DNA of 64,000 nt, taken from NCBI GenBank assembly GCA_030765135.1, contig JAVCDC010000020.1, positions 10,916 to 74,915 on the forward strand. The letters are read 5' to 3'. Source of the stretch: Candidatus Tritonobacter lacicola. GTDB lineage: Bacteria; Auribacterota; Tritonobacteria; Tritonobacterales; Tritonobacteraceae. The translations under genes were made by a program, and so were the position numbers. This document shows positions 1 to 64,000 of this stretch, one piece after another. Positions within the stretch are counted from its first letter, which is position 1. Every line of letters starts with the position of its first letter. The notes beneath the pieces were generated by a model that worked only from the letters and a program-made list of their open reading frames with translations, was not told where the DNA came from and did no database searches.

Positions 1-428
1 GGACATTCAACAGGGTGACCGAGCTCAACAGGTTCAGCCGGAAGATCGTGCCGCCGGGCAAGACGGTGCTGTGCGCCGAGATCACATGCGACGTAGGCGA
101 CGAGCTATGGAACGCAACCCCCGCGAAGCTGGCGGAGCGTGTCGCCCGCGAACTGAAGGAGGAGGGCTTCATCAGGCCGGGCGAGGTGACCGGCCACCAC
201 GTCCTGAAAACGGCGGAAGGATACACCATTTACCTGCTGCACTACCGGGAGCATCTCGAGAAGATACAGGAGTATATCCGGTCCATACCCAACCTCTACG
301 TCAGCGGGAGGCAGGGAATGTTCAAGTACATACAGATGGACCACGGCATGGAGATGGGGTACCGGATCGCGGACCACATTATAAATGGACGGCCGAAGAA
401 TGAAGGAGGGGGAAAGAACTTTTTTTAA
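1..428 (+). CDS. C-terminal fragment of an FAD/NAD(P)-dependent oxidoreductase (amine-oxidase / phytoene-desaturase-like fold); reading frame is open to the window edge
   Basis: Frame is open from nt 1. C-terminal motifs such as YVSGRQGMFKY and GMEMGYRIADHII resemble the C-terminal FAD-binding segment of amine-oxidase-type flavoproteins. Stop at 426-428. Confidence 0.45.
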   Translation, partial: TFNRVTELNRFSRKIVPPGKTVLCAEITCDVGDELWNATPAKLAERVARELKEEGFIRPGEVTGHHVLKTAEGYTIYLLHYREHLEKIQEYIRSIPNLYVSGRQGMFKYIQMDHGMEMGYRIADHIINGRPKNEGGGKNFF

Positions 429-536
429 AATAAAAATCGAAAATTATTCGATACTAAGTACCGACAATAAAGTAAAACTACAATGGTAGTTCTTATGCTT
501 TTACATAAATATTCCAACTCTTAATTTTCGATTTTT

Positions 537-1274
537 ATGATGAACCCTATCGATTGTCACTTTCATATAGGCAGATGGAAGGAGGAGGAAGGGCTCTCCA
601 GCAGCCTCTCCGACCTCTCCTCCCTTATCGAGAGCGGCTGCCTGGGCGGCGCCGCCGTGATGACGACCGACAGGCTCGAAAACGAAGCGCTATTCGAGGA
701 GATCAAGGGCAGCGAGTTGGAGAACGTGCACTTCTTCTACTGGGCCGTTCCCGGCAGCCGCAAGGACATCGACTTTATCAAATCCAACGATGAAGTTAAG
801 GGCGTAAAGGTCCATCCCTCACTCGCGAAAAAGCCCCTGATCGACAAAGGTTACAGGGGAATCCTCGAGGCCGCCGAAGAGGCGGGACTGCCGGTATACG
901 TTCACTGCGGAAGGTGGAAAGAGATGTCCGATTACACCTTCGTCCTGAAGGCCGCCGGTATTCACAGGAACGCCTCCTTCATCGTCGGCCACTTCGGCGG
1001 CAAACACCCCTCGACATGGAAGGGGCTCATAGACGATATCGAGAAGGGGGGCCACGATAACGTCTATATCGATATTTCCGAGATGACCGAGTTCATGCTG
1101 GCGGGGAGGGCCGTCTCCAGGCTGGGCTCTGAGCGCCTCCTCATGGGAAGCGATTACCCCTTCTCGCACCCGGCGATGTACATCGCCCTCGTGAACGCCC
1201 TCGATATAAGCGATGAGGAAAAGGAGAACATCCTCTGGCGCAACATAACAAAGCTGCTGAAAACAAAAAATTAA
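537..1274 (+). CDS. Amidohydrolase-superfamily metal-dependent hydrolase (amidohydrolase_2-like TIM barrel)
   Basis: 245 aa. His/Asp metal-ligand pattern typical of the family (HFH near N-term, VHCG, GHFGG, DYPFSHP). Own AT-rich upstream spacer. Confidence 0.55.
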   Translation: MMNPIDCHFHIGRWKEEEGLSSSLSDLSSLIESGCLGGAAVMTTDRLENEALFEEIKGSELENVHFFYWAVPGSRKDIDFIKSNDEVKGVKVHPSLAKKPLIDKGYRGILEAAEEAGLPVYVHCGRWKEMSDYTFVLKAAGIHRNASFIVGHFGGKHPSTWKGLIDDIEKGGHDNVYIDISEMTEFMLAGRAVSRLGSERLLMGSDYPFSHPAMYIALVNALDISDEEKENILWRNITKLLKTKN

Positions 1275-1356
1275 CCGCGGATTATACAGATTAAACGGAT
1301 TATTTTTACTTCTTTTTCTTTAATCAGCATAATCCGCTAAATCCGCGGTTTATTTT
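1275..1356 (+). terminator. Long imperfect nested hairpin (ccgcggatt...aatccgcgg) followed by a T-rich run; probable intrinsic terminator; member of a dispersed hairpin family
   Basis: Outer arms ccgcggatt (1275-1283) and aatccgcgg (1340-1348); inner arms attaaacggattat and ataatccgctaaat; followed by tttatttt. A related element lies at 21051-21140 and a partial right arm at 32811-32838. Confidence 0.5.
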
Positions 1357-1386
1357 ATTAAACCTTGTTAATCAACGGAGAAAAAA

Positions 1387-2163
1387 ATGGATAAAACGGA
1401 GAGAATGGAGGAGTTTTACCGGGACCTCGCGTCAACGAAGAAATACGCTACCTCCCTCGACATACACCTCAGGGAGATAGAGATCGAGACCATATCCTCC
1501 TACCTCGAGGACGGGAAGAAGATCCTCGACATGGGATGCGGCAACGGTTACTCGACAATCCGGTACGCCCGGGATTTCGATTCCGACTTCACGGGTATGG
1601 ACTTCACAAATGAGATGGTCGAGTGCGCCCGGAAGATGGAGAGGGGAGAGCTGAAAGGACGTATCGAGTTCAAGCAGGGGGACATCTGCAATATCCCGTT
1701 CCCCGATGAGAGCTTCGACATCGTGACGACTTCCAGGGTAGTCATCGCCCTCCCCCATGAGGACTGGGAGGTCCAGAAGAAGGCCATAAGGGAGATGCAC
1801 CGGGTCCTCAGGAAGGGTGGTGAATACCTTATGATAGAGTCGAGCGAGCAGGGGCTCCAGAGGCTGAACGACATACGGGAGATGTTCGGACTCTACAGGA
1901 TACCGACAAACCCGAAGTGGAGCGACCTCAAGTTCGACGAGGAGAAACTCGTCCCATACCTGGAGGACCTTTTCGACATAATCGAGGTGAAAAGGTTCGG
2001 GATGTACTACTTCATCGGCAGGGTCATTCATCCCCTCCTCGTGGCCCCGGAGGAGCCCAAGTACGACAACCCTATCAACAGGGTCGCCTGCGAGATAGCC
2101 CGGAAGATACCGAACTTCAGGGACATCGGCGCCCTGGTCTTTTACCGCCTGAAAAAGAAATAA
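1387..2163 (+). CDS. Class I SAM-dependent methyltransferase
   Basis: ILDMGCGNGYST glycine-rich SAM-binding motif I, followed by an acidic motif II (FTGMDF) and motif III region. 258 aa. Confidence 0.8.
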   Translation: MDKTERMEEFYRDLASTKKYATSLDIHLREIEIETISSYLEDGKKILDMGCGNGYSTIRYARDFDSDFTGMDFTNEMVECARKMERGELKGRIEFKQGDICNIPFPDESFDIVTTSRVVIALPHEDWEVQKKAIREMHRVLRKGGEYLMIESSEQGLQRLNDIREMFGLYRIPTNPKWSDLKFDEEKLVPYLEDLFDIIEVKRFGMYYFIGRVIHPLLVAPEEPKYDNPINRVACEIARKIPNFRDIGALVFYRLKKK

Positions 2164-2340
2164 GAGGGTTTCGAATTCAACATCGCAGACGCGAACGGGG
2201 CTAACCTCTGCGAAAAGGACTGACCGGCCAGCCTGCGGGAGATCAACCCGGACGTCGCCATGGTCACCTCCGGGTCGATGAAATACCGGGAGCAGGTTTT
2301 GGGAATTGACCAAGACAATATTTTATGATACATTTTAGCC

Positions 2341-2934
2341 GTGAAAAACAATTCGAAACATAACATCAAATACCAGCGGCCCCTGACAACGGGGGAGGTA
2401 GGGCGATACTGCAGCGTCTCATACAACACCGTATCGAAATGGGTAAAGAACGGTAAACTGAAAGCCTACCGGACGCCCGGCGGGCATTACAGGATCCGGA
2501 AGGGCGACCTCATCTCCTTCCTCAAGAAACACGACATCATCGTTCCCGACGCTCTCCTTATCGAGAAGAAACGCGTCCTCATAGTAGATGACGAGCCGGA
2601 GATGGTTCAAATCATCGAAGATACGCTCAGGGAAGGAGAAGAGGAGTTCGACATAGCAAGCGCCTACAACGGATACGGCGCGTGCCTCAAAATAGGCAAC
2701 TTTCGCCCCGACCTCGTGATCCTGGACATAAAGATGCCGGATATCGACGGGTTCGAGGTATGCAGGAGGATCAAGATCAGCGATGAGACAAAGAAAATGA
2801 AGGTCCTCGTGATTACCGCCTACCCCGAGAGCAGCTACATACGGAGAATAAGGGAGGCTGGGGCGGACAGCCTCATGACGAAACCTTTCGACCTGCAGGG
2901 GCTCAGGGAAAGAGTCCTTTCGCTCCTGACCTAA
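2341..2934 (+). CDS. Excisionase/MerR-family helix-turn-helix domain fused to a CheY-like receiver domain (atypical response regulator)
   Basis: GTG start. N-terminal TTGEVGRYCSVSYNTVSKWVKNGKLKAYRTPGGHYRI matches the excisionase-family DNA-binding domain. The C-terminal segment VLIVDDEPEM...LVILDIKMPDIDG...TAYPE...MTKPFD is a receiver domain with the conserved Asp pocket. Confidence 0.7.
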   Translation: MKNNSKHNIKYQRPLTTGEVGRYCSVSYNTVSKWVKNGKLKAYRTPGGHYRIRKGDLISFLKKHDIIVPDALLIEKKRVLIVDDEPEMVQIIEDTLREGEEEFDIASAYNGYGACLKIGNFRPDLVILDIKMPDIDGFEVCRRIKISDETKKMKVLVITAYPESSYIRRIREAGADSLMTKPFDLQGLRERVLSLLT

Positions 2935-3068
2935 AAGGAACATTGAACACTGCAAAGCTGTCTTCACTTTCGACTTTTCGGATAAACCACAGAGCCGGTC
3001 CCGGTGCTAACCATATACAAATCAGGAAATTCCGTGTTCACAGTTGCGCGATCCGGGCCCGCTAAAAA

Positions 3069-5378
3069 ATGGCGGTGAATAAAAAATTGAAGATCCTGGT
3101 TGCTGATGGAAACCGGGCTGAAAGAAAAGCGCTTTCAGGGACCCTCTCATCGCTCGGACACCACGCGGAGACCGCCTCCGGCAACAGGGTTGCCGTCGAC
3201 AAACTCCGGAACGGCCGCTTCGACATCGCGTTCATCGACAGGGACCTGCCGGAGCAAGGGGGCATCGAGCTTCTCGAAGACATCCTCTCTCTCCGGCTGG
3301 ATACAATCCCCGTCATCACCGCGGCCCGACTGACCGCCAGCGACTCAATCCAGGCGGCCTACAGGGGGGCCTGCGACTGCGTCGCAAAACCACTGGGACC
3401 CGCGGAGGTGGAGACAGTCATCCGCAGGGTCCTCGAGAGGCAAAGGCCGGAAAAACTGCTCAGGGGGTCTCTGGATGAAATCATCAAGACCGGGAGATTC
3501 TACCACGACATCCTCGAGAACGTACGCTCCGGCATCTGGGTGACGGACAGGGATGACAAGGTCATCTACTTTAACAGGCAGATGGAAAAGATATCCGGAG
3601 TCGGAAGAGAGAGCGTCCTGGGGAAGAACTTCTTCGAAAGGTTCTCGTACACACTGCAGAGGGAACCCGAACTCGCACAGCACTACGAGAGGGCAAAGAG
3701 CTCCCTGGATATAATCTCCTATGACAGCATACGCATAAAGCATGACGGGGCGCGCGAGAGCATTCAGTCGGGCGTAATGTACCCGCTCGCAAGCGGCGGG
3801 AGCGAGTTCGGCGGCATGGTCGTCACCGTCGAGGACATCACGGAGCGCAAGAAAGCCGAGGAGGAGCTGGCGCTCAGCAGGCAATGGTACCAAACGATAT
3901 TCGACACGGCAAACGACGCCATCTTCATCCACGATGCCAGGTCTGGAAAGATCCTCGACAGCAACGAGAAGATGTGCGAGATGTACGGCTATACGAAAGA
4001 CGAGACGCGGAAGCTCACAATCGGCCAGCTGAGCAAGGGGATATATCCCTTCACGCAGGAGAAAGCCCAGGAATGGGTAAAGAAGGCATTCTCGGGCTAT
4101 CCTCAAATCTTCGAATGGGTGGCGCGCCACAAAGAAGGGCGGCTATTTCCCGTCGAGGTCAACCTCAAGCGGGCCCTTATCGGCGGGGAGGAGAGGATCC
4201 TGGCGATCATCCGGGACATAACGGCGCGGAAGAAGCTCGAGAAGGAGCTGATCCACGCCGAGAAGATGGCGGGCATCGGAAAGCTCGCCGCCGGCATCGC
4301 CCACGAGTTCAACAATTTCCTGGCAATGATAAGCGGCTACGCCCAGCTCGCCAAGGCGGGAACACTGGAGGACAAGGACCGCGCGATAGACGTCGCGGAA
4401 AAGGTATCGGAGCGCGCCAAGGTCATCGTGAAAAACCTGATATCCTTCGCCCGGGAGGATAAGCCGGAGAAGAAACCCACGGACATCGTCGAGGTAATTG
4501 AGGAGGCGCTGGGACCCCTCTCTACCCAGATCAAGAGGCAGGGAATAACCGTAAAGCGCCGCTACTCGCCGGCGCCCTTGATTCTCTGTGACCCCGGCCA
4601 GATCAGGCAGGTGCTGTTCAACATAATCCTGAACGCTACCCAGGCCATGGCTGCCGAGGGCGGCGAGCTGTCCATCGACCTCCGCGCGGAGGACACGGAG
4701 GTAGTTATAAAGGTCGCGGACACGGGGCAGGGCATACCGGAGGAGATCCTGGAAATAATCTTCGATCCGTTTATCACGACCAAGGGAACTATCGCCGGGG
4801 GAGATGTATCCGGAACGGGGCTGGGTCTCTCAGTCAGCTATGGGCTGATCAAGGAACACGGGGGAGACATCGAAGCGGAGAACAACGCCGGCGGAGGCGC
4901 CATCTTCACGATACGCCTTCCGGCGCTCACGGAGGCCCCGCCCGCGGAAGCTGCAGCCGCACCCCAGGACAGGAAACCCGGGATTAGCCATGCTCAAGCG
5001 AGGGCGAGGATCATGGTCATCGACGACGAGGAGGTCATCCTGGCCCTCATCACCGACATCCTGAAAAAACAGGGCAAGCGCGTGACGGCAATCCAGGACC
5101 CACGGCTGGCCCTCTCCATTCTGAAGCGCGAGAGCTACGATATCATCTTTCTCGACCTCGTGATGCCGGGCCACCCGGGAGGTCTCGGCCTTTTCAGGAA
5201 GATAAAAAAGGCCGCCCCGAACGCGAGGATAGTCCTGCTCACGGGTAAAGAGATAGACGAAGAAATCAAGGCGGCCCTGAAAGAGGGAGCCTGCGACCTC
5301 ATCAGCAAGCCTTTCCCGGTAGAAGAGATCAAGAGAATCGTCGAAGACGCGCTTGAAAACGGCCGACAGAAAAGATGA
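3069..5378 (+). CDS. Hybrid sensor histidine kinase: REC - PAS/PAC x2 - HisKA - HATPase_c - REC
   Basis: N-terminal receiver (ILVADGN...FIDRDLPEQGG). PAS/PAC segments. H-box HEFNNFLAMISGYAQL. G-boxes DTGQGIPEE and GTGLGLS. C-terminal receiver (IMVIDDE...IIFLDLVMPG...SKPF). Confidence 0.85.
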   Translation: MAVNKKLKILVADGNRAERKALSGTLSSLGHHAETASGNRVAVDKLRNGRFDIAFIDRDLPEQGGIELLEDILSLRLDTIPVITAARLTASDSIQAAYRGACDCVAKPLGPAEVETVIRRVLERQRPEKLLRGSLDEIIKTGRFYHDILENVRSGIWVTDRDDKVIYFNRQMEKISGVGRESVLGKNFFERFSYTLQREPELAQHYERAKSSLDIISYDSIRIKHDGARESIQSGVMYPLASGGSEFGGMVVTVEDITERKKAEEELALSRQWYQTIFDTANDAIFIHDARSGKILDSNEKMCEMYGYTKDETRKLTIGQLSKGIYPFTQEKAQEWVKKAFSGYPQIFEWVARHKEGRLFPVEVNLKRALIGGEERILAIIRDITARKKLEKELIHAEKMAGIGKLAAGIAHEFNNFLAMISGYAQLAKAGTLEDKDRAIDVAEKVSERAKVIVKNLISFAREDKPEKKPTDIVEVIEEALGPLSTQIKRQGITVKRRYSPAPLILCDPGQIRQVLFNIILNATQAMAAEGGELSIDLRAEDTEVVIKVADTGQGIPEEILEIIFDPFITTKGTIAGGDVSGTGLGLSVSYGLIKEHGGDIEAENNAGGGAIFTIRLPALTEAPPAEAAAAPQDRKPGISHAQARARIMVIDDEEVILALITDILKKQGKRVTAIQDPRLALSILKRESYDIIFLDLVMPGHPGGLGLFRKIKKAAPNARIVLLTGKEIDEEIKAALKEGACDLISKPFPVEEIKRIVEDALENGRQKR

Positions 5379-8300
5379 CCCGCATGGACAACAACTCTAA
5401 GAAGCCACGCCCGGCGGGCAACCGCCCTTCCCCCCGGGGCGCCGCTAACGAAATCATGAACGGAAGGGGCGCCGTTCTTCACGGCATCGACATCATCAAC
5501 CCGCAGTACAGGATCGAGTACGCCAGCAGGCCAATGCTGAGGAGATACGGCGGCCTCGAGGGAAAAACCTGTTACGAGGTCTACATGAACAGGAAAAAGC
5601 CCTGCGAGAACTGCCCCGCAACAGAAGCCATAAAGACAATGAAGCCCGCGGAGATCGAGTTCGAGGGGCGGGACGGCAGGCACTATATAATCTCCGCCGC
5701 GCCGGTTAAGAACAAGGACGGGTCCGTCTCCGCCATCGAGACCATCCTCGACGTGACCGAGCGCGTCCGCCGGGAGAAAGAGCAGGAGCGATCCAAGAGC
5801 GCCCTTCAAGCCTCCGAGAAAAAATTCAAGAGCCTGATCGAAGCAAGCAGCGACTGGGTATGGGAAGTGGACCGGAACGGCATCTACACCTACGCCAGCC
5901 CGAAAGTCAAGGATTTGCTGGGGTACGAACCGGAGGAAGTCGTCGGCAGGACGCCTTTCGATCTGATGCCGACGGACGAGGCGGAGCGCATAGGCGAAAA
6001 ATTCCGGGACATCATGGCCGCCCTGAAGCCCTTTAATAGGCTAGAGAACGTGAACCTGCACAAGGACGGGCGACGCGTGGTTCTCGAGACGAGCGGCGTG
6101 CCGATACTGGACGCCGGCGGAAACCTCCTGGGATACCGGGGGATCGACCGCGATATCAGCGAGCGGAAGAAGGCCGAGGAGAAGATCGAACAGCTCTCCT
6201 TCATCGTCGAGAGTGTAAGCGAAGCCGTCATCATGACCAACACGGACAGGGATATAGTGTACGCGAACAGGGCGGCCGAGAGGATGCTCGGCTACACGGC
6301 CGAAGAGATGCTCGGCAGTAAGGCGTCCGTCTTCTTCGAAGGCGTCCCCGGCAACCCGCCCAACCTGGCCGACGACGTAGCCAGGCAGGCGAGTTTGCAG
6401 CCCTGGGAAGGCGAGATCTTCGAGAGGAGGAAGGACGGGACGGTATTCCCCATCCAACTCCGGATGGACGTTGTCAGGGACAAGATGGACAGGGTCGTCG
6501 GCTATGTGGGAGTCTCTCAGGACATCACCGAGCGAAGGAGGGCGGAAGATGAACTGAGGAAATTCAAGACAATCTCCGACAGGGCAAACTACGGCACGGC
6601 TATAACCGACCTGGAGGGCAACATCAACTATACCAACGAGGCTTTCGCGCTGATGCACGGCTATGCCCCTCGCGAGCTCATTAATAAAAATCTGGCTGAT
6701 CTGCACACCCCTGAGCAGATCAGTGACGTTAACAGGCTAAACAAGCTCCTCCTGAAAGAAGGCAGTTTTGCCGCCAGGGAGGTCTGGCACAAGAGAAAAG
6801 ACGATACAGTTTTTCCCACCCTGATGAACGCGGCAATCATACGGAATGAAGACGGCCTCCCCCTGTTCATGGCCGCAACGGCGGTCGATATTACCGAGCT
6901 CAAGCGGGCGGAAGAGGCGTCGAGGGAGAGCGAGGCCAGGTACAAAACCCTTTATGAATCTTCCAGGGACGCGATCATGATGCTGACTCCCGAAGAGGGT
7001 TTCTTCAGCGGCAACCCCGCCACCTTAAAGATGTTCGCATGTAAGGACGAGGAGGAATTCACCACCCAGACGCCTGCAGACCTCTCCCCGGAATATCAGC
7101 CGGACGGAAGCCTCTCTACGGTAAAAGCCCAACAGATGATGGCCGTGGCCATGGAGAATGGCTCCAATTTTTTCGAATGGACCCACAGGCGGCTGAACGG
7201 CGAAAATTTCTTCGCCACGGTCCTGTTGACAAGGGTGGAATTAAAGGGCAGGTCGTTCCTGCAGGCCACAGTCCGCGACATCACCGAACGAAAGCGGGTG
7301 GAAGAGGCACTGCGTACAAGCGAGGAACGCCTTCGCGTCATCATCGACACCGTTCCGGGCGTCGTTTACACAGCCCTCCCGGACGAACAAAGCACGACGA
7401 CTTTCATCTCCGCCAACATCGAGGAGATGATCGGCTACTCCCCCAAAGAGATGCTGGATGATCCAGCCCTCTGGAGCAGGCTCATCCACCCCGGGGACAG
7501 GGAGCGCTGCTGGGAGAAGATCATTGAGCATCGAATAATGAAATCGCCGCGGGAGATTGAATATCGCATGACGCACAAGGACGGCCGCGTCGTCCACGTC
7601 CTGGACCGGGCGACTCCCATCCTGGACGACGACGGAAATATCTTGATAATAGAAGGGATCATGGTGGACATATCCGAGCGAAAGAAGCTCCAGGAGAGGG
7701 TCGTCCAGGCCGACAAGCTCTCCGCAATCGGCGAGATGGTCGCGGGCGTCGCCCACGAGCTCAACAACCCCCTGGGAATCATATCGGGGCATATCCAGCT
7801 TCTCCTCGCCAGGGTAAAAGACCGGCCCACCCGCTCCAGGCTTAAAAAAATGGCTGCCCACGTCCAGCGCGGCACGACGATCATACAGAGCCTCCTCTCT
7901 TTCTCCAGGAAAGGCGAGCTCAAGCTTGTTGCCGGAAACATCAACGAGACGCTCGAGAAAGCGCTCGACAATGTCAGGAGCGAGTTTCCCGCCGGAAGGA
8001 TAGAAGTGATGAAGAACCTGGCAGAGGGGCTTCCTCCCATGAAGCTCGACCACCACCAGATGGAGATCGTCTTCACAAACATCATTAAAAACGCGTTTCA
8101 GACCCTTATCGAGGCGGAATCAAAGAAAGAGCTGCACCTCGAGAGCTTCATCAGCAACGGCACGGTCACAATCAGGATAAGAGACAACGGCCCCGGCGCG
8201 GCCCCATCTGTCCTCGCAAACCTCTTCGACCCGTTTTTCACGACGAAGAAGGTCGGCGAGGGGTCCGGCCTCGGCCTCTCCATTGCATACGGCATCGTGA

Positions 8301-8395
8301 AAAAGCACGGAGGTACAATCCATGCTGCCAGCGCCAAGGACGGCGGCCTGGAGATAATCGTGGAACTTCCCGTAAACACAGCGGGAAGAAATTAA
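5375..8395 (+). CDS. Multi-PAS sensor histidine kinase (about 5 PAS/PAC repeats, HisKA, HATPase_c) with an N-terminal Cys-containing PAS-like domain
   Basis: Overlaps the upstream stop by 4 nt (ATGA), suggesting translational coupling. Repeated PAS/PAC signatures (DITERKRAEE-type linkers). H-box HELNNPLGIISGH. G-boxes DNGPGA and GSGLGLS. Cys66, Cys77 and Cys80 (CYEVYMNRKKPCENC) sit in the first PAS-like domain. Confidence 0.85.
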   Translation: MTRMDNNSKKPRPAGNRPSPRGAANEIMNGRGAVLHGIDIINPQYRIEYASRPMLRRYGGLEGKTCYEVYMNRKKPCENCPATEAIKTMKPAEIEFEGRDGRHYIISAAPVKNKDGSVSAIETILDVTERVRREKEQERSKSALQASEKKFKSLIEASSDWVWEVDRNGIYTYASPKVKDLLGYEPEEVVGRTPFDLMPTDEAERIGEKFRDIMAALKPFNRLENVNLHKDGRRVVLETSGVPILDAGGNLLGYRGIDRDISERKKAEEKIEQLSFIVESVSEAVIMTNTDRDIVYANRAAERMLGYTAEEMLGSKASVFFEGVPGNPPNLADDVARQASLQPWEGEIFERRKDGTVFPIQLRMDVVRDKMDRVVGYVGVSQDITERRRAEDELRKFKTISDRANYGTAITDLEGNINYTNEAFALMHGYAPRELINKNLADLHTPEQISDVNRLNKLLLKEGSFAAREVWHKRKDDTVFPTLMNAAIIRNEDGLPLFMAATAVDITELKRAEEASRESEARYKTLYESSRDAIMMLTPEEGFFSGNPATLKMFACKDEEEFTTQTPADLSPEYQPDGSLSTVKAQQMMAVAMENGSNFFEWTHRRLNGENFFATVLLTRVELKGRSFLQATVRDITERKRVEEALRTSEERLRVIIDTVPGVVYTALPDEQSTTTFISANIEEMIGYSPKEMLDDPALWSRLIHPGDRERCWEKIIEHRIMKSPREIEYRMTHKDGRVVHVLDRATPILDDDGNILIIEGIMVDISERKKLQERVVQADKLSAIGEMVAGVAHELNNPLGIISGHIQLLLARVKDRPTRSRLKKMAAHVQRGTTIIQSLLSFSRKGELKLVAGNINETLEKALDNVRSEFPAGRIEVMKNLAEGLPPMKLDHHQMEIVFTNIIKNAFQTLIEAESKKELHLESFISNGTVTIRIRDNGPGAAPSVLANLFDPFFTTKKVGEGSGLGLSIAYGIVKKHGGTIHAASAKDGGLEIIVELPVNTAGRN

Positions 8396-8496
8396 AGAAA
8401 AGGGATATATGAAGCAGGTGACGTGCCTTTGCGCGGATAGCAAGTCCATGGTACTATTCCGGGTAATTCTATAAGAACAAAAGAGGGAGGGACAAA

Positions 8497-9399
8497 ATGG
8501 CCGCGAAAAGAATTCTTATAGTGGACGATGAGCCGGACGTCCTCAACGTCCTTTCACGAAACTTCACCGGCGAGGGCTACGAGGTCTCTACCGCCTCCAA
8601 CGGTCACGAGGCCATGATCAAAGCCATCGAGAGACAGCCCAATATCGTCCTCCTCGACTACATCATGCCCCTCATGGACGGCCTCGATGTCCTCGGGGAA
8701 CTGAAAAAGGAGATGCCCGAGGTGGTCGTCATCGTCATCACTGGCAGGGGATCGGAGAACGTCGCCGTGGAGGCGATGAAGACAGGGGCCAAGGATTACA
8801 TCCGGAAGCCGTTCGATATGGACAGGCTAACGGAGATGGTGGACACTTATATCGAGGAATATTACGACACGATCGTCAGGAGAAACCACGAATATGCTTA
8901 CCCCCTCGGCGACGAGGTCGTACACCGCTATGAATTTCTCCGCACCATCTACTCCTCGCCCAACCCCGATATCACGAAGCTCTCGGTGAAGTTCGGGTAT
9001 AACAGGAACTCTTTCTACAAGTTCGACCGGGAGATGAGAAAGTACGGCGTCCGGGGCATCTTCGACAAGACAAAGAAGGAGCTCGAAGAGGAACTGGGAA
9101 CGGGAGAGGAGTTCTACCCCAAGAGGGAGATACCGAGGCCGGATGCGGAGGACTCACCGGGCGAGAGGTATCCCTTCAGCCAATTCGTCAATCCCGCCGA
9201 CAAGGTCCAGATAAAGCTCGAGATGCTGAGAGAGGCCGCCACGAGCACAAAACCCCACATCGGGGAGATTACACAAAAATACGGTTTCAGCAGGCAGCTC
9301 TTCTACACGCTCCACGACAGGTTCTCCGGGTACGGCGCGCTGGGCATACTGAACAGGAAGAAGAGAAAGGGCAAAAAACGGAAAAATGGAAATATATAA
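8497..9399 (+). CDS. Response-regulator receiver-domain protein with a C-terminal region carrying two repeated HTH-like about 26-aa motifs
   Basis: Receiver domain: ILIVDDEPDVLNVL...LLDYIMPLMDG...KPFD. C-terminal repeats: ITKLSVKFGYNRNSFYKFDREMRKYG and IGEITQKYGFSRQLFYTLHDRFSGYG. Confidence 0.65.
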   Translation: MAAKRILIVDDEPDVLNVLSRNFTGEGYEVSTASNGHEAMIKAIERQPNIVLLDYIMPLMDGLDVLGELKKEMPEVVVIVITGRGSENVAVEAMKTGAKDYIRKPFDMDRLTEMVDTYIEEYYDTIVRRNHEYAYPLGDEVVHRYEFLRTIYSSPNPDITKLSVKFGYNRNSFYKFDREMRKYGVRGIFDKTKKELEEELGTGEEFYPKREIPRPDAEDSPGERYPFSQFVNPADKVQIKLEMLREAATSTKPHIGEITQKYGFSRQLFYTLHDRFSGYGALGILNRKKRKGKKRKNGNI

Positions 9400-9464
9400 A
9401 CATAAAAATATGGAATTATATTTCCATATCACCTTGCTTTCATATTTCCACTCTTAACAACCGC

Positions 9465-9493
9465 TTGACCTCCCCGTGCTCTTGCACTATATT
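9465..9493 (+). promoter_or_regulatory. Sigma-70-like promoter for the tRNA pair (TTGACC - 17 nt - TATATT)
   Basis: TTGACC at 9465-9470 and TATATT at 9488-9493 with a 17-nt spacer, about 30 nt upstream of tRNA-Phe. Confidence 0.4.
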
Positions 9494-9524
9494 TCGGTAA
9501 CATCCGGAGAATTTCGGGAAAAAC

Positions 9525-9600
9525 GCCGCGGTAGCTCAGCCGGTAGAGCAGGGGACTGAAAATCCCTGTGTCGGCGGTTCAATTCCGTCCCGCGGCACCA
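9525..9600 (+). tRNA. tRNA-Phe (anticodon GAA), 76 nt with encoded CCA
   Basis: Cloverleaf by hand: acceptor gccgcgg/ccgcggc; D-arm gctcagccggtagagc; anticodon stem gggga/tccct with loop ctGAAaa; T-arm ggcggttcaattccgtc; 3-prime end cacca. Confidence 0.9.
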
Positions 9601-9610
9601 GTTTTCCCGG

Positions 9611-9686
9611 GCCCACGTAGCTCAACCGGTAGAGCAGCTCATTCGTAATGAGCAGGTTATCAGTTCGACTCTGATCGTGGGCTCCA
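9611..9686 (+). tRNA. tRNA-Thr (anticodon CGT), 76 nt with encoded CCA
   Basis: Acceptor gcccacg/cgtgggc; D-arm gctcaaccggtagagc; anticodon stem gctca/tgagc with loop ttCGTaa; T-arm atcagttcgactctgat; discriminator t followed by cca. Confidence 0.85.
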
Positions 9687-9689
9687 CAC

Positions 9690-9729
9690 ATAGAAATGTG
9701 ATTGCCTGGAAAGGCAATCACATTTCTAT
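9690..9729. terminator. Perfect 17-bp AT-rich hairpin between tRNA-Thr and the convergent rpoN stop; probable bidirectional terminator
   Basis: atagaaatgtgattgcc (9690-9706), loop tggaaa, ggcaatcacatttctat (9713-9729). The rpoN stop codon abuts at 9729-9731. Confidence 0.45.
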
Positions 9730-11144
9730 CAGTACTGCTTCCTGAGGTTCGAGGGAAGGATCTTCAGGTTGTTCCGGTACTTCGCCACCGTCCGGCGGGC
9801 CAGCCGAATCCCCTTCCGCGCCAGAATGTCGACAATCCCCTGGTCGCTCAAGGGTTTCCTGTGGTCCTCTTTCTCTATCAGCCTCGCGATGGCATTCTTC
9901 AAGTTCCTGGATGAAACCGCCTCCCCCTCGTCGGTCATCAGGCCGGATGAGAAGAAGAACTTCAGCTCCAGCAGCCCCTGCGGGGTCTGGATGTACTTGT
10001 TGGCTATCGCCCGGCTGACGGTCGATTCGCTTATGTTCAACGAACTCGCGATATCACCCAGAGTCAGCGGGCGAAGACGTGAGATTCCATCATCGAGAAA
10101 ATCCCTCTGCTCCTGGACTATCTTTTCGGCAATGCGGTAAATCGTCTTCTGCCTCAGCGCTATGTTCTTGATAAACCACTTTCCGCCCCTCACCTTATCC
10201 TGGATATACTTCTTCGTCCCCGGGTCGAGTCGGCCGGCGGCCATCAGCCCGCGGTAGAAGCTGCTGATCCTCAAATGCGGGACCCTTTCGTCGTTGAGGA
10301 TGACATCATACCCATCGTCTGTCTTCTCCAGAAAGATGTCCGGGCTGATATAAAAAGACGGATCGCCTCCGAAGAGGCGGCCCGGCTTGGGCTCGAGGGA
10401 GGCTATGAAGTGGGCCGCCTGCTGCACCTGCGACAAAGGCCTTTTAAGGGCATGGGATATCCTCGGGTATTTCTTGCGAGCCAGCTCGTCAAGGAAATCG
10501 CGCACGATTATATGGGGCAGGGAACCCTGCTTGCCCAGGCGCATCAGCTGTATCAGGAGGCACTCCCTGAGGTCCCTCGCGCCCACGCCTACCGGATGAA
10601 AGCTCTGCACCTTTTCGAGGACTACCTGGACCTCGGACTCCGGGCAACCCGCCATGCCGGCGAGCTCTTCGACGGTGGACCTCAGGTAACCGTTGTCGTC
10701 TATATTGCCTATGATTATTTCCCCTATCATCTTTTCCTGTTCGCCAGTCGCCGTTATAGAGAGCTGGGCGAGGAGGTGGTCCTGGAGAGACTCCGGGCGG
10801 GTGATCATCGTCTCCATGAACCTCCTCTTCTCCTCGTCCTCCCGGGTGTACTTCCTGAATGACCCGCTCTGGCGGAAGTACTCCCGCCATTCGTCGTCGA
10901 GCTCGGATAAATGGGCGAACTCCTCGTCGAAATCCTTGTCCGGCGCCTCGTCGCCGTCCCCGGTCTCTCCTGCCGACTCCGTCGCCATCGTCTCCTCAAG
11001 GATAGGGTTGGCGGCCATCTCCTGGCTGACCAGCATCCTGAGGTCCATGAGGGGCATCTGCAGCATCTTGATCGCCTGCTGCATCTGTGGAGACAGTACG
11101 AGTGTCTGCGTCTGCTTGAGAATCTGTTCGAACTTAAGCGCCAT
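9729..11144 (-). CDS. rpoN: RNA polymerase sigma-54 factor
   Basis: N-terminal activator-interaction region MALKFEQILKQTQTLVLSPQMQQAIKMLQMPLMDL. Core-binding and DNA-binding regions. C-terminal RpoN box ARRTVAKYR. 471 aa. Confidence 0.92.
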   Translation of the reverse strand: MALKFEQILKQTQTLVLSPQMQQAIKMLQMPLMDLRMLVSQEMAANPILEETMATESAGETGDGDEAPDKDFDEEFAHLSELDDEWREYFRQSGSFRKYTREDEEKRRFMETMITRPESLQDHLLAQLSITATGEQEKMIGEIIIGNIDDNGYLRSTVEELAGMAGCPESEVQVVLEKVQSFHPVGVGARDLRECLLIQLMRLGKQGSLPHIIVRDFLDELARKKYPRISHALKRPLSQVQQAAHFIASLEPKPGRLFGGDPSFYISPDIFLEKTDDGYDVILNDERVPHLRISSFYRGLMAAGRLDPGTKKYIQDKVRGGKWFIKNIALRQKTIYRIAEKIVQEQRDFLDDGISRLRPLTLGDIASSLNISESTVSRAIANKYIQTPQGLLELKFFFSSGLMTDEGEAVSSRNLKNAIARLIEKEDHRKPLSDQGIVDILARKGIRLARRTVAKYRNNLKILPSNLRKQY

Positions 11145-11244
11145 CTCTTCTCCCGTGCTTTACTGTTATATTATAGCCGGGAACAAGTTGTTATGAAATA
11201 GAAATAAAGAAATAAAGTTCCTGCTTTCGCGGCTCATTCTCCAG

Positions 11245-11548
11245 TATCTCGTGAAGCGTGAAGCGAATAAAAAGATACAGGATGCAAGATGCAGGATTTA
11301 TATTTTTCGTCCCTCGTCCAGAGCTTGTCCTGACGTAGATCCTGTCGAAGATCCTGAGCTTGCCGAAGGGTGCACTTCGACTACGCTCAGTATAAACTCC
11401 GCCGCAGGAAACATTCGTCTTCTCTTTGTGCCTTCGTGTCTTGGTGGCAGCTTATTTGTATATTCTTATATTTTTCTGTTTTTTGTTTCTTGCATCTTGT
11501 TTCTATTTTTTCCGTTTCACGTTTAACGTTCAACATTTCACGTCTTCT
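11245..11548. repeat. Mosaic of short AT-rich sequence modules in the rpoN / MBL-hydrolase divergent spacer; the same modules recur in at least six other intergenic regions
   Basis: gtgaagcgtgaagcgaa (11252-11268) is the reverse complement of 37497-37513. gatacaggatgcaagatgcaggat (11275-11298) matches the reverse complement of tatcctgtatcctgcatcttg (40331-40351). ctttgtgccttcgtgtcttggtggc (11421-11445) matches the reverse complement of gccactaagacactaaggcacaaag (24916-24940). cttgtttctattttttccgtttcacgttt (11495-11523) matches 40444-40472. Confidence 0.6.
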
Positions 11549-11637
11549 CGGTTAAAGATTTCCATGTTTTCATATTTCAATACTTCACTGTATTTCCAAT
11601 CGGCTCCGTTATATAATCGCCGGGACTGGAGACACCG

Positions 11638-12498
11638 ATGAGACTGAAAATCTGTATCCTTGCCAGCGGGAGCGCGGGCAACTCGATCCATGTAGCCTCC
11701 GACACAACAGATATTCTCATCGACGCCGGCCTGAGCGGAAGACAGATAGAGGCGCGCCTGGGGACCATCGGGAAAAAGGTCGAAAACGTCGACGCCGTCC
11801 TCATCAGCCACGAGCACTCCGACCACATCAGGGGCCTCCGCTTCATCGATAAGAAGACATCCATTCCCGTTTATCTCAACAGCGCCACGTCCAGGGCCGT
11901 CAAGGACCGGGGATTCCCGCTTTCCAGGGCCAGGATATTCACGAACAACTCGCCCTTTACGCTGGGAGACATCCGGGTCACACCTTTTTCCGTCACGCAC
12001 GACGCATCCGACCCCGTCGGCTTCGCCGTCTACGCGGGGGAAGTGAAGATATCCATCGCCACCGACCTGGGCCACGCGACCCACCTGGTCAAGGATATGT
12101 TGAGGGGCTCCCACGCCATAGTCATCGAGGCGAACCACGATCCGCGGCTACTGCGGGACCACCCCAGGCCGTGGGCACTGAAACAGAGGATAAAGAGCAG
12201 GCAGGGCCACCTTTCCAACGAGTCGGCCGCAAGCCTGATAGAGGAGGTCGCCACCGAAAAACTGCAGGCCGTCTTTCTGGCCCACATATCAAGCGACTGC
12301 AACAGGCCACACATAGGCATCGAGAAAATATCCCGAAGCCTCGCCAGGCTCGGCTTCGGGGAAACGGCCGTTATAGCGACCTGCTACGAAAGGCCCACCG
12401 GTGTGTTCGAGATCTCGGCCGACAACGACGGCGGTGGTGCGCCCGCGCGCTATACGGATAAAGAGACCCTCCAGGGTACCCATATCGAAGAGGAATAG
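11638..12498 (+). CDS. MBL-fold metallo-hydrolase (YycJ/PhnP-like beta-lactamase-fold protein)
   Basis: HEHSDHIRGL (HxHxDH) zinc-binding motif; downstream His/Asp ligands (SVTHDASDP, EANHD). 286 aa. Confidence 0.75.
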   Translation: MRLKICILASGSAGNSIHVASDTTDILIDAGLSGRQIEARLGTIGKKVENVDAVLISHEHSDHIRGLRFIDKKTSIPVYLNSATSRAVKDRGFPLSRARIFTNNSPFTLGDIRVTPFSVTHDASDPVGFAVYAGEVKISIATDLGHATHLVKDMLRGSHAIVIEANHDPRLLRDHPRPWALKQRIKSRQGHLSNESAASLIEEVATEKLQAVFLAHISSDCNRPHIGIEKISRSLARLGFGETAVIATCYERPTGVFEISADNDGGGAPARYTDKETLQGTHIEEE

Positions 12499-12607
12499 AA
12501 AAAATTGTTGGACAAAATACGGGGGAATCAATTATAGTTTTTCAACGAAGTTTCCGACATATTTATAGACCGGCGTTAACCGGTAATCAACGAGGAGGAA
12601 TACCTCA

Positions 12608-14449
12608 ATGGAAGAAAAAAATCACACGGATAAGAGCGGGGCTTTAAAGGGCGAGTTCGACAGCGTGCGGGATTTTCCCGAGGAGACGCTCTGCCCAAGC
12701 TGCGGAAAGTTCGTCGGCGCCTACGAGAAATGCCCCTACTGCGGCGCGACGCTTAAAAAGAGGATGGCCCTGGCGATATTCAAGCGGGGGTGCCTCGTCA
12801 TGTCCGTCGTCGGCCTGATCGCGCTGTGGTACGCCGCCGTGATGATGGAGCCGGAGCTCATAACCATCGGCGAGATCGGCCCGACTTACAACAAGGGGAT
12901 ATTCAGGGTCAAGGGGATCGTCGACAAGGTAAAAATCAACCCCGACGCTTTCTTCAAGGTACAGTTCCACGTCGACGACGGGACGGGTAAGATCAAGCTC
13001 CAGACGGGTGACCTGGAGAAGCTCGAGCTGATGAATAAGGTTCCAAATATCGGAGACGAGGTCGAGGCGATAGGCGAGGTCTCCCTCTCCGCACAGTTCG
13101 GCACGTCAATGAACCTGAAAGCGCCCGGCAGGATGAAGATGATCAGGAAAGAGGTCCAGACCGTAAAGATAGGCGATATCGACGACGAGGACGTCGGGCA
13201 GATGTACGCGCTGCACGGCGAGGTTGTGAGCGTCAGCGAGTATCCATACGGAACGCTGGTTATGCTGGGGGACGAGACGGGCTTCCATGAAATTACCATC
13301 TCATCCTACCAGATGGAACAGCTCCCCGACGCCGAAGCGGTGATGACGCCGGGAACCGAGCTCGACATAGTCGTCCTCGTCGGCTCGTACAGGGACGCGC
13401 TGCAGATCAAGCCCCGCACGCCCCAGGATGTACAGGTGTCCGGCGAGGACACGATAGAGACCTCGAAGATACCGAAGAAAATGGTTAAGAAGGGCTATGC
13501 GAAGGCTGATATCGGCTCGCTGAAAGCGTCCGACAAGGGCAAGAAGGTGCAGGTCAAAGGTAAGATCTCGGGCGTCAAGAAGTTCAACAAGATGACCAAG
13601 ATCACACTCACCGACGGCACCGGCTCCGTGGACGTCACCCTCTGGGACAGCCAGTTCGCCGACTACCCCAACAAGGCGTCCGTCCTGAGAGAGGGGAGCG
13701 AGGTAATCGTCTTCGGCAAGGTGGACGAATACCAGGGGACCGTCCAGTTAAAGCCCGGGGACAAGAGCGACCTCGAACCGGTGAAGAAGGACGCCCCGCC
13801 AAAGAAGAAAGAGGAGAAAAAGCCTGAAGCGCCGAAGCCGGAGCCGACGAAGCCGCCGGCACCGAAGCCCGCGCCAACCAAAGCGCCGACGAAACCCGAG
13901 CCGACGAAGCCGCCGGCACCTAAGCCCGCAGCAACCAAAGCGGAGACGAAGCCCGAGCCCACAAAACCGCCGGCAGCGAAGCCGACTCCAGCTCAAACGG
14001 AGGCAAAGGTCGAACCAACTAAGGCGGCGGAGCCACCTGAGAAGAAGCCCGAGGCAACAAAGCCCCCGGCGACGAAGCCTGAAGCGACGGAGACCGAGGC
14101 TCCCACCAAGAAAAAAGAGCCCAAGGCGGAAGCGCCAAAGAAACCCTCCATCACCTTCACTCCACTGAAGATCGGGGAGATCACGATGGAAAAGGACGGG
14201 ACATTCGTTGAGATAAAGGGCGAGGTCGCCGGGTCGCGCGAGTTCTCGAAGGGCCTCAAGCTCGAGGTAAAAGACGACTCGGGAACGATAGACGTTGTCC
14301 TCTGGACCAATCTCCTGGAAAAGCTGACGGACACGGACAAGCTCACGAAGGACGGCGCAAAGCTCTCCGTCAAGGGCAAGGTAGGGTCATTCAGGGAAGA
14401 GATGCAGCTGACGCCGAAGTATCCCAACCAGATAAAGCTGTCTGATTAA
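12608..14449 (+). CDS. Membrane-anchored protein: N-terminal zinc ribbon, one TM helix, three OB-fold (tRNA_anti-codon-like) nucleic-acid-binding-type domains separated by a Pro/Lys/Thr-rich low-complexity linker
   Basis: CPSCGKF...CPYCG zinc ribbon. Hydrophobic segment LVMSVVGLIALWYAAVMM. Three repeats of the pattern G.VDV.LW...G..V...GKV..Y.G..QL. Linker KPEPTKPPAPKPAPTKAPTKPEPTKPPAPKPAATKAETKPEPTKPPAAKP. Confidence 0.55.
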   Translation: MEEKNHTDKSGALKGEFDSVRDFPEETLCPSCGKFVGAYEKCPYCGATLKKRMALAIFKRGCLVMSVVGLIALWYAAVMMEPELITIGEIGPTYNKGIFRVKGIVDKVKINPDAFFKVQFHVDDGTGKIKLQTGDLEKLELMNKVPNIGDEVEAIGEVSLSAQFGTSMNLKAPGRMKMIRKEVQTVKIGDIDDEDVGQMYALHGEVVSVSEYPYGTLVMLGDETGFHEITISSYQMEQLPDAEAVMTPGTELDIVVLVGSYRDALQIKPRTPQDVQVSGEDTIETSKIPKKMVKKGYAKADIGSLKASDKGKKVQVKGKISGVKKFNKMTKITLTDGTGSVDVTLWDSQFADYPNKASVLREGSEVIVFGKVDEYQGTVQLKPGDKSDLEPVKKDAPPKKKEEKKPEAPKPEPTKPPAPKPAPTKAPTKPEPTKPPAPKPAATKAETKPEPTKPPAAKPTPAQTEAKVEPTKAAEPPEKKPEATKPPATKPEATETEAPTKKKEPKAEAPKKPSITFTPLKIGEITMEKDGTFVEIKGEVAGSREFSKGLKLEVKDDSGTIDVVLWTNLLEKLTDTDKLTKDGAKLSVKGKVGSFREEMQLTPKYPNQIKLSD

Positions 14450-14487
14450 TAAAATTTTTCTTAGAAAAATTTTATAAGGAGAAACAA

Positions 14488-15834
14488 ATGGAAATGGCAC
14501 TTGTTATCCTGTTCTACATAATCCTCGGAACGCTGATCGGGTGCTTCTTCTCGCTCATACCCGGCCTCCACATCTACAACGTCGCGGGTATGATCATCGT
14601 CTTCTGGCTCGGCTACCAGGGCGTCATACCCGGCTACGCCATGCCGGCCTTCTTCATGTCCCTCATAGTGGCGTTCTCCATCATCAACACTGTCCCATCG
14701 ATGTTCCTGGGAGCACCGGACGAGTCTGCCGTCTTCGTTATGCTGCCGGGCCAGAAATACATGATGGACGGGCGGGGCTTCGAGGCGGCGGCGCTGACCG
14801 GCGTCGGCGGCCTGACAGGCATTACCGTGCTCGTCCTCATGACCCCCTTCCTGTACAATGTTCTCCCCTCCGTCAATAAGCTCATCGGCGGGATGCGCTC
14901 CTACTGGATCATGGCCCTGGTCATCACCTACATGCTCATGAGCGAGTGGCCAAAGGGGACGGGTATGGGCAAGAAGACGGTCCTCGGCAAGATATGGAAC
15001 GCGTGGCAGAACCTCGCGGCCGGCATCTTCACATTCATCCTCTCGGCCATCCTGGGCTTCATCGTCCTCAACAGGACATTCGTCCCAAAGGAGGTCGCCT
15101 TCCAGAACATCATGCCGGCCTTCGTGGGCCTATTCGCCGTCTCAAGCATAATCTCGTGCCTGATATCGAAGCAGGACATCCCGAAGCAGCACATCGGCAA
15201 ATCCATAGACCTCGACCCCAAGCTGATGGGCCTGGGGACATTCTCCGGCGTGCTGGGAGGCGGCATAGCCGCCTTCTTCCCGGGCGTAACCGGGGGAATA
15301 GGCGGCCTCCTGGCGGGGCACGCGACCGCCCAAAGAGACGACAGGCTCTTCGTCATCTCCCAGGGGGTATCCAAGTCCGTCTATTACATCGGGGCTTTCA
15401 TGCTCTTCTTCGTCCTGGCCTTCGGGGCGCACGGGACCGGACCCCTGCGACGCGGGGGGATGGCCATGATTCTCACGCCCATCGTCCAGCCCATGTCCGG
15501 CCAGGACTACGTCATCATCGTGGCAACGGTCCTTATCGGCGGGGCACTCTCATTCTTCTTCCTTCTGTGGTCCTCCAGGTGGATAATCTGGCTCATATCG
15601 AAGATCGACTACAGGATCATAAACTGGGTATCCTTGGTCCTCATCCTGGCCATCGTTATCGGTTTCACCGGCATGTGGGGCCTCTTCCTGATGGCCGTCG
15701 CGACGTTCATCGGTCTGATCCCTATCATGTTCGGCTGCAGGAGGAGCAACTGCATGAGCATCCTTCTCGTCCCAATCTGCCTGAGCATGGCGGGGGTGGG
15801 CGATACAATAGTCAAGTTCATGGGACTTTCTTGA
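14488..15834 (+). CDS. TctA-family (DUF112) membrane permease-like protein
   Basis: Polytopic membrane protein of 448 aa. Contains the two signature G-x3-G-x2-PG motifs of TctA/DUF112 (GTLIGCFFSLIPGL and GVLGGGIAAFFPGVTGG). Confidence 0.6.
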   Translation: MEMALVILFYIILGTLIGCFFSLIPGLHIYNVAGMIIVFWLGYQGVIPGYAMPAFFMSLIVAFSIINTVPSMFLGAPDESAVFVMLPGQKYMMDGRGFEAAALTGVGGLTGITVLVLMTPFLYNVLPSVNKLIGGMRSYWIMALVITYMLMSEWPKGTGMGKKTVLGKIWNAWQNLAAGIFTFILSAILGFIVLNRTFVPKEVAFQNIMPAFVGLFAVSSIISCLISKQDIPKQHIGKSIDLDPKLMGLGTFSGVLGGGIAAFFPGVTGGIGGLLAGHATAQRDDRLFVISQGVSKSVYYIGAFMLFFVLAFGAHGTGPLRRGGMAMILTPIVQPMSGQDYVIIVATVLIGGALSFFFLLWSSRWIIWLISKIDYRIINWVSLVLILAIVIGFTGMWGLFLMAVATFIGLIPIMFGCRRSNCMSILLVPICLSMAGVGDTIVKFMGLS

Positions 15835-15847
15835 GGGGAGAGATAGT

Positions 15848-16924
15848 ATGAAAGGATTGACGCATTTCATGAGCGGGGTGGCCCTCTCGACGTTTCTCCA
15901 GGCGCCCGTCAGCATGTGCTGGGAGGAGAGGTCTTTCATCCTCGTCCTGGGCGGGCTGTTCGGCATCATGCCCGACACGCTCGATTTCAAGGTCGGGCAA
16001 TTCTTCTCGAAGGTAGATATCGAGGTTGAATGCGACCCGAACGAGCCGGACCCCCAGAAGATGGCCGAGCAGATCGGCATGGCCATGGAAAAGGCCTACG
16101 AAACGGGCAAGCTGGTCAAGTGCCAGCTCTACCCGATGAGGCTGGGAGTCGACCTTTGGCGGCAGTACGTCATCAAGTTCGACGGCGAGACCAACGAAGT
16201 CGTCGTAATCATAAACGAAATCGTCACCACCTCCCAGAAACCCTACGCCGGCACGGCGCCGAAGGAGAACAGGATCGGCAAGTACAGGGTTAAGTGTAAG
16301 ATGCTCGAGACCCACGGCAGGCCATCCGTGGTCGACATCATGAGCGGCCCGCAGTATGGCTTCAAGAGGGCCGGCGACAGGGTCGAGGTCGAGTTCCTCC
16401 CATGGCACAGGACCTGGAGCCACAGCTACGTCCTGGGCTTCATCCTGGCCCTCCCCGTCTGGCTCATAGCCTCGCTCGTTACGAGCTGGTCTATCGGCTG
16501 GCTTTACGGCCTCGTGGCCTTCCTCGGTTTCGCCATACACATCACCGAGGACCTCACCGGCCACATGGGAGGTTCGCTCCTCTGGCCGTTCCTGAAGGAG
16601 CGGACGAACGGTCTCTGTCTCTTCAAGGCGAGCAACCCTCACGCCAACTTCTCGATCGATTACGCGAGCCTCTGCATCATCGTCTGGAACATCAACAGGC
16701 TGGGCCCCCCGCACCGCGTCTTCCACCTCCCGGCGCCGTTTTACTTCTTCGCTACGCTCATCATCCCGCTCGGGATCTATTTCAGCATCGCCAAGGTGTT
16801 CGGCAAGAAGGGGAAGAAGCAGAAGGTGGGGGTGATCAGCGCCGAGGACGCCCTCGCCGCCGACGCCGCCGCCAAGAACGAGGAGATGAGGTACGAGCTC
16901 GATGACATCGCCGTCAGCGACTGA
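15848..16924 (+). CDS. Membrane-bound metal-dependent hydrolase-like protein (DUF457/YdjM-like N-terminus) with a large inserted soluble domain
   Basis: The N-terminal sequence MKGLTHFMSGVALSTF is typical of DUF457, and the C-terminal TM segments carry a HITED motif. A roughly 150-aa hydrophilic insertion lies between the membrane segments. Confidence 0.4.
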   Translation: MKGLTHFMSGVALSTFLQAPVSMCWEERSFILVLGGLFGIMPDTLDFKVGQFFSKVDIEVECDPNEPDPQKMAEQIGMAMEKAYETGKLVKCQLYPMRLGVDLWRQYVIKFDGETNEVVVIINEIVTTSQKPYAGTAPKENRIGKYRVKCKMLETHGRPSVVDIMSGPQYGFKRAGDRVEVEFLPWHRTWSHSYVLGFILALPVWLIASLVTSWSIGWLYGLVAFLGFAIHITEDLTGHMGGSLLWPFLKERTNGLCLFKASNPHANFSIDYASLCIIVWNINRLGPPHRVFHLPAPFYFFATLIIPLGIYFSIAKVFGKKGKKQKVGVISAEDALAADAAAKNEEMRYELDDIAVSD

Positions 16925-16956
16925 TAATATAATCCGGCCTTCGGCCGGATTATATA

Positions 16957-17619
16957 TTAAAAGAGCCTTCTAGCGTAAGCGGGCTTGCCGGCGTAGAAAT
17001 CAAGTGGGTTCAGGGCCCCTCCCCCGTAGCCGTAGTTCCCCTCCGCGATAGCCTTCAGCGTAGTCACCGTCTTCGGCGAGATCGAGTCGACGATCCGAAT
17101 GCCGAGATAATCCAGCATCCACGAAGGGGCGTGTATCACCTCGAAGTGGAGCATGTCCCGTATCCCCGTCGGAAGGCCCTCGGCGTTACCCGTGTGGCCG
17201 ATCCTGCCGATCACGTCACAGGCCTTCACGTACTCCCCGACCCGGAGAGGCGGTTTCGCGTCCAGGTGGGCGTACAGGGTGTAATAGTCGTTCAGGTGAT
17301 CGATGATGAGGGTGAAGCCGTAGCCCTCCGTCAGCGTGCCGTTCATCTCGTTATAAACGACGATGCCCGGGCTGACGGCCCTGACAGGTGTCCCCCTCCG
17401 GGCAAGGAGGTCTATACCCTGGTGTTTCTTCTCCCCCCCCCTCCGTGGCGCGCCGAACTCGCCCTCCGGCCGCCTGACCGGCCCGTCAACGGGCAGCCTG
17501 GAGAAGCGTATAACCGGAAGAGTACTCCTCTTTGCCGGTTCAACGCCGTCCCTGCCGCAGCCTGCAAGGGTAAAGATAAAAAATAATAATAAAGCGGTGA
17601 AATACATAAAATTTTTCAA
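16957..17619 (-). CDS. M23-family metallopeptidase (lysostaphin/LytM-like) with lipoprotein signal peptide
   Basis: Signal peptide with lipobox LAGC. M23 zinc-ligand motifs HQGIDL and TLYAHLDA, plus GHTGNAEG...HFEV. Confidence 0.85.
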   Translation of the reverse strand: MKNFMYFTALLLFFIFTLAGCGRDGVEPAKRSTLPVIRFSRLPVDGPVRRPEGEFGAPRRGGEKKHQGIDLLARRGTPVRAVSPGIVVYNEMNGTLTEGYGFTLIIDHLNDYYTLYAHLDAKPPLRVGEYVKACDVIGRIGHTGNAEGLPTGIRDMLHFEVIHAPSWMLDYLGIRIVDSISPKTVTTLKAIAEGNYGYGGGALNPLDFYAGKPAYARRLF

Positions 17620-17628
17620 AGAAAAATT

Positions 17629-17868
17629 TTATTTAGAGAGGAATTTAACAAGCTCGACTATGATTTCGTCGACGAGGTCTGCTATGATTTTGACCTTCCG
17701 CGCCCTGAGCCACTTATTCCCCCGCGGGCTCAGGCAGAGGACGGAGGCGGGGAGCCTTCCCAGGTCGGAGGACTTGTGCCCCCTGAACGATTTGCGCCGG
17801 GAATCGCCGAACGGAAACTCCGATTGTGAATACCTCTTTTTCCCCGGAGTCTTGCTCTTAGCACTCAT
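17629..17868 (-). CDS. Small basic hypothetical protein (79 aa) immediately upstream of the M23 peptidase gene on the same strand
   Basis: ORF only; 9-nt gap to the next gene on the same strand. No recognisable domain. Confidence 0.3.
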   Translation of the reverse strand: MSAKSKTPGKKRYSQSEFPFGDSRRKSFRGHKSSDLGRLPASVLCLSPRGNKWLRARKVKIIADLVDEIIVELVKFLSK

Positions 17869-18153
17869 GATTAAGCCCCGATTATAAACAGCTCCCTATC
17901 TTCATGTAAAACAATTTAACAAGCCGTTAACAATCAGTTATCAAATAAGCGAGGAAGCCGGGGCTCTGTGCCGGCTCCAGCACGCACCGGCACCGTAAGG
18001 CCGCCGCATAAAGATCGCCGGGCGAGTTGGACGCGCCCGCGCCTCACTCCGGCATTTCACGGTCTTCTCCGCATCTTTGCCGACAGCTTGATGGCAACGG
18101 GAGTATAAAATCAGTTAAAATGTTAGAGTACCTTAAATTCCTCTATTTTTTTA

Positions 18154-18183
18154 TTGACCCGCTGCAGCAGTCTGCCCTATAGT
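18154..18183 (+). promoter_or_regulatory. Sigma-70-like promoter upstream of the BMC operon (TTGACC - 18 nt - TATAGT)
   Basis: TTGACC at 18154-18159 and TATAGT at 18178-18183. An RBS-like aaaggagc lies 7-14 nt before the ATG at 18216. Confidence 0.4.
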
Positions 18184-18215
18184 CATGGCTTATCAATAGG
18201 AAAGGAGCATGGCTT

Positions 18216-18848
18216 ATGGTGCAGCTTAGAACCTATATAGTTTTGGATAGTCTACAGCTCCAGCTCGCCTCCTACGTCGCCTCATCCGCCAAGGGCTTCA
18301 TGCCCGTTTCCGGCATGGCGGCGCTTTACGTGGAGGTGGCCCCGGGGATGGAGATCAACCGCGTCATGGACGTGGCGCTCAAGTCAACGGACGTCAGGCC
18401 CGCTGTCATGCTGGTGGAGAGGGCCTACGGCCTCCTGGAGGTCCACTCGTGGGACCAGGGCGCCGTGAGGCAGGCGGGAGCCGCCATTCTCGACGCCCTG
18501 GGGTTGCAGGAATCGGACAGGCTGAAGCCGCAGGTCGTGGCCACGCAGATCATACGGAAGATCGACGCCCACCAGTCGCAGCTAATCAACAGGAACAGGA
18601 AAGGCTCCATGCTGCTTGCCGACCAGACGCTCTTCATCCTGGAGACCGACCCGGCCGGCTACGCGGTCCTGGCCGCCAACGAGGCGGAGAAGGCAGCGAA
18701 CATCACGCTCGTAGAGGTGCGCCCCTTCGGTCGGTTCGGCAGGCTGTACCTGGGCGGAGAGGAGCGCGACATCATGGTCGGCAGCGAGGCGGCGCTTGCG
18801 GCGATAGAATCGGTGAGCGGCAAGCCAGCGCCGAAAAAGGGAGAATAA
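18216..18848 (+). CDS. Tandem-BMC-domain shell protein (BMC-T)
   Basis: Two consecutive halves each resemble the core BMC fold. Half 1: [18 protein letters not shown]...[14 protein letters not shown]. Half 2: [15 protein letters not shown]...[24 protein letters not shown]. Compare the BMC-H consensus [42 protein letters not shown]. Confidence 0.65.
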
Positions 18849-18886
18849 ACCGGTAACAAGTCACATACCAGAAGGAGGATAGGGTT

Positions 18887-19177
18887 ATGGCCGAAGCATT
18901 AGGCATGATAGAGACAAGAGGTTTCGCAGCAATGGTCGAGGCATCCGACGCCATGGTAAAGTCTGCCAAAGTCGAGCTCGTGAGTTACGAGAAGATCGGC
19001 GGCGGCTTTGTCACCGCGATAGTCCGCGGCGACGTCGCGGCGGTCAAGGCGGCGGTGGAAGCGGGCGCGCGCGGCGCCGAGAAGGTCGGCGAGCTGGTCA
19101 GCGTCCACGTCATACCGAGGCCGCACGTCAACGTAGACCAGGCGCTGCCGCTGGGCCGCCAGGGCAAAAGCAAATAG
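18887..19177 (+). CDS. BMC-H hexameric shell protein (PduA/EutM/CcmK family)
   Basis: [58 protein letters not shown]...VHVIPRPH is near-canonical Pfam PF00936. 96 aa. Confidence 0.93.
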
Positions 19178-19242
19178 TCCGGGCCACGGAAAGCAAGAGG
19201 TAGAGGGGGCGCCCCGCGCCCCCGCAACCCGGAGAAGAGACA

Positions 19243-19557
19243 ATGCTCATCGGCAAGGTCGTTGGAACCCTCGTTTCGACTCATAAAGAGGAGAAGCTCA
19301 AGGGGCTTAAGTTCTACGTTCTCCAGAAGCTTGACATGCGCGGCAAGCCCGAAGGCGGTTACGTCGTTGCCGTGGACGCCGTGGGGTCGGGAGAGGGAGA
19401 GTACGTCATCTACGCCTCGGGAAGCTCCGCCCGCTACACGCGGCAGACCGAGGGCAAACCAGCCGACGCCGCAATCACCGGCATCATCGACACATGGGAT
19501 GTGGACGGCGCCGTGCAGTACGACAAGAGCAAAGACGAGGCGCGAAAGGGACGGTAA
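19243..19557 (+). CDS. BMC-P pentameric vertex protein (EutN/CcmL/PduN family)
   Basis: MLIGKVVGTLVSTHKEEKLKGLKFYVLQ...VVAVDAVGSGEGEYV matches the PF03319 pattern. 104 aa. Confidence 0.9.
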   Translation: MLIGKVVGTLVSTHKEEKLKGLKFYVLQKLDMRGKPEGGYVVAVDAVGSGEGEYVIYASGSSARYTRQTEGKPADAAITGIIDTWDVDGAVQYDKSKDEARKGR

Positions 19558-19572
19558 CGACGGGGGAGAGAA

Positions 19573-21015
19573 ATGCAGGTTTCTGAAGAACAGGTCAAGG
19601 CCATCGTCGAAAACGTCCTCCGGAAGCTGGCGGGGGCGGATCCATCCGTGGCCGCTCCAGAGAAGGAAGAGGCACCTATTGACGCGGGCGAGGGAATAGT
19701 CGCGGACATAGACGAAGCCATGCGCCGCGCCCGGCGCGCCCACGAGGAACTCGTCGCGCAGACACTCGAGACGCGCGTCGGGATGATAGCTGCGATACGG
19801 GAGACGGTAAAGAAGAATGTCGAGCTCATCTCGAAGGCAGCCTTGGAGGAGACCGGCATGGGGCGCGTGGAGGACAAAATCAAGAAGAACCTCCTCGTCG
19901 CCAGGGCGACGCCCGGCATAGAGGACATCCCGCCCACCACCTACACCGGCGACCACGGCCTCACGCTTGTAGAGAGGGCCCCCTACGGGGTGATCGCGGC
20001 GATAACGCCATGCACCAACCCCACAGAGACCATCATCTGCAACGGCATCGGCATGATCGCGGCCGGCAACGCCGTCGTCTTCAACGTCCACCCGTCGGCC
20101 AAGGCCGTCTCGGCGATGATGGTCAAGCTGCTTAACGAGGCGATACTGGCCGCGGGAGGGCCGCGCAACCTGCTCAACTGCATCGCCAACCCGACCCAGG
20201 AGACGGCCCAGGCACTGATGAAACACACCGGCGTCGACCTGCTGGTGGTGACGGGCGGCGGGGGCGTCGTGAAGGCGGCGATGAACAGCGGCAAGAAGGT
20301 AATCGCGGCTGGTCCCGGCAACCCTCCGGTGGTCGTCGACGAGACAGCGGATATAGAGAAGGCGGGACGGGACATAGTGGCGGGAGCGTCACTCGACAAC
20401 AATATCATCTGCGTTGACGAGAAGGAGGTCATCGTGGTCGAGAGCGTCGCCGACCAGCTCAAGGCCGCGATGTGCCGCAACGGCGCACACGAGCTGACGA
20501 AGAAAGCCGACATCGACCGCCTGACGAACCTCGTGATCAAAGAGAGGAACAACCCGCCGCAAGAGAGCGTGATCAACAAGAAGTACGTGGGAAAAAATCC
20601 CAGCGTCATACTGGCTGATATCGGCATCTCCGTCGGAGACGACGTGCGGCTCGTCCTGATAGACGTGGACAGGAACCACCCTCTCGTCTGGACCGAGCAG
20701 CTCATGCCGGTCATGCCGCTGGTGAGGGTCCGGGACGTCGACGAGGGCATCGACCTCGCGCTGGAAGCCGAGCACGGCTACAGGCACACGGCCTCCATGT
20801 TCTCGCGGAACATAGAAAAGCTGAGCAAGATGGCCAGGCTCGTCAACACATCGATATTCATCAAGAACGGACCCAACTACGCCGGGCTCGGCGCCGGCGG
20901 GGAAGGGTACACTTCCTTCACCATAGCCAGCCCGACCGGGGACGGCCTGACGTCGACGAAGACATTCACGCGCTGGCGGCGCTGCACACTCGTCGATTAC
21001 TTCAGAATCGTATGA
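19573..21015 (+). CDS. CoA-acylating aldehyde dehydrogenase (EutE/PduP family) with N-terminal encapsulation-peptide-like helix
   Basis: Catalytic-region motifs ITPCTNPTETIICNGIGMIAAGNAVVFNVHPSAKA and VTGGGGVV...GPGNPPVVVDETADIEKA. N-terminal amphipathic segment QVSEEQVKAIVENVLRKLAG followed by a poorly conserved acidic linker. Confidence 0.9.
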   Translation: MQVSEEQVKAIVENVLRKLAGADPSVAAPEKEEAPIDAGEGIVADIDEAMRRARRAHEELVAQTLETRVGMIAAIRETVKKNVELISKAALEETGMGRVEDKIKKNLLVARATPGIEDIPPTTYTGDHGLTLVERAPYGVIAAITPCTNPTETIICNGIGMIAAGNAVVFNVHPSAKAVSAMMVKLLNEAILAAGGPRNLLNCIANPTQETAQALMKHTGVDLLVVTGGGGVVKAAMNSGKKVIAAGPGNPPVVVDETADIEKAGRDIVAGASLDNNIICVDEKEVIVVESVADQLKAAMCRNGAHELTKKADIDRLTNLVIKERNNPPQESVINKKYVGKNPSVILADIGISVGDDVRLVLIDVDRNHPLVWTEQLMPVMPLVRVRDVDEGIDLALEAEHGYRHTASMFSRNIEKLSKMARLVNTSIFIKNGPNYAGLGAGGEGYTSFTIASPTGDGLTSTKTFTRWRRCTLVDYFRIV

Positions 21016-21018
21016 GAT

Positions 21019-21140
21019 AAATTTGCTCGCTTCGCTCGCAAATTTATTACGGAACCACGGATTAAACTGATTAGACAGATTATCTTGGAGTATTATAAAA
21101 GTTTTTTTTAATCAGTCTAATCCGTAAAATCCGCGGTTAA
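21019..21140 (+). terminator. Two consecutive hairpin elements between the aldehyde dehydrogenase and the PduS-like gene (putative attenuator or partial terminator inside the BMC operon)
   Basis: Hairpin 1: aaatttgc - tcgcttcgctc - gcaaattt (21019-21045). Hairpin 2: about 30-bp imperfect arms acggattaaactgattagacagattat / ataatcagtctaatccgtaaaatccgcgg (21058-21136), followed by ttaatatttt. Both belong to families seen elsewhere in the window. Confidence 0.45.
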
Positions 21141-21181
21141 TATTTTGGTCCGGTGCGCGAAGAGAACGGTGAGGAACGGGA

Positions 21182-22504
21182 ATGGACCTCGTTAGGAAGG
21201 TTTGGGAGGCGGGCGTGGTGGGCGCCGGGGGGGCAGGTTTCCCCACGTGGAAGAAGATCGACGCTCAGGTCGACACCGTAATCGCAAACGGCGCCGAATG
21301 CGAGCCACTCCTGAGGAACGACCGTAACCTCATGGCCGCCAGGGCGAAAGACGTGGTCAGGGGAATGGAGCTCGTCATCTCCTCCATGAATGCAAAGGAG
21401 GGGATCATAGGCCTGAAGAAGAAGTACGCTAAGGCCGTCGCCGCATTCAAAAACGAGCTAAAGGGCAGGGAGAACATCAGGCTCCACCTTCTTAATAGCG
21501 TATACCCCGCAGGAGACGAGTTCGTCCTCGTTTACGAGGTCACCGGCAAAGTCGTGCCCGAGCAGGGCATACCCCTGGACGTGGGAGTGGTCGTCAGCAA
21601 CGTCGAGACGTTCGCGAACATCGCGGCAGCCGCCGATAAGGGCGCAAGCGTGATCTCCCGGTTCGTGACCGTGACGGGCGCGGTGAAGGAGCCGAAAACG
21701 GTCATCGCCCCCATCGGCATGCCCCTGTCGGAGCTCATCGCCGCCGCGGGAGGGACGCACCTCGACGACTACGTCATCCTCACGGGCGGCCCAATGATGG
21801 GGACCATCGAGAACGACCCCGCAACCCCGGTGTCGAAGACGACGACCAGCATCATCATCCTGCCCCCGGACAACCCGACTGTGGTAAGGAAGACGCGGCC
21901 GCTTTCCATAGATATCAACAGAACGAAAGCCATGTGCTGCCAGTGCAACTACTGCACGATGATATGCCCCAGGGCGATGCTGGGCCACAGCCTGAAACCA
22001 CACATTATAATGAGGTCGATCAACCTCGGCCTCCCCTCTCCCGCGACAAACGTTACAATGGCCGCCCTCTGCTGCAACTGCGACCTCTGCGGCGTTTACT
22101 CCTGCCCAATGTGCCTCCCGGTCGGCAGGATCAATGTGGAAATCACCGATACCATGTCGGAAATGGGGTGGAAGCCCGCCCCGCGGACGGAGGAGCCCTC
22201 CCCCCACCCCATGAGGGAGTACAGGCTGGTGCCCGTGAGCAGGCTCACCATGAGGCTCGGACTGTCCGATTACGACCGGGACGCCCCGCTCGACAGCAGA
22301 AAGCTCAAAACCGGGAGGGTCCGCATTCCTCTCAAACAGCACATCGGCAAACCGGCGGCGCCCATCGTGAAGAAGGGCGACACGGTCAAAGCCGGCCAGC
22401 TCATCGGCGACCTCGAATGGGGGACGATGGGGGCGCGGGTGCACGCGTCTATAAACGGCGTCGTCGCTCGCGTCGACGACGAGGTAATCATAGAAGCGAG
22501 GTAA
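21182..22504 (+). CDS. PduS-like RnfC-family flavoprotein with two 4Fe-4S ferredoxin motifs (BMC-associated NADH-dependent electron-transfer protein)
   Basis: GAGGAGFPT glycine-rich loop typical of the RnfC/NuoF/PduS family. Two Cys clusters: CCQCNYCTMICP and CCNCDLCGVYSCPMC. 440 aa. Confidence 0.75.
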   Translation: MDLVRKVWEAGVVGAGGAGFPTWKKIDAQVDTVIANGAECEPLLRNDRNLMAARAKDVVRGMELVISSMNAKEGIIGLKKKYAKAVAAFKNELKGRENIRLHLLNSVYPAGDEFVLVYEVTGKVVPEQGIPLDVGVVVSNVETFANIAAAADKGASVISRFVTVTGAVKEPKTVIAPIGMPLSELIAAAGGTHLDDYVILTGGPMMGTIENDPATPVSKTTTSIIILPPDNPTVVRKTRPLSIDINRTKAMCCQCNYCTMICPRAMLGHSLKPHIIMRSINLGLPSPATNVTMAALCCNCDLCGVYSCPMCLPVGRINVEITDTMSEMGWKPAPRTEEPSPHPMREYRLVPVSRLTMRLGLSDYDRDAPLDSRKLKTGRVRIPLKQHIGKPAAPIVKKGDTVKAGQLIGDLEWGTMGARVHASINGVVARVDDEVIIEAR

Positions 22505-22521
22505 AAATCGGAGAGCAATCC

Positions 22522-23070
22522 ATGGAACCGGCAATAGGGATTATAGAATTCAACAGTATCGCGGGGGGCATCTACGCCACGGACGCCATGGCCAAAAAGG
22601 CGCCGGTCGAGATAGTCGACTCGAAATCGATCTGCCCCGGAAAATACATGATCCTCATAACGGGCGCCGTCGCTGACGTAGACGAGTCGCTCAGGGCGGG
22701 CATCAAGGCCGGCGCGGAGACGGTGACCGACCACTTTTTCATCCCGAACGTCCACCCCCAGGTGATCCCCGCCATACTGGCCGCCACTCCTTTCGAGGAG
22801 ATGAAGGCCATCGGCGTGATCGAGACCTTCTCCGTTCCTTCCACCATAATCGCCGCAGATGCCGCAGCGAAAGCCGCGGATATTAACCTCATAGAGCTGC
22901 GGCTGGCCAACGGCCTCGGCGGGAAGAGCTACCTGACCCTCACCGGTGAACTGCACGATGTGGAGGTCGCCGTCGACGCAGGAGTCGGGGCTATAAAGGA
23001 GATAGGAGCGCTCGTCAGAAAGGTCGTGATAGCCAGGCCGAGGGTGGACCTGGCAAAGTTCCTGGCCTAG
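22522..23070 (+). CDS. PduT-like tandem-BMC shell protein (BMC-T) with conserved pore Cys38 (Fe-S cluster ligand in PduT)
   Basis: The true start is the ATG at 22522 (RBS-like gagagc upstream); the six-frame ORF track extends it spuriously back to 21934 across the PduS gene. Two BMC domains (AIGIIEFNSIAGG... and AIGVIETFSVPST...). SKSICPGKY aligns with Salmonella PduT SKTICPGKF. Confidence 0.8.
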   Translation: MEPAIGIIEFNSIAGGIYATDAMAKKAPVEIVDSKSICPGKYMILITGAVADVDESLRAGIKAGAETVTDHFFIPNVHPQVIPAILAATPFEEMKAIGVIETFSVPSTIIAADAAAKAADINLIELRLANGLGGKSYLTLTGELHDVEVAVDAGVGAIKEIGALVRKVVIARPRVDLAKFLA

Positions 23071-23841
23071 ATGAAGTCGGAGAGGGAAATAAGAAACGAC
23101 ATAGTGTCCGTCTGCCACATGATGTGGCAGAAGGGCTTCGTCGCCGCGACCGACGGAAACGTCAGCGTCAGGACCGGGAAAGACAGGATCCTCTGCACGC
23201 CCAGCGGCCTCAGCAAGGGCCTCGTTCAAGCCCGCGACCTGGTCGTGACCGACATGAGCGGGAAGAAGCTCACCGGGGAGAAGGACGTCACGAGCGAGAT
23301 CCTCTTGCACCTGGAGGTATACCGGCGGCGCGACGACGTAGCCGCCGTCGTTCACGCTCACCCGCCGATGGCGACCGCGTTTTCAATAGCCGGCGTCTCC
23401 CTCGCCCAGTGCGTCATCCCCGAGGTCGTCCTGACAATGGGCGCCATCCCGACGTCCGAATACGCGACGCCCAGCTCCGGCGAGGGGCCTTCCGCCGTGA
23501 GCGACCTGATAACACGGTGCGACGCACTCATCCTGGACCGCCACGGGTCGCTGACAGTGGGGCCTGACGTATTTTCAGCTTATCTCAAGCTCGAAAAAGT
23601 CGAGCATTGCGCCCAGGTGACGTTAGCGGCGCGGCAGCTCGGAAAAGTCAGGACCCTTTCGCCTGAGCAGGTCAACAAGCTCGTAGCCCTGCGAAGGGAC
23701 ATGGGCATCGGCGGCAAGACAATAGAGTGCAACAACTGCGGCATCTGCACAATCGAGGAGGGAGAAAAAGGTCAGAGCGACCTCATAGAAAAACTGGTGG
23801 CAGAGGCAATACAATCAATAGGGCTCGAAAAGAAGGAATAG
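23071..23841 (+). CDS. Class II aldolase/adducin-family protein (L-fuculose-/L-rhamnulose-1-phosphate aldolase-like) with a C-terminal extension of about 45 aa
   Basis: Class II aldolase core motifs (DGNVSVR, HLEVYRRRDDVAAVVHAHPP, zinc-ligand His). The start codon abuts the PduT-like stop. C-terminal tail GGKTIECNNCGICTIEEGEKGQSDLIEKLVAEAIQSIGL. Confidence 0.85.
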   Translation: MKSEREIRNDIVSVCHMMWQKGFVAATDGNVSVRTGKDRILCTPSGLSKGLVQARDLVVTDMSGKKLTGEKDVTSEILLHLEVYRRRDDVAAVVHAHPPMATAFSIAGVSLAQCVIPEVVLTMGAIPTSEYATPSSGEGPSAVSDLITRCDALILDRHGSLTVGPDVFSAYLKLEKVEHCAQVTLAARQLGKVRTLSPEQVNKLVALRRDMGIGGKTIECNNCGICTIEEGEKGQSDLIEKLVAEAIQSIGLEKKE

Positions 23842-23881
23842 AAAAAGGTTCGCAGATTACCCGAAATATGAGGCAGGAGAT

Positions 23882-24163
23882 ATGACCGAAAAGAAAAAAG
23901 GAAAAGCGGAGAACCAGAAAACCGAATATCCCGAGGTAATGACCATAGAACAGCTCTCCGGCTACCTCCAGCTTCACAAACAGGTTATTTACCGCCATAT
24001 CAGGAGCGGCAACATTCCCGTCAGCAGGATCGGCGCAACGATCCGTTTTAAGAAGTCGGTCATCGACGAGTGGCTCGAGGACTCCGCGCTCCGGAGCCTT
24101 CAAAAATCCAGGGAAGCGAAAAGAGAGGTATCCTATCCATCGTTTAATCCCGAAGAGGACTGA
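23882..24163 (+). CDS. Stand-alone excisionase/MerR-family HTH DNA-binding protein
   Basis: MTIEQLSGYLQLHKQVIYRHIRSGNIPVSRIGATIRFKKSVIDEWL matches the excisionase-family DNA-binding domain. Same domain type as the N-terminus of the 2341-2934 protein. 93 aa. Confidence 0.65.
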   Translation: MTEKKKGKAENQKTEYPEVMTIEQLSGYLQLHKQVIYRHIRSGNIPVSRIGATIRFKKSVIDEWLEDSALRSLQKSREAKREVSYPSFNPEED

Positions 24164-24311
24164 ACTTCTCCTTCCCGCTCTTCTGGCAGCCTGCCTGGCC
24201 GCCGGATGCGCCTCCACAACGGCAGTAAAGATCCCCCCCCCGAAGAAGGCCATCCGGATCGACGACCCGTCCCGGTTCGCGGGCAAGGAGTGGTTCTGGG
24301 GAGTCTACATC

Positions 24312-24884
24312 ATGGGCAAGAGGGTGGGCTATTCCTACCTTAACATCAAGCGCGCCCCTTCAATGAGAGACGCCCTGAAAATAACGTCCGGCCTCAAGCT
24401 GGACGAGATAATCAAGCGCGAGGAATACCAGGTCGACTACACGCGGACCGACCTGACGCTCCTGAAGTCGGAGTACAGCCGGAAATCCAACGGGGACGCG
24501 ATTCGGGTAATCACGGTTGCCCGGCCCGGCAGGCTGGAGATAGAGACAACGACAATGGAGACATCGACCTGGAAGACAAGAAAGCTTACCCACTCGGTAT
24601 ACCCCTCGAGCGTTATAAATCTGCTTCCGCTGGTTCAGGGTCTCCGGGTAGACAACAGCTACCGCTATCCTGTCTTCATGCCGTCAACCGGCTCTGTTGA
24701 AACGGTAAGGCAACGTGTTAAATCCTGCGAGAGGCTCGAGGAGTTCGGAAGGCCGGCCTTCAGGCTGACAACGAAGCTCAAGGGGCGGAAAACCCAATCC
24801 TGGATCGACGCGAGGGGAAACATGCTGAAGGAGAAGGGGGATTTCGGAATCTTCTCCATGTCGCTCGTCCTGGAGAATCCATAA
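24312..24884 (+). CDS. Hypothetical protein; reading frame is open upstream to 23949 and encodes a lipoprotein signal peptide (LLPALLAACLAAGC) without a canonical start codon
   Basis: First ATG at 24312. In-frame upstream translation gives PKRTELLLPALLAACLAAGCASTTAVKIPPPKK. A C9 homopolymer lies at 24233-24241 inside this extension. Confidence 0.45.
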   Translation: MGKRVGYSYLNIKRAPSMRDALKITSGLKLDEIIKREEYQVDYTRTDLTLLKSEYSRKSNGDAIRVITVARPGRLEIETTTMETSTWKTRKLTHSVYPSSVINLLPLVQGLRVDNSYRYPVFMPSTGSVETVRQRVKSCERLEEFGRPAFRLTTKLKGRKTQSWIDARGNMLKEKGDFGIFSMSLVLENP

Positions 24885-24890
24885 CAAGCA

Positions 24891-25012
24891 CTTATCCCGG
24901 CTTCGCCGGGGACTTTTGCCACTAAGACACTAAGGCACAAAGAATAATTATTATTAGCTTTTCTTCGTGTCTTCGTGCCTTTGTGGCTAGTCTAAATAAC
25001 AAATTCTTATAC
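24891..25012. repeat. Dispersed repeat of about 120 bp, copy 1 (copy 2 at 38549-38670), about 90 percent identical
   Basis: cttatcccggcttcgccggggactttTgccactaagacacTaaggcacaaagaataattattattagcttttcttcgtGtcttcgTgcctttgtggctagtCtaaataacaaatTc; capitals mark differences from copy 2. It starts with a GC hairpin cccggc-ttc-gccggg and has an AT-rich core taattattattagc. Confidence 0.7.
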
Positions 25013-25723
25013 GATCAAATTACTAGAGGTTACGAAGGGTTACAAAACTTGAAGATACACAAGATTACGGCCCTTCTTGAGAATGAATACGGTCGTCCGA
25101 AACAGCGGCAGCGCACGGGCCTCCTGGACCAGCTCGTCTCGACCATCCTGTCACAGAACACGACCGACACCAACAGGGACAGGGCATTCGGCAACCTTAA
25201 AAAGAAATTTCCCGACCTCATGTCCATCGCCTCCTCATCCCCGGAGGCAATAGAGAAAGCAATACGGGTCGGCGGCCTCGCGCGAATTAAAAGCCGCCGG
25301 ATATACTCGATTATCCTGTCGTTGAAGCGCTCGAAAGCGGGCTCCGATCTCGGGCTCGGGAAAGGAATGGACAGGGACGCGGTCAGGAAGCATCTCATGT
25401 CCTTCGAGGGCGTGGGAAGAAAGACGGCTGACTGCGTCCTTCTCTTCGGGATGGGACGGGACGCCTTCCCGGTGGACACCCACGTCCACCGCGTTTCGCG
25501 GCGCCTCGGCCTGGTTCGCCATCGCATATCCCCCGAGGAGGCTGCCGGAGTCCTGGAAGGGGAAGTCCCCCCGGGACATCATTACAGCCTGCACATCAAC
25601 CTGATCCGCCACGGCCGGAGGATCTGCCGCCCCAGAAACCCAAAATGCGCCGAATGCTGCCTCCGCCGCCTCTGTGAGAATAACCCCACACTTACGTGTG
25701 GGGAATGGATACCACACGCGTGA
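24983..25723 (+). CDS. nth: Endonuclease III-like base-excision DNA glycosylase (HhH-GPD superfamily with C-terminal 4Fe-4S cluster loop)
   Basis: LDQLVSTILSQNTTD; helix-hairpin-helix FEGVGRKTADCVLLFG with the catalytic Asp region (PVDTHVHRVSRRLGL). C-terminal CRPRNPKCAECCLRRLC (C-x6-C-x2-C-x5-C). The annotated GTG start at 24983 lies inside the 120-bp repeat; an in-frame TTG at 25049 is a more plausible start. Confidence 0.8.
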   Translation: MASLNNKFLYDQITRGYEGLQNLKIHKITALLENEYGRPKQRQRTGLLDQLVSTILSQNTTDTNRDRAFGNLKKKFPDLMSIASSSPEAIEKAIRVGGLARIKSRRIYSIILSLKRSKAGSDLGLGKGMDRDAVRKHLMSFEGVGRKTADCVLLFGMGRDAFPVDTHVHRVSRRLGLVRHRISPEEAAGVLEGEVPPGHHYSLHINLIRHGRRICRPRNPKCAECCLRRLCENNPTLTCGEWIPHA

Positions 25724-25964
25724 GCGTGTGGAGGAAAGATCAGCGAATGAGCGCGGGCGGCCCCATCAAGGGTCGAGTACAGCAATCCAAGGCGGCAATC
25801 GAGGTTACTAAGAGGTTACCAAAGGAGTTTCCACACTCACTGCGTTCGTTGTTACTAATTCCGGCTGCTCTTTAAGCAACCGGCCGAAGGACGTAGTAAC
25901 CATTAGTAACAGATCGAAGAGCGTAGCAACCTTTCGTAACTGAAATAAGGGCCCTGCCCTTATT

Positions 25965-26996
25965 TTAAAAGAGGGGCACTCCCTTGCAGAACCGCTCCTT
26001 CTCTATCTGGCCGGAGTCGACCGACACCAGCGCGACGGTCTCCTTGCCGAATATCTTCAGCTTGACAAGGCGCGCCTCTATCTTCAAGCGCTCGCCGTTG
26101 TAGAACTCTCCCCTGATCGAGCCGTCGTAAATTATGAAATAGATATCGTCGGCCTCCTTACCGTCGATATAAACCTCCTTGAGCTTCAGCATGAGCGGCA
26201 TGTAGATGGAGTGGGTGTTGTCCTCTATCGTCCCGTATGCTTCGACCGACTCTTTCAACAGCTCCACGTCGCAGTACGTCAGCGGTATGTCCTTTACGTC
26301 GCTGTAAACGCAGAACGTGCAAATGATGATCCCGTCATGATAGAAGCGAACCGGCCAGAACTTGCCGAACTCCATGCACCGCCTGTTCGGGTCAGTGTAT
26401 GTCATCGACCATATTTTCCGGACGGTCTCCATGTTCTGCTCGGGCGTGCCGAAGAATACGAGGTCTATATCCTCGTCGTCCTCCATCCTGCCGTAGGCGA
26501 GGGAGCCGGTCACGCCCATCCGCTCCATGGGGATATCCAGAAGCTTGCTCACCTCTTTGAGCCTCCTGCCTATCTGGGGGTACTTTTCCATGACTCTGGA
26601 GAGGGAGACCTTGTCGTTGAACCATCCGTCGAAGTCCTTGAGGTCGAAAACCACGTGGAAATCGGTCACAACCGGCGTGGGCTCGGTCGGCTTGAGGGTC
26701 TTGTCTATCTTGTATTGATGCTCTATCTGCTTGTCGTGGGGGATCATCACGTGCTCCCCGTCGATCCACGCCTTCGTTATGCTGGTATAGTGCTCCCCGT
26801 GAATCTCGATGTCGCCCGCGGGATCGGGATAGTTGATGATCTTACCCAGGAAGTGGCCCGGCGGGTGAAAGTACCCCTCGGTATAGGTGAGCGCCCCGGT
26901 CTTCTTTAGAAAATAAGTCGTATCCATCACCACCGGCCCCAGCGTATCCATGGGCTGGAGGAGCTTCCCAATCTCGTACTTCCAGTCGTTTTTCAT
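25965..26996 (-). CDS. Pol-beta-superfamily nucleotidyltransferase-fold protein of unknown function (343 aa)
   Basis: Central motif GVTGSLAYGRMEDDEDIDLVFFG fits the minimal NTase signature G[SG]-x(9-13)-DhDh. About 160 aa of N-terminal region and about 160 aa of C-terminal region have no recognisable domain. Confidence 0.5.
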   Translation of the reverse strand: MKNDWKYEIGKLLQPMDTLGPVVMDTTYFLKKTGALTYTEGYFHPPGHFLGKIINYPDPAGDIEIHGEHYTSITKAWIDGEHVMIPHDKQIEHQYKIDKTLKPTEPTPVVTDFHVVFDLKDFDGWFNDKVSLSRVMEKYPQIGRRLKEVSKLLDIPMERMGVTGSLAYGRMEDDEDIDLVFFGTPEQNMETVRKIWSMTYTDPNRRCMEFGKFWPVRFYHDGIIICTFCVYSDVKDIPLTYCDVELLKESVEAYGTIEDNTHSIYMPLMLKLKEVYIDGKEADDIYFIIYDGSIRGEFYNGERLKIEARLVKLKIFGKETVALVSVDSGQIEKERFCKGVPLF

Positions 26997-27050
26997 AATG
27001 CTCCTTTCCTTACTTTACAGATAACATTCATAGTCTTATAGCTATCTTTA

Positions 27051-27899
27051 TCAGCGCCTCTTTGTTTTCTTGGCCTCCCGCCCTTCTTTCGCTTTCCTGT
27101 CTTCCAGGATCTCTTTATACCGCTCATCCCTGAGCCTGCGGCACTCCTTGCCGCTCTTGCATAGTTCCGGGTTGTTCCACATCGCCTCGAACTCGGCGAG
27201 AAAATCGTTAACAATGTGCCGGTCCTCCGGACCGGTAAAGACCATGAGATTTTCCAGGTTCTTGATCTCCGCGGAGCTCGACCAGTTATAGCTCCCCGAG
27301 GCCAGGAGATCGCGGTTTATTATGACGGCTTTGTGGTGCCAGATATGCGACTTCTGATGGAAGTGGTCGTACGCGGGCCCTCCCTCCTCATCTTTCCATG
27401 ACCAGCCGGGGTAGTAGTGATATCGCACCTCGATGTTGGGGATGGGCCTGCCGCGGAACTGGCTGACCATTTTCTTATAGGCCTTTTCGACCGCTGTTTT
27501 TCGCTTCTCCTCATCCTCGATATAGGCGCCCCTCCGCTCGGCAAGCTCGCGGTACCGCTCCTTCTCGCCGCTGGCCACGCCGTCCATGTAGGGCACGGCG
27601 GAGTACTCCGACTCGTGCATGCTCAGGTTCGCGAGAATACGTATCTTGACGTCGGGAAAGTCCCTGCCGATGCGCAGTAGCGTGTCGGCAAGCCGCCTCG
27701 ACGTGAAGCTGAAGATGGCCACGTCTATCGTCCCCTCACCCTTCTCCTTCGCCCTGCCGACCGCCATGGAGAAGCACTTCATAATCTCGTCGTCGAGGGG
27801 GGCATGGCTGTTGAAGAACACCTTCACATCCTGCCTTGCATCGGCGGGCAGGAGAAAGAGCGCCGCGGCAACCATAACAGCAAGGGCAGGCACTTTCAT
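27051..27899 (-). CDS. Secreted single-HKD phospholipase-D-superfamily protein (Nuc-like nuclease / PLD-like)
   Basis: Signal peptide MKVPALAVMVAAALFLLPADA. One HKD motif HHKAVIINRDLLASGSYNWSSSA (H-x-K-x4-D-x6-G-S-x-N). Confidence 0.8.
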   Translation of the reverse strand: MKVPALAVMVAAALFLLPADARQDVKVFFNSHAPLDDEIMKCFSMAVGRAKEKGEGTIDVAIFSFTSRRLADTLLRIGRDFPDVKIRILANLSMHESEYSAVPYMDGVASGEKERYRELAERRGAYIEDEEKRKTAVEKAYKKMVSQFRGRPIPNIEVRYHYYPGWSWKDEEGGPAYDHFHQKSHIWHHKAVIINRDLLASGSYNWSSSAEIKNLENLMVFTGPEDRHIVNDFLAEFEAMWNNPELCKSGKECRRLRDERYKEILEDRKAKEGREAKKTKRR

Positions 27900-28657
27900 T
27901 TCTTCTCAACCTTTTCCGGATGGGGCTGCACCCTCCACCGCCCCATCTCCCACAGCCTGTCGAACTCGCCCTGGAACGCCCGTACAACGTCCGGGCAGCC
28001 CCAGAAGAAGAAGCGGTTATCATGGTAGATGAGCGTGGCCAGCCTGCTGATGTTGGCGCTCCCGTTATAGCAGTCCTTTCCATCGAAGATGCCGAACTTC
28101 TCGTGCATGGTCTTGAAGGGTATCCCGGTGACCTTCTCCGCCTTCTCCGGATCCAGCACCTTCACCTCTATCACCGGGCGGACCTTCTCGAGGTCCCCGA
28201 CCATCGGGTCGATAATGGGCTTCTTCGTGATAAAGTCCGTGATGGATTCGTCGAGGAAGATACGGACCTTTACCCCCCTCTCGTTCGCCTTCAGGAGCTC
28301 GAAGTACTCATCGGACCTGTTGTCCAGTATGTAGGAGGCGATGTCTATCGTCTTTTCGGCCCGCCTGATCATGTCCGTCAGGGGGTTTGCCATGTTGCCG
28401 GGGGAAACCTTTTCCGACTCGAGGTCCGGCTGGAGCAGCACAATCTTCTTGTTATAGTTCTGCGGCGCGAGGCCGCCCGTCGGGCCGAAATAGACCTCGG
28501 CTTTGCAACTCTTCCCTGCGTCCTCCCCTGCAACAGCATACAGAGCAGCAAGCAGTACAGCTGCACCGACTAAAAGTCCTCGAATGTACCTAGTCCAATA
28601 CACCGGCTCTATCCCTGAAAAAAAGTGGTTCAAACCCAAATTCCACACAGAAAGCAT
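27896..28657 (-). CDS. Secreted or membrane-anchored single-HKD phospholipase-D-superfamily protein, paralog of the downstream gene
   Basis: N-terminal hydrophobic segment LLVGAAVLLAALYAVAG. HKD motif MHEKFGIFDGKDCYNGSANIS. 4-nt ATGA overlap with the next gene on the strand. Confidence 0.75.
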   Translation of the reverse strand: MLSVWNLGLNHFFSGIEPVYWTRYIRGLLVGAAVLLAALYAVAGEDAGKSCKAEVYFGPTGGLAPQNYNKKIVLLQPDLESEKVSPGNMANPLTDMIRRAEKTIDIASYILDNRSDEYFELLKANERGVKVRIFLDESITDFITKKPIIDPMVGDLEKVRPVIEVKVLDPEKAEKVTGIPFKTMHEKFGIFDGKDCYNGSANISRLATLIYHDNRFFFWGCPDVVRAFQGEFDRLWEMGRWRVQPHPEKVEKK

Positions 28658-28735
28658 GAAAATATGGAATAAGGTAATATAGAAATAATTCTTGCAGTCT
28701 AAAAACCGCTTTATATCTCAATGTTTTTACGTTTT

Positions 28736-29797
28736 TCAGTTTGTGTTTTTGATATTTGATTTTTGATATTTGATTTTATCATATCCCCTCGACCGTATCT
28801 TCTCTATGGCCCTGCCCGCGTCCCTCGGGTACTCCGCCGCCAGTTCCTTCAGCAGGGGCAGGCACTCACTATCGCCGGACTCCCCCAGCGCGGCGATTGC
28901 CAGCTTTCTCAACCGGTCATTCCCCCCCCTGCCGGCCGCGGCCTCCCTGATAAAGGGAAGGCCCCGCTTTTTCATGAAATCTTCAGCCGGGCCGCCGGGG
29001 TTGCGACCCCCGATCAGCCCGATGATCCTGCAGGCGGAGATCTTCTTCCTCTCCGACCCCGCGCCGTCGAAGAAGGCGACCGCCCCCGCGGCCACATTCT
29101 CGCCGCCGTTCCTCCCCAGGGAGAGAACAACGCGCTCCTCCACTGCGGGGGACATCTTTTCCTGCCCTTCGTATAAGCTTAGAGCCAGGACGGGGTCCAC
29201 GTAGCCGAGCGTCTCCCATGAATCCCGCTGTATCTGGGGGTCGAGGTAAGTCCGGGCCATCTCCGAGAGAGAGGGAATGCCCTCATCCGCCAGCACCTTT
29301 CCAAGCGCGTCATCCTGTGTCCTGTCGTGGATGCCCTTCATGGCGAAAATAGCCATGATCTTCGCCCGCGGCTCGCCTTCCAGGAGAAGGGCGGCAAGCG
29401 CCCGGCCCAGCTCGGCTCCGCCGCCGGCCCCCGCCTCGCGTGCGGCCTGCCACCTGGCGCTCACCGGACGGCGGCTTCCTATAAACCCGGCGACCGCATC
29501 CGCCGACTGCTCCTTCGGCGAGCGGGCCAGCTTCTCCACCGCCAGGAGGGAAGACTTCCCGTCGCCGCTCCTGGCTATCTCCGACAGGGACGCCACGGCA
29601 ACATCGGAATCTTCCTCGCCGAGAAGCTCGACGATCTCCTCCCTCTCCCGGGAATCCGGGGCTGACCTGTACCTCTCCATCAGGACACCGGCACCCGGTT
29701 GGACATCCTCGCCGGTTCTCCGGCCCATCCGAACATAAAGGAAGAGGGCGGCGGATATAAGGACAACGGCGGAAACGATAAGCACAACCTTTCTCAT
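28736..29797 (-). CDS. HEAT/PBS-lyase-type repeat protein with N-terminal TM anchor
   Basis: N-terminal hydrophobic helix. Repeated alpha-helical HEAT-like units (for example IARSGDGKSSLLAVEKLARS and GKVLADEGIPSLSEMART). Confidence 0.5.
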   Translation of the reverse strand: MRKVVLIVSAVVLISAALFLYVRMGRRTGEDVQPGAGVLMERYRSAPDSREREEIVELLGEEDSDVAVASLSEIARSGDGKSSLLAVEKLARSPKEQSADAVAGFIGSRRPVSARWQAAREAGAGGGAELGRALAALLLEGEPRAKIMAIFAMKGIHDRTQDDALGKVLADEGIPSLSEMARTYLDPQIQRDSWETLGYVDPVLALSLYEGQEKMSPAVEERVVLSLGRNGGENVAAGAVAFFDGAGSERKKISACRIIGLIGGRNPGGPAEDFMKKRGLPFIREAAAGRGGNDRLRKLAIAALGESGDSECLPLLKELAAEYPRDAGRAIEKIRSRGYDKIKYQKSNIKNTN

Positions 29798-29889
29798 AAC
29801 AAATAAGGCTTCTGCAAAATAGCAATTAGTTTTATGTCAATTGGTTAAGCACCGAATTGTCTTCAATTTCCCTCGAATGGTTATTCATT

Positions 29890-31371
29890 TTATCGCCATC
29901 CATAATCCTTATCACCCAGCATCCCCGGATGTGTGCCATAAATGCCGCCGCTATCCTTGTAAAAACCCAAAGTTCCCGATGAGGGCGTTGGCGCCCAATC
30001 CGGCTGGAAGTTGACTGCAGAGATTAACGGTGTCGGGGTAACCGTTGCCGTAGGTGTGATAGTCGGTGTTGGCGTGACTGTGGATGTAGGTGTCGCCGTG
30101 GGCGTATTCGTAATGGTAGGCGTCTGAGTGGGCGTGTTGGTGATCGTGGGTGTCTGAGTGGGTGTGTTAGTTATAGTTGGTGTTTGTGTCGGTGTATTGG
30201 TAATGGTCGGCGTCTGCGTTGGCGTATTTGTTGTTGCGTTCGTAGGCGTGTTGGAAAGAATTGCGTACAACCTGTTATCCTTTGATCCAAAATAGATCGT
30301 TATGTCATCACCTATAGCAGGTCCTGATTGTACGCGGTTTGCAGTCGCGTAGCTCCACATAAAGGAACCATCAAAGCTAAAGCCGTAAAGGCGGTTGTCA
30401 TTATTGCCCGCGTAAACGCTCCCGTCACTGCCTATAGCTGGGGCTGAATCGAAATCCTCTCCGCCCACATAGCTCCATAACAAGGAGCAGTTGGAGTTCA
30501 GGCTGTAAAATCTGTTGTCGCGAGAGCCAACATAAATTATACCGCCTGAACCTATGGCCGGTGAGCATTCGACCGTCCCTCCTGTTTCATAGCTCCATAA
30601 TAGGGAGCCTTTCGAGTTAATGCTGTAGAGACGGTTGTCCCGAGATCCTGCGTAAACCGTCCCGTTCTCAGCTATGGCCGGTGAAGAGTTTGCATCCCCT
30701 CCGGTTATATAAGTCCAAAACAAGGAGCCAGCAGAGTTAAGGTTGTAGATGGTGTTGTCCCGACAGGCCGTACAAACTGTACCATCCGGACCTATTGCCG
30801 GTGATCCGTAAATGTAGTCCTGGAATGCATAGGTCCACGACAAGGAGCCATTAGAATTTAGGCTGTAGAGGCGATGGTCCCAAGAGCCCAAGTAAACCCT
30901 TCCCTCGGCACCTATGGTTGGCGAGGAGTAATCGAGCGGGCCTAAGGTTCTATAGCTCCACGATAAGGATCCATCGGAGTTAATACTATAGAGCCTGTTG
31001 TCCGAGGATCCCGTGTAAATTCTTCCGTCACTACCTATAGCTGGTGATGATCGGACACTACCACCGCTCACATAACTCCACGATAAGGATCCATCGGAGT
31101 TAATACTATAGAGCCTGTTGTCCGAGGATCCCGTGTAAATCTTCCCAGCCGTGCCTATGGCGGGTGAACTCTGATAAATCTCATATCCGGTTGCATAGGT
31201 CCACTTCAGAGCCAGCCCAGAAGCGAGAGGACCCTGATGCTGGCTCAGGCCCGTATGCCTCGCGTCGTGATGGAACATCGGCCAGGGGCCGGAATCAAGC
31301 TGGGCATTGGAGTTGAAGACAAAAGAAAAAAACATAACAAGCATAACCGCCACATGTCTTTTTACAGCCAT
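29890..31371 (-). CDS. Secreted PQQ-like beta-propeller repeat protein with C-terminal Thr-Pro-rich repeat linker (TNTPTQTPTI x4)
   Basis: Signal peptide. About 8 repeats of the pattern YSxNSDGSLSWSY..GG.V.SSPAIG.DG.IY.GS.DNRLY (40-aa blades). Low-complexity TPTQTPTITN repeats. Confidence 0.7.
   Translation of the reverse strand: MAVKRHVAVMLVMFFSFVFNSNAQLDSGPWPMFHHDARHTGLSQHQGPLASGLALKWTYATGYEIYQSSPAIGTAGKIYTGSSDNRLYSINSDGSLSWSYVSGGSVRSSPAIGSDGRIYTGSSDNRLYSINSDGSLSWSYRTLGPLDYSSPTIGAEGRVYLGSWDHRLYSLNSNGSLSWTYAFQDYIYGSPAIGPDGTVCTACRDNTIYNLNSAGSLFWTYITGGDANSSPAIAENGTVYAGSRDNRLYSINSKGSLLWSYETGGTVECSPAIGSGGIIYVGSRDNRFYSLNSNCSLLWSYVGGEDFDSAPAIGSDGSVYAGNNDNRLYGFSFDGSFMWSYATANRVQSGPAIGDDITIYFGSKDNRLYAILSNTPTNATTNTPTQTPTITNTPTQTPTITNTPTQTPTITNTPTQTPTITNTPTATPTSTVTPTPTITPTATVTPTPLISAVNFQPDWAPTPSSGTLGFYKDSGGIYGTHPGMLGDKDYGWR
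30955..31140. repeat. Exact 66-bp duplication at 120-bp spacing inside the propeller gene (recent blade duplication)
   Basis: ctccacgataaggatccatcggagttaatactatagagcctgttgtccgaggatcccgtgtaaat occurs identically at 30955-31020 and 31075-31140. Confidence 0.85.
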
Positions 31372-31633
31372 CTGCTGCCTCTTGCTTAAAAAGGGATTAC
31401 ACGCCCCGTCTCCGGCAGTACTGCCGGAGCCTGATAACGAATCTCAGAGAGATTCTATCTCAGGATAATCACTTCAGCAAAGACTAATCATAAAACTTAT
31501 TGCGTTATCCTGATTGGAAATCGGATTGCGAAGCCAGGCGGTGACTGTTATTATAAATTCTGCGAAGAGGAAAAGGAAGCAGGCTTCCCGGATCGACGGG
31601 CGGCCGCGGCCCACACCTGAAAGGAGGAAGCAG

Positions 31634-32260
31634 ATGAAGCGGAAACTATGCATCGGCTCAGCAATCCTGTCGGTTTTTCTTGTAATCAACGCATTCCCCC
31701 AGGGAGGCGAGAAAAAGACCACTGCAGCCAGGGCAAAGCCCCTCGCCTGTATTATCGATCTCGACGGCACAATCGCCGACGAATCGGCGCGCAGGGAGGC
31801 CGCTGCCGGTGAGGACGGCAAACTCCAGGGAAAGGAGTGGGACGCGTACTTCGACACGTCGAAAGTGCCGGGTGACAAGCCCCTTCCTACGGGTCGGGAG
31901 ACGCTCCACTGGCTCGACGGCCAGGGCATCACGATATTCTACGTCAGCAGCCGGCCGGCCACGATGCTCGAGGCCTCAAAGACCTGGCTCAAGGTGAACG
32001 GCTTTCCCCCCGGGGAAGACGTCCTCCACAAAGAGGATAAATACGAGAAGTCACTGAAGTACAAGACCCGCGTCATCGAGGATATTAAGGCCGGGGGTTA
32101 CAACGTGCTCTTCGGCGTCGGCGACAGGGACAAGGACATCCAGTCGTACGAGGCGGCAGGCATCATCGGCATCAAATTGGAGCCCAACAAGGACGAAGAG
32201 TGGAAGCGAGCGAGGCGCGAGATCGAGGAGATACTTAAAAAGCAGGCTGCAACGAAATAA
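31634..32260 (+). CDS. HAD-superfamily phosphatase (acid-phosphatase / 5-prime-nucleotidase-like), secreted
   Basis: Start at 31634 (RBS aaggagga at 31621-31628; the ORF-track start at 31514 is an upstream extension). Signal peptide MKRKLCIGSAILSVFLVINA. HAD motif I IIDLDGT and motif IV GVGDRDKD. Confidence 0.6.
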   Translation: MKRKLCIGSAILSVFLVINAFPQGGEKKTTAARAKPLACIIDLDGTIADESARREAAAGEDGKLQGKEWDAYFDTSKVPGDKPLPTGRETLHWLDGQGITIFYVSSRPATMLEASKTWLKVNGFPPGEDVLHKEDKYEKSLKYKTRVIEDIKAGGYNVLFGVGDRDKDIQSYEAAGIIGIKLEPNKDEEWKRARREIEEILKKQAATK

Positions 32261-32265
32261 GATCA

Positions 32266-32754
32266 ATGAAACCCCACGCATGCGTGATAGATATTGACGG
32301 CACTATAGCCGACGAATCCCTCAGGCGGAGAAGAGCGACCGACAGGGACGGCGACATAAACTGGCGGAAGTACTTCCGCGAGGACATCGTCCTGGAAGAC
32401 CCCCCCATAGAGAAGGCGCGGGATGTCCTGAGATGGATCAAGGAGCAGGGGTGCCGCATTATCTACCTGAGCAGCAGGGACGACAAGCTTACCAAAACCA
32501 CGAAAGACTGGCTCATCAAACACGGCTTCCCGGGCGGCGACTTAAAGCACCGGAAAAAGTATCAGAAAACCACCGAATTTAAAATTTGCACGATAAAGAG
32601 CCTGCAGAAAAGGTACGACATCATCTTCGGCATCGGCGACCGCGACGGCGACATAGAGGCCTACCGTGCGGCCGGCATCATCCCCCTGAGGGTAGTAACA
32701 AACCAGGAAGAAGACTGGGACCGCATCCAGCACGAGATCCAGAAGATCATCTGA
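32266..32754 (+). CDS. HAD-superfamily phosphatase, cytoplasmic paralog of the upstream gene
   Basis: VIDIDGT (motif I); LSSRDD; GIGDRDGD (motif IV). Co-linear similarity to 31634-32260. No signal peptide. Confidence 0.6.
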   Translation: MKPHACVIDIDGTIADESLRRRRATDRDGDINWRKYFREDIVLEDPPIEKARDVLRWIKEQGCRIIYLSSRDDKLTKTTKDWLIKHGFPGGDLKHRKKYQKTTEFKICTIKSLQKRYDIIFGIGDRDGDIEAYRAAGIIPLRVVTNQEEDWDRIQHEIQKII

Positions 32755-32918
32755 AGTGGGTCGAAGGGCAAGATGCAGGATACACGAAGATGCTGGTTCT
32801 GAATCTTGATAATCAGCATAATCCAGTAAATCTGCGTCCTATAAAGAGGCAACGCTTCACCGAGGATCAGCTCATGCTCCCATGCTCTTCATAGGAGCAT
32901 GAGGCCGTGTAACATAAG

Positions 32919-33791
32919 ATGGACATTATCGTCCTAGTAAAGCAGGTGCCCGACACGAAGGCGGTCACGGCCGACGCCATGAAGGAGGACGGGACCGTAA
33001 ACAGGGCCGCGCTCCCCGCCATATTCAACCCGGACGACCTCAACGCCCTCGAGCTCGCCCTCCAGGTGAAAGACCGGTACGGCGGGACGGTGACCGTCAT
33101 GACAATGGGGCCGCCCCGCGCCTCGGAAATCCTGAGAGAAGCTCTCTTCAGGGGGGCGGACCGGGCCGTCCTCCTGGCCGACAAGAGGTTCGCCGCGTCG
33201 GACACGCTCGCGACCTCTCTTACTCTCGCTGCCGCTATCCATAAGATTGATAAATTCAACCTCGTCGTCTGCGGAAGGCAGGCAATAGACGGCGACACAG
33301 CCCAGGTCGGCCCGCAGACAGCCGAGAAGCTGGACATACCCCAGATCACTTACGTAGATGCCGTGATCTGGATAGAGGATAAACGGATTGCCGTCAGGAG
33401 GGCCCTGGACCCCGGCTACGAGATCATCGAATCGAGCCTGCCCTGCCTCATAACGGTCATGGGGGACTGCAACTACCCGCGGACCGCCAGCGCGAAAAGG
33501 ATGATGAAGCTCAAAAAGGCCAGATCAACGGCGGAGCTGAAGAGGGAAGAGCCGGAGACGTGGGAGCCCGCGCGCGCTGCCCTCGATGAGAGGGGCCTCC
33601 TCATCGAGGAGTGGAACGCGGATTTCATCGGCCTTCCCCCGGGGGTCTGCGGCCAGGCCGGCTCGCCCACACTCGTCAAGAAGATAGAGAGCGTCGTCCT
33701 GAAGGGCGGGGATTTCAAATACATACCGCCGACGGAAGAGGGAATATCTTCGCTGATAGACGAGCTGATACGGGAGCATACTCTAGATTAA
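32919..33791 (+). CDS. etfB: Electron transfer flavoprotein beta subunit
   Basis: MDIIVLVKQVPDT...; typical EtfB N-terminus and AMP-binding region. 290 aa. Confidence 0.9.
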   Translation: MDIIVLVKQVPDTKAVTADAMKEDGTVNRAALPAIFNPDDLNALELALQVKDRYGGTVTVMTMGPPRASEILREALFRGADRAVLLADKRFAASDTLATSLTLAAAIHKIDKFNLVVCGRQAIDGDTAQVGPQTAEKLDIPQITYVDAVIWIEDKRIAVRRALDPGYEIIESSLPCLITVMGDCNYPRTASAKRMMKLKKARSTAELKREEPETWEPARAALDERGLLIEEWNADFIGLPPGVCGQAGSPTLVKKIESVVLKGGDFKYIPPTEEGISSLIDELIREHTLD

Positions 33792-33815
33792 AAAAGGTTA
33801 CAAGAATGAAAAAAA

Positions 33816-33858
33816 GACAACATTTAGTAACCCATAGTAACCGTTAGTAACTTGTAGT
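33816..33858 (+). repeat. Four tandem tagtaac(c) direct repeats at about 10-11-bp spacing in the etfB-etfA spacer
   Basis: tttagtaacccatagtaaccgttagtaacttgtagtaaccctg. A similar gtaac array lies at 25880-25930 (gtagtaaccattagtaacagatcgaagagcgtagcaacctttcgtaactg). Confidence 0.6.
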
Positions 33859-33923
33859 AACCCTGTTAAAAAGTATATGAAAAGCTTTGAGAGTGAAATG
33901 AACGGTTTTCATCGAGAGGGCAC

Positions 33924-34946
33924 GTGAGTTCCGCGAAGGACATCTGGATATTCGCCCAGCACGAGGACGGTGAGATCGCGGAGGTTTCCCTGGAGCTCCT
34001 CGGGAAAGGCAGGGAGATGGCCGACAGCCTGGGCCGGAGGCTTGCAGCAGTACTGGTGGGGCACGATGTGAAGCGCCTGGCGCGGACCCTTATCGAGCAC
34101 GGTGCGGACACCATTTACCTTGCGCAGGATCCGTCCCTCCGAGTTTACAGGACATTGCCCTACGCACGCGCAATCTGCGGCATCGCCCGCGACATGAAGC
34201 CAGAGATATTCCTCTTCGGCGCCACCCCCGTGGGCCGGGATCTCGCTCCCAGGGTAGCGTCGTCCCTCCGCTGCGGCCTCACGGCCGACTGCACCGACCT
34301 CCGGATAGGCGATTACACCTCGCCGAAAAAGAAGAAGTACGAGGACCTCCTCCTCCAGGTAAGGCCCGCTTTCGGCGGGAACATCATAGCGACGATAGTA
34401 AACCCCGAGACGCGCCCGCAGATGGCCACCGTCCGCGAGGGCGTCATGGCCGCACTGGAAGGAGACTCCGGCAGGGAAGGGGAGGTCATCGAAGTCCCCG
34501 CACGAATAGAGGAGGGCGACCTCGCTGTGGAGGTCATGGCGAGGAAGGCGGGGAAGAGAACGGTGAACCTGAGGAAGGCCAAGGTCATCGTCTCCGGCGG
34601 GGTAGGCCTTGGGAGCAAAGAGAACTTCGACCTCATATTCAAGCTGGCGGAGGCGCTGGGTGGGCATGTCGGCGCGTCGAGGTCCGCGGTAGACAGCGGC
34701 TTCATCGACAAGGAGCACCAGGTGGGACAAACCGGTACGACTGTGCGCCCGAAGCTCTACATCGCCTGCGGCATTTCCGGCGCCGTCCAGCACAGGGCCG
34801 GGATGAGCGAGTCCATGAAGATCATAGCCATCAACTCCGACCCGGAGGCTCCCATATTCGGCGTGGCGCACTACGGCATCATCGGCAACCTCCACGAGGT
34901 CATCCCCAAAATTATCAAAACCTATTTTTTTCGGAGAAAAAAATAG
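33924..34946 (+). CDS. etfA: Electron transfer flavoprotein alpha subunit
   Basis: GTG start. Matches the EtfA FAD-binding C-terminal domain (IVSGGVGLGSKENF...LYIACGISGAVQH). Confidence 0.9.
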   Translation: MSSAKDIWIFAQHEDGEIAEVSLELLGKGREMADSLGRRLAAVLVGHDVKRLARTLIEHGADTIYLAQDPSLRVYRTLPYARAICGIARDMKPEIFLFGATPVGRDLAPRVASSLRCGLTADCTDLRIGDYTSPKKKKYEDLLLQVRPAFGGNIIATIVNPETRPQMATVREGVMAALEGDSGREGEVIEVPARIEEGDLAVEVMARKAGKRTVNLRKAKVIVSGGVGLGSKENFDLIFKLAEALGGHVGASRSAVDSGFIDKEHQVGQTGTTVRPKLYIACGISGAVQHRAGMSESMKIIAINSDPEAPIFGVAHYGIIGNLHEVIPKIIKTYFFRRKK

Positions 34947-36640
34947 TGAGGAACTTCTTCGAGGACAACGAGGACCTTATATTCTGCTTCGAAAGCGACG
35001 GCCTCGAGCGCCTTGCCGGGCTCCAGGAAAAGGGCTTCGGGGAGCGCGGGGCATTCGACTACGCCCCGGCAGACGCGGCCGACGCCATCGACAGCTACAG
35101 GCGGACTCTCTCCATCCTCGGCGAGCTGGCGGCCGAGTTCATCGAGCCGCGGAGCGCGCAGGTCGACCAGGACGGCAGCGTCCTCGCCGGCGGCGAGGTC
35201 CGCTACGCCACTGGAATAAGCGAGTCGCTCGACATGCTCTCGAAGGCGGACCTCATGGGCTTCACCCTCCCGCGCCGCTACGGCGGCCTGAACCTCCCGA
35301 CGATCGTCTACGCGATGGCCATCGAGATAGTCGCCCGGGCCGACGCGAGCCTGATGAACATATTCGGCCTCCAGTCGATAGCCGAGACCATAAACGATTA
35401 CGCATCAGACAAGATCAAGGAGAAGTACCTCCCACTCTTCGCCTCCGGGGAGGTCACCGGGGCCATGGCCCTGACCGAGCCCGACGCGGGAAGCGACCTC
35501 CAATCGGTAAGGCTGAAGGCCGTCCCGGGAGACGACGGGATGTGGAGGCTGAGCGGCGTGAAGCGGTTCATCACCAACGGCGGCGGTGACGTGCTCCTCG
35601 TCCTCGCACGGTCGGAGGAGGATGCGGGGGGTCTCGGCCTGAGCCTCTTCCTCTGCGAGCGGAAGGCCGGGGTCAAGGTCAGGCGGCTTGAGGAGAAGCT
35701 GGGCATCCACGGCTCTCCCACATGCGAGCTTGAGTTCAACGACGTCCCGGCCCTCCTCATCGGCGAGAGACGGAGGGGCCTCGTCACCTACGTCATGTCG
35801 ATGATGAACGGCGCCAGGCTGGCAATAGCCGCCCAGTCGATCGGCATAGCGCAGGCAGCCTACAACGAGGCGCGGACTTACGCATTCACTAGAGCACAGT
35901 TCGGGGAAAGAATAGAGAAGCTGCCCCCCGTCGCCGACATGCTCCTGGACATGCGGATGAAGATAGAGGGCGCCCGCGCACTGACATGCAAAACGGCCGA
36001 AGTGGTCGACACAGTCAGGGGCCTCTCCGCAGGGAGAGACACGCCCAGAAAAGAGATTCGCCGGCTCGAGAGGCTGGCAGGCATGCTCACACCCCTCAGC
36101 AAGTACTACGCCTCGGAGATGTGCATCGAGGTGACCTCAGACGCGGTGCAGGTACTCGGGGGGAGCGGCTACATGAGGGACTACCCGGTGGAGCGTCACC
36201 TGAGGGACGCGAGGATAACGAACATTTACGAGGGTACATCCCAGCTGCAGGTCCTCGCCGCCGTGAGGAGTGTCACCAGCGGCCTCGCCGGGAAGCTCTT
36301 CCTCGAACTGGAATCGGAGGAATACGACCGCCGCCTGGCGGGGAAGCTCTCGGAGGCGCGGGGGCTTCTTGAGGAAACCGCGGCCCACGTCAAGGAGAGC
36401 GAAGGGAGCGCCTACGTCGATCTGTACGCCCGGCACCTTGTCGACATGGCGACCGGAATAACGATAGGCTACCTTTTCCTGGAGCAGGCAAAACGCTCGG
36501 GGAGAAAGCTCCTCATGGCCCGGCGATTCATCACCAGGCTGCTCCCCGTAGTCCGCATGAAGGCCGAACAGGTGAAGAGCGGGGAGAGATCGGCGCTCAC
36601 GGACTTCGATGAGCTGGCGGGGCCGGTTTCGCAGAGCTAG
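34946..36640 (+). CDS. Acyl-CoA dehydrogenase (long, 564 aa) forming an etfBA-acd unit
   Basis: GTG start overlapping the etfA stop by 1 nt. ACAD motifs (GAMALTEPDAGSD, RFITNGG, YEGTSQLQ). Confidence 0.88.
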   Translation: MRNFFEDNEDLIFCFESDGLERLAGLQEKGFGERGAFDYAPADAADAIDSYRRTLSILGELAAEFIEPRSAQVDQDGSVLAGGEVRYATGISESLDMLSKADLMGFTLPRRYGGLNLPTIVYAMAIEIVARADASLMNIFGLQSIAETINDYASDKIKEKYLPLFASGEVTGAMALTEPDAGSDLQSVRLKAVPGDDGMWRLSGVKRFITNGGGDVLLVLARSEEDAGGLGLSLFLCERKAGVKVRRLEEKLGIHGSPTCELEFNDVPALLIGERRRGLVTYVMSMMNGARLAIAAQSIGIAQAAYNEARTYAFTRAQFGERIEKLPPVADMLLDMRMKIEGARALTCKTAEVVDTVRGLSAGRDTPRKEIRRLERLAGMLTPLSKYYASEMCIEVTSDAVQVLGGSGYMRDYPVERHLRDARITNIYEGTSQLQVLAAVRSVTSGLAGKLFLELESEEYDRRLAGKLSEARGLLEETAAHVKESEGSAYVDLYARHLVDMATGITIGYLFLEQAKRSGRKLLMARRFITRLLPVVRMKAEQVKSGERSALTDFDELAGPVSQS

Positions 36641-36916
36641 GAGCCTTTCCGAGTAATGGATCTCGACGCGTTTCGAGCGCCGGGCGGTCAGGTGCAAGGC
36701 GCGGCGACGAAGGCGATGCCATGTGCATCGTCAAGGAGACCGCAACGCCGCAGATGGCCGCCCGCCGCCGAAACCCTTTGGGCCGCCGCCGGTTGCGTCG
36801 CGGCTCTGCGTTGCTGCGGCCTCGAAGTACCGCTTTGGGTACGCCTTCGGCCTCGCGCCTTGATCCGCTCGCAAACGACAGGCGGCGCGTCAGAGCCCAT
36901 TACTCGGACAGGCTCC
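36640..36916. other. GC-rich 277-bp non-coding element flanked by 20/21-nt inverted repeats (possible MITE-like insertion or structured RNA)
   Basis: Left ggagcctttccgagtaatgg (36640-36659); right cccattactcggacaggctcc (36896-36916), 19/20 complementary. The interior has several GC-rich self-complementary stretches. It begins at the last base of the acd stop codon. Confidence 0.4.
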
Positions 36917-36951
36917 TGGTATCGCCTGCGGCGACAATTCAAATTGGAGAC

Positions 36952-37002
36952 TGCAAAATGCAGAGTGCAAAGATACTTCTACTTTGCACTCTGCATTTTG
37001 CA
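36952..37002. terminator. Perfect 21-bp stem hairpin with 9-nt loop between convergent genes
   Basis: tgcaaaatgcagagtgcaaag (36952-36972), loop atacttcta, ctttgcactctgcattttgca (36982-37002). Ends 12 nt before the stop of the minus-strand gene at 37014. Confidence 0.6.
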
Positions 37003-37013
37003 CTGAATCACTC

Positions 37014-37283
37014 CTAGCTATTCTGGAACGGCGGCTCCAGGGGCGGGTTTCCCGCTTTTTCCGGCTCGTCCGGCGATGTCGCGGGCTTCAGGGTCGAAGC
37101 AATGATCTCCAGCCGCTGAGACCGGATCTTCTCTATTCTCCTGACGCCCTTCTCCGATATGTCTATCGTGCAGGTCCCGTCACTGCTGACGGACTCCACG
37201 ACGCCGACCTTGGTCCGCTCTTTGGTCTTCCACTTCACAAGATCACCAACCTCGACCGTGCCCATGTTTTTATTATCTTCCAT
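37014..37283 (-). CDS. Small hypothetical protein (90 aa)
   Basis: Start chosen at the ATG at 37283, preceded by aaggagga; the ORF-track start at 37325 is less likely. No recognisable domain. Confidence 0.4.
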   Translation of the reverse strand: MEDNKNMGTVEVGDLVKWKTKERTKVGVVESVSSDGTCTIDISEKGVRRIEKIRSQRLEIIASTLKPATSPDEPEKAGNPPLEPPFQNS

Positions 37284-37524
37284 ATCTATCCTCCTTTTTA
37301 GAATACTGGATAACAAGGAATACAAGAAACATCAAAGAAAATCAAGAATTAACCACGAACAGGGTGAAAATATAGAAATAAGTAGCCACGAAGGCACAAA
37401 GAAAAAACGACTATTCAATACGGTCAGGTTGTTTATCTCTTGTCTTCAGTCTGTGGTCCTTGATTTTCATCCTGCATCCCGCATCTTGTTTCTTTTCTTC
37501 GCTTCACGCTTCACGAACGACGAC

Positions 37525-38436
37525 CTACGATTGCTGAACCGCGGGAACCGGTGGCAGTTCCTTTATATCCACCGCTTTCCTTGTTATGCCCGCAGACAGG
37601 TTATCCCGAACGAAGCGGAGGTTTCTCGATAGAGCTGCCCGCGCCCTCCCCTCGTCCTCGGCGCCGATCCAGTCGGGGATGAACTCCAGTGTAATACACC
37701 CCCCGAAACCGTCTGAGCCGAGCATTTTTAAGAAAGGGCCCATCGGCAGCACCCCCTCATCAAGCGAGACGTGCTCTCTCCCGTCGAAGTTCGAGAGATG
37801 AATGTGGACGATCCTGCGCCCCAGCATGCGGTAAACCTCGAAGAGGTCATACCCGCCGGTGGCCATGTGCGTCGTGTCCAGGACAACGTTTTCGAAGGCG
37901 AGAAAGTCCTCCCATCCGTTAACGGGAAAGACGGGGGCACTGACAAGGGAGAGAAGTCGATAAAACAGGCGGGACCGCTTGATATAGTAGAAGGCGTTTA
38001 GATTAAGCCTCGCCCCCAGGCGCCCCAGGGGCTTCATGGCGCAGGGCATGTTCTCCACCGCGATCGTGACACCCGTTCGCGCCTGAAGGGCCGGGACCCC
38101 GTCCCGCATCCAGCGGATATAGTCGTCCTCGGTAAGGCAGGGCATGTGCAGTACCAGAACATCCGCGCCGGTCTCCTCGGCTATGGATACCGCCATCTCT
38201 GCCTTCACAACCGAGCTCTTCGGCCATCCGGGCGGCGTCAGGAAGAAGAACGGGGCGTGAACCGCGCGGATCGGAATCCCCTCCCTTCCTGAGAGGTCAT
38301 TGAGATAACGTGTGTGAACGGTATCAACACTATCATCGATGATAAGCTCTATACCATCGTAGCCGACATCACGCGCGATGCCGAAGATGCGGTCAAGCCC
38401 GTAGTAGCGAAGCGATCCCGTGGAAAGAAGTATCAT
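37525..38436 (-). CDS. Sugar-phosphate isomerase/epimerase (xylose-isomerase-like TIM barrel) family protein
   Basis: MILLSTGSLRYYGLDRIFGIARDVGYDGIELI...HAPF...VLHMP... matches the AP_endonuc_2-type TIM barrel metal-ligand pattern. Confidence 0.7.
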   Translation of the reverse strand: MILLSTGSLRYYGLDRIFGIARDVGYDGIELIIDDSVDTVHTRYLNDLSGREGIPIRAVHAPFFFLTPPGWPKSSVVKAEMAVSIAEETGADVLVLHMPCLTEDDYIRWMRDGVPALQARTGVTIAVENMPCAMKPLGRLGARLNLNAFYYIKRSRLFYRLLSLVSAPVFPVNGWEDFLAFENVVLDTTHMATGGYDLFEVYRMLGRRIVHIHLSNFDGREHVSLDEGVLPMGPFLKMLGSDGFGGCITLEFIPDWIGAEDEGRARAALSRNLRFVRDNLSAGITRKAVDIKELPPVPAVQQS

Positions 38437-38548
38437 GGTATTTCCAATCAGCGTGTCTTATAGCTTCCAGCAAGCGCCCACCACGCCCGGTACGCGGGAA
38501 GAACAGCGGATACAACCCGGAACCCGGAATCCCCGGACAGGAGATGTA

Positions 38549-38670
38549 CTTATCCCGGCTTCGCCGGGGACTTTCGCCACTAAGACACCAAGGCACAAAG
38601 AATAATTATTATTAGCTTTTCTTCGTATCTTCGGGCCTTTGTGGCTAGTTTAAATAACAAATCCCTATAC
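38549..38670. repeat. Dispersed repeat of about 120 bp, copy 2 (copy 1 at 24891-25012)
   Basis: See copy 1; about 110 of 120 positions identical by eye. Lies between the TIM-barrel gene start and the PilZ-like gene stop. Confidence 0.7.
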
Positions 38671-38758
38671 CATCGAGTTAAAATAATCACGGCAGGAACT
38701 GATTAAAGACAGTTCCCTGCGCTGCGTCCGGGTTTTATAGCACAGGATCAGAAAAAAA

Positions 38759-39169
38759 TCAACGGGAAGAAGCAGCAGGGATAAGGGGCCAGGTGTAAGC
38801 CGTGCGGAAGGTCAAACGCCCGTTGAAACGGACGCCGATCCCGTACATCTTTCCCTCGGGAGCGGATTCACTTTCCACACTGACGACGGTCGCCCTGCCG
38901 GTGAGCTCCGCCGGCAGAGCGGCATTGTAAACATGCCGGGGCATGGAGATCGATATTTCAAGCTCTTCGCCGTAACTTACCTGCTCGTTGCTTCCGAAGC
39001 AAGCCCCGCCGGGGCTCGCATTGACGAGCACGGTGTTTTCTGAAATAACGGTTCCGTCGCGCTTTATATATATCCTGACCGGAAGCTGGATATACACCCT
39101 CTCATCGTTCCCTCTTTTTCCGTCTTCGGAACAACAAGCGGCCATAACATCTCCCGACACTTTAAACAT
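38759..39169 (-). CDS. PilZ-like domain protein (putative c-di-GMP binding)
   Basis: Loose RxxxR ... D/N-x-S-x-G-G pattern (KRGNDERVY ... VNASPGGACF). 136 aa. Confidence 0.4.
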   Translation of the reverse strand: MFKVSGDVMAACCSEDGKRGNDERVYIQLPVRIYIKRDGTVISENTVLVNASPGGACFGSNEQVSYGEELEISISMPRHVYNAALPAELTGRATVVSVESESAPEGKMYGIGVRFNGRLTFRTAYTWPLIPAASSR

Positions 39170-39671
39170 AACCTATCCCCGCTATACGATACGGCCTCTA
39201 TATGCCCCGATCAGTGCTTTCATGGAGAAAGCGCTGCAGCGAAGGGCAGAGAGTGCAACCGTCTTTATATATTTTCCTTCACCCGTTACAAAATATCGTG
39301 AAAGACTAACGAATCAACTTTGAATATACAACATATTTTTATAGTTTTTTTTCGCTGGAAAAGAATGCTTCCATCGGGATAAATTCCCCTTTACGCATAA
39401 TAACACACCCGAACGCCTTAGCCTCGCCCTCCAGAGCCATATCGGGAATGAAAAGTACTTCACTCCCTACAGGTGATAAGTAACCTGGAACCAGGCCCTT
39501 AATGCGCTGATTCCCCTGTATTCCAGCCAGTTAATAAAATTGTTCTCTTGTTATTTCTTGATAGCAAAGTGAAGTTTAAGGGAAAGAAACCCGACCTGAA
39601 TGAAACGAGGAATATTTAAATATTGTCAAATATTAATAGGGCCGGGATTGGTCCTTAACACTGCCCGGCGT

Positions 39672-40211
39672 TCACCCGTCCGGCCGGATTATTTGCACAA
39701 GACGGAGGAGCCTGCCCCTGAGGATACGGGCAAGCTCGTTTCTGTTGCCCTCCGTAACCCGGACAATCTCAACATCACCCCTTTCGCGGATGCCGTCCAG
39801 AAACTCGTTCCTCTTCGCCTGCAGCGTTCCCAGGACAGGGACGGATGAAGAGAGAGCCCTAAGGACCATCTCCTGGAACTTCACCGAATAGAGCTCCATG
39901 CTGCCGATCTCGTCCATGATTATCAATTCCGCCCCCTCGACGGCTGCCTCCAGGGCGCCGCACCCCACCCTTTCGAGGTCGGCTATGTTGACACCGTACT
40001 TCGATACCCTGCAGGGACCGGGAAAGTCAACGTGGGCGAGGACGCCCTCCTCCCCCGCCATGCTCCGTATTCTGAAGCCGACCCTCCGGCCCCCTTCCCG
40101 GATCTCCTCCGTATAGAAGCCCCCGGCGACGGCTTCCAGGCCCTCGATGGCCTTTTTTATTATCGTGGTCTTCCCCACGCCCGGCCTGCCGGTCAGAAGG
40201 ATGTTATTCAT
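39672..40211 (-). CDS. THEP1-type P-loop nucleoside-triphosphatase
   Basis: Walker A GRPGVGKTT; Walker B IIMDEIG. Size and order match the NTPase THEP1/MJ1559 family. 179 aa. Confidence 0.7.
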   Translation of the reverse strand: MNNILLTGRPGVGKTTIIKKAIEGLEAVAGGFYTEEIREGGRRVGFRIRSMAGEEGVLAHVDFPGPCRVSKYGVNIADLERVGCGALEAAVEGAELIIMDEIGSMELYSVKFQEMVLRALSSSVPVLGTLQAKRNEFLDGIRERGDVEIVRVTEGNRNELARILRGRLLRLVQIIRPDG

Positions 40212-40558
40212 GTGATTTCAAAATGAAGATTGCAAAGTGCAAAAATCATATTACCTTTTGCCAATTTTACCAATTTTATAATCTTTCGTGCCTTTGTATC
40301 TTCGTGGCTGCACTCTTTCTGAATTTTTTGTATCCTGTATCCTGCATCTTGTTTCTTGTTTCCGTTTCACGTCTCTCGTCTCCTTGGTTCATCATTTCCA
40401 TATTTTCATACTTCCTTATTTCCAGCATTGAGTATCTTGTCTCTTGTTTCTATTTTTTCGTTTCACGTTTCACGTTCTTTCCTGTTTCCCATATATCCCT
40501 TGTAATCCCTGACCTTCCCTGATATTCCCTGCTCTTCCCTGATATAATAAGACCTGTC
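40212..40558. promoter_or_regulatory. 347-bp AT-rich divergent control region upstream of uvrA built from tandem copies of the recurring intergenic modules
   Basis: tatcctgtatcctgcatcttgtttcttgtttccgtttcacgtctc (40331-40375) and cttgtttctattttttcgtttcacgtttcacg (40444-40475). ccctgat-type direct repeats at 40495-40550 and tgcaaagtgcaaaa at 40228-40241. Confidence 0.5.
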
Positions 40559-43408
40559 ATGAAGGACTCCATCAAGATACGGGGCGCGAGCCAGCACAAC
40601 CTCAAGAAAATCGACATAACAATACCCCGCGACAAGCTGGTGGTCATAACCGGCCTGAGCGGCTCCGGCAAATCCTCCCTCGCATTCGACACTCTCTACG
40701 CGGAGGGGCAGCGCAAGTACGTCGAGAGCCTCTCGGCCTACGCCCGGCAGTTCCTCGATCAGATGCAGAAGCCTGAAGTCGAATCGATAGAGGGGCTCTC
40801 GCCGGCCATCGCGATAGAGCAGAGGACCGCCGGCTCCAACCCGCGGTCAACCGTCGGGACGACGACGGAGATATACGATTACCTACGCCTGCTCTACGCG
40901 AGGATAGGCAAGCCCCACTGCCACAGGTGCGGCAGGCCCATAACCCGGCAGACGATCCAGGAGATCGTGGACAGCATCATGTCCCTGCCGCAGAAGACGA
41001 AGGTCGCGATACTCGCACCGATGGTGAGGGGGAAGAAGGGCGAGCACCGGAAGGTCATCGACAGGATAGCCAGGGAGGGGTTCGTCAGGGCGCGCGTCGA
41101 CGGCGGGATCGTCGACCTGTCGGAGCCCGTAAAACTGGACAAGAACAAGAGGCACTCCATCGAGGCTGTCGTCGACCGCCTGATCGTCCATCCCGATTCG
41201 AAAGAGCGGATGACGGAATCCGTCGAGGCGGCGCTGGCCACGGGCGAGGGGCTCATGATACTTTCCGCCGGGGACGACGACATAATTTACAGCGAGATGA
41301 ACGCGTGCCCCGAGTGCAGCATCAGCTACGAGGAGTTCACACCCCGGTCATTTTCGTTCAACAGCCCGTACGGCGCCTGCGAACGGTGCCACGGGCTGGG
41401 GACGATGTTCACGATGGACGAATCCCTCATCCTACCGGACAGGTCCAGGTCCATCCGCAAAGGGGCCATCAGGCCGTGGCGCTACGGAGGCAGGTCCCTC
41501 GTCCGGTACTACAACAGGCTCCTCCGGAGCCTGGCGAAGCACTACGGCTTCGACCTCGACACGCCGTTCAAAGAGATCGGGAAGAAAGTCCGTGACATCA
41601 TCCTCCACGGCTCCGGGGACGAGCCCATCCGGATGTATTTCTGGAGAGGTGGAAGCATCCACTACTATTACAAGCCCTTCGAGGGCGTCATCCCGAACCT
41701 CGAGAGGAGGATGAGGGAGACACGGAGCGACAGGGTTAAGAAAAGGCTCTTCCAGTTCATGAACTATCAGAAGTGCACGAAGTGCGGCGGCGCCAGGCTC
41801 AAACCCCAGTCACTCTCCGTCACCCTGAACGGAATGAACATCTCCGGGATAACGGCCATGTCCATAGAGAAGGCGGCCGAGGCTTTTGCAGATCTGAAGC
41901 TAGGCAAAAAGGACGCAGCGATCGCCAAGGAGGCGATGAAGGAGATCCGACTTCGCCTGGATTTTCTCAAGGCGGTCGGCCTGGGGTACCTCACGCTGGA
42001 CAGGGCCAGCGGAACGCTCTCCGGCGGCGAGGCCCAGAGGATCCGCCTTGCCACACAGATAGGCTCCGGGCTCGTGGGCGTCGTCTACATCCTCGACGAG
42101 CCTTCCATCGGCCTCCACCAGAGGGACAACGCCAGGCTACTGGAGACCCTGATGTCGCTGCGCGACCTCGGCAACACCGTTATCGTGGTGGAGCACGACG
42201 AGTCGACGATACGGAGCGCCGACTACATCATCGACCTCGGGCCGGGCGCGGGCGAGGCGGGCGGGCACGTGGTCGTACAGGGCCCCCTCCGCTCCCTTTT
42301 AGCCTGTGAGCGGTCCCTCACCGGCAAGTACCTGAGGGGTGAACTTGTCATACAGGTGCCGGAGAAACGCCGTCCGGTCAAGGCCGCCAAATTCATCATC
42401 ATCAAGGGAGCAAGGGAGAACAACCTCAAGAACATAGACGTCAGGATCCCCCTGGGCCTCTTCTGCTGCATAACGGGCGTCTCCGGGTCGGGAAAGAGCA
42501 CTCTCCTGGACGAGATACTCAGGAAGGCCCTTTTTAAAAAGTTCTACGGCGGTAAGGAGAGACCCGGCGCGCACGACAGGATACTGGGTACCGGGAACAT
42601 AGACAAGGTGATAGTCATCGACCAGTCCCCGATAGGGCGGACCCCCCGCTCAAACCCGGCGACCTACACGGGTATCTTCGACCACATCCGGAAGCTCTAC
42701 ACGAAGCTCCCGGAGGCGCGAACGCGCGGATACAAGCCCGGGCGCTTCTCGTTCAACGTAAAGGGCGGCAGGTGCGAGGCGTGCCGCGGGGACGGGATCA
42801 TCAAGATAGAGATGCACTTCCTACCGGACGTCTACGTCGAGTGCGAGGCGTGCAAGGGGAAACGCTACAACCGCGAGACACTGGAGATCAGGTTCAGGGG
42901 AAAGAGCATAGCCGACGTCCTGGACATGTCGGTCAACGAGGCCCTTGAGGTTTTCAGGAACATTCCCTCCCTCAGGTCGAAGCTCCGGACCATCGCAGAC
43001 GTCGGCCTCGGTTACATAAAGCTGGGCCAGCCGGCGACGACGCTATCCGGCGGAGAGGCGCAGAGGGTGAAGCTCTCGGCGGAGCTCGGGAAGAGGAGCA
43101 CGGGCAGGACGCTCTATATCCTCGACGAGCCGACGACGGGCCTGCACTTCGCGGACATCGACAACCTCCTCAGAGTCCTTCAGAAGCTCACCGACGCGGG
43201 AAACAGCGTCCTGGTGATCGAGCACAACCTGGAAGTGATAAAGACGGCGGACTACATAATTGACCTGGGGCCGGAGGGAGGCGACGGGGGCGGCCGCATC
43301 GTGGCGGAGGGCACGCCCGACGAGGTGATGCGGTCCCGAAAATCCCACACAGGTCGATTCCTCAGGAACAAGAATTCAGCTCACTTCCCGCCTGCAGGGG
43401 GGAAGTGA
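40559..43408 (+). CDS. uvrA: Excinuclease ABC subunit A
   Basis: Two ABC ATPase modules ([14 protein letters not shown] and [14 protein letters not shown]), signature LSGGE (LSGGEAQR) twice, zinc-finger Cys clusters. 949 aa. Confidence 0.97.
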
Positions 43409-43421
43409 GCTGAATTCTTTT
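43372..43421 (+). terminator. Rho-independent terminator overlapping the uvrA stop codon
   Basis: gaattcagctcacttccc - gcctgcagg - gggaagtgagctgaattc, followed by tttt (43418-43421). Confidence 0.7.
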
Positions 43422-43629
43422 AGAAGGGGATAGAGATCTTTTTATCGGCTTCCGGATGGACAATGACTTCACGGCCCATGATCTGCGTCTGCCTCTCCTT
43501 GCCCAGATCGTCGCTTATCTCGAAAGCCTTGTCGACCTCCCTCTGGGCCGGTGCACAGCCGGAAACCACCATGGCGCACGCGGCAAGGGCCGCGATAGAA
43601 ACCAGTATCAAGGCAAAGCGGAAACTCAT
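43420..43629 (-). CDS. Small putative lipoprotein (about 70 aa)
   Basis: MSFRFALILVSIAALAACAMVVSGCAP gives a signal peptide with lipobox-like VSGC. Convergent with uvrA. Confidence 0.4.
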   Translation of the reverse strand: MSFRFALILVSIAALAACAMVVSGCAPAQREVDKAFEISDDLGKERQTQIMGREVIVHPEADKKISIPF

Positions 43630-43774
43630 ATTATCCCCCACCGTATAAATTAGCTTACTCTGTTCGCAAAGTTATTAATGCTCCGACCGCGCCGGAGCTC
43701 AACCCCCAAGTGCGGAAGCTATTATATAACGCCGCTCCGGCGATTCCCAAATTAAATTTCGTGCGGAGAAGCGT

Positions 43775-44311
43775 TTGACGGGGTACCGATTCGAGGATAC
43801 AATGAGGTCTTTTGGGGAGCACGGGACGGGAATGAGACGAAACTTCGGCTGGTTCATCAAGGACAGCATAGCGGTCATGGGAAGACCCGGCAGCCTGAAC
43901 GACCTGGAGGACGACCTCCTATTCCTGCGGCGCGAGGGGATAAGGAAAATTATATCCCTTACCATGGCCCCCCTCGACGAGCACGAGGTAACAAGGTTCT
44001 CATTCGAAGCTGTCCACATTCCCATACCCGACGGAGACATTCCCACCGGCGGGCAGCTGGAACAGTTTGTCTCCGCCGTTGGAAGGTGGCTGGCGAAGGG
44101 TGAGAAGGTCGTTATCCACTGCGGCGCGGGCTACGGGCGGAGCGGAACGATGCTCGCCTGCTACCTCGTTAAAACCGGTCTGACCTCGGACGAGGCTATC
44201 GAGCGCGTCCGGCGGTTCAGGCCGGCCTCCATCGAGACAATGCAGCAGGAGAAATGCGTTGTCGACTACGAGCTCCACCTCCTGGAAAAGCGCCTGACGG
44301 ACACAAATTAA
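43775..44311 (+). CDS. Dual-specificity / tyrosine protein phosphatase (CX5R active site)
   Basis: VVIHCGAGYGRSGTMLACYL P-loop (HCxxGxxRS); upstream general-acid Asp region PIPDGD. Confidence 0.75.
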   Translation: MTGYRFEDTMRSFGEHGTGMRRNFGWFIKDSIAVMGRPGSLNDLEDDLLFLRREGIRKIISLTMAPLDEHEVTRFSFEAVHIPIPDGDIPTGGQLEQFVSAVGRWLAKGEKVVIHCGAGYGRSGTMLACYLVKTGLTSDEAIERVRRFRPASIETMQQEKCVVDYELHLLEKRLTDTN

Positions 44312-44447
44312 CACGAATTTAAAAACCACAAACAGCGAAATCGCTGAAGACGCGAAGGCGAAAGGCGAAGTGAGCTAATTTATTGGTGGAAATTCGTGAA
44401 AATTCGTGGATAAATATTCCCTTACCTTACCTCGATAAAATACAGGA

Positions 44448-45749
44448 GTGCTTCATATGGAAATGGAAAAGATAGTATCGCTGTGCAAGAGGCGCGGCTT
44501 TATATTCCCGTCCTCGGAGATTTACGGCGGAATAAACGGGTGCTGGGACTACGGGCCGCTCGGCGTGGCGCTGAAGAACAACATCAAGAGGTTCTGGTGG
44601 CGCTCCATGGTCCAGCTCCGTGACGACATCGAGGGAATCGACGCCTCTATCATAATGCACCCCAGGGTATGGGAGGCCTCGGGACACGTCCAGCAATTCG
44701 CCGACCCCATGGTTGACTGCAAGGACTGCAAGCTGCGTTTCAGGGCGGACGATCTGGAGGGTGAGAGTTGCCCGAGCTGCGGCGGCGAGCTGACCGAGGC
44801 GCGGATGTTCAACCTCATGTTCAGGACCCACGTCGGCTCCGTCGAGGACGAGGCGGCAGTCGCCTATCTCCGCCCCGAGACGGCCCAGGGCATCTACGTC
44901 AACTTCCAGAACGTCATCAAGCCCTCCCGTCAGAAGGTGCCTTTCGGCATCGCCCAGATCGGCAAGGCCTTCCGGAACGAGATAACGCCGAGAAACTTCA
45001 TCTTCCGCACCAGGGAGTTCGAGCAGATGGAGATGCAGTACTTCGTGAAGCCGGGAACGGACGGCGAGTGGTTCGAGTACTGGAAGGAGGAGCGCCTCAG
45101 GTGGTACGACGTGCTTGGCATCAAGAAAGGCAAGCTCAAGCTCCACGAGCACAGGGACAAGGAGCTCGCGCACTACGCCAAGGAGGCTTTCGACATCCAG
45201 TACGAGTTCCCCTTCGGAGTGAAGGAGCTCGAGGGGATCCACAACAGGACGGACTATGACCTCTCCCGCCACCGGGAGTTCTCGGGGAAGGACCTCTCCT
45301 ACTACGACCAGGAGACGAATGAAAGATACATTCCATATATCATCGAGACATCCGCGGGCGTAGACCGGACGCTCCTATGCTGTCTCGTGGACGCGTACCG
45401 CGAGGAGGAGGTAAAGGGAGAGAAGCGGGTCGTCATGGGCCTATCCCCGGCGATTGCCCCCAAGCTGGCCGGCATCTTCCCCCTGGTCAAGCGCGACGGC
45501 ATGCCCGAGATAGCAAAAAGGATCGACGAGTTGCTCAAGCCCCATTTCGACGTATTCTACGATGCGGGGGGCTCGGTCGGCAGGAGGTACAGGCGGCAGG
45601 ATGAAGCTGGAACGCCGTTCGGCATCACCGTCGATTCCCAGACGCTGAAGGACGAGACCGTCACGGTGCGCGACCGGGACACGATGGAGCAGGTGCGCGT
45701 CGGGATAGACGACCTGGTGGAATGGCTTAGGGAAAAAATTTCCTCCTAA
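44448..45749 (+). CDS. glyQS: Glycine--tRNA ligase, dimeric alpha2 type
   Basis: Class II aaRS motifs; N-terminus MEKIVSLCKRRGFIFPSSEIYGG..GCWDYGP is typical of GlyQS; Zn/Cys cluster CKDCK...CPSCG. 433 aa. Confidence 0.92.
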   Translation: MLHMEMEKIVSLCKRRGFIFPSSEIYGGINGCWDYGPLGVALKNNIKRFWWRSMVQLRDDIEGIDASIIMHPRVWEASGHVQQFADPMVDCKDCKLRFRADDLEGESCPSCGGELTEARMFNLMFRTHVGSVEDEAAVAYLRPETAQGIYVNFQNVIKPSRQKVPFGIAQIGKAFRNEITPRNFIFRTREFEQMEMQYFVKPGTDGEWFEYWKEERLRWYDVLGIKKGKLKLHEHRDKELAHYAKEAFDIQYEFPFGVKELEGIHNRTDYDLSRHREFSGKDLSYYDQETNERYIPYIIETSAGVDRTLLCCLVDAYREEEVKGEKRVVMGLSPAIAPKLAGIFPLVKRDGMPEIAKRIDELLKPHFDVFYDAGGSVGRRYRRQDEAGTPFGITVDSQTLKDETVTVRDRDTMEQVRVGIDDLVEWLREKISS

Positions 45750-45821
45750 TATAAATCAGCTCACTTCGCTCGCGAATTTATTGGCTACGCCGAGTGGTTC
45801 CGCTCCAGCCGCCTTTACTTA

Positions 45822-46544
45822 CTATTCCTCTCCATGCTTCTCTTCTTCCTTCTCTAAGTTCTCAAGAAGAACCTCTTGTTCTTTTACTCTCTTTTCAAGA
45901 GAGAAGACCTCTTCACTGAGATCTTCTCCCCCGTCTATTTCTTTCTCCTCCTGTTCCTTTTTCCCGGCCTCTTCTCTCTCCCGGGCTCTCCGCTTCCGTT
46001 CCTCTTCCCGCTCCTGGATCTTCTTCTTTCTCTCCGCCTCTTTCCTCTCGCGGGCCTCCCTCTTCCTCTTCTCCTTCTCGAGCCGCTTCCGCTGCCTCTC
46101 CTCCACCTTCCGGGCCAGCTTCTCAGCTTTCCTGTTGACCTTTTCGATTCTCTCCTGATACTCCTCGACCTCCCAGAGCTTGCCATACCGGTAGGTCATC
46201 TTCCTGGCGACGACGCCCATGTAATATCCACGTCCCCACTTCGGCTGCCCCTTCCAGTTATAGATTATACGGTCGCCGTGGCGTCGGCCGTCCTTGTACT
46301 CGCACTCCTCGTGTAGGAGGTTGCGGCGCCAGTCGGTTATCCAGCATCCGTCGTACGGCTTCCAATTTTTGAACTCGCACTGGTTGCGGATGGACTTGTC
46401 GGTATTCCACTGGATGGAGACGCCGTTCTTCACGAGCATCTCCTTCTTCTCGCCGTTCGTGTAGTAGCTGGTCACAACCCCGGGGGATGAGCAGCCCGCA
46501 ACCAGAAGACCCGACAGAAACAATAAAAGAAATCTATTCATCAC
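45822..46544 (-). CDS. Lipoprotein with MORN-like repeat region and a highly charged Glu/Lys/Arg-rich C-terminal coiled-coil tail
   Basis: Lipoprotein signal LLFLSGLLVAGCSS. MORN-like repeats (YYTNGEKKEMLVKNG, HGDRIIYNWKGQPKWGRGYYMG). C-terminal KERE low-complexity segment of about 100 aa. Confidence 0.5.
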   Translation of the reverse strand: MMNRFLLLFLSGLLVAGCSSPGVVTSYYTNGEKKEMLVKNGVSIQWNTDKSIRNQCEFKNWKPYDGCWITDWRRNLLHEECEYKDGRRHGDRIIYNWKGQPKWGRGYYMGVVARKMTYRYGKLWEVEEYQERIEKVNRKAEKLARKVEERQRKRLEKEKRKREARERKEAERKKKIQEREEERKRRAREREEAGKKEQEEKEIDGGEDLSEEVFSLEKRVKEQEVLLENLEKEEEKHGEE

Positions 46545-46550
46545 ACGTCC

Positions 46551-47783
46551 TCACCTGTTTTTTATTTCAGCAAGTACTAAAGGCGCCAGCATCTCCGCCA
46601 TCAGCGTACCGACCCGCTTCGCCCCAGCGGGCGCAAGATGGCAATAATCTATGTAAAGCTGTGAGTCCCCAGTGGTCTCGTCCGCGATTTGACCGAGGTC
46701 ATGGAACGGTATTCCGTATTTCGCGAACAGGAAGGGAAACGTCTTCCTGATTTCGTTAAAGGACTCCGGGTCCCAGTTCGCAGACTTCAACTCCCTCACC
46801 GTTATCTCCCTGTTCTCCCTGTCCGCTTCGCCAAGAAGGGCGGAATCCTCCAGTGGTATGTAAGGCTGAAGAAAGACGAACATCCCGAAATCATAATGCA
46901 TCGAAAGCGCCTGGATAAGCCTATACGTCCTGAGAAACGAATTATGGGCGATGGCCGGGTATTGCTCTTTCACGTCCGCGGCCGTTAAACACCGGTCCAG
47001 GTTCCGCTTGTATTCGTCCGATACCCGGCAATTCATGGAGTACTCAAGCCTCATCTCAACCAGTGTAAAAGCGTAGCTGTACCTCGCGAGAACCCGTGCA
47101 CAGGCGTACGCCGGGAACAACCACGAACGCTCGTTCAGCCAATCCGATACGTACGCGTAGCTGTACCAGTAATCCTCCAGGTGGTCGTAATCTCTCATGA
47201 AGTAATAAAAGTCGTTGGCTCCGTCCAGGAAGACTATCATGTCGGGCTTGTACAGATAGAGCTTCTCCATGATGTAAACGAGGTGCTGGTAGGTATTGTA
47301 ATTCACAGCGGCGGCATTTATAACCTCGACACGCTTCGATATGCCCTTTTCCTCGATCATGCCGTTCAGCGCATCCTCGATAGCCCTGTCGATGCCCTCT
47401 TCGTTCTTGAGTCCCGGATGCAGCTCGTACGGGGGGAAAGCGCCCAGGCCGTAGGTCGTGGAGCCGCCCATCAGGAAGATTCGAAAGACGCCGTCGCCCT
47501 TTTCGGGGGAGACGGGATCGTCCCGACGGAAACCCTCCCGCGAATGGCCGTAACCGGGGCTGGTCCTGTAGCGGGGATTAAGCTCGTGGATCCGGTACTG
47601 GTTGTACAGATGGGCGTTCCTGGCAAAGGGATCCGGCTCATAGCCCCTTCTTTTAACGTGGATAAAGCTCGCAAGCTCAACGAGAGAAACGAAGAAGATG
47701 ACGATAAAGAGAGGAAAGACGAACCTTCTCAGGAACTTTCGTCTTCTTAAATATGAAGTGTCTTCGTCCATTATCCATCGCAT
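46551..47783 (-). CDS. SGNH/GDSL-hydrolase-family protein with N-terminal TM anchor
   Basis: N-terminal TM helix. Block I FLMGGSTTYG and block III FLDGANDF of the SGNH fold. Confidence 0.55.
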   Translation of the reverse strand: MRWIMDEDTSYLRRRKFLRRFVFPLFIVIFFVSLVELASFIHVKRRGYEPDPFARNAHLYNQYRIHELNPRYRTSPGYGHSREGFRRDDPVSPEKGDGVFRIFLMGGSTTYGLGAFPPYELHPGLKNEEGIDRAIEDALNGMIEEKGISKRVEVINAAAVNYNTYQHLVYIMEKLYLYKPDMIVFLDGANDFYYFMRDYDHLEDYWYSYAYVSDWLNERSWLFPAYACARVLARYSYAFTLVEMRLEYSMNCRVSDEYKRNLDRCLTAADVKEQYPAIAHNSFLRTYRLIQALSMHYDFGMFVFLQPYIPLEDSALLGEADRENREITVRELKSANWDPESFNEIRKTFPFLFAKYGIPFHDLGQIADETTGDSQLYIDYCHLAPAGAKRVGTLMAEMLAPLVLAEIKNR

Positions 47784-47941
47784 TCCCCGGCAGCTTCAAC
47801 GGAAAGCCACCGCTCAATTGCACATAGCAGGCACGCAACTTCTAAACAATACCCTCTTCCTTTTAAATCTTCAACAACCCCGTAGTCCCGCCTGCGCCTT
47901 CAGGCGCCGCTCGCTCACCGCGCCCGGCCCTTCCAGGCAGA

Positions 47942-48865
47942 TCAGGCCAGCACTTCTTTCTCCTCCCTCCTCCTGCGCACATCCGTCACGGCGCCGAGGC
48001 TCCCGCCCCTTGAAATGTTGGTCCTGAGTGTATCGCCCACCACGTTAAAGGAGAGGATGGTAAGGGCTATCGCCATTCCGGGAAAGACCGAGAACCACGG
48101 GGCGCTCAACAGGAAATCCCGGCCTTCGTTGACCATCCCCCCCCAGGTCGGGACGGGCGGCTGGACGCCCAGGCCGAGAAAGCTGAGGGCGGCCTCGGCG
48201 AGCATGAAGCTCCCGACCTGGAGCGAAGCGAGGACCACGACGGTCGGCAGGCAGTTCGGTATCAGGTGGCGGCGTACGACGCCGAGGCCTCCCGAGCCGG
48301 CCGACCTGGCGGCCTGGACGTACTCCTTCTCCCTGAGCTCCAGTACGAGGCCCCGAATTATCCTCGCGAAGGAGGCCCACCCGACGAGGCCGAGGGCTAT
48401 AAAGACGGTGACAATGCCCGGCGGCAAGACTATCGTCACGCCGATCGCGAGGAGAAGGCTCGGAAACGCAAGGGTGATATCCGTCAAGGACATCACCGCC
48501 CTGTCAACCGCCCCGCCGGCGTACCCCGATAGGAGGCCGAAGGAGAAGCCGATGAGGAGGGCCAATCCCGTCGCGAGGAATCCCACGGACAGGGAGATCC
48601 TCGCCCCGTAGATGACCCTGCTGAATATGTCCCTGCCAAGGTCGTCCGTGCCGAAGGGGTGCTCCGGAGAGGGGCGAAGCTTCGAGGCCGTAAGGTCCAC
48701 CTCGAGCGGGTCGTAGGGAGCGAAGAGGGGGGCGAAGAGGGCGACGATAACGACAACCGCTATGAAGGAGAGGCCCAGTCCAGCCAGCAGGCTCCTTCCG
48801 ACCAATGCTTCAAGGAGCCTTTTAAGCCTTCCCCCGCTCACAGCCTCACCCTCGGGTTGACCCAC
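47942..48865 (-). CDS. Peptide ABC transporter permease (OppC/DppC-type)
   Basis: Binding-protein-dependent transport inner-membrane component with EAA-like loop (EAARSAGSG) and six TM segments. Confidence 0.85.
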   Translation of the reverse strand: MGQPEGEAVSGGRLKRLLEALVGRSLLAGLGLSFIAVVVIVALFAPLFAPYDPLEVDLTASKLRPSPEHPFGTDDLGRDIFSRVIYGARISLSVGFLATGLALLIGFSFGLLSGYAGGAVDRAVMSLTDITLAFPSLLLAIGVTIVLPPGIVTVFIALGLVGWASFARIIRGLVLELREKEYVQAARSAGSGGLGVVRRHLIPNCLPTVVVLASLQVGSFMLAEAALSFLGLGVQPPVPTWGGMVNEGRDFLLSAPWFSVFPGMAIALTILSFNVVGDTLRTNISRGGSLGAVTDVRRRREEKEVLA

Positions 48866-49761
48866 CGGTATATGAAATCGACGATTAGATTAGCGAGAAT
48901 GAACATGAGGGAGCCGAAAAGAACAGTCCCGAGGACGACGGGGTAATCCCTCTTGAATATGCCGTTGATGGCGAAGCGGCCGAGGCCGTCCCATCCGAAG
49001 ATCGTCTCCGTGAGGACCGCGCCGTTGAGGTAACTTCCGAAATCCACGCCTATGAGGGTGATGATGGGTATGAGGGCGCATTTGAGGGCGTGCTTGAGGA
49101 CGACCTTCGCCTCCCCCAGGCCCTTGGCCCGGGCCGTCCTGATGTAGGGCTCCCCGAGGACCTCCAGCATCGACGACCTGGTGACCCGCGCTATGTAGGC
49201 GGCCGACCTCGTCCCGAGCGTCACGGCGGGCAGAATGAGATAGGCGATGCTTCCGTTGCCCATTCCGGCGGGGGGGAGGCGCTTGAGGTACGTGGCAAAG
49301 ACCAGTATCAGGATGAGGCCGAACCAGAAAACGGGAGTGGAGATACAGGAAGCCGACACGACCGTCACGGCCCTGTCGATCACCCCCCCCTCGTTCAGGG
49401 ACGCCAGGATCCCCATGACGATCCCGAGTGTGACGGCGAACAGCATTGCCGCCGCCGCGAGCTTCAGCGTGTTCGGGAATTTTTCTATAATAGACTTTCC
49501 TACCGGGTAGCCGGTGTAGTACGAGTTGCCGAGGTCGCCCTTCAGCAAAAGCCGGAGGTACCGGCAATACTGGACGACAATCCCCCTGTCGAGGCCGAGA
49601 TCCTTTCTCATCGCCTCAATAACTTCCGGGGACGCGCGGGGCCCGACCATGCCGTAGACCGGGTCGCCCGGAATCGCCTTGAGAAGCAGAAATGTGATGA
49701 CCGTGACGCCGATTAGCGTCGGAATAATGAGCAACAGCTTATGAACTACATACCGGGACAT
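48838..49761 (-). CDS. Peptide ABC transporter permease (OppB/DppB-type)
   Basis: N-terminus MSRYVVHKLLLIIPTLIGVTVITFLL...IPGDP is classic OppB/DppB. 307 aa. Confidence 0.85.
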   Translation of the reverse strand: MSRYVVHKLLLIIPTLIGVTVITFLLLKAIPGDPVYGMVGPRASPEVIEAMRKDLGLDRGIVVQYCRYLRLLLKGDLGNSYYTGYPVGKSIIEKFPNTLKLAAAAMLFAVTLGIVMGILASLNEGGVIDRAVTVVSASCISTPVFWFGLILILVFATYLKRLPPAGMGNGSIAYLILPAVTLGTRSAAYIARVTRSSMLEVLGEPYIRTARAKGLGEAKVVLKHALKCALIPIITLIGVDFGSYLNGAVLTETIFGWDGLGRFAINGIFKRDYPVVLGTVLFGSLMFILANLIVDFIYRWVNPRVRL

Positions 49762-49969
49762 TTACTTTCTCATTGCAGAATTCAAAGTGCATAAATTAGC
49801 TCACTTCGTTCGCTAATTTATTAATTCTCCGACTTCGTCGGAGTCTTATGATGTTCCGGAGCAGCAAGAAAAATGGAATGCCTTATCCTGTGAATCCTGT
49901 TAATCCCGTCAAATTTATTCACTTTTTTCGTTTCACGTTTCACGATGACCATTTTGCATTTTGCACTCT

Positions 49970-51529
49970 TCACTTTTCAATGTTGGAATTTTTCTTATTC
50001 AGAAAAATTCCAAGCCCTTTGTCCGAATTATACACGGGATACAGCCTGAAGCCCTCCACCCGCGGCTGGTGGACCCAGATGTCCTTCTTGTGCCAGAGGA
50101 AGACCCACGGGGCGTCTTCGACGATCATCCGCTGGGCGTCCCGGTAAAGCCCGGCGCGCTTACGTGCATCGACGGTCACCCGCGCCCTCTCTATAAGCCT
50201 GTCAACACCGGGGTTGCTGTATTCCGCCCTGTTGCCGAGCGGGCCCCGGTTCGATGAGTGAAATGTGGGGAAGAGGAAGTTCTCGCCGTCCGGATAGTCG
50301 GCCCACCACGATATGTAGAACAGATCGGCCTCGCCCGTGTTGATCGCCTCCTTGAAAGCGCTCCACTCGAGTTGAACGATATCTATGCCTAGCCCGGCCT
50401 CCCCGAGGTAATGCTGTATCGCCACAAGGCGGCCCAGGACCTTCCTGTCGGCGGGGCCGTAGAGCTTGATGCGCCCCTTCCAGCCTACCGCCTCAATGAG
50501 CCCGGCGGCCGCTTCCGGGTCATACGGATAACCCTTCAAGCCGGGGTCGTAACCCGGTATGCCGGGCGGGATCGGCCCCTTCGCCACGACGGCGCTGCCC
50601 GACAGGAGGGTCCGCACTATCATTTCCCTGTCCACCGCCATGTTGAGCGCCCTCCTGAGCCGCGCGTCGTCGAACGGAGGGCGCCGGCAGTTCATGCCGA
50701 TGTAATATGTATTCAGGCCCGGTATCTCCACGATCTGCTCCGGCATCCTCTTCCTCACCGTGGGGAGCTGGCTGTCCGGGACCTCCATGACGGATATGCT
50801 CCCTGCGTCGTACTCGGAGAGGGCGCTGAAGTCCTCCGGTATTATCCTGTACTCTATCGACGCAACGCCCGGAGACTCGCCGGTCCAGTAAGGGTTCCTC
50901 TCTAGAATAAGCTCGTAGTCATGCTTCCAGGAGGCAACCATGAAGGGGCCGCTGCCAACGGTCCCGCCCCCCTGACATCCCCCCGCCGGCACGACATAAA
51001 AGTTCGGCATCGCGAGGAGGCCCGGGAAGATCGCCAGGGGCTCCTTGAGCTCGATCTCCAGCTCACGGTCGCCGATGACCCGTATCCCGTCAATCTGCTC
51101 CGAATCCCCCTCCCTGAAGCTCTCCACACCAAGGATGGGGTCGGTCATCCAGCTTCTCGGAGAAGCTGTCTCAGGCGACGCGAGCCTCTCCATGGAGTAT
51201 TTCACGTCGCCGGATAGGACCTTCTCTTTGTTTGAGAAGAACGACTCCCGCAGGCGAAACCGGTACCTCTTACCGCCGTCGTGAACGCTCCAGGAGTCTG
51301 CCAGGTCGCCCACCAGGTTGAGCTTCTCGTCGTACACGAGGAGCCCCTGGTAGAGCTTCGCGCCGATGACGCCGCCCCAGTAATCGACGATCCGGGCCGG
51401 GTCGAGGGTGGAGGGGTCCTCCTCGAGCCTGACAACCAATCGATCCTGAACGGGCTCCCGACGGCCGCACGAAACAGCTGCCAGGAACGACAACCCCAGA
51501 AGAATCCAAATGTGCGCGCGAGCTCTCAT
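49970..51529 (-). CDS. Peptide ABC transporter substrate-binding lipoprotein (SBP family 5, OppA/DppA-like)
   Basis: Start placed at MRARAHIWILLGLSFLAAVSCG (lipobox); the ORF-track extension to 51673 is unlikely. Family-5 SBP body. Confidence 0.8.
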   Translation of the reverse strand: MRARAHIWILLGLSFLAAVSCGRREPVQDRLVVRLEEDPSTLDPARIVDYWGGVIGAKLYQGLLVYDEKLNLVGDLADSWSVHDGGKRYRFRLRESFFSNKEKVLSGDVKYSMERLASPETASPRSWMTDPILGVESFREGDSEQIDGIRVIGDRELEIELKEPLAIFPGLLAMPNFYVVPAGGCQGGGTVGSGPFMVASWKHDYELILERNPYWTGESPGVASIEYRIIPEDFSALSEYDAGSISVMEVPDSQLPTVRKRMPEQIVEIPGLNTYYIGMNCRRPPFDDARLRRALNMAVDREMIVRTLLSGSAVVAKGPIPPGIPGYDPGLKGYPYDPEAAAGLIEAVGWKGRIKLYGPADRKVLGRLVAIQHYLGEAGLGIDIVQLEWSAFKEAINTGEADLFYISWWADYPDGENFLFPTFHSSNRGPLGNRAEYSNPGVDRLIERARVTVDARKRAGLYRDAQRMIVEDAPWVFLWHKKDIWVHQPRVEGFRLYPVYNSDKGLGIFLNKKNSNIEK

Positions 51530-51967
51530 ATATTTCTTAACACAGAATCGCAAATTCATATATTGACCATTTATTTTATCCATCGTCAAAGACATATTAT
51601 GATTCGAATCATATTTCTCGATACGCAGCTCGCCATTTTCGTAAAATTGAATCCGGTGCCCTGTCAAGTTCAAATCAACTGTCCCTTCTCCTTGATTCTC
51701 ACTTTCGAGCGCCTGTCCAGCTTTATCGCCGGGAAAGCGAGAATGTCATAAGGGATGTTTTTTTCGCTTATAGCTGACAGCTTTTCGTGGCTACTTTGCT
51801 CCGAAATCCGGGGCGCAGACGGCTTAAAAAGAAAGGGGAAAGATGCGACCCCTCACGCCCCCCTCACGCCCTTATTATAAATTTTCTCAAAATATATACT
51901 TGGCACCCCGGATCATTGATCGTTTATTGCTGTCCCTGATTATCAGATTATCAACTGGGCAGAGATT

Positions 51968-53218
51968 TCATGGGCTTAAAATTAGCGGTTTCTGCTTTGG
52001 TCCAGGAGTGTTTGAGCTAGGCACAAAAATGTCCGGGATCTCTCTGAAAACATTCCGCAAGCCAATTCTTAAATAAGGATTCTCTGCAATATGGAGGGCT
52101 AAAGAAAAGGTATGGTCATGATTAAATATCACGCGAATAAAAAGAACAGCATGTATACGAAGGTTGATTCCAAAATTGGAATTTTTCTGCCCCCAAAAGC
52201 CATCTTGAGAGTTACTCGGGGTAGCTTTTATATTGTCTGCATCTATGGGGGTATCATAATCCGGAACGGGGATTGTATATATAGGCTGCCCTATTAGCGT
52301 GTAATATAGGGACTTGGGATCCATTATGATAGAGGATTCCAAGATTGAAGATATAACGATTGGGAAAGGATAATTATCAAGCTTTTTTTGTAAACGCCTG
52401 ATAAAGCGATTTGGGTTGGGATCGCCAGTAGCGAATCCTAAAGTTGCTCCCATATAAACTAACCCTTTATTTGCTCTTGGATGCAGAGTAAACTTAATAA
52501 AAGCGCCATTATGACTTATTTTATGTATTGCCCTTTTGCTTGAATGCCAATCGCCCAAATTGGCAACATAAGATAAAAGTGCTTCTCCCATGCCATTAAA
52601 ATTCCCTTGGTCATTTGGAACAGGAGTGCCTTGGAGAAAAATAAAAAATTCACCTTTGATCGTCTTAAGTTCGTCGAGGAAACGAGACATATTGTCATCG
52701 AATTGGCGCATGATTATTTCTTGCGACATGTAGAAGGCCTCAACAAAGAAACTAGTGTATTGTGTTCGCGCATAGAAATCTGGGGTTCGGCCCGCTATTA
52801 GTGGTTCATACTTAAGATTCTTTATATATTGGGAAAGAACCCATCCAGTTATGAGGTTTCCTAATGCGCCACGGAAGTTTCCATCATGAAATGAAGTAAG
52901 GTGGTTTCTTAGGGATTCGCTTTTTTGTATACCTTCAGGGAGAGACTTCCACATGCGATTAAGTTGATCTAATCGTTTATGGCGATGTTTGATATCAGAT
53001 AACATTCTCCCCAACATTCTATGCTTCAACTCTTCATTTTGTTCTATTTCTTGAAGGAGCTTGTTAATCACTTGCTGGGAAAAGACCATATCATTATCTC
53101 CTTTTCTTCGTGGACGCAGGGTTTGTTTCATATATCTGTAAATGAACCAAGAAGCGAGAATTAGAAATATTGTAACCAGGATCAAAGAGTATGGTGGTAT
53201 TAAGAACGGCATCAGCAA
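51968..53218 (-). CDS. Hypothetical membrane-anchored protein (416 aa): N-terminal TM helix, predicted coiled-coil, about 300-aa globular C-terminal domain; last gene of the RM operon
   Basis: N-terminal hydrophobic helix LILVTIFLILASWFIYRY; helical region with heptad-like pattern. Strongly AT-rich. No recognisable domain. Lies 63 nt downstream of the hsdR stop on the same strand. Confidence 0.5.
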   Translation of the reverse strand: MLMPFLIPPYSLILVTIFLILASWFIYRYMKQTLRPRRKGDNDMVFSQQVINKLLQEIEQNEELKHRMLGRMLSDIKHRHKRLDQLNRMWKSLPEGIQKSESLRNHLTSFHDGNFRGALGNLITGWVLSQYIKNLKYEPLIAGRTPDFYARTQYTSFFVEAFYMSQEIIMRQFDDNMSRFLDELKTIKGEFFIFLQGTPVPNDQGNFNGMGEALLSYVANLGDWHSSKRAIHKISHNGAFIKFTLHPRANKGLVYMGATLGFATGDPNPNRFIRRLQKKLDNYPFPIVISSILESSIIMDPKSLYYTLIGQPIYTIPVPDYDTPIDADNIKATPSNSQDGFWGQKNSNFGINLRIHAVLFIRVIFNHDHTFSLALHIAENPYLRIGLRNVFREIPDIFVPSSNTPGPKQKPLILSP

Positions 53219-53281
53219 GTGGGCGATGGGGATATCGCTGTTGATTCCTTCGCAACTTAGTTGGAATTATTGAGTTAGCGA

Positions 53282-56200
53282 TTATGCCGCTTCTTCACCT
53301 GTCCATTCGTGGCAAAGAACCTCAGCTTGCTCCAAAACCGTTTTGGTGGCCTTCTCCTGTTTATCGGGCGGATAGCCGTACTTGCGCAGGATACGCTTCA
53401 CGATAACGCGAATCTTCGCCCTGGCATTCTCACGCATGGTCCAATCAATAGTCACGCTTCTTCGGACGGCGGTGACCAGCTCCTGCGCAATAGTTCTTAG
53501 CGTCTCGTCGCCGAGCACTCTGACCGCGCTATCGTTGACTTCCAGTGCGTCATAGAAGGCTACCTCATCCTCGGAAAGTCCTAGATCTTCCCCGCGTTTC
53601 TGCTCCTCCCTCATCTCCTTGGCAAGCTTGATCAACTCGGCTATCACCTGGGCCGTTTCGATAGTACGGTTCTGGTATTTCCGGATCGCCTCTTCGAGCA
53701 TCTCCGTGAACGATCGCCCCTGAACGACATTCTTCTTCAGCCGCACCTTTATCTCATCCCTTAGAAGCTTCTGGAGGAGCTCGACCGCGAGATTACGATG
53801 TGGGAGTTCTTGTACCTCTGCCAGGAACTCATCAGAGAGAATCGAGATGTCCGGCTTCTTCAGCCCGGCGGCAGCGAAGATGTCAACAACCTCATCAGAG
53901 CTAATAGCCTTGGATACGAGTTGCTGAATAGCGGTATCAAGCTCCTCTTGGGTCTTCACATCTCGTTCAATCGTGGCTTTTGCCAGAGCGCTCCGGACCT
54001 CCTGGAAAAACCCGACTTCATCCCGAATCTTGATCGCCTCTTCGTGCGGCACCGCCAGGGCGAAAGCCTTGGACAGGACTGTTACCGCATATAGGTACCG
54101 CTTCTTGCCATCATCAAGGGAAAGAATATGCTCCATTGCCGCCGCGATACCCGCCATGCGCTCGGCAGCCTTGGCCAATAAAAGTAGCCTATAGTCAAAA
54201 CCATGGAACATGCCGCAGACGATCTCGTATTTCTCAAGCATGATAGCCACAGCTTCTTCCTGGTCAATCGTTGCCTTACCGTGACCACCGCTGGCCGTGT
54301 AATCGGATAATGCCCGTTTTAGCTGATCGGCCAGGCCAAGATAGTCCACTACAAGCCCGCCGGGCTTATCTTTGAATACCCGATTAACGCGAGCAATGGC
54401 CTGCATCAACCCGTGGCTCCGCATGGGCTTATCCACGTACATGCTGTGCATGGACGGGCAGTCAAACCCCGTCAGCCACATATCGCGCACGATGACCATT
54501 TTCAGGGGGTCATTCGGATCCTTGAAACGCTTGGCAAGCGCCTCACGGCGAACTTTGTTACGGATATGTGGCTGCCAGTCCAGATTATCCGACGCGGAGC
54601 CCGACATCACTATCTTGATCGCCCCCTTATCATCGTCGGCATGGTGCCACTCAGGCCGCAGTTCGACGATTGCGTTGTACATGTCCACGCAGATTCGGCG
54701 GCTCATGCACACTATGAGGGCCTTGCCCTCCATGGCCTCCAAGCGGCAATCGAAGTGCTCAACCAAATCCTCCGCGACTAATCCGATACGCTTCCCCGTC
54801 CCGACCATGGCCTCCAGGCGAGCCCACTTCGTCTTGAGCCTCTGCTTTTCTGACTCTTCTTCTCCCTCCGTTACCTCCTCGAACTCCGGATCGATTTTCG
54901 GCCTCTCCTCGTCTAAAAGCTCTATCTTGGCCAGCCGGCCTTCGTAATAAATGCGGACGGTTGCTCCGTCTTCGACGGCGCGAAGAATATCATAGGTGTC
55001 GATGTAATTCCCGAAGACTGCGGGAGTGCTTCGGTCATCACGCTCGAGGGGTGTCGCTGTAAACCCGATAAACGAGGCATTGGGCAGGGCGTCCCGCATA
55101 TGCCGGGCGAATCCATCGATAAAATCATACTGGCTGCGGTGGGCCTCGTCCGCGATCACCACGATATTCTCGCGCTCAGATAGCGCCGGGTAGGATTCTC
55201 CTTTGATCTCGGGGAAAAACTTCTGGATGGTAGTGAAAATCACCCCCCCGGATGCCACCTGGAGCAATTTCCGGAGGTTTTCCCGGCTTTCAGCCTGCAC
55301 GGGCGTCTGGCGAAGCAGAGCCTTGCACCCGGAGAATGTTCCGAAGAGCTGATCGTCGAGATCGTTGCGGTCGGTAATCACAACAAGAGTCGGGTTCCTC
55401 ATGGCCGGGTGGCGAATGATCTTCCCGCCGTAAAAGACCATCAGAAGGCTTTTACCGCTGCCTTGCGTGTGCCAGATAACACCGATGCGCCGGCCGCCGA
55501 AGTGCTTCGACCCCGGGCCAAAGGAGACGGAAGTCTCCTTCACTAAAAACGGGTCCACATCCTCCGGAGCCGGGAATCTCCCGTAGAGCTGACCCGGCTC
55601 AGCCTCGATGCCGCACGCGCTCAAGGTGCAATCCACTGCCTTGTTGACCGCGTGATACTGGTGATAGGCCGCCACCTTCTTGAGTACCTCCGCTCCGTCA
55701 TCTTCCAAAACAACGAAATTCAAGATCAAATCCAATAGACGATGCTTGTCGAACAAACCTCGAATCAGCGTCTCAAGGCCAGGCATGACTTCGCCATCGG
55801 TCTGTTCCTCACTGCCAGGCTCACGATAGAGATCCGTTCCGTCTATAGTGCGCCACGGCATGAAGCGCTCCCAATTGGCAGTAAGTGTACCAATACGTGC
55901 CTTTAAACCATCGGCAATGACCATAATCTCGTTGAATGTAAACAGGCCGGGGATGTCGTTCTTGTATGTCTGTAACTGGTTAAAGGCATGGCGGATTGTC
56001 GCCTTCTCATCGGCGGGATTTTTTAACTCTATCACCGCCAGGGGCAAACCATTGATAAAGATTACAATATCAGGGCGGCGATTATTTCGATTCTCAACCA
56101 CTGTAAACTGGTTGACCGCCAGCCAATCGTTATTCTCAAGGTTATCCAGATCCACCAGCCAAACCTTATCGAACACCTCGCGGCCATTATCCATGTAAGA

Positions 56201-56497
56201 TACATCAATGCCTTCGGTGAGCATCCGGTGAAAGCGACGGTTGTTCTCTATCAGACTTGCTGTTTCCGTTCTGATAATTTGGCGTATAGCATCATCAATC
56301 GCAGACGGAGGGATATCGGGGTTGATATTTTCAAGCGCAATTCGCAAACGCTCTTCAAGCACAACCTGATCGTAGCGCTCGCGCTCAACTCCAAGCTCGT
56401 CCGGACTGATGAAAGGTCCAAATTTCACTGCATAGCCAAGGTTCTCGAACCAGGCAAGGGCTATTTGTTCCAATTGGTTTTCGGTTATACCGCTCAT
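53282..56497 (-). CDS. hsdR: Type I restriction enzyme R subunit
   Basis: HsdR N-terminal domain ([22 protein letters not shown]); SF2 helicase motifs [15 protein letters not shown] and [12 protein letters not shown]. 1071 aa. Confidence 0.95.
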
Positions 56498-56680
56498 TGA
56501 TTCATCTTCGCCCTTTAACGTGTCTGATACAATCTCTCCGTGAAACCGCCTTTCTAAGTAAATTGCTAGTAAAGCTGCCGCAACTCGTCAATGCTGATAT
56601 CCGTTACTAAAAAAATCTCAAAGCAAATCTCACATAAAACCCTATCATAACGATCTCAACTTTTATCTCAGCGAGGTATA

Positions 56681-58597
56681 TTATTCCCAATCCCCGAAAT
56701 CAATACCGATAGCTTTAGACTCCTTTTTGAGGAATCGTTTTTGACATAACTCTTCGATATGTCTGTGAATTCTCCGAACAGTAGTGCCGAAAATCAGATT
56801 TGCTAACGTCATAATAGCTAAAAAGGCAGAGGTGCAGAGCAGAAGCACCCATCCTAATGCTGATTGCATATTGATGTACCCGAATATGACTCCAGCCAAG
56901 AGAAGAACTGAGATAATACCTGAAACCGCCCATGCAAAGTATTTTGCTTTCCTTTGGTACTTCCAGAACAATCTCTGTTGTAGAGCTTTCTTCTCGATCT
57001 CAGTTAACCTCAATTTTTTCTGTGTCTCTCCATGGGCGGTTTGCTCCTCTTTAAATTTTTCATATTCCTCCTTTTTTATCTCCTTCGTTACACGAGCCAA
57101 GGTTTCCGTAATTGCTTCAGGGGTAAGTGCAGCCTCTTCACCCAGCGTAAGCCTCATAAGTTCATCTTGGGCAAAAACACTACTGCGTAATAGCTGATGA
57201 TCGCGTTCTGAGATTTTGCCATTCTTTTCTAGTTGATCAATTTCAGATAGATACTTGTCTAAAAGCTCCTTCGAGGGCTTAAGTGCTGCATACGAATAAG
57301 CAATCACTTCGATAGTTGGAAGAGATGGTGCTCCCATGGGAGCTTTTAACCACGCCATGTTTGCTAAACTAAAATCCGTTATGACAGTTGATACTTCGTA
57401 GGACTCTTCATGTTTCTTTCCATATTCATAAGCTGCCTTTGAAAAAGCAGAATTGCTTGTTACCAAGACAGCCTTACATTTCTCTATAATAGAAGGTGAT
57501 TGGCCTTTTCTTAGGGCATAAATACTTCTTACGGAATTAATATCATATTCTCGCGCTCGGGGATTGAAGTAACTCACCTCATCATCCAGAGCTTTCTCGA
57601 AGGCATTCTCATCGATTTGAAAATCAATAATATATTGAGGAGTGCTCTTCACTTCGATATTGGCGTCTTCAAGAAGATCATCAATCTTGCCAGCCACAAG
57701 CAGTAGGTCGGATTTAGTCGCCCCCTTTCTCCGGGATTCCATAACGACAGCTCCTCGCCCATTGGAATAGTCAATATGATTAGCAGCTCCTCTGACGACA
57801 CGTTCGAGTTCGTCTCGCGAGTGGTTGAATGTTGCCACCTTGGCCCCGAGATTACGCAATAAAATTATTAGCTCTTCTATCGCATGATGCTTTGCCTTAC
57901 CCTCTAATCCTAGTCGCTGCACAAGTAGTGGAGTGTCCAGATAAAATATAACTCTCTTATAAGATTTCGGTGCATCATGCAGGTCTGGACACAAGAGCGC
58001 ATTGGCCAACATATGACCTTGTACTAAAATCATCATACTATCAAATCGCTCTAGGTCATTTTCCCGAAGGTGAATGATATATTGGCTTACCAGAATAATG
58101 TAAGCATTTTGCTTTCCAACAAGGTTGGGGATGGCAGTTCCTCGCAGATACGCTCTTATGCAAGGGATTGAGAATTCTGAGAGAAATGCACATAGTGCAT
58201 CGACTGCCTCATCTCTGGTAGAGATTGGAGAATAAGCACCCTGGCGGAAAGCGAAGAGGCCAGATATGACTGCGTCGATGTGCCTATCGGCATCAGCCTT
58301 CTTGATATTAATGTTTGGGTTAGGCAATTCTCCCTTGATATGATATACCCCTTTGGACTTCTGGAGGGGATGCTTTCGTGATATACGCCGCAGGATAATC
58401 TGAGCAGATCGTGGGGGTATTTCCAACCCAAAATCACTGAGGAGGTATTGCACCACCACCTGATCAGTTACCGGACTTGGTTCATGATCGATTAGTACCT
58501 GAAGAATAAAAGGACGGAGATACTCAAGGTAATCACTTCCTTGGTCAATGTTTACTTTGAGCATTGCCAAACTGGTCAATGTTGCTGTAGATGCCAT
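56681..58597 (-). CDS. Hypothetical 638-aa protein embedded between hsdS and hsdR: soluble N-terminal about 530 aa, charged helical segment, two C-terminal TM helices
   Basis: No Walker, HEPN, HKD or NTase motif recognised. C-terminal hydrophobic helices FAWAVSGIISVLLLAGVIFGYI and GWVLLLCTSAFLAIMTLANLIFG. AT-rich codon usage like the rest of the island. Confidence 0.6.
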   Translation of the reverse strand: MASTATLTSLAMLKVNIDQGSDYLEYLRPFILQVLIDHEPSPVTDQVVVQYLLSDFGLEIPPRSAQIILRRISRKHPLQKSKGVYHIKGELPNPNINIKKADADRHIDAVISGLFAFRQGAYSPISTRDEAVDALCAFLSEFSIPCIRAYLRGTAIPNLVGKQNAYIILVSQYIIHLRENDLERFDSMMILVQGHMLANALLCPDLHDAPKSYKRVIFYLDTPLLVQRLGLEGKAKHHAIEELIILLRNLGAKVATFNHSRDELERVVRGAANHIDYSNGRGAVVMESRRKGATKSDLLLVAGKIDDLLEDANIEVKSTPQYIIDFQIDENAFEKALDDEVSYFNPRAREYDINSVRSIYALRKGQSPSIIEKCKAVLVTSNSAFSKAAYEYGKKHEESYEVSTVITDFSLANMAWLKAPMGAPSLPTIEVIAYSYAALKPSKELLDKYLSEIDQLEKNGKISERDHQLLRSSVFAQDELMRLTLGEEAALTPEAITETLARVTKEIKKEEYEKFKEEQTAHGETQKKLRLTEIEKKALQQRLFWKYQRKAKYFAWAVSGIISVLLLAGVIFGYINMQSALGWVLLLCTSAFLAIMTLANLIFGTTVRRIHRHIEELCQKRFLKKESKAIGIDFGDWE

Positions 58598-58711
58598 GCT
58601 ATACCTCCTCGGCTATCTTTTTTATGCCTTACATTTCGATGGCCCGGAACGTCCAGCTAACGAAAGATTATCCAAGAACTTTTCGCTCTTTCTTATTAAT
58701 AAGCTCGCGAT

Positions 58712-59926
58712 TTAATTATTTCCCTCTAGGAACTTCTCATCGTACGATACGCGAAATTCACCGGAAATCAGTTTGGGCAAGAGTGTGTCGCGGGTTTGAG
58801 TAAGAGTTCTGACTTCAATATCATTGATGATTTGTTTCTCAATAAAAGGCGTAAGGCATCTATTCATGGCGGATAGAAGATTACCAGGTGGGACAAGTAC
58901 CTTAGCATCAGTAAGATGATGTCGTTTGATGTGCCCCATGGTTGTGGCTTTATCGGCAGCGATGCGCTGGAATTCTTCTAAATGTTTTATGGTCCAAAAG
59001 TAATAGAACCACTTCGGGAATTGAGACGAGGATACCTTAAAAACATGCTGATTAAGCACGCCTTTACCATTGCACCAAATCTTGACTAATAAGCTTCCCG
59101 ACCATGAAAAAAGTATATCACCATCACGAACTATATACTGACTGGGAACGTTGGAAGTTGCCCTGTCCGTATTCTCCGTAATCCCTTGTCGGAGTTCTCT
59201 GATCTTGATAACTGGCAATGAATCGTCATCTTCTGGAGGATACTTCTGGCAAGCTAAGCCATTGAGATATTCCGCAATTTCATCCAATGATCTAACCTCC
59301 CACTCTTTCGGTATTTCACCCAATTCCAAATCCTCGAAGCTGTCGGGGAAAAGATCGGCGATTTCTTTAGGCAGGCCCGTGTCGCGGCCTTCGGCCTTGG
59401 CGCGGACCGGGTCGAAGTCCACGAACCAGCTCTTGAAAATCGCCCTAGCCATCGCCTCCAGCGTCTCGTTTATCCTCCGGTTCAGCACGATTTTATCGTC
59501 GAGTGAGCCAAGGATATGAGCGATAGCTCTTTGTTCAGGAAGAGGGGGGCAACAGCACGGCAAAACTTTCAACCCTGATTGTGTAACAAGGGGTTGGGCG
59601 CTTCCGATTGCAGATCGATCGATCTGTAATGATTTCATCAGGTAGTACAGGAAGCGGAAATCGTTTCCGTTTTTAGGCGTTGCGGCAATGGCATTGTCTG
59701 TTACCCAATTTGGGCCGAATGCTGCATGTACTGAGCCACAATATGCTCCAACTCGGCCTACAACAACGATTGAAACCTCGTTGAGAATTTCATTCGTCCG
59801 GGCTATGACACCATTTGCCCCCCAGACCAGATAATCCCCGTCCCTACAATAGAAGGTATTTTTAAGCCCCTTCCCGTTCTTAAAGTCGGCTATTGCTCCA
59901 AGTGTAGTTTTAACCCACTTATCCAT
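58712..59926 (-). CDS. hsdS: Type I restriction-modification specificity subunit
   Basis: Start at MDKWVKTTLGAIADF (typical HsdS N-terminus). Two target-recognition domains separated by a central conserved helix (LPEQRAIAHILGSLDDKI). Ends with the conserved C-terminal helix region. Confidence 0.85.
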   Translation of the reverse strand: MDKWVKTTLGAIADFKNGKGLKNTFYCRDGDYLVWGANGVIARTNEILNEVSIVVVGRVGAYCGSVHAAFGPNWVTDNAIAATPKNGNDFRFLYYLMKSLQIDRSAIGSAQPLVTQSGLKVLPCCCPPLPEQRAIAHILGSLDDKIVLNRRINETLEAMARAIFKSWFVDFDPVRAKAEGRDTGLPKEIADLFPDSFEDLELGEIPKEWEVRSLDEIAEYLNGLACQKYPPEDDDSLPVIKIRELRQGITENTDRATSNVPSQYIVRDGDILFSWSGSLLVKIWCNGKGVLNQHVFKVSSSQFPKWFYYFWTIKHLEEFQRIAADKATTMGHIKRHHLTDAKVLVPPGNLLSAMNRCLTPFIEKQIINDIEVRTLTQTRDTLLPKLISGEFRVSYDEKFLEGNN

Positions 59927-60513
59927 GGCAAAGCTCCCCGCCAGGGTTGCCTTGAAATATACCCAGCTCATGAACACGCTCGAAAAACATATCTATAAGT
60001 TGCGATTTTATCGGCATGTTACGACGACGTGTCGATATTATCAATGTGTCATTGCGAGAGCAATTCAATGTAATTTCGTGCCGCCAACCCTGGATTCCAG
60101 GGGTAAATCGGTAGATTAGGCCAGAACATCGGTAGATCATCGGTTGCTTTGATGCCATGGCTCAGGTCCTTGAACCGATAATTTCGCGTCAACCATCGAT
60201 AAATTATCGATAGATTCAGTGATATCCCATCCGGCCCTTGGATCGGTCGATTTCTATAAATCGTCGGTCGATTATCGGTCGATTTCGTCCTCGAGTTTGG
60301 CAACATTCTTCCTGAGTTTACCGATTTATTACCGATTTTCTCCATGAGGACACATTGCATGAGGCAGTTGAGGCATTTCTGAGTCATTTTATTTGCCCCT
60401 CTTGCCCCTTTCCTTAAGGATTTGACGGGTTTATGTCGGGTTTCGTGTCCCCATTGTCCCCACTATGTCCCTATTCCTGGTTATTGCCCTTGCCTCATTG
60501 ATTTCTTTTTGAC
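59927..60513. promoter_or_regulatory. 587-bp non-coding region upstream of hsdS with a 17-bp perfect palindrome and three direct repeats of [ag]tcggtcgatt
   Basis: atcgataaattatcgat palindrome at 60196-60212. atcggtcgatt at 60242-60252, gtcggtcgatt at 60263-60273, atcggtcgatt at 60274-60284. Further atcgg / ccgat words throughout. gtcccc-type direct repeats at 60440-60475. Confidence 0.35.
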
Positions 60514-61711
60514 TTATTTCCTGCGGCCCGATTTCTTAATATCCCCCTTGATCCCGTCCTCAATCTGCTTTGCTGAAGGGAGTTCGGCTTTCAATTTCGA
60601 TGGTAGAACCCTATAGGTTGCCACGCCCATGGGTTTGGTCGTATCGCGTAGGGCATATTCAACAATGAGCCGATTCCGTTCCTTACAGAGAATCAGACCG
60701 ATTGACGGCTGGTCATCGGGATAACGTAGGAGATCATCCACCGCTGAGAGATAAAAGTTCATCTTTCCGGCAAATTCAGGTTTGAATGGTACGACTTTTA
60801 AATCAATGACGATAAAGCATCGAAGGTGGAGATGATAAAAGATGAGATCAAGGTAGTAGTCCTCACCTCCGACTTCCAGATGCTGCTGCTGGCCAACAAA
60901 AGAAAAGCCTTTGCCGAGTTCGAGCAGGAAATCTTTAATCCGGCCGAGGAGTGCCTGTTCCAACTGCCTTTCGGAGAGATCGGAGCCGAGACTGAGAAAA
61001 CCGAAGTTGTAGGGGTCCTTAATAAGCTGCTGGGCGAGATCGGACTGTGGTGCGGGAAGAGTAGCCGGAAAATTCGTCAGCGCCTTGCCCTGGCGCCTGT
61101 ACAACTTGGTTTCGATCTGATGAATCAGTACGGAACGCGCCCAGCCATGTTCCACTGCTTGCCCTGCATACCATAGTCTCTGGAGGGGGTCCTTTAGCTT
61201 CTCGATAAGAACGACATTATGAAACCAGGGCAATTCCGTCATGACTGGCGGGGGATTGATTCCGTTCATCTGTCGCGCAAGTTGCGCGATTTCTTTCTTG
61301 CTCAAATCTCGCGCAAACTGCGCGAGATTTGCACCCTCTTTTTCATATGCAAGGTAAAATGCGCGCATACGCCATAGATTACTCCCCGAAAATCCTCGTA
61401 TTCCCGGGAATTCTCGCTGTAAATCCTTTCCCAGCCGAGTAACAACAGACTTCCCCCAACCTTCTATCTTTTGCTGTTTTACGATATCTTTCCCAATCCT
61501 CCAATAGAGCAGAATCAGTTCCCTGTTGGAGGCTAAAGCAGCTCTGATCCGAGCATCGCGTATCTTGCGCTTTAACTTTTCAAGAAACGAAGCATAGCCT
61601 TTTGGTAAAAGGGTTTTGGATTTCGATATTTTTCGTTTGGACTGAATGATAAAAGTATCCCCCGACTTTTTCCGCTCGGGATTTGTATGCACCCCTTTGC
61701 GCATCAAGATT

Positions 61712-61734
<23 letters not shown>
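60514..61734 (-). CDS. DUF1016/YhcG-family PD-(D/E)XK nuclease-like protein embedded between hsdM and hsdS
   Basis: N-terminal region [15 protein letters not shown]...[26 protein letters not shown]-(D/E)XK core [25 protein letters not shown]. Overlaps the hsdM 3-prime end by 23 nt. Confidence 0.75.
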
Positions 61735-63310
<1,576 letters not shown>

Positions 63311-63557
63311 CAGTGCACTCCTTTAATCCAGCAGATATACACTATCATTCATGTTTTCTACTAACGAACCCCGCAGACCCGCATTTTAGCATTAATATTA
63401 TAGCTCAGGAAGCCAAAGAGCACTCGATAAAGGGTTCCCAAATCTTCGCCATCAAGAATAAGTTGTAGAATATGGATATTACTGGATTAGGACGTGGTCT
63501 TACTATTGCTATGGCGAAAACACTTCCTCCTGTTGCTAATTCAGTGATGTGTAGTTA

Positions 63558-64000
63558 TTATTTCTTTCTGAGGACGCGGCCCGGGTACCTTCCCGTCAAC
63601 CGCCCGTCTTCCCAGACGAGCTCCCCGTTGACGAAGACAAAGCGGATGCCCCCGCTGACCCTTTCAGGCTCTTTATACGTCGCCTCATCTTTCAATTCCG
63701 CAGACGAAAAAACGGTTATGTCGGCGTAACTTCCCTCCGCGAGCGTCCCCCTCCCGGCAAGGCCGAGCCGGGCTGACGGCATTCCGGTCATCCTGTGGAT
63801 CGCATCCTCCATCTTCTGCCTGCCCGGACCCGCGTACCGGGCGATAAACCTGGGGAACGTGCCGTAGGAGCGAGGGTGGGCGGCGCCGGCGGCCGGGAAC
63901 GGACGCGCGGAGCTATCGCTGGCCACCATGACATAAGGCTTCCCCAGAATCTTTACCAGGTTCTCCTCGCACATTCTGAAGAAGAGGGCCTCCGCCCTCG
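63558..64000 (-). CDS. N-acyl-D-amino-acid deacylase (D-aminoacylase) family amidohydrolase, C-terminal part; continues beyond the window end
   Basis: C-terminal beta-sandwich plus TIM-barrel end typical of D-aminoacylases (YVMVASDSS...HPRSYGTFPRFI...GRLTGRYPGRVLR). Stop at 63558; the 5-prime end lies outside the window. Confidence 0.7.
   Translation of the reverse strand, partial: RAEALFFRMCEENLVKILGKPYVMVASDSSARPFPAAGAAHPRSYGTFPRFIARYAGPGRQKMEDAIHRMTGMPSARLGLAGRGTLAEGSYADITVFSSAELKDEATYKEPERVSGGIRFVFVNGELVWEDGRLTGRYPGRVLRKK

Follow-up and report, generated by a model that had tools for sequence, protein, structure and literature searches.

Tandem heptamers and IS91-family miniatures as the recurring words of intergenic DNA in Candidatus Tritonobacter lacicola

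The words that recur between genes throughout a 64,000-nucleotide stretch (the window) of the genome of Candidatus Tritonobacter lacicola, an uncultured bacterium from an Antarctic lake, are short tandem repeats and miniatures of an IS91-family insertion sequence: DNA of familiar kinds, selfish or made by slippage, and no new regulatory code. We consider it probable (about 0.72) that these shared words are spacer DNA of a repetitive and largely non-functional sort, produced by three interacting processes. Units of 7-10 nt, mostly heptamers, would be gained and lost in place by slippage during replication and then decay by point mutation, so that adjacent units are alike and drift along a tract; a non-autonomous IS91-family derivative inserts beside tetranucleotides of the CAAG/CGAG/GAAC type, presumably moved by a Y2 transposase that a full-length copy supplies in trans; and larger pieces would be copied from spacer to spacer by ectopic recombination or another mobile step, so that words are common within the genome whilst the orthologous spacers of relatives differ. 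The constraint visible in our alignments is confined, in each spacer, to the 30-60 nt nearest the promoter.

Tandem repeats in the AT-rich spacers

A sequence-only reading of the window had proposed five families of AT-rich words (modules a to e), of a length and conservation beyond chance, and in this it was right: all five were recovered at, or a few bases off, the positions it gave, and together they represent dispersed families of non-coding elements. Indeed, 111 12-mers are common to at least two of 37 spacers, against 5.5 expected from dinucleotide shuffles (shuffle maximum 14), as are 75 14-mers, against 0.35 in shuffles, and BLAST of spacers against spacers recovered the same pairs. 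Nor is this an artefact of assembly, as six independent assemblies (ENA, JGI, Logan) are identical for the NTPase-uvrA spacer. Modules a, b and c are also present in L137 (loci outside the window are given as L numbers), an 11.5-kb contig that does not overlap the window, that comes from this genome or one nearly identical to it, and that also carries the D9 and CGGATTA hairpins. The modules themselves, however, are not arbitrary blocks but tandem repeats with units of 7-10 nt: a, b and c are stretches within one drifting heptamer tract, such as that at 37440-37515, which holds a single 7-nt phase across ~11 units, whilst module d makes up the arm of a distinct hairpin element. The following features lie in spacer A (between rpoN and a metallo-beta-lactamase-fold gene), spacer B and spacer C.

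11250-11297, minus strand: spacer A, rpoN-side heptamer tract (modules b and c), reading ATCCTGC ATCTTGC ATCCTGT ... CGCTTCA CGCTTCA on the minus strand
11420-11448, plus strand: spacer A, solitary 8-mer block (module d), TTCTCTTTGTGCC TTCGTGTC TTGGTGGC, identical in sequence to an arm of the hairpin in the IS91-type miniature
11490-11549, plus strand: spacer A, core heptamer tract (modules b and a), TGCATCT TGTTTCT ... CGTTTCA CGTTTAA CGTTCAA CATTTCA CGTCTTC
11558-11617, plus strand: spacer A, 8-mer array ATTTCCAT GTTTTCAT ATTTCAAT ACTTCACT then TATATAAT, promoter-proximal, before the metallo-beta-lactamase-fold gene
37385-37403, minus strand: spacer B, solitary 8-mer block in reverse orientation
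37440-37515, plus strand: spacer B, continuous 7-nt-phase tract of ~11 units, TTGTCTT > CAGTCTG > ... > TGCATCC > TGTTTCT > CGCTTCA x2
40282-40482, plus strand: spacer C, composite of an 8-mer block (40282-40308), a heptamer tract (40329-40383), a ATTTCCAT array (40394-40423) and another heptamer tract (40433-40482)
40497-40548, plus strand: spacer C, five-unit array of the 10-mer (T)TCCCTGNNN; its end, TGATATAAT, is an extended -10 sequence that lies 10 nt upstream of the uvrA ATG

Arrays of period 6-12 identified by TRF make up 12.5% of the AT-rich spacers, the corresponding coverage being 1.0% for the remainder of the window and 0.5% for shuffled spacers; the commonest period is 7 (10 of 26 arrays), and the autocorrelation of spacers peaks at lags 7, 8, 9 and 21 (z 4.4-4.8). 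By a strict array detector, near-perfect arrays are ~25-fold denser in spacers, with a period of 7 in eight of nine; this detector undercounts degenerate arrays, and the coverage figures were taken from TRF instead. The arrays are degenerate, with a period of 7-10 nt in which heptamers predominate, and short (2-5 units), chained into tracts of up to ~11 units, many of them paired as inverted copies. Direct tracts are nearly without secondary structure (146 nt, -2.8 kcal/mol): the tract at 11250-11297 shows no self-structure (z -0.5), the spacer C composite, taken as a single strand, lacks structure (z -1.2), and an Rfam scan of the whole window matched only two tRNAs at gathering score, with no known structured RNA family in the tracts. 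About ten different repeat words occur in the window. That a few words dominate one genome is something that slippage alone fails to account for, and it counts against our preferred explanation.

The tracts are also related to one another. That at 11250-11297 matches 37469-37516 in reverse orientation (88% identity over 49 nt), and the core tract at 11490-11549 matches both 40435-40477 (91% over 44 nt) and 40336-40372 (87% over 39 nt), all by BLAST. The core tract belongs to a collinear composite of ~170 nt that spacers A and C have in common, with 121 of 173 alignment columns identical and a local alignment score of 134 against 61 +/- 7.7 in shuffles (~9 SD above). Whilst the homology is plain, how the composite was copied is less direct: no recognisable IS ends were found within 3 mismatches at the composite or the heptamer tracts, and since no mobiliser was found for it, we infer ectopic copying. 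Further loci in the window carry arrays.

36951-37002, no strand assigned: perfect 21-bp hairpin (module e) between convergent genes, each arm three TGCAAAG-type heptamers
49884-49966, plus strand: array cluster in an opp-type operon spacer, 9-mers ATCCTGTNA x3, CGTTTCA x2.3 and CATTTTG x2.3
33825-33863, plus strand: 10-mer array TAGTAACNNN x4

The hairpin folds at -25 kcal/mol (z -8.8), and 22 nt of the operon cluster (49923-49944) are identical to 40453-40474.

A miniature IS91-family element

Module d accounts for seven 8-mer blocks in the window, one in each of spacers A, B and C and one in each arm of two miniature elements. Comparison of the element ends with those of full-length copies shows module d to belong to a miniature derivative, ~129 nt in size, of an IS91-family rolling-circle insertion sequence.

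24888-25015, plus strand: copy a, with a ter-like left end bearing the GC stem-loop CCCGGCttcGCCGGG and the ori-like right end AAATAACAAATTCTTATACGAT
38546-38673, plus strand: copy b, 92% identical to copy a, right flank CGAG

The core of copy a is a hairpin whose arms each consist of three 8-mers, with CAAA and a GTTAC array directly after, and its DNA fold is stable (-21.9 kcal/mol, z -5.1); GTTAC arrays adjoin the element at 25020-25043 and in L137. Copy b is absent from the orthologous site in L052, which reads ggacaggagGtcgagttaaaa, and a 98%-identical copy occupies a different site, the ETF spacer, in the 76% relative L051, where the surrounding genes are only 78-84% identical in DNA. 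The array in this L051 spacer is the counterpart of that at 33825-33863 and carries the element, so the window locus represents its empty, CTTG-rich target. The element was observed at seven different insertion sites in all. Neither terminal inverted repeats nor a target-site duplication is evident from three aligned copies and the empty site in L052; it was for this reason that an IS200/IS605-type (PATE) element was considered, a reading dropped when the ends proved to be of the IS91 family.

The left end of the element occurs at no fewer than (at least) 119 metagenome loci. Among the matches listed are 25 full-length copies of ~1.61 kb, which encode a protein of 420-424 aa with the Pfam domains Y2_Tnp (113 bits) and Zn_Tnp_IS91 (82 bits) and a score of 247 bits against NCBIfam NF033538 (IS91 family transposase; cut-off 125). 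In these 25 listed copies the 24-nt left end is identical, the right end reads AAATA(A)CAAATTCCTATRCNAT, and the right flank is CAAG in eight, CGAG in six and GAAC in two; 16 distinct miniature forms among the listed matches have both ends in common. The right flanks of the miniatures are CAAG in L051, L089, L090, L103 and L135, CGAG at 38674 and CAAA at 25016. Before the left stem-loop, full-length copies carry GAAC, whilst the window copies and others of their type carry GCAC or GTAC; for this reason the two window copies may now be immobile. The 64-kb window contains no transposase gene of any kind, and no full-length copy proved assignable to this genome, which also weighs against our explanation; one such copy (L107) comes from the same Ace Lake metagenome (Ga0075114), on a 1-kb contig not assignable to a genome.

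These properties are those of IS91, IS801 and IS1294 and of the IS801 miniatures of Pseudomonas syringae (PMC3189936): a Y2 (HUH) transposase with an IS91 zinc-binding domain in the full-length relatives, short non-autonomous forms, neither inverted terminal repeats nor target duplication, a GC-rich stem-loop at the left (ter) end, preceded by GAAC in the full-length copies, and a right (ori) end beside tetranucleotides of the CAAG/CGAG/GAAC type, the published IS801 targets being GAAC, GGAC, CAAG and CGAC (PMC3189936). Unlike these relatives, the core in this lineage is a hairpin built from tandem 8-mers, GCAC or GTAC stands at the start of the window copies, and mobilisation is presumed. Moreover, the miniatures here keep both ends around a foreign core of 30-157 nt, whereas the fragments in P. 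syringae retain one end only, the right; such two-ended derivatives are a form that PMC3189936 does not cover.

The solitary 8-mer block at 11420-11448 has no IS ends beside it, and we would guess that the solitary arms in spacers A, B and C are relics of miniature elements. Could all of the modules, heptamer tracts included, then be pieces of several MITE families and their decayed relics, with slippage only secondary? Module d demonstrably belongs to a miniature IS, the 8-mer words of 11558-11617 are the hairpin arms of a long variant of the element in L190 and L194 (which carries ATGGAAAT arrays resembling those in spacers A and C), ACAGGAT-type arms resembling 49884-49911 occur in a further miniature form, that of L112, the spacer C composite is present or absent as one block, and the CGGATTA and D9 hairpin families are dispersed in several copies. 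However, the heptamer tracts lack flanking IS ends, close relatives differ by whole units within otherwise aligned sequence, the uvrA array expanded in place from one promoter unit, and relatives hold other arrays at locus C and not a clean empty site. We therefore regard this extension of the miniature elements to every module as rather unlikely.

Of the options raised by the sequence-only reading, a REP-like element came nearest and was right in spirit, because some of the modules are small, hairpin-forming, non-autonomous repeats, but the family is another one, IS91-type and not REP/RAYT. REP and REPIN sequences likewise are small intergenic repeats that occur as doublets (hairpins) and singlets with possible terminator or stabiliser effects; the ends here, by contrast, match an IS91-family (Y2) element and not a RAYT (Y1). 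As a mobiliser, a RAYT was rejected: no RAYT gene was found in the window by tblastn, and a Y1_Tnp and DnaA_C protein in L051 falls short of the NF047646 cut-off (70.6 bits where 80 are required), is one of a very large family and has no modules in its flanks, as is the case for a 60%-identical homologue (P0244) from other samples, which sits in a tight gene context.

Turnover among relatives and the question of function

In the rpoN spacer of L007, whose RpoN is 78% identical, both promoter-proximal ends are retained and the filler words are different: TCGTACA x8 stands in place of the window heptamers at the position orthologous to 11250-11297, the core tract at 11490-11549 is missing, and the promoter-proximal part of 11558-11617 is kept. 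In L052 (95% amino-acid identity), the spacer B tract contains ATCTTGT x3, new in L052, and a single CGCTTCA against two in the window, these being whole-unit changes inside otherwise aligned sequence; L051 has nine copies of CAGGGAAGAG where the window has heptamers, and its counterpart of the hairpin at 36951-37002 consists of short, unexpanded attgcaa words that form no hairpin. At spacer C, ~40272-40496 is entirely missing from the orthologous spacer in both L052 and L051. The 10-mer array before uvrA numbers one unit in L053, four in L052, five in the window and seven in L051 and, by this comparison, arose in place through expansion of one promoter unit. Such gains and losses of whole units are read directly from the alignments, and slippage in place would be the mechanism behind them. 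They appear only between species-level relatives, six assemblies of one population being identical across 450 nt of spacer C. The conserved part of each spacer is thus the promoter-proximal sequence, and the arrays are the non-conserved part.

This bears on the notion that the modules lie mostly in divergent spacers and are associated with promoters, which our results do not support. Judged by gene strands, only two of ~11 module-bearing spacers are divergent, the remainder lying between tandem or convergent genes or within an operon. Exact matches to a 21-mer from the CGTTTCA array are found at 42 loci in many phyla, ~32 of them intergenic and in any orientation (9 same/same, 8 opposite/opposite, 7 convergent and 3 divergent), with no preference of orientation or position. 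Scans for consensus promoters and terminators gave counts at or below shuffle expectation and support only gene-proximal -10 boxes; within 40497-40548 the scan gives a promoter-like site with TG.

Might the arrays nonetheless be binding sites of an abundant nucleoid-associated or global regulatory protein, as had also been suggested? The repeats are regularly spaced and confined to AT-rich spacers, the 10-nt period of the TAGTAAC and TTCCCTG arrays would align sites on one face of the helix, and two promoter-proximal arrays, ATTTCCAT before the metallo-beta-lactamase-fold gene and TTCCCTG before uvrA, are conserved across relatives 76-78% identical in protein; these two could be real operator arrays. 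There is also a precedent in Geobacter, where paired inverted arrays were read as IHF/HU sites (PMC2700814). As a general explanation, however, protein binding gained no positive support and seems improbable to us: ~10 unrelated words would call for as many proteins, orthologous spacers of relatives 76-95% identical in protein differ in their words, with unit numbers free to vary, no preference for promoter spacers or orientation is seen, the 7-nt period is out of step with the helical repeat, and no candidate protein was identified. An action in RNA, with the tracts as leaders or intercistronic elements, unstructured and pyrimidine-rich, to which S1, Csp, CsrA-like proteins or Rho would bind, or with the hairpins as terminators or stabilisers in the manner of REP, strikes us as very improbable. 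In its favour are the near absence of structure in direct tracts, the very stable hairpins that inverted arrays form between convergent genes (36951-37002), and tracts that reach start codons lacking a Shine-Dalgarno sequence (window 40212-40245; L137:4545-4595), which recall the Beggiatoaceae TAACTGA repeats (PMC4679880) and make an RNA-level role possible. Yet most tracts lie upstream of conserved -10 boxes, themselves 10-30 nt from start codons, and so are probably not transcribed with the gene; their orientation to transcription is mixed (spacer B and 49884-49966 are antisense relative to A and C), none matches Rfam, and their sequence is not conserved among relatives. Hairpins may incidentally serve as terminators or RNA stabilisers.

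Set against our preferred reading of largely non-functional repeats, we posit, as an outside chance, that the tracts are an evolvable spacer code read by a lineage-specific protein or RNA-binding factor. If this were true, miniature IS91 insertions and ectopic copying would spread ready-made arrays to new genes and thereby rewire promoters, terminators or leaderless translation starts, with the ATTTCCAT and TTCCCTG arrays and the tracts abutting Shine-Dalgarno-less starts as the functional core.

Comparable repeats and consequences

The heptamer STRR repeats of cyanobacteria are a comparable class of intergenic repeats. According to Mrazek et al. (2007), as cited in PMC4679880, heptanucleotide repeats are the most abundant class of 5-11 nt in prokaryotes, and, as far as that account goes, such repeats likewise are intergenic, change by whole units and occur in scattered phyla; unlike them, the arrays here are short and degenerate, form drifting tracts and inverted pairs, and have words and word order in common between distant loci. 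The paired hepta-, octa- and nonanucleotide arrays of Geobacter metallireducens (PMC2700814) are similarly made of 3-5 tandem units of 7-9 nt, often in inverted pairs at variable distance, with dozens of intergenic copies, species-specific words and adjoining insertion sequences; they have been called 'putative global regulator binding sites', a function that was only conjectured (PMC2700814). The words in our window differ from these, comparison with relatives reveals turnover, and an IS91-family element is linked to one of the classes. The TAACTGA repeats of marine Beggiatoaceae (PMC4679880) are again heptamer direct repeats in 2-6 copies, with the same heptamer found in distant phyla, and often extend to start codons without a ribosome-binding site, as some arrays here do; there, one word dominates, whereas here there are ~10, with no consistent position to start codons.

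The occurrence of CGTTTCA arrays across phyla invites other explanations. The parS/ParB centromere site is a 16-bp palindrome, TGTTNCACGTGAAACA, of which GTTTCAC is the half-site; this reading was rejected, the units being direct repeats and not abutting inverted half-sites. Triplets of GTTTCAC make up 15 stretches in viral contigs, against 7 and 8 for composition-matched permuted heptamers, and with such controls about half as common, neither parS nor horizontal transfer holds as a specific signal, nor do these counts lend support to a binding-site reading. A literature search found no paper with a CGTTTCA repeat.

For annotation, the implication is that short tandem repeats make up about one-eighth of the AT-rich spacer DNA of this candidate-phylum genome, and that several 'conserved intergenic motifs', being mobile or slippage-made, should not be taken for regulatory motifs or small-RNA genes. 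The repeats also cause spurious ORF calls or extensions, such as a 50-aa ORF in spacer C and an AP-endonuclease-fold protein of 335 aa against 303 aa in L051, and they probably break metagenome assemblies, since many matches lie at contig ends. For mobile elements, the results describe a widespread IS91-family element of ~1.6 kb with an invariant 24-nt ter end in many environments; for genome evolution, spacers that keep their promoter-proximal ends and swap their filler for other words represent fast, concerted turnover of non-coding DNA.

Two further hairpin families are dispersed in the window.

1264-1356, no strand assigned: hairpin element with arms of CGGATTA-type 9-mers; further copies at 21056-21147 and 32803-32845 (one arm)
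49791-49822, plus strand: AT-rich hairpin family D9, ATAAATTAGCTCACTTCGYTCGCNAATTTAT; further copies at 21017, 43645 and 45751, and reversed at 44366

The CGGATTA hairpin folds with z -5.5 and -4.3 and has more copies in L137 and L190. The AT-rich family, which the sequence-only reading did not list, folds at 49791-49822 with z -5.9 and has a copy in L137.

Recurring words in the AT-rich spacers

The window encodes an RpoN (9729-11144) with 100% identity to a protein named by NCBI from Candidatus Tritonobacter lacicola (phylum Ca. Auribacterota), and the window's DNA is also present in ENA, JGI and Logan assemblies, Ace Lake samples among them. Three of its AT-rich spacers recur throughout what follows.

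Spacers compared
Spacer A: 493 nt, contains 11245-11548; divergent, between rpoN (minus strand) and a metallo-beta-lactamase-fold gene (plus strand)
Spacer B: 37326-37524
Spacer C: 40212-40558; NTPase gene on one side, uvrA on the other

The sequence-only reading held that such spacers share families of near-identical words (modules a to e). All were found where it had placed them or a few bases away, and the sharing is beyond chance: 111 distinct 12-mers occur in at least two of 37 spacers against 5.5 (maximum 14) in dinucleotide shuffles, and 75 14-mers against 0.35. Spacer C is identical base for base in six independent assemblies, and assembly artefact and adapter contamination are therefore excluded. 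Modules a, b and c, the dispersed D9 and CGGATTA hairpins and more heptamer tracts are also held by an 11.5-kb contig of 55% G+C (L137), which lies outside the window, in this genome or one nearly identical to it. Beyond mere words, spacers A and C have in common one collinear composite of ~170 nt, running from an 8-mer block through a T-rich stretch and a heptamer tract to an array of the 8-mer ATTTCCAT; 121 of 173 columns are identical in local alignment (score 134, versus 61 ± 7.7 in shuffles), and as judged by this alignment the two spacers are collinearly homologous.

The modules are tandem repeats, and they are enriched in spacers. Nearly all AT-rich spacers of the window contain arrays of period 7-11 by TRF, and arrays of period 6-12, most commonly 7, cover 12.5% of these spacers, versus 1.0% elsewhere in the window and 0.5% in shuffled spacers. 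Autocorrelation peaks at lags 7, 8, 9 and 21 in spacers (z 4.4-4.8), coding DNA having a 3-nt period alone. Modules a, b and c are successive stretches of drifting heptamer tracts: at 37440-37515 a single 7-nt phase is held over ~11 units, as TTGTCTT passes into TGCATCC, TGTTTCT and then CGCTTCA. Structurally the arrays form two classes, direct pyrimidine-rich tracts and inverted array pairs.

DNA folding of the arrays
Direct pyrimidine-rich tract, 40325-40470 (146 nt): -2.8 kcal/mol, z -1.2
Inverted array pair, 36951-37002, perfect 21-bp stem: -25 kcal/mol, z -8.8
Inverted array pairs, CGGATTA elements: z -5.5 and -4.3
Inverted array pair, module d element, copy a: -21.9 kcal/mol, z -5.1

Heptamer arrays elsewhere and the module d element

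The module a 21-mer TTTTYCGTTTCACGTTTMACG has exact matches in 42 loci (~1 expected by chance), from genomes of Chloroflexota, Acidobacteriota, Bacteroidota, Gemmatimonadota, Nitrospirota, Proteobacteria, Planctomycetota, Verrucomicrobiota and others, often within longer arrays partnered by an inverted GTGAAAC array. It is intergenic in ~32 of the 42 by a crude ORF call, with flanking genes co-directional in 9 cases, opposed in 8, convergent in 7 and divergent in 3, and the 8-kb loci around it hold many other heptamer words too. Since the heptamer GTTTCAC equals the parS half-site, its specialness was tested: (GTTTCAC)x3 forms 15 stretches in viral contigs, versus 7 and 8 for two composition-matched permuted heptamers. 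Heptamer triplets of any word are far above chance, with GTTTCAC only about twofold higher. These counts fit the abundance of heptanucleotide repeats in prokaryotes, which are the most abundant 5-11-nt class and are ascribed to slippage, according to PMC4679880, which summarises Mrazek et al. 2007.

Module d lies within a repeat of ~129-133 nt with copies at ~24890 and ~38548, 92% identical to each other. Its left end is a GC stem-loop, CCCGGCttcGCCGGG; a hairpin follows, whose arms are three 8-mers (GCCAC TAAGACAC TAAGGCAC AAAGAA), then a loop and the complement; the right end is AAATAACAAATYCYTATACSAT. The site orthologous to 38546 is empty in a relative (L052), which identifies the element as an insertion. 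In another relative (L051) a copy that differs at 2 of 129 nt sits in the ETF-alpha/ETF-beta spacer, amid genes only 78-84% identical to the window's at the DNA level; the window's own ETF spacer (33825-33863) has none.

A metagenome scan with the 24-nt left end found at least 119 loci (L088-L206) in many environments. Among the matches listed, most run into a ~85-nt leader and a 420-424-aa ORF that matches Pfam Y2_Tnp and Zn_Tnp_IS91 and scores 247 bits against NCBIfam "IS91 family transposase" (cut-off 125). The matches listed include 25 two-ended copies of ~1.61 kb, terminating in ...AAATACAAATTCCTATRCNAT and followed by CAAG (8), CGAG (6), GAAC (2) or another tetranucleotide; two-ended full-length copies are preceded by ..GA, so that GAAC spans the left junction. 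They also include 16 distinct short forms with the same two ends and cores of 30-157 nt. IS91-family elements lack inverted repeats, have an ori end on the right and on the left a ter end bearing a conserved GC-rich stem-loop, target GAAC/GGAC/CAAG/CGAC, and have miniature derivatives that transpose with transposase supplied in trans (PMC3189936); these hallmarks match the features set out above. The miniature element is an IS91-family member, and one that has moved.

The hairpin-core type occupies seven distinct sites among the matches listed (two in the window, one each in L051, L089, L137, L190 and L194), three of which adjoin TAGTAAC(TTG) 10-mer arrays, where the CTTG/CAAG target is abundant. 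In a long variant the arms are built of GTGCC 8-mers and ATGGAAAT 8-mers, words that also make up the 8-mer arrays in spacers A and C. Solitary 8-mer blocks of spacers A, B and C match one hairpin arm; IS ends were looked for beside these blocks and none was found. The blocks may be remnants of the element or, alternatively, what its core was made from.

There is no variation in the 24-nt left end, ACTTATCCCGGCTTCGCCGGGGAC (the ends correspond to window 24888-24913 and 24994-25015), even though the transposases vary, by eye, at many positions in their N-terminal 60 residues. Contigs bearing the ~1.61-kb insertion sequence number at least 119 and come from many environments; many left-end matches sit at the ends of contigs, suggesting that the insertion sequence breaks assemblies. 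A REP/RAYT system was tried as a candidate and rejected: tblastn gave no RAYT match in the window, and the RAYT-like gene of L051 scores below its family cut-off and has none of the modules in its flanks. At L051:2143-3147 there is a 334-aa protein with a Y1 (RAYT-like) transposase domain and a DnaA C-terminal DNA-binding domain; its homologues number thousands in the PVC group and in other bacteria, frequently as single, tightly packed genes, and no link between it and the repeats studied was seen.

Turnover between relatives and its origin

Syntenic loci of relatives compared, with marker identity to the window
L007: RpoN, 78%
L051: AP-endonuclease-fold protein, 76%
L052: AP-endonuclease-fold protein, 95%
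L053: AP-endonuclease-fold protein, 68%

Spacer A of L007 keeps both promoter-proximal ends, including the ATTTCCAT array and TATATAAT, around a middle of different words (TCGTACA x8, CTGATTNCT, TAGTCTT/TGGTCTT x7). Spacer B differs by whole units in L052 (CGCTTCA once versus twice in the window, ATCTTGT three times in L052), and in L051 nine CAGGGAAGAG 10-mers stand in place of the window's words. The central ~225 nt of spacer C (40272-40496) are absent from L052 and L051, which have other short arrays there. The 10-mer array of the uvrA promoter, ending in the extended -10 TGATATAAT, numbers 1 unit in L053, 4 in L052, 5 in the window and 7 in L051, and local promoter sequence has therefore expanded in place. 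Across the aligned loci, then, modules gain or lose whole units from one relative to another, or give way to other words, as slippage followed by point mutation predicts and contrary to the prediction for a conserved operator array.

The components are of known kinds: heptamer repeats of the slippage type, and an IS91-family insertion sequence together with miniature forms derived from it. Replication slippage would generate the tandem arrays, a Y2 transposase would mobilise the miniature element in trans, and the A/C composite and CAGGGAAGAG array may have been copied ectopically; we infer that most of the repeat-built spacer DNA is without selected function. New here are the record of both kinds from Auribacterota, the miniature IS91 forms that keep two ends around a hairpin core of tandem repeats, and a clear picture of concerted spacer turnover.

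The sequence-only reading was right in that the modules exist, are dispersed and sometimes resemble REP elements in form, and wrong in associating them with promoters. Its suggestion of binding arrays for a regulator or nucleoid protein, which is also the reading given for Geobacter metallireducens (PMC2700814), could draw on the two conserved promoter-proximal arrays, but turnover at orthologous sites, the many unrelated words and the lack of positional rules leave it unsupported and, in our estimation, improbable. A reading of every module as a miniature mobile element is plausible where the hairpin families are concerned; for the heptamer tracts, however, no termini were found, and the in-place growth of the uvrA array conflicts with it. 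RNA-level roles are suggested by the unstructured tracts and by tracts that extend to start codons without a Shine-Dalgarno sequence, as TAACTGA repeats do (PMC4679880); however, the majority of tracts are located upstream of the conserved -10 boxes, in mixed orientation.

Gene calls are distorted by repeat arrays. In L051 (10001-11008) the called length of the AP-endonuclease-fold protein is 335 aa, versus 303 aa in the window (37525-38436), because its ORF there runs into the CAGGGAAGAG array, and a 50-aa ORF is called within spacer C in every metagenome copy (L001:2784-2936). The NTPase gene at 40211 has no Shine-Dalgarno sequence, and heptamers extend to its start codon. Within 40540-40561 the uvrA TATAAT box, with TG upstream, stops just 10 nt ahead of the ATG, so that the mRNA would be leaderless or nearly so.

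Other features of the window

A 5.1-kb block (12575-17677; L007:3492-8545) is 94% identical between the two species while flanking syntenic DNA is ~80% identical, which suggests recent recombination or transfer between them. Near-identical palindromes, ATAAAATTTTTCTTAGAAAAATTTTAT, stand at two gene ends (14448-14475 and 17606-17633) and are conserved in L007 at orthologous positions; they are probably bidirectional terminators and, in contrast to the tandem arrays, are under constraint.

A low-G+C island (51968-63310; 40-49% vs ~57%) carries type I restriction-modification genes and two unannotated ORFs of 416 and 638 aa.

Genes in the island
53282-56497: HsdR
58712-59977: HsdS
60514-61734: YhcG/DUF1016 nuclease, between HsdS and HsdM
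61712-63310: HsdM

Within it, five pairs of 11-nt direct repeats (ATCGGTNGAT/ACCGAT words, ~55-70 nt apart; 60049-60390) lie in or across a 112-aa ORF that has no match in Pfam. A 493-aa ORF (29890-31371, minus strand) contains seven tandem repeats of 120 nt (40 aa) at 30086-31167, which are 67-89% identical to the reference copy and likely form a protein repeat domain; L051 has long coding repeats too (189-204 nt). At 13800-14100, a 15/57-nt repeat in the gene of a 613-aa OB-fold (tRNA_anti-codon) protein encodes a low-complexity stretch rich in lysine, proline, alanine and glutamate.

Follow-up and report, generated by a model that had tools for sequence, protein, structure and literature searches.

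The window analysed here is a stretch of 64,000 nucleotides from Candidatus Tritonobacter lacicola, an organism whose lifestyle appears to be anaerobic, and it contains a seven-gene BMC locus on the forward (+) strand. The genes are arranged in the order BMC-Tdp, BMC-H, BMC-P, AldDh, MNdh/PduS, BMC-T^SE/PduT and aldolase. The first three form a block of shell genes at 18216–19557, composed of the CcmP-like BMC-Tdp (18216–18848), BMC-H (18887–19177) and BMC-P (19243–19557). The acylating aldehyde dehydrogenase (AldDh; 19573–21015) carries an N-terminal encapsulation peptide, MQVSEEQVKAIVENVLRKL, and is followed by MNdh, a PduS-like NADH dehydrogenase (21182–22504) with Complex1_51K, SLBB, Fer4_17 and RnfC_N domains. 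The PduT-like tandem BMC protein BMC-T^SE (22522–23070) shows the pore motif S-I-C-P-G-K-Y, and its TAG stop codon directly abuts the ATG of the class II aldolase gene (23071–23841; 256 amino acids plus stop), the last gene of the operon. The aldolase, an exact match to MDP8246873.1 of Ca. Tritonobacter lacicola, is thereby encoded in one locus with BMC-H, BMC-T and BMC-P shell genes, and no further shell genes were found elsewhere in the window. An HTH_17 gene (23882–24163, + strand) lies immediately 3′ of the aldolase gene and occupies the same position in the related loci L084 and L085. A search for the sigma-54 promoter consensus gave no matches in the window.

The two genes directly upstream of the aldolase correspond to the MNdh/BMC-T^SE electron-export module as defined in PMC11626177, from which the definition of the pore motif is also taken. 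MNdh has the Complex1_51K, SLBB, Fer4 and RnfC_N domains, all intact, and adjoins a BMC-T^S protein with an intact C-P-G-K pore of the CP(G/S)K type. In modules of this kind, Fe–S centres are used inside and across BMC shells (PMC11626177). The gene order of the operon is kept in loci L081–L086, and the order Tdp-H-P-AldDh-MNdh-Ts-(P-P)-aldolase is common to the window locus, L081, L086, L003 and L008, the two extra BMC-P genes being absent from the window locus, L083 and L084. By gene order the operon matches the SPU BMC loci; the DERA (PF01791) and RpiB-type isomerase (PF02502) genes by which an SPU locus is also recognized are absent beside the operon and elsewhere in the window, and the syntenic relatives L081, L082 and L086 carry both. 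A DNA-degrading BMC has been predicted for Ca. Tritonobacter lacicola on the basis of a deoxyribose-phosphate aldolase, the location of its gene being unstated (PMC9324843).

The aldolase is a FucA-like member of the class II aldolase/adducin superfamily by both profile and fold. PF00596 matches residues 10–184 with an E-value of 5.9e-45 (153.9 bits against a cut-off of 22.2), and Foldseek superposes EcFucA, YgbL and DrdA with TM-scores (target) of 0.85–0.90 over ~208 columns. The profile match and the alignment to EcFucA place the catalytic core at residues 1–211 (23071–23703). The metal ligands H95, H97 and H158 and the catalytic E76 correspond to H92, H94, H155 and E73 of EcFucA and are invariant in the family, and the phosphate-site residues N30, S45, G46, T74 and S75 are also present (residue roles in FucA from PMC11841055). 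The catalytic Tyr113′ of L-fuculose-1-phosphate aldolase proper is not conserved: the loop of residues 108–120 (GVSLAQCVIPEVV), whose alignment to EcFucA is ambiguous, has no tyrosine and carries C114 together with an invariant P117-E118. Every NCBIfam equivalog scores below its cut-off, the best being an epimerase subfamily (115 bits against 251) and OtnC (112 against 250). Because the loop tyrosine is lacking and no equivalog reaches its cut-off, the name fuculose-phosphate aldolase is not established and the assignment is to the superfamily only. The closest solved relative of the core in sequence is DrdA, the 5-deoxyribulose-1-phosphate aldolase of Bacillus thuringiensis (PDB 6btd/6btg; E 2.1e-20). 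DrdA is also a top structural match, with ~25% identity in the structural alignment, but it is tail-less and lies outside a BMC context. The products of DrdA are acetaldehyde and DHAP, and by analogy a DrdA-like release of acetaldehyde would suit an EutE-like AldDh.

Solved FucA-type structures align with the aldolase only up to residue ~205, where the first-pass annotation had also placed the end of the core, and the chains of the solved proteins of this type stop no more than ~15 residues past it. The tail described in that annotation from position 23695, the codon of R209, as a CxxCxxC motif followed by an amphipathic helix is confirmed by the letters themselves and by its conservation in an alignment of 87 sequences, and the helix is supported by the AF2 model. 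The last 45 residues, which follow M211, begin with a spacer, G212–E219 (23704–23727), that leads to the triad C220-N-N-C223-G-I-C226 (23728–23748), with TGC codons at 23728–23730, 23737–23739 and 23746–23748. Next comes an acidic, variable linker of ten residues, T227–S236 (23749–23778), and then the amphipathic helix D237–L252 (23779–23826), after which the chain ends with EKKE. Among the 47 predicted proteins of the window (18,009 amino acids, 1.06% Cys), the only instances of CxxCxxC are the aldolase tail and the two ferredoxin motifs of MNdh; with a chance expectation of ~3e-4 per 256 amino acids, its presence in the tail is more than chance. In the AF2 model, the pLDDT is 56–68 for residues 211–240 (56–59 in the linker) and no folded knuckle is predicted, and searches of PDB sequences and with Foldseek returned no solved structure that covers the tail.

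The helix is modelled by AF2 over residues 225–255, with a pLDDT of 79 at residues 241–250. The hydrophobic moment of its best 14-mer, DLIEKLVAEAIQSI, is 1.93, close to the median of the family (1.96), whereas the amphipathicity of the 18-mer is not significant, the observed moment being reached by 12% of shuffles. The helix is therefore assigned on family conservation and not on the window sequence alone; the family consensus is D-x-x-L-V-x-x-V-x-x-x-V-x-x-E-L, with a conserved hydrophobic pattern. C-terminal encapsulation peptides have already been described on BMC class II aldolases of the PVM, PVM-like, GRM5, ACI and SPU5 types (PMC4594438, PMC8217296, PMC11585597), mostly on bioinformatic grounds as regards their role. 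These enzymes belong to the same family, PF00596, and carry at the same terminus an amphipathic helix of ~16 residues beyond a linker; their genes lie inside BMC loci, and the extension is absent in non-BMC homologs. The window aldolase shows each of these features, with a terminal helix in the range of 15–20 amino acids. The proposal that the helix is a candidate encapsulation peptide is thus borne out by analogy, and we predict an ordinary peptide of a kind that was already known. The difference lies in the linker, which lacks sequence conservation in the published description, where 5.5% Cys is tabulated for aldolase linkers and passed over in the text (PMC4594438). In the family of the window aldolase, this linker opens with CxxCGxCG, which is strictly conserved and linked to a core cysteine.

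The triad is found in 107 of the 121 closest sequences, with the consensus C-[VS]-x-C-G-[AT]-C-G-[RK], where glycine follows the second cysteine in 99 and the third in 79 of the 107 triad sequences. C220, C223 and C226, as well as C114, are invariant in the 87-sequence alignment (50–95% identity), although the surrounding linker is hypervariable. The first-pass annotation regarded such a triad on cargo as not a standard feature of aldolase-type BMCs; this is wrong, since the triad is the commonest pattern among the 120 closest homologs and is found in 25 of 148 cluster representatives (50% identity). In every cysteine class, the first cysteine lies 7–13 residues past the end of the core, and the spacer length is held to this range across the family; the distance from triad to helix ranges from 1 to 26 residues. 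Of 196 encapsulation-peptide-like tails, 185 have a cysteine at tail positions 4–18. The triad is confined to homologs with long C-terminal tails, most but not all of which had shell genes within the DNA examined. Tail cysteines are absent from 62 of the 148 cluster representatives, which have a median tail of 9 amino acids, and shell genes lie within ±10 kb in none of six Cys-less genome loci compared with 57 of 74 loci with tail cysteines. The tail is therefore not a common property of homologs outside BMC loci. The cysteine motif is unmentioned in PMC8217296, PMC4594438, PMC12747264, PMC11626177, PMC6325248 and PMC11585597 and in the other open-access literature searched; it is apparently undescribed, with prior mention outside that literature possible.

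No conserved His, Asp or Cys that could complete the triad is present from −6 to +11 around it, and the candidate fourth ligand lies in the core. Cys114 (codon 23410–23412, + strand) precedes the invariant P117-E118 in the loop equivalent to the Tyr113′ loop of EcFucA. It is the sole core column with at least 85% Cys in triad proteins and at most 35% in Cys-less ones (94% and 8%, respectively). On a rough neighbour-joining tree, C114 and the anchor cysteine of the tail change together on 17 branches against 4.6 expected, 16 of them in the same direction, and none of 5000 permutations reaches 17. Many of these co-changes are joint losses on terminal branches, which could mirror exit from the BMC context as a whole and not direct contact. 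C114 is also absent from all eight genuine Cys-less peptide-bearing tails, and it is present in ten sequences without the anchor cysteine and in about half of the other cysteine patterns. A fourth tail cysteine is found in 6 of 9 triad proteins that lack C114, but in only 7 of 138 that have it (Fisher p = 1e-5). Among the remaining C114-less triad proteins, one has Asp114, and Neomoorella L009 and L010 combine the triad with Pro114 and no fourth cysteine. The coupling of C114 to the tail cysteines is a new result and points to a putative metal-binding latch on the cargo enzyme.

The ferredoxin-type motif reads CxxCGxCxxxCP, and medium-chain alcohol dehydrogenases have a structural zinc site of the form Cx2Cx2Cx7C. 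We compared the aldolase tail with both. With the ferredoxin-type [4Fe-4S] motif CxxCxxCxxxCP, which the window contains in MNdh (CCQCNYCTMICP), the tail shares the spacing of three cysteines, of which the second is followed by glycine and the first by a small or aliphatic residue. It differs in that the fourth Cys-Pro and a second motif are missing, and the likely fourth ligand is located ~106 residues upstream, in the catalytic domain. Neither CxxxCP nor a significant Fer4 profile match is found in the tail: it contains no C-P, and a Pfam scan of eight diverse tails at E ≤ 10 returned noise only (Rubredoxin, 0.022; Fer4_2, 0.19, its best value, on one homolog; coiled-coil; LisH). The alcohol dehydrogenase site is alike in that a contiguous CxxCxxC supplies three of four thiolates to a single structural metal in a surface lobe. 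However, its fourth cysteine lies 7 residues downstream in an unrelated fold, and only a few aldolase variants have a downstream fourth cysteine. The possible metal site raised in the first-pass annotation has thus gained from the conservation, the covariation with C114 and the compensation by a fourth tail cysteine, and it stands as a candidate.

A third comparison concerns the mobile tails of E. coli FucA (Tyr209) and AraD (Tyr229), in which a C-terminal segment of the same fold acts at the inter-subunit active site. M211 of the window aldolase pairs with FucA Tyr209 in an ungapped alignment made by eye, whereas in the MAFFT alignment it stands opposite a gap just after EcFucA residue 209. 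FucA ends six residues later and has no tail cysteines, linker or helix. The reading towards which we lean, from covariation and conservation, is that the tail consists of a four-cysteine metal latch (C114 plus the triad), a flexible linker and an encapsulation helix. C220, C223 and C226 would form a cysteine knuckle at a fixed, short distance past the catalytic domain, which would combine with Cys114 into a metal site, either a [4Fe-4S]-type cluster or a Zn/Fe(Cys)4 centre. We slightly prefer Fe–S to Zn, given the likeness of the consensus to a ferredoxin half-motif and the anaerobic host. At its start, the tail would be pinned by this site to the loop which, in FucA-type enzymes, reaches the active site of the neighbouring subunit. 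Beyond it, the variable, acidic linker would leave the chain flexible, and the terminal amphipathic helix would bring the aldolase tetramer into the BMC lumen, beside AldDh with its own N-terminal peptide. That a metal is bound, which metal it would be, and that the site acts as a structural or regulatory latch at the active-site lid are proposals drawn from sequence patterns.

A more far-reaching version, which we regard as doubtful, is that, in the BMC class II aldolases of the SPU-type clade, Cys114 and CxxCxxC bind a redox-active [4Fe-4S] cluster beside the inter-subunit active site. Such a cluster would serve as a gate responsive to redox state or oxygen, linking activity or tail release to the lumenal redox state set by MNdh/BMC-T^SE. 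If so, it would be the first Fe–S centre on a BMC signature enzyme without redox chemistry of its own.

It is improbable that the triad serves as an electron relay, in which an independent, flexibly tethered three-cysteine cluster, either [3Fe-4S] or a [4Fe-4S] whose fourth site is open, exchanges electrons with MNdh/BMC-T^SE or supplies the fourth ligand of the pore cluster. The form C-V-x-C-G-A-C does resemble the first three cysteines of the ferredoxin motif, the T^S gene is a conserved upstream neighbour whose stop abuts the aldolase ATG in the window, the C-P-G-K pore motif is present, and PMC6325248 names no fourth ligand for the PduT cluster. The link to a PduT-type Fe–S pore suggested in the first-pass annotation also agrees with the presence of MNdh in 8 of 16 triad loci but only 7 of 64 others, an enrichment that is confounded by phylogeny because the ACI clade supplies 27 of the non-triad loci. 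The individual loci break the dependence in both directions. In L082 the triad is retained although MNdh is missing and the T^S pore, TVQKGRY, lacks cysteine, and MNdh is likewise absent within 10 kb in three further triad loci, L004, L007 and L015. Conversely, L036, L057, L078 and L079 have MNdh and T^SE, yet their aldolases show 0–1 tail cysteines and no triad. A strict dependence of the triad on MNdh/T^SE is ruled out by these loci, and a dependence on the PduT-type pore is not supported by the sequences compared. In addition, the module pairs a shell protein with an oxidoreductase and involves no cargo tail, the position of the triad is fixed relative to the core and not to the shell-binding helix, the covariation and compensation indicate an internal fourth ligand, and the aldolase reaction is not redox chemistry.

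The cysteines may alternatively bind no metal and form reversible disulfides, C114–tail or inter-chain, that staple the tail or cross-link the cargo according to redox state, a reading to which we give little weight. Redox disulfide stapling has been proposed for some carboxysome scaffold proteins. Total cysteine counts (C114 plus tail) peak at the even numbers 2 and 4, many lineages have just C114 and one tail cysteine or two tail cysteines (ACI type), and the C114/anchor covariation fits as well; four cysteines could form two disulfides. However, the host and most triad lineages (Anaerolineae, Neomoorella) are anaerobes with a reducing cytoplasm, and neighbouring CxxC pairs would bond locally, leaving C114 unneeded. 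The strict CxxCGxCG spacing of the aldolase triad and its conserved glycines are also features that metal knuckles, rather than disulfide pairs, typically show.

Autoinhibition, in which tail cysteines ligate the three-His catalytic metal and keep the enzyme off until encapsulation pulls the tail away, is very unlikely. The EcFucA tail (Tyr209) has been modelled in the active site of two adjacent subunits, with the Tyr113′ loop contributed by the neighbour (PMC5434028, PMC11841055), and the first cysteine lies ~9 residues past the Tyr209 equivalent. Nevertheless, a three-His metal has room for at most one or two more ligands, and three cysteines at fixed spacing, the conservation of C114 and the compensation by a fourth tail cysteine would go unexplained. 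Finally, it is hardly credible that the cysteines have no specific function and are a peculiarity of certain lineages within a disordered linker: the linker has been called unconserved (PMC4594438) and AF2 confidence in the tail is low, but the three cysteines are invariant at 50–95% identity while their neighbours vary, reach deep-branching lineages and covary with a core residue.

In the current picture, a BMC cargo tail consists of a disordered linker and a helix, and engineered versions copy that form. In the aldolase clade of the SPU-type loci, one of the commonest BMC types, the tail instead seems to open with a conserved four-cysteine site that is linked to the catalytic domain. If the site is merely a structural zinc site, the result would be a modest refinement of annotation. 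If metal is bound, it would be a new cofactor site in BMCs, possibly redox-sensitive, in an organelle that already exports electrons via Fe–S centres, and these aldolases would have to be expressed heterologously and assayed for activity either anaerobically or with added metal. In that case, C114S and triad mutants would also provide a simple handle on a possible coupling between cargo activity and packaging.

The aldolase ORF (256 aa, 23071–23841, + strand) encodes exactly MDP8246873.1 (Candidatus Tritonobacter lacicola, Ca. Auribacterota), with a Pfam class II aldolase domain at residues 10–184 (E 5.9e-45). Alignment with solved FucA-type proteins stops at about residue 205 by sequence and after about 208 columns by fold, and the tail beyond reads G212-IGGKTIE-C220NNC223GIC226-TIEEGEKGQS-D237LIEKLVAEAIQSIGL252-EKKE. 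The tail quoted in the first-pass annotation matches the translated ORF exactly, and both features noticed there, a Cys triad (C220, C223 and C226) and a helix, are real. The triad is no chance feature: CxxCxxC is expected about 3e-4 times per protein of this size, and among 47 predicted window proteins its only other occurrences are the two ferredoxin motifs of the neighbouring MNdh. It is also conserved among homologs, a point that the annotation had left to be checked. Among the best 120 of 2277 homologs at E ≤ 1e-10, plus the window sequence, 107 of 121 carry the tail motif, with the consensus [GP]-G-C-[VS]-[NQH]-C-G-[AT]-C-G-[RK] followed by a hypervariable linker; an 87-sequence alignment shows no variation at any of the three Cys.

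A wider sample comprised the best 150 of 10,144 hits, taken as representatives of 50%-identity clusters, with the core end covered in 148. No tail Cys is found in 62, which are ordinary FucA-like proteins (median tail 9 aa), while 25 have the triad and 61 show other patterns of 1 to 4 or more Cys. Among 80 species-level genome loci, 16 have the triad; all six Cys-less aldolases lie in loci without shell genes within ±10 kb, and shell genes are nearby for 57 of the 74 Cys-bearing ones. In a neighbour-joining tree, the triad has changed state about ten times; it occupies a single large clade and also several deep branches. The distance from the core end to the first Cys is 7–13 residues in every Cys class, whereas that from the triad to the helix varies from 1 to 26; thus, the Cys element belongs to the catalytic domain and not to the targeting helix. 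Aldolase linkers have been reported to contain 5.5% Cys, the top value of any linker class, and to have no sequence conservation (PMC4594438). The literature found by our searches does not mention the Cys motif, and this conserved element is apparently unreported.

We scanned all core columns for residues that tell triad from Cys-less proteins, and position 114 stood out, being Cys in 94% of the triad, 50% of the other-Cys and 8% of the Cys-less proteins. On a tree built without this column, 17 branches show a joint change of C114 and the anchor Cys (the tail Cys near the core end), compared with 4.6 expected, and on 16 of these branches the two directions agree; 17 co-changes were reached in 0 of 5000 permutations. 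The anchor Cys is present in 185 of 196 encapsulation-peptide-like tails, and the eight genuine exceptions all lack C114. A fourth tail Cys occurs in six of nine triad proteins without C114 versus seven of 138 with it (Fisher p = 1e-5), one further C114-less triad protein has Asp114, and the distribution of the total Cys number (C114 plus tail) has maxima at 2 and 4. The four-Cys pattern leaves just two aldolases unexplained, both from the cultivated genus Neomoorella (loci L009 and L010), which have the triad, Pro at 114 and no fourth tail Cys. C114 lies four residues before the invariant P117-E118, in the equivalent of the EcFucA loop that bears the catalytic Tyr113′. This tyrosine is contributed to the active site of the neighbouring subunit (PMC11841055), and the FucA C-terminal tail (Tyr209) has been placed at the same active site (PMC5434028). 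Comparative evidence is good for a putative four-ligand site to which the core contributes one residue. The ACI-type aldolases (loci L019–L077, Vicinamibacterales/Acidobacteriota) have Ala at 114 and a conserved two-Cys pattern of variable spacing (A-P-A-P-I-C ... C-Q-V-V-x-A-P), followed by the encapsulation peptide E-I-R-L-T-Y-x-E-L-x-x-L-I-E-D-A-V.

The most economical reading would be a metal latch: C114, C220, C223 and C226 would form a four-Cys metal site fixing the beginning of the tail to the active-site loop, with a flexible linker leading from there to the encapsulation helix. The candidate metals are Fe–S or Zn. For Fe–S, the triad consensus looks like the opening half of a ferredoxin motif, and the triad lineages, the host included, are mostly anaerobes. 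For Zn, CxxCxxC with a remote Cys also forms structural zinc sites, such as those of alcohol dehydrogenases. AF2 gives no confident Cys knuckle in the tail (pLDDT 56–68) and profile searches with the tail were empty, so metal binding is something that we infer.

Regarding the helix, its proposed role as an encapsulation peptide fits the family, where it is an already known feature: predicted C-terminal encapsulation peptides have been described for BMC class II aldolases of the PVM, PVM-like, GRM5, ACI and SPU5 types (PMC4594438, PMC8217296, PMC11585597). AF2 places a helix over residues 225–255 (pLDDT 79 at 241–250), and the hydrophobic moment of its best 14-mer is 1.93 (family median 1.96); the aligned family consensus is D-x-x-L-V-x-x-V-x-x-x-V-x-x-E-L. 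The amphipathicity of the 18-mer alone is not significant against shuffles; thus, the assignment is based on the family and not on the single sequence. The N-terminal encapsulation peptide of the window AldDh, EEQVKAIVENVLRKL (19573–19632), has a hydrophobic pattern like that of this helix. Three Phycisphaerae aldolases (L029, L031 and L064) in complete BMC loci have short tails of 19–29 aa that contain a single Cys and lack an obvious amphipathic helix, and their BMC-T^S pores are without Cys.

The aldolase gene is the end of a compact BMC operon, consisting of a CcmP-like BMC-Tdp (18216–18848), BMC-H (18887–19177), BMC-P (19243–19557), an EutE-like acylating AldDh with the N-terminal encapsulation peptide MQVSEEQVKAIVENVLRKL (19573–21015), an MNdh/PduS-type flavo-Fe–S protein (21182–22504) and a PduT-like BMC-T (22522–23070), whose stop codon is immediately followed by the aldolase ATG. 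The S-I-C-P-G-K-Y pore of this BMC-T is an Fe–S motif as defined in PMC11626177. The first-pass annotation had pointed to the triad on cargo next to this pore protein, implying a link, and an electron-relay role with the MNdh/T^SE conduit would follow the same line. The BMC-T gene is a conserved upstream neighbour of the aldolase, and MNdh/T^SE is enriched in triad loci (8 of 16, versus 7 of 64 others). However, the link is not obligatory: locus L082 keeps the triad with MNdh absent and a Cys-less BMC-T^S pore, in several triad loci no MNdh lies within 10 kb, and four loci with MNdh/T^SE (L036, L057, L078 and L079) have aldolases with 0–1 tail Cys. The electron relay is therefore a minority hypothesis beside the metal latch. 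The L082 BMC-T^S (8756–9343) reads TVQKGRY at its pore, and the adjoining aldolase has CSQCGTCG.

A check of the whole window found no further shell genes. Upstream of the operon (5375–11144) are a multi-PAS histidine kinase, an HTH-domain response regulator and rpoN (sigma-54); no match to the sigma-54 promoter consensus occurs anywhere in the window. About 9 kb downstream, an ETF beta/alpha pair is clustered with a long acyl-CoA dehydrogenase (32919–36640, +). The closest aldolase relatives lie at the 3′ end of SPU-type loci, ordered RpiB-DeoC-Tdp-H-P-AldDh-MNdh-(bAvd-like)-Ts-P-P-aldolase in L081 and L086, with an RPI–DERA fusion in L082. The 23S_rRNA_IVP/bAvd-like four-helix-bundle gene (~150 aa; L081 8172–8639, L086 8157–8606), between MNdh and BMC-T^S, has no counterpart in the window. 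A reduced SPU-type locus, without DERA/RPI and with one BMC-P gene rather than the three of the SPU-type loci L081, L086 and L003, is common to the window, L083 (96% identity) and L084 (56% identity). The reduced locus is followed by a small HTH_17 (excisionase/MerR-like) gene, which may be its regulator; this gene lies at 23882–24163 (+) in the window and at 10767–11057 in L084, and it also follows the aldolase in the related locus L085 (10831–11247). The L084 and L085 aldolases are both 56% identical to the window aldolase.

Ca. Tritonobacter lacicola, which comes from the anoxic zone of Ace Lake, is inferred to ferment anaerobically, and the predicted role of its BMC is DNA/deoxyribose degradation (PMC9324843). 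DERA, RPI and PTAC were not found among the scanned ORFs, which covered about 5–17.9 kb and most, not all, of 24–46 kb. Fuculose-phosphate aldolase is not an established name for this enzyme: no NCBIfam equivalog reaches cut-off (the top matches below it are the L-ribulose-5-P 4-epimerase subfamily and the OtnC decarboxylase), the catalytic EcFucA residue Tyr113′ is not conserved at residues 108–120 (23392–23430), where the family instead has an invariant C-[VIL]-[IL]-P-E, and the nearest solved relative in the PDB is DrdA, a 5-deoxyribulose-1-phosphate aldolase; the substrate may thus be other than fuculose or rhamnulose phosphate. Since DERA and RpiB are absent from 18216–23841, the class II aldolase is the sole candidate signature enzyme in the operon.

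Follow-up and report, generated by a model that had tools for sequence, protein, structure and literature searches.

Three closely spaced minus-strand genes in Candidatus Tritonobacter lacicola (Auribacterota) raise the question of whether two secreted proteins, each with a single HKD motif, and an adjacent nucleotidyltransferase (NTase) work as one system, and of what the two HKD proteins are to each other. The genes lie in a 64,000-nucleotide stretch of DNA, here called the window, and all three ORFs named in a preliminary description of it are present in the genome. As developed below, we consider it likely that HKD1 and HKD2 are halves of one secreted PLD enzyme, probably a nuclease, and that the NTase is an unrelated neighbor.

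Gene layout

The features to which the text refers are as follows.

28736..29797, minus strand: membrane-anchored HEAT-repeat protein (Pfam HEAT_2), upstream of HKD1
28676..28703, minus strand: promoter-like site TTTAGA-16-TATATT, by consensus match alone, within the 78 nt that separate the HEAT-repeat gene from HKD1
27896..28657, minus strand: HKD1, 253 aa as longest ORF, predicted N-lobe half of a split PLD-family enzyme (Pfam PLDc_2 E=1e-17)
28526..28657, minus strand: HKD1 signal-peptide region MLSV...LLVGAAVLLAALYAVAG with hydrophobic core, by inspection
28052..28105, minus strand: HKD1 catalytic motif HEKFGIFDGKDCYNGSAN, of the form HxKx4Dx6GSxN, from translation
27896..27899, minus strand: ATGA shared by the end of HKD1 and the beginning of HKD2 (stop and start codons overlapping), from sequence
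27051..27899, minus strand: HKD2, 282 aa, predicted C-lobe half of a split PLD-family enzyme (Pfam PLDc_2 E=5e-12)
27837..27899, minus strand: HKD2 signal peptide MKVPALAVMVAAALFLLPADA, kept in split orthologues
27285..27338, minus strand: HKD2 catalytic motif HHKAVIINRDLLASGSYN, of the form HxKx4Nx6GSxN, from translation
25965..26996, minus strand: NTase, 343 aa, predicted cytoplasmic Pol-beta-type nucleotidyltransferase, a neighbor outside the PLD unit
26463..26507, minus strand: NTase active-site motif GSLAYGRMEDDEDID (G164 S165 ... D176 x D178), from translation
26370-26372, minus strand: putative third carboxylate of the NTase, E209, from family conservation

The 4-nt overlap of the two HKD genes and the 54-nt spacing from the HKD2 stop to the NTase ATG are both as first described. 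In orthologous loci the HKD1/HKD2 junction is an overlap of 1-20 nt or a short gap. The 54-nt gap contains a strong ribosome-binding site, AAGGAAAGGAG, and, in this genome, no minus-strand terminator-like site. The promoter-like site ahead of HKD1 shows no enrichment over shuffles. The HEAT-repeat gene is co-located with the HKD pair only in the window and in one related locus, L117, where a homologue with 57% identity lies upstream of the pair; none occurs across the other 63 HKD loci. About 3 kb upstream of HKD1, the window has two HAD-IIIB acid-phosphatase-like genes; the product of the first starts with a hydrophobic segment, perhaps a signal peptide.

Motifs and signal peptides of the HKD proteins

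HKD1 and HKD2 score 64.6 and 46.2 bits against Pfam PLDc_2, above its gathering score of 27, so their motifs are not chance resemblances. An NCBI protein from Ca. Tritonobacter lacicola matches HKD2 at 100% identity. HxK and the downstream GSxN are present and invariant in both lobes. The HxKx4D motif originally claimed for each protein holds for HKD1, where H185, K187, D192, G199, S200, and N202 are invariant in the orthologue alignment (A3), but HKD2 reads HxKx4N instead; H188, K190, N195, G202, S203, and N205 are invariant in its alignment (A2), with the Asn constant in 18 orthologues.

Each HKD protein, like all the orthologues inspected, begins with a hydrophobic segment followed by an AxA-type site, in agreement with the signal peptides first ascribed to both. 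Signal peptides were assigned by eye. The maximum Kyte-Doolittle score over 15 residues is 2.59 for HKD1, 2.66 for HKD2, and 0.71 for the NTase. By inspection, every HKD1 orthologue starts with a short signal peptide ending ...FAG/E. These orthologues are 221-240 aa long, and the annotated N-terminal region of HKD1 exceeds theirs by about 26 aa, so the true start may be further downstream.

The term paralogs, used for the two proteins in the preliminary description, is only loosely right: their profiles align around the motif, with an hhalign probability of 95%, but the alignment is limited to 59 columns, and BLAST finds no match of HKD1 to HKD2. On sequence grounds, HKD1 is the counterpart of the N lobe, and HKD2 that of the C lobe, in a two-HKD protein; the two are not the products of a recent duplication.

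Split, fused, and permuted relatives

The HKD1 profile gathered 63 related loci. In 62 of them, the HKD1-like segment is followed directly by an HKD2-like one, is fused to it, or shares an ORF with it, and the remaining locus is cut by a contig end. In 31 loci the N-lobe and then the C-lobe occur in a single ORF behind one N-terminal signal peptide, while ten related loci encode permuted fusions, in which the C-lobe segment precedes the N-lobe within one ORF. In the NJ tree, every split locus belongs to one clade and the outgroups are fused, but two fused loci, L071 and L073, fall within the split clade, and the split and fused states therefore interconvert. The L071 and L073 proteins have 49-50% identity to both window HKD proteins. 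In place of the HKD2 signal peptide they carry a Pro/Ala-rich linker, which ends ...AAGGIESRFNS where the signal peptide of a close split relative, L070, ends ...LAAGGIETRFNS. Outgroups and the two nested relatives hold both halves in one secreted protein of 520-600 aa, from which the window pair is read as the gene-fission form of a bilobal two-HKD enzyme. This comparison of loci shows HKD1 and HKD2 to be the N and C lobes of a single PLD-superfamily enzyme, split by gene fission. It also supports the earlier proposal that the two proteins would act jointly as one enzyme, through their adjacency and their natural single-chain fusions; by the same logic of fusion and synteny, we infer an HKD1-HKD2 heterodimer.

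A comparison of neighbors, made to see whether a third gene is conserved with the pair, found lineage-restricted synteny only, involving Endonuclease_NS, transketolase, an amylase-family gene, and glutathione-related genes. An ABC ATPase cluster among the neighbors is generic. A limited literature search turned up no account of a PLD-family nuclease that is naturally split or heterodimeric, and the paper naming Ca. Tritonobacter lacicola mentions none of these genes.

The mechanism we propose follows from this arrangement. In the Auribacterota lineage, where the two genes mostly overlap or adjoin and each lobe would have a Sec signal peptide of its own, the halves would be produced together and exported one apart from the other. 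Outside the cytoplasm they would assemble into a pseudo-dimer whose single active site combines H185/K187/N202 of HKD1 with H188/K190/N205 of HKD2. One His would serve as the nucleophile on the phosphodiester and the other as the general acid, which is the established two-His scheme of the PLD superfamily. The likeliest substrate would be nucleic acid, with metal-independent breakdown of periplasmic or extracellular DNA or RNA serving nutrient scavenging. The NTase would have arrived beside the pair only in this species group, and would not be a functional partner.

Substrate and alternative readings

By profile, the solved structures that match best are those of Nuc (1byr; 3e-9 and 3e-8), Zucchini/MitoPLD (up to 3.5e-13), NucT, the poxvirus nicking-joining enzyme, and the 5'-3' exonucleases PLD3 and PLD4. 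The relatives with the top NCBIfam and PDB scores are small PLDs of the nuclease type, namely Nuc, NucT, DrmC, and PLD3/4. The two circularly permuted relatives examined, L085 and L108, have ComEA-type helix-hairpin-helix (HhH) domains between their lobes (Pfam HHH_3 at 1e-17 and 5e-13; for L108, also TIGR00426 at 54.2 bits against a cut-off of 53.1). Such HhH-bearing relatives are only about 30% identical and are permuted, so their substrate may differ. An Endonuclease_NS gene lies 2-3 kb away in eight fused-lineage loci. In the window, the two HAD-IIIB acid-phosphatase-like genes upstream of HKD1 also lean toward a nuclease. The HKD pair is a putative nuclease, and a nuclease role is probably the correct one. 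Among the roles suggested at the outset, extracellular DNA degradation is favored for the pair by the nuclease-type relatives and the HhH domains, but a nuclease controlled by a second messenger finds no support.

Two other readings of the pair were weighed against this one. PLD-superfamily membership is generic, PLD folds act on lipids too, labels from JGI and NCBI read [quoted passage not shown] or "phospholipase D family", and the PDB entry for Zucchini/MitoPLD, one of the best matches, bears the name cardiolipin hydrolase. The pair might on this account act on lipids instead of nucleic acid, as a heterodimeric PLD working as a phospholipase or transphosphatidylase in the periplasm or outer membrane. 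We judge this unlikely, because the top NCBIfam and PDB relatives are small nuclease-type PLDs and not ClsA/B/C or PssA, because DNA-binding ComEA HhH modules are built into relatives, and because no lipid-metabolism genes are conserved beside the pair. Still less probable, in our estimation, is that HKD1 and HKD2 act independently as Nuc-like enzymes, each of them homodimeric, and are merely co-expressed. Nuc, NucT, BfiI, and DrmC are bacterial single-HKD nucleases described as homodimers, and each window protein does have a complete H/K/GSxN set. Nevertheless, HKD1 and HKD2 are never apart in the 62 informative loci, their order is fixed, with repeated fusion in that order, and they are too divergent for recent duplicates, all of which forms the pattern of obligate partners.

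The third reading takes all three genes as one system, in which a nucleotide signal or nucleic-acid modification made by the cytoplasmic NTase controls or complements the secreted nuclease. The genes do share a strand, the 54-nt gap has no minus-strand terminator-like site, and the identical order HEAT-HKD1-HKD2-NTase is kept in L117 (88% identity). It is kept, however, only in that one close relative. No HKD homologue occurs within 8 kb in 52 NTase-family loci, and a 53rd (L053) lists no PLD gene; reciprocally, no NTase homologue occurs within 6 kb in the 63 HKD loci, so that the linkage is missing from all 53 loci of the one kind and all 63 of the other. NTase orthologues at 75-80% identity have different neighborhoods, those at 75-77% being preceded by a cold-shock gene and a small ORF, and in both sample ERZ25039495 (contigs of 453 kb and 274 kb) and JGI 3300028920 the NTase orthologue and the HKD pair reside on separate contigs. 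The compartments differ as well, with the NTase cytoplasmic and the HKD proteins exported; PADLOC gives nothing for the NTase and weak generic DrmC-like matches for HKD1; and the NTase is one of about seven paralogues, each with different neighbors. We therefore find a single three-gene system highly improbable. The trio is not conserved together, an outcome that the preliminary description itself named as refuting; it counts against the functional link entertained there and favors the option, also named there, of an unrelated neighbor. Given the gap free of terminator-like sites and the order kept in L117, the NTase may be co-transcribed with the HKD pair in this genome, and some local functional coupling is possible.

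The NTase family

The NTase has the GS...DDEDID motif noted earlier, but with the spacing GS-x7-DDEDID rather than x9. Across 85 family members, GS, D176, and D178 are each conserved in 83, and E209 in all 85. The protein shows the Pol-beta signature of hG[GS], [DE]x[DE], and a third carboxylate on the core sheet. Its architecture comprises an N-terminal beta domain of about 100 aa, a Pol-beta NTase core, and a C-terminal OB fold (SSB/RPA/LysRS-like). The Pfam NTP_transf_2 model gives 17 bits, below its threshold of 21, and the sole PDB profile match, to the MNT-like 2rff, is weak (E=0.59). The AF2 core has a pLDDT of 88-92, and Foldseek ranks PAP, TUTase, and CdnE first for it, all as weak matches (E 0.035-1, TMq <= 0.29). 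Ten representatives of its distant relatives have no Pfam domain, and just one of them is named, as "predicted nucleotidyltransferase". The family has no Pfam model and is present in about seven paralogues, catalytically intact by motif, per Auribacterota genome; judged from these comparisons, it is phylum-restricted and uncharacterized.

Neighbor clustering across the roughly seven paralogue contexts found no conserved partner common to the paralogue groups. The clusters that do occur, consisting of further family copies, glutamate dehydrogenases, HSP20, and HEAT/CSD, are each confined to one group. The family may have expanded to its approximately seven conserved paralogues at the base of Ca. 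Auribacterota, with the individual paralogues perhaps tailing or modifying different RNA or ssDNA substrates. Because of the cold-shock and Hsp20 neighbors, the paralogues are possibly tied to stress responses. A bolder joint reading, which we offer as doubtful but worth stating, is that the NTase represents an undescribed class of nucleic-acid-directed nucleotidyltransferase, and the HKD/HKN pair, to our knowledge, the first natural obligate heterodimeric PLD-family nuclease, its two chains assembled after separate export.

Significance

The HKD loci constitute a natural split-and-refuse series, from fused, to split with two signal peptides, to re-fused. The series is suited to asking how a PLD active site with two asymmetric His residues copes with being divided between two chains, and how an inter-lobe linker gives rise to a new signal peptide. 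For an uncultured candidate phylum, it points to a probable extracellular function in nucleic-acid scavenging. The analysis also clears from the annotation a "nuclease plus NTase system" that looks tempting but is false. With seven paralogues per genome, three domains that are modeled with confidence, and no Pfam entry, the phylum-restricted NTase family is a sensible place to look for new nucleotidyl-transfer activity.

Comparison with known systems

The NTase shares the hG[GS] ... DxD ... E signature with PAP, Cid1, Tailor, TUT4, CdnE/cGAS, ANT(2''), and the MNT type (PDB 2RFF), and the best Foldseek matches of its AF2 core, all weak, are among PAP, uridylyl transferases, CdnE/cGAS, and ANT(2''). 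It differs from these Pol-beta relatives in its N-terminal beta domain and C-terminal OB fold, which are unique to it, and in having neither a PAP-associated nor a cGAS-type helical domain. Assignment to CD-NTase/CBASS was rejected, as there is no PADLOC match and no partner conserved across the paralogue contexts, and CdnE is matched at E 0.3-0.4. MNT-HEPN NTases are small (about 100-140 aa) and paired with HEPN, whereas the window NTase has 343 aa in three domains, with no HEPN-like neighbor seen.

For the HKD proteins, a defense-system reading (DISARM, CBASS, or other) was likewise set aside, the PADLOC results being weak generic matches to DrmC, PbeA, and Mko. The DISARM protein DrmC scores 39.4 bits against a cut-off of 133 and its PADLOC matches are weak (E >= 1e-8), and the window neighbors of the pair are HEAT, PQQ-propeller, NTase, and Nth instead of DrmA, DrmB, and methylase.

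Zucchini/MitoPLD (PLD6), the top PDB sequence match for HKD2 (3.5e-13), is a single-HKD chain that dimerizes, and nuclease activity of Zucchini on single-stranded nucleic acid has been described; unlike the window pair, it is a eukaryotic, membrane-anchored homodimer without a partner gene. Nuc (Salmonella pKM101, PDB 1BYR) and NucT (Helicobacter pylori, PDB 6EHI), which are among the best PDB and NCBIfam matches, resemble the window proteins in being small, Sec-exported, and PLD-fold, with one HxK...GSxN per chain and an active site from two chains, as is predicted here. Membership in the NucT/Nuc equivalog family (NCBIfam NF010490-3) was rejected at 32 bits for HKD1 and 30.9 for HKD2 against a cut-off of 297. 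Nuc and NucT each pair two copies of a single gene product, whereas in the window two coupled genes encode chains (HKD and HKN) that have diverged strongly and are not interchangeable, and HKD2 has an insertion of about 60 aa that they do not share.

PLD3/PLD4 and the poxvirus nicking-joining enzyme are two-HKD single chains, in which an N and a C lobe make an "intra-chain dimer". The nearest relatives of the window pair are the secreted two-HKD proteins, 520-600 aa long, of loci L075-L116, and the pair aligns lobe for lobe with these and with L071 and L073. In distant fused relatives the C terminus is extended by a winged-helix-like tail (weak matches to Pfam HTH_24 and HTH_27), which is absent from the window proteins. 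In contrast to all such bilobal single-chain enzymes, the lobes in the window are separate polypeptides, each with a signal peptide of its own.

Gene layout and motifs

Three minus-strand ORFs lie exactly where the preliminary description had placed them.

Genes of the cluster
27896-28657, minus strand: HKD1, secreted PLD-family protein, 253 aa
27051-27899, minus strand: HKD2, secreted PLD-family protein, 282 aa
25965-26996, minus strand: NTase, nucleotidyltransferase-fold protein, 343 aa

The 4-nt overlap of HKD1 and HKD2 (a shared ATGA) and the 54-nt spacing from HKD2 to the start of NTase, which is preceded by a strong AAGGAAAGGAG ribosome-binding site, are both as first described. By inspection, the signal-peptide assignments hold as well: in each HKD protein a hydrophobic N-terminal core leads into an AxA-like site, and NTase has neither. 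Both HKD proteins match Pfam model PLDc_2 far over threshold; NTase scores 17 bits against NTP_transf_2, under the gathering score of 21. Two motifs required revision. The HxKx4D motif assigned to both HKD genes stands for HKD1, but HKD2 carries HxKx4N (HHKAVIIN...), with an Asn that is invariant among HKD2 orthologues, and the NTase motif, reported as GS-x9-DDEDID, counts out as GS-x7-DDEDID. An NCBI protein of Candidatus Tritonobacter lacicola matches HKD2 at 100% identity. The organism is known as a MAG of the Auribacterota, sampled in Ace Lake, Antarctica (PMC9324843); that paper makes no mention of the HKD1, HKD2, or NTase genes.

HKD1 and HKD2 as lobes of a probable split PLD enzyme

In all three contigs inspected for HKD1 orthologues (45-76% identity), an HKD2 orthologue comes next, and the flanking genes all differ (ParB, glutamate dehydrogenase, DUF362). 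A metagenome scan with an HKD1 alignment returned 60 more loci, and lobe arrangement was scored by tblastn and ORF mapping across all 63. Two ORFs, HKD1 then HKD2, occur in 21 loci, most of them overlapping or within about 100 nt of each other. A single ORF of roughly 450-600 aa, with one N-terminal signal peptide, holds both segments in 31 loci; both segments occur in permuted order inside one longer ORF in 10; and a contig end interrupts the last. The fused proteins of loci L071 and L073 show 49-50% identity to HKD1 and to HKD2, and carry a Pro/Ala-rich linker (...AAGGIESRFNS) at the position of the HKD2 signal peptide (...LAAGGIETRFNS) of a close split relative, L070. In a neighbor-joining tree of concatenated (split) and fused sequences, all split loci form one clade with fused outgroups, and L071 and L073 are nested within the split clade. 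The simplest history is a fused ancestral gene, a single fission in the Auribacterota lineage at which the C lobe gained its signal peptide, and later re-fusion.

The two genes had been called paralogs. Judged by sequence comparison they are not recent duplicates, as neither matches the other by BLAST and their profiles align over just 59 columns surrounding the motif. The catalytic H, K, and GSxN are invariant in HKD1 and in HKD2. Taken together, adjacency, fusions, tree, divergence, and invariant catalytic residues amount to strong Rosetta-stone evidence that HKD1 and HKD2 would join into a single enzyme sharing a composite active site. In the established scheme for the PLD superfamily, one His is the nucleophile and the other the general acid; the composite site would likewise use one His as nucleophile and the second as general acid. 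The paired enzyme originally proposed is upheld at the level of genes, adjacent or fused in 62 of 63 loci, and from these we infer physical HKD1-HKD2 interaction.

Likely substrate of the HKD pair

PDB profile searches are led by nuclease-type PLDs, namely Nuc, Zucchini/MitoPLD, NucT, the PLD3/PLD4 exonucleases, and the poxvirus nicking-joining enzyme. DrmC and NucT rank top among NCBIfam models, far under their cut-offs. Pfam and NCBIfam domains were checked in two permuted relatives (L085:4582-6516 and L108:3958-6516), each with an HKD2-like lobe, ComEA-type helix-hairpin-helix repeats, and a C-terminal HKD1-like lobe. HHH_3 matches between the lobes (1e-17 and 5e-13, respectively), and L108 exceeds the TIGR00426 cut-off; by domain content, this looks like the architecture of a DNA-binding secreted PLD nuclease. 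Further circularly permuted relatives occur in L097, L099, L103, L104, L106, L109, L112, and L115.

Fused secreted two-HKD proteins (L075:5953-7593, L088:5962-7635, and similar) have a conserved C-terminal tail of about 70 aa (...GxEGYSQAD). In some fused relatives the tail shows weak winged-helix similarity (HTH_24/HTH_27), unusual on an exported protein. One fused lineage has, in eight loci (L077:9830-10711 and seven related), a DNA/RNA non-specific endonuclease gene (Endonuclease_NS, Pfam 3e-42) 2-3 kb downstream of the two-HKD gene, a neighborhood that could reflect nucleic-acid scavenging or merely lineage synteny. Roughly 3 kb upstream of HKD1, the window has two tandem paralogues that share a DIDGTIADES motif.

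HAD-IIIB acid-phosphatase/PNKP-phosphatase-like genes
31514-32260, plus strand: first paralogue, with a hydrophobic N-terminal segment, perhaps a signal peptide
32266-32754, plus strand: second paralogue

Their products might act on nucleotides that the putative nuclease nearby would free. Because of the order of PDB profile matches, the helix-hairpin-helix modules, the winged-helix-like tail, and the Endonuclease_NS and HAD-IIIB neighbors, we favor a periplasmic or extracellular metal-independent nuclease for nucleic-acid scavenging. Action on lipid is the less favored reading, several of these lines preferring nucleic acid.

NTase is an unrelated neighbor

The trio had been put forward as one operon type, and is not. 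A tblastn search out to 8 kb from 52 NTase-family loci gave no homologue of either HKD gene, the 53rd (L053) has no PLD gene among those listed, and none of the 63 HKD loci has an NTase homologue within 6 kb. The order HEAT-HKD1-HKD2-NTase recurs in L117 only, where identity is 88% for NTase and 79-80% for the HKD pair. NTase orthologues at 75-77% identity have a cold-shock-domain gene and a small ORF of 76-98 aa ahead of them (L001:6898-7860, L053:7014-7884), one at 80% is flanked by a PCMT-like fragment and RecQ, and two samples carry the NTase orthologue and HKD pair on separate large contigs. NTase is therefore a neighbor unrelated to the HKD pair, and the juxtaposition is recent and limited to this species group. 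Co-transcription in this genome is possible, since no terminator-like site separates HKD2 from NTase on the minus strand.

The NTase family

A confident AF2 model of NTase (46 homologues; pLDDT 92.2, pTM 0.89) has a beta-rich N-terminal domain (residues ~25-85), a Pol-beta-type core (~115-235), and a C-terminal OB fold. In PDB this fold matches SSB, RPA, and LysRS anticodon-binding domains; in BFVD it matches viral SSBs. Residues 1-238, modeled separately (pLDDT 87.6), best match poly(A) polymerases, TUTases (Cid1, Tailor, TUT4), CdnE/cGAS, and ANT(2''), all weakly (E 0.035-1, TMq <= 0.29). Neither structure nor sequence found a full-length relative with known function. Because of the OB fold and poly(A) polymerase/TUTase resemblance in these models, the most natural guess would be a nucleic-acid 3'-end nucleotidyltransferase.

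All 85 full-length homologue clusters come from Auribacterota, 'Aureabacteria', or PVC-labelled MAGs or unnamed metagenome contigs. Binning members in fetched loci by assembly prefix gave about seven paralogues per MAG (exactly seven in six assemblies). They occur as two singletons and two divergent copies, plus one tandem triplet and one tandem doublet; examples are L027:8001-11164, L034:4128-7251, and L037:5751-8987, among L005-L052. GS, D176, D178, and E209 are conserved in 83-85 of the 85 members, which suggests that the paralogues are catalytically competent. In a group at 57-59% identity an Hsp20 gene comes next (L003:9088-9696, L010:9296-9910), and a further paralogue has a glutamate dehydrogenase gene on either side.

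A full HMMER scan over 1.84 billion representatives gave 295 clusters with E <= 1e-3. Ten distant members contained no Pfam domain, and one distant member is fused to a SAM methyltransferase, which may hint at nucleic-acid end modification. In this member (P0211 and P0309, 533 aa), the SAM-dependent methyltransferase domain (~330-480) follows a family match ending at residue 281 (profile position 317). The family is uncharacterized, without a Pfam model, and confined to Auribacterota-type genomes.

Other features of the window

A low-GC island (51968-63310; GC 0.43-0.48 vs about 0.57 elsewhere in the window) carries a type I restriction-modification system, with two large ORFs interleaved among the hsd genes.

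Additional features
51968-53218: ORF, 416 aa, no Pfam match
53282-56497: HsdR
56681-58597: ORF, 638 aa, no Pfam match
58712-59977: HsdS
60514-61734: YhcG PDDEXK nuclease
61712-63310: HsdM
29890-31371, minus strand: secreted PQQ/BamB-like beta-propeller protein
21182-24163, plus strand: part of a bacterial microcompartment-type cluster
23882-24163, plus strand: small HTH_17 (excisionase-type, Pfam) gene, after the microcompartment-type genes

A Pro/Thr-rich tandem linker in the C-terminal part of the beta-propeller protein repeats (TNTPTQTPTI) about four times. L069 and L073 have homologues of this protein at 3-4 kb from the HKD pair, in a different relative position. Judged from translations, the microcompartment-type genes include a class II aldolase, an Fe-S protein resembling RnfC/PduS, and a BMC-shell-like ORF, in agreement with PMC9324843, where a BMC is reported for the MAG.

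Comparison with known systems

The literature searched yielded no natural two-gene, two-signal-peptide enzyme of the PLD family. In its working the HKD pair would resemble Nuc/NucT and the bilobal PLD nucleases, but it ranks as an equivalog of no named family.
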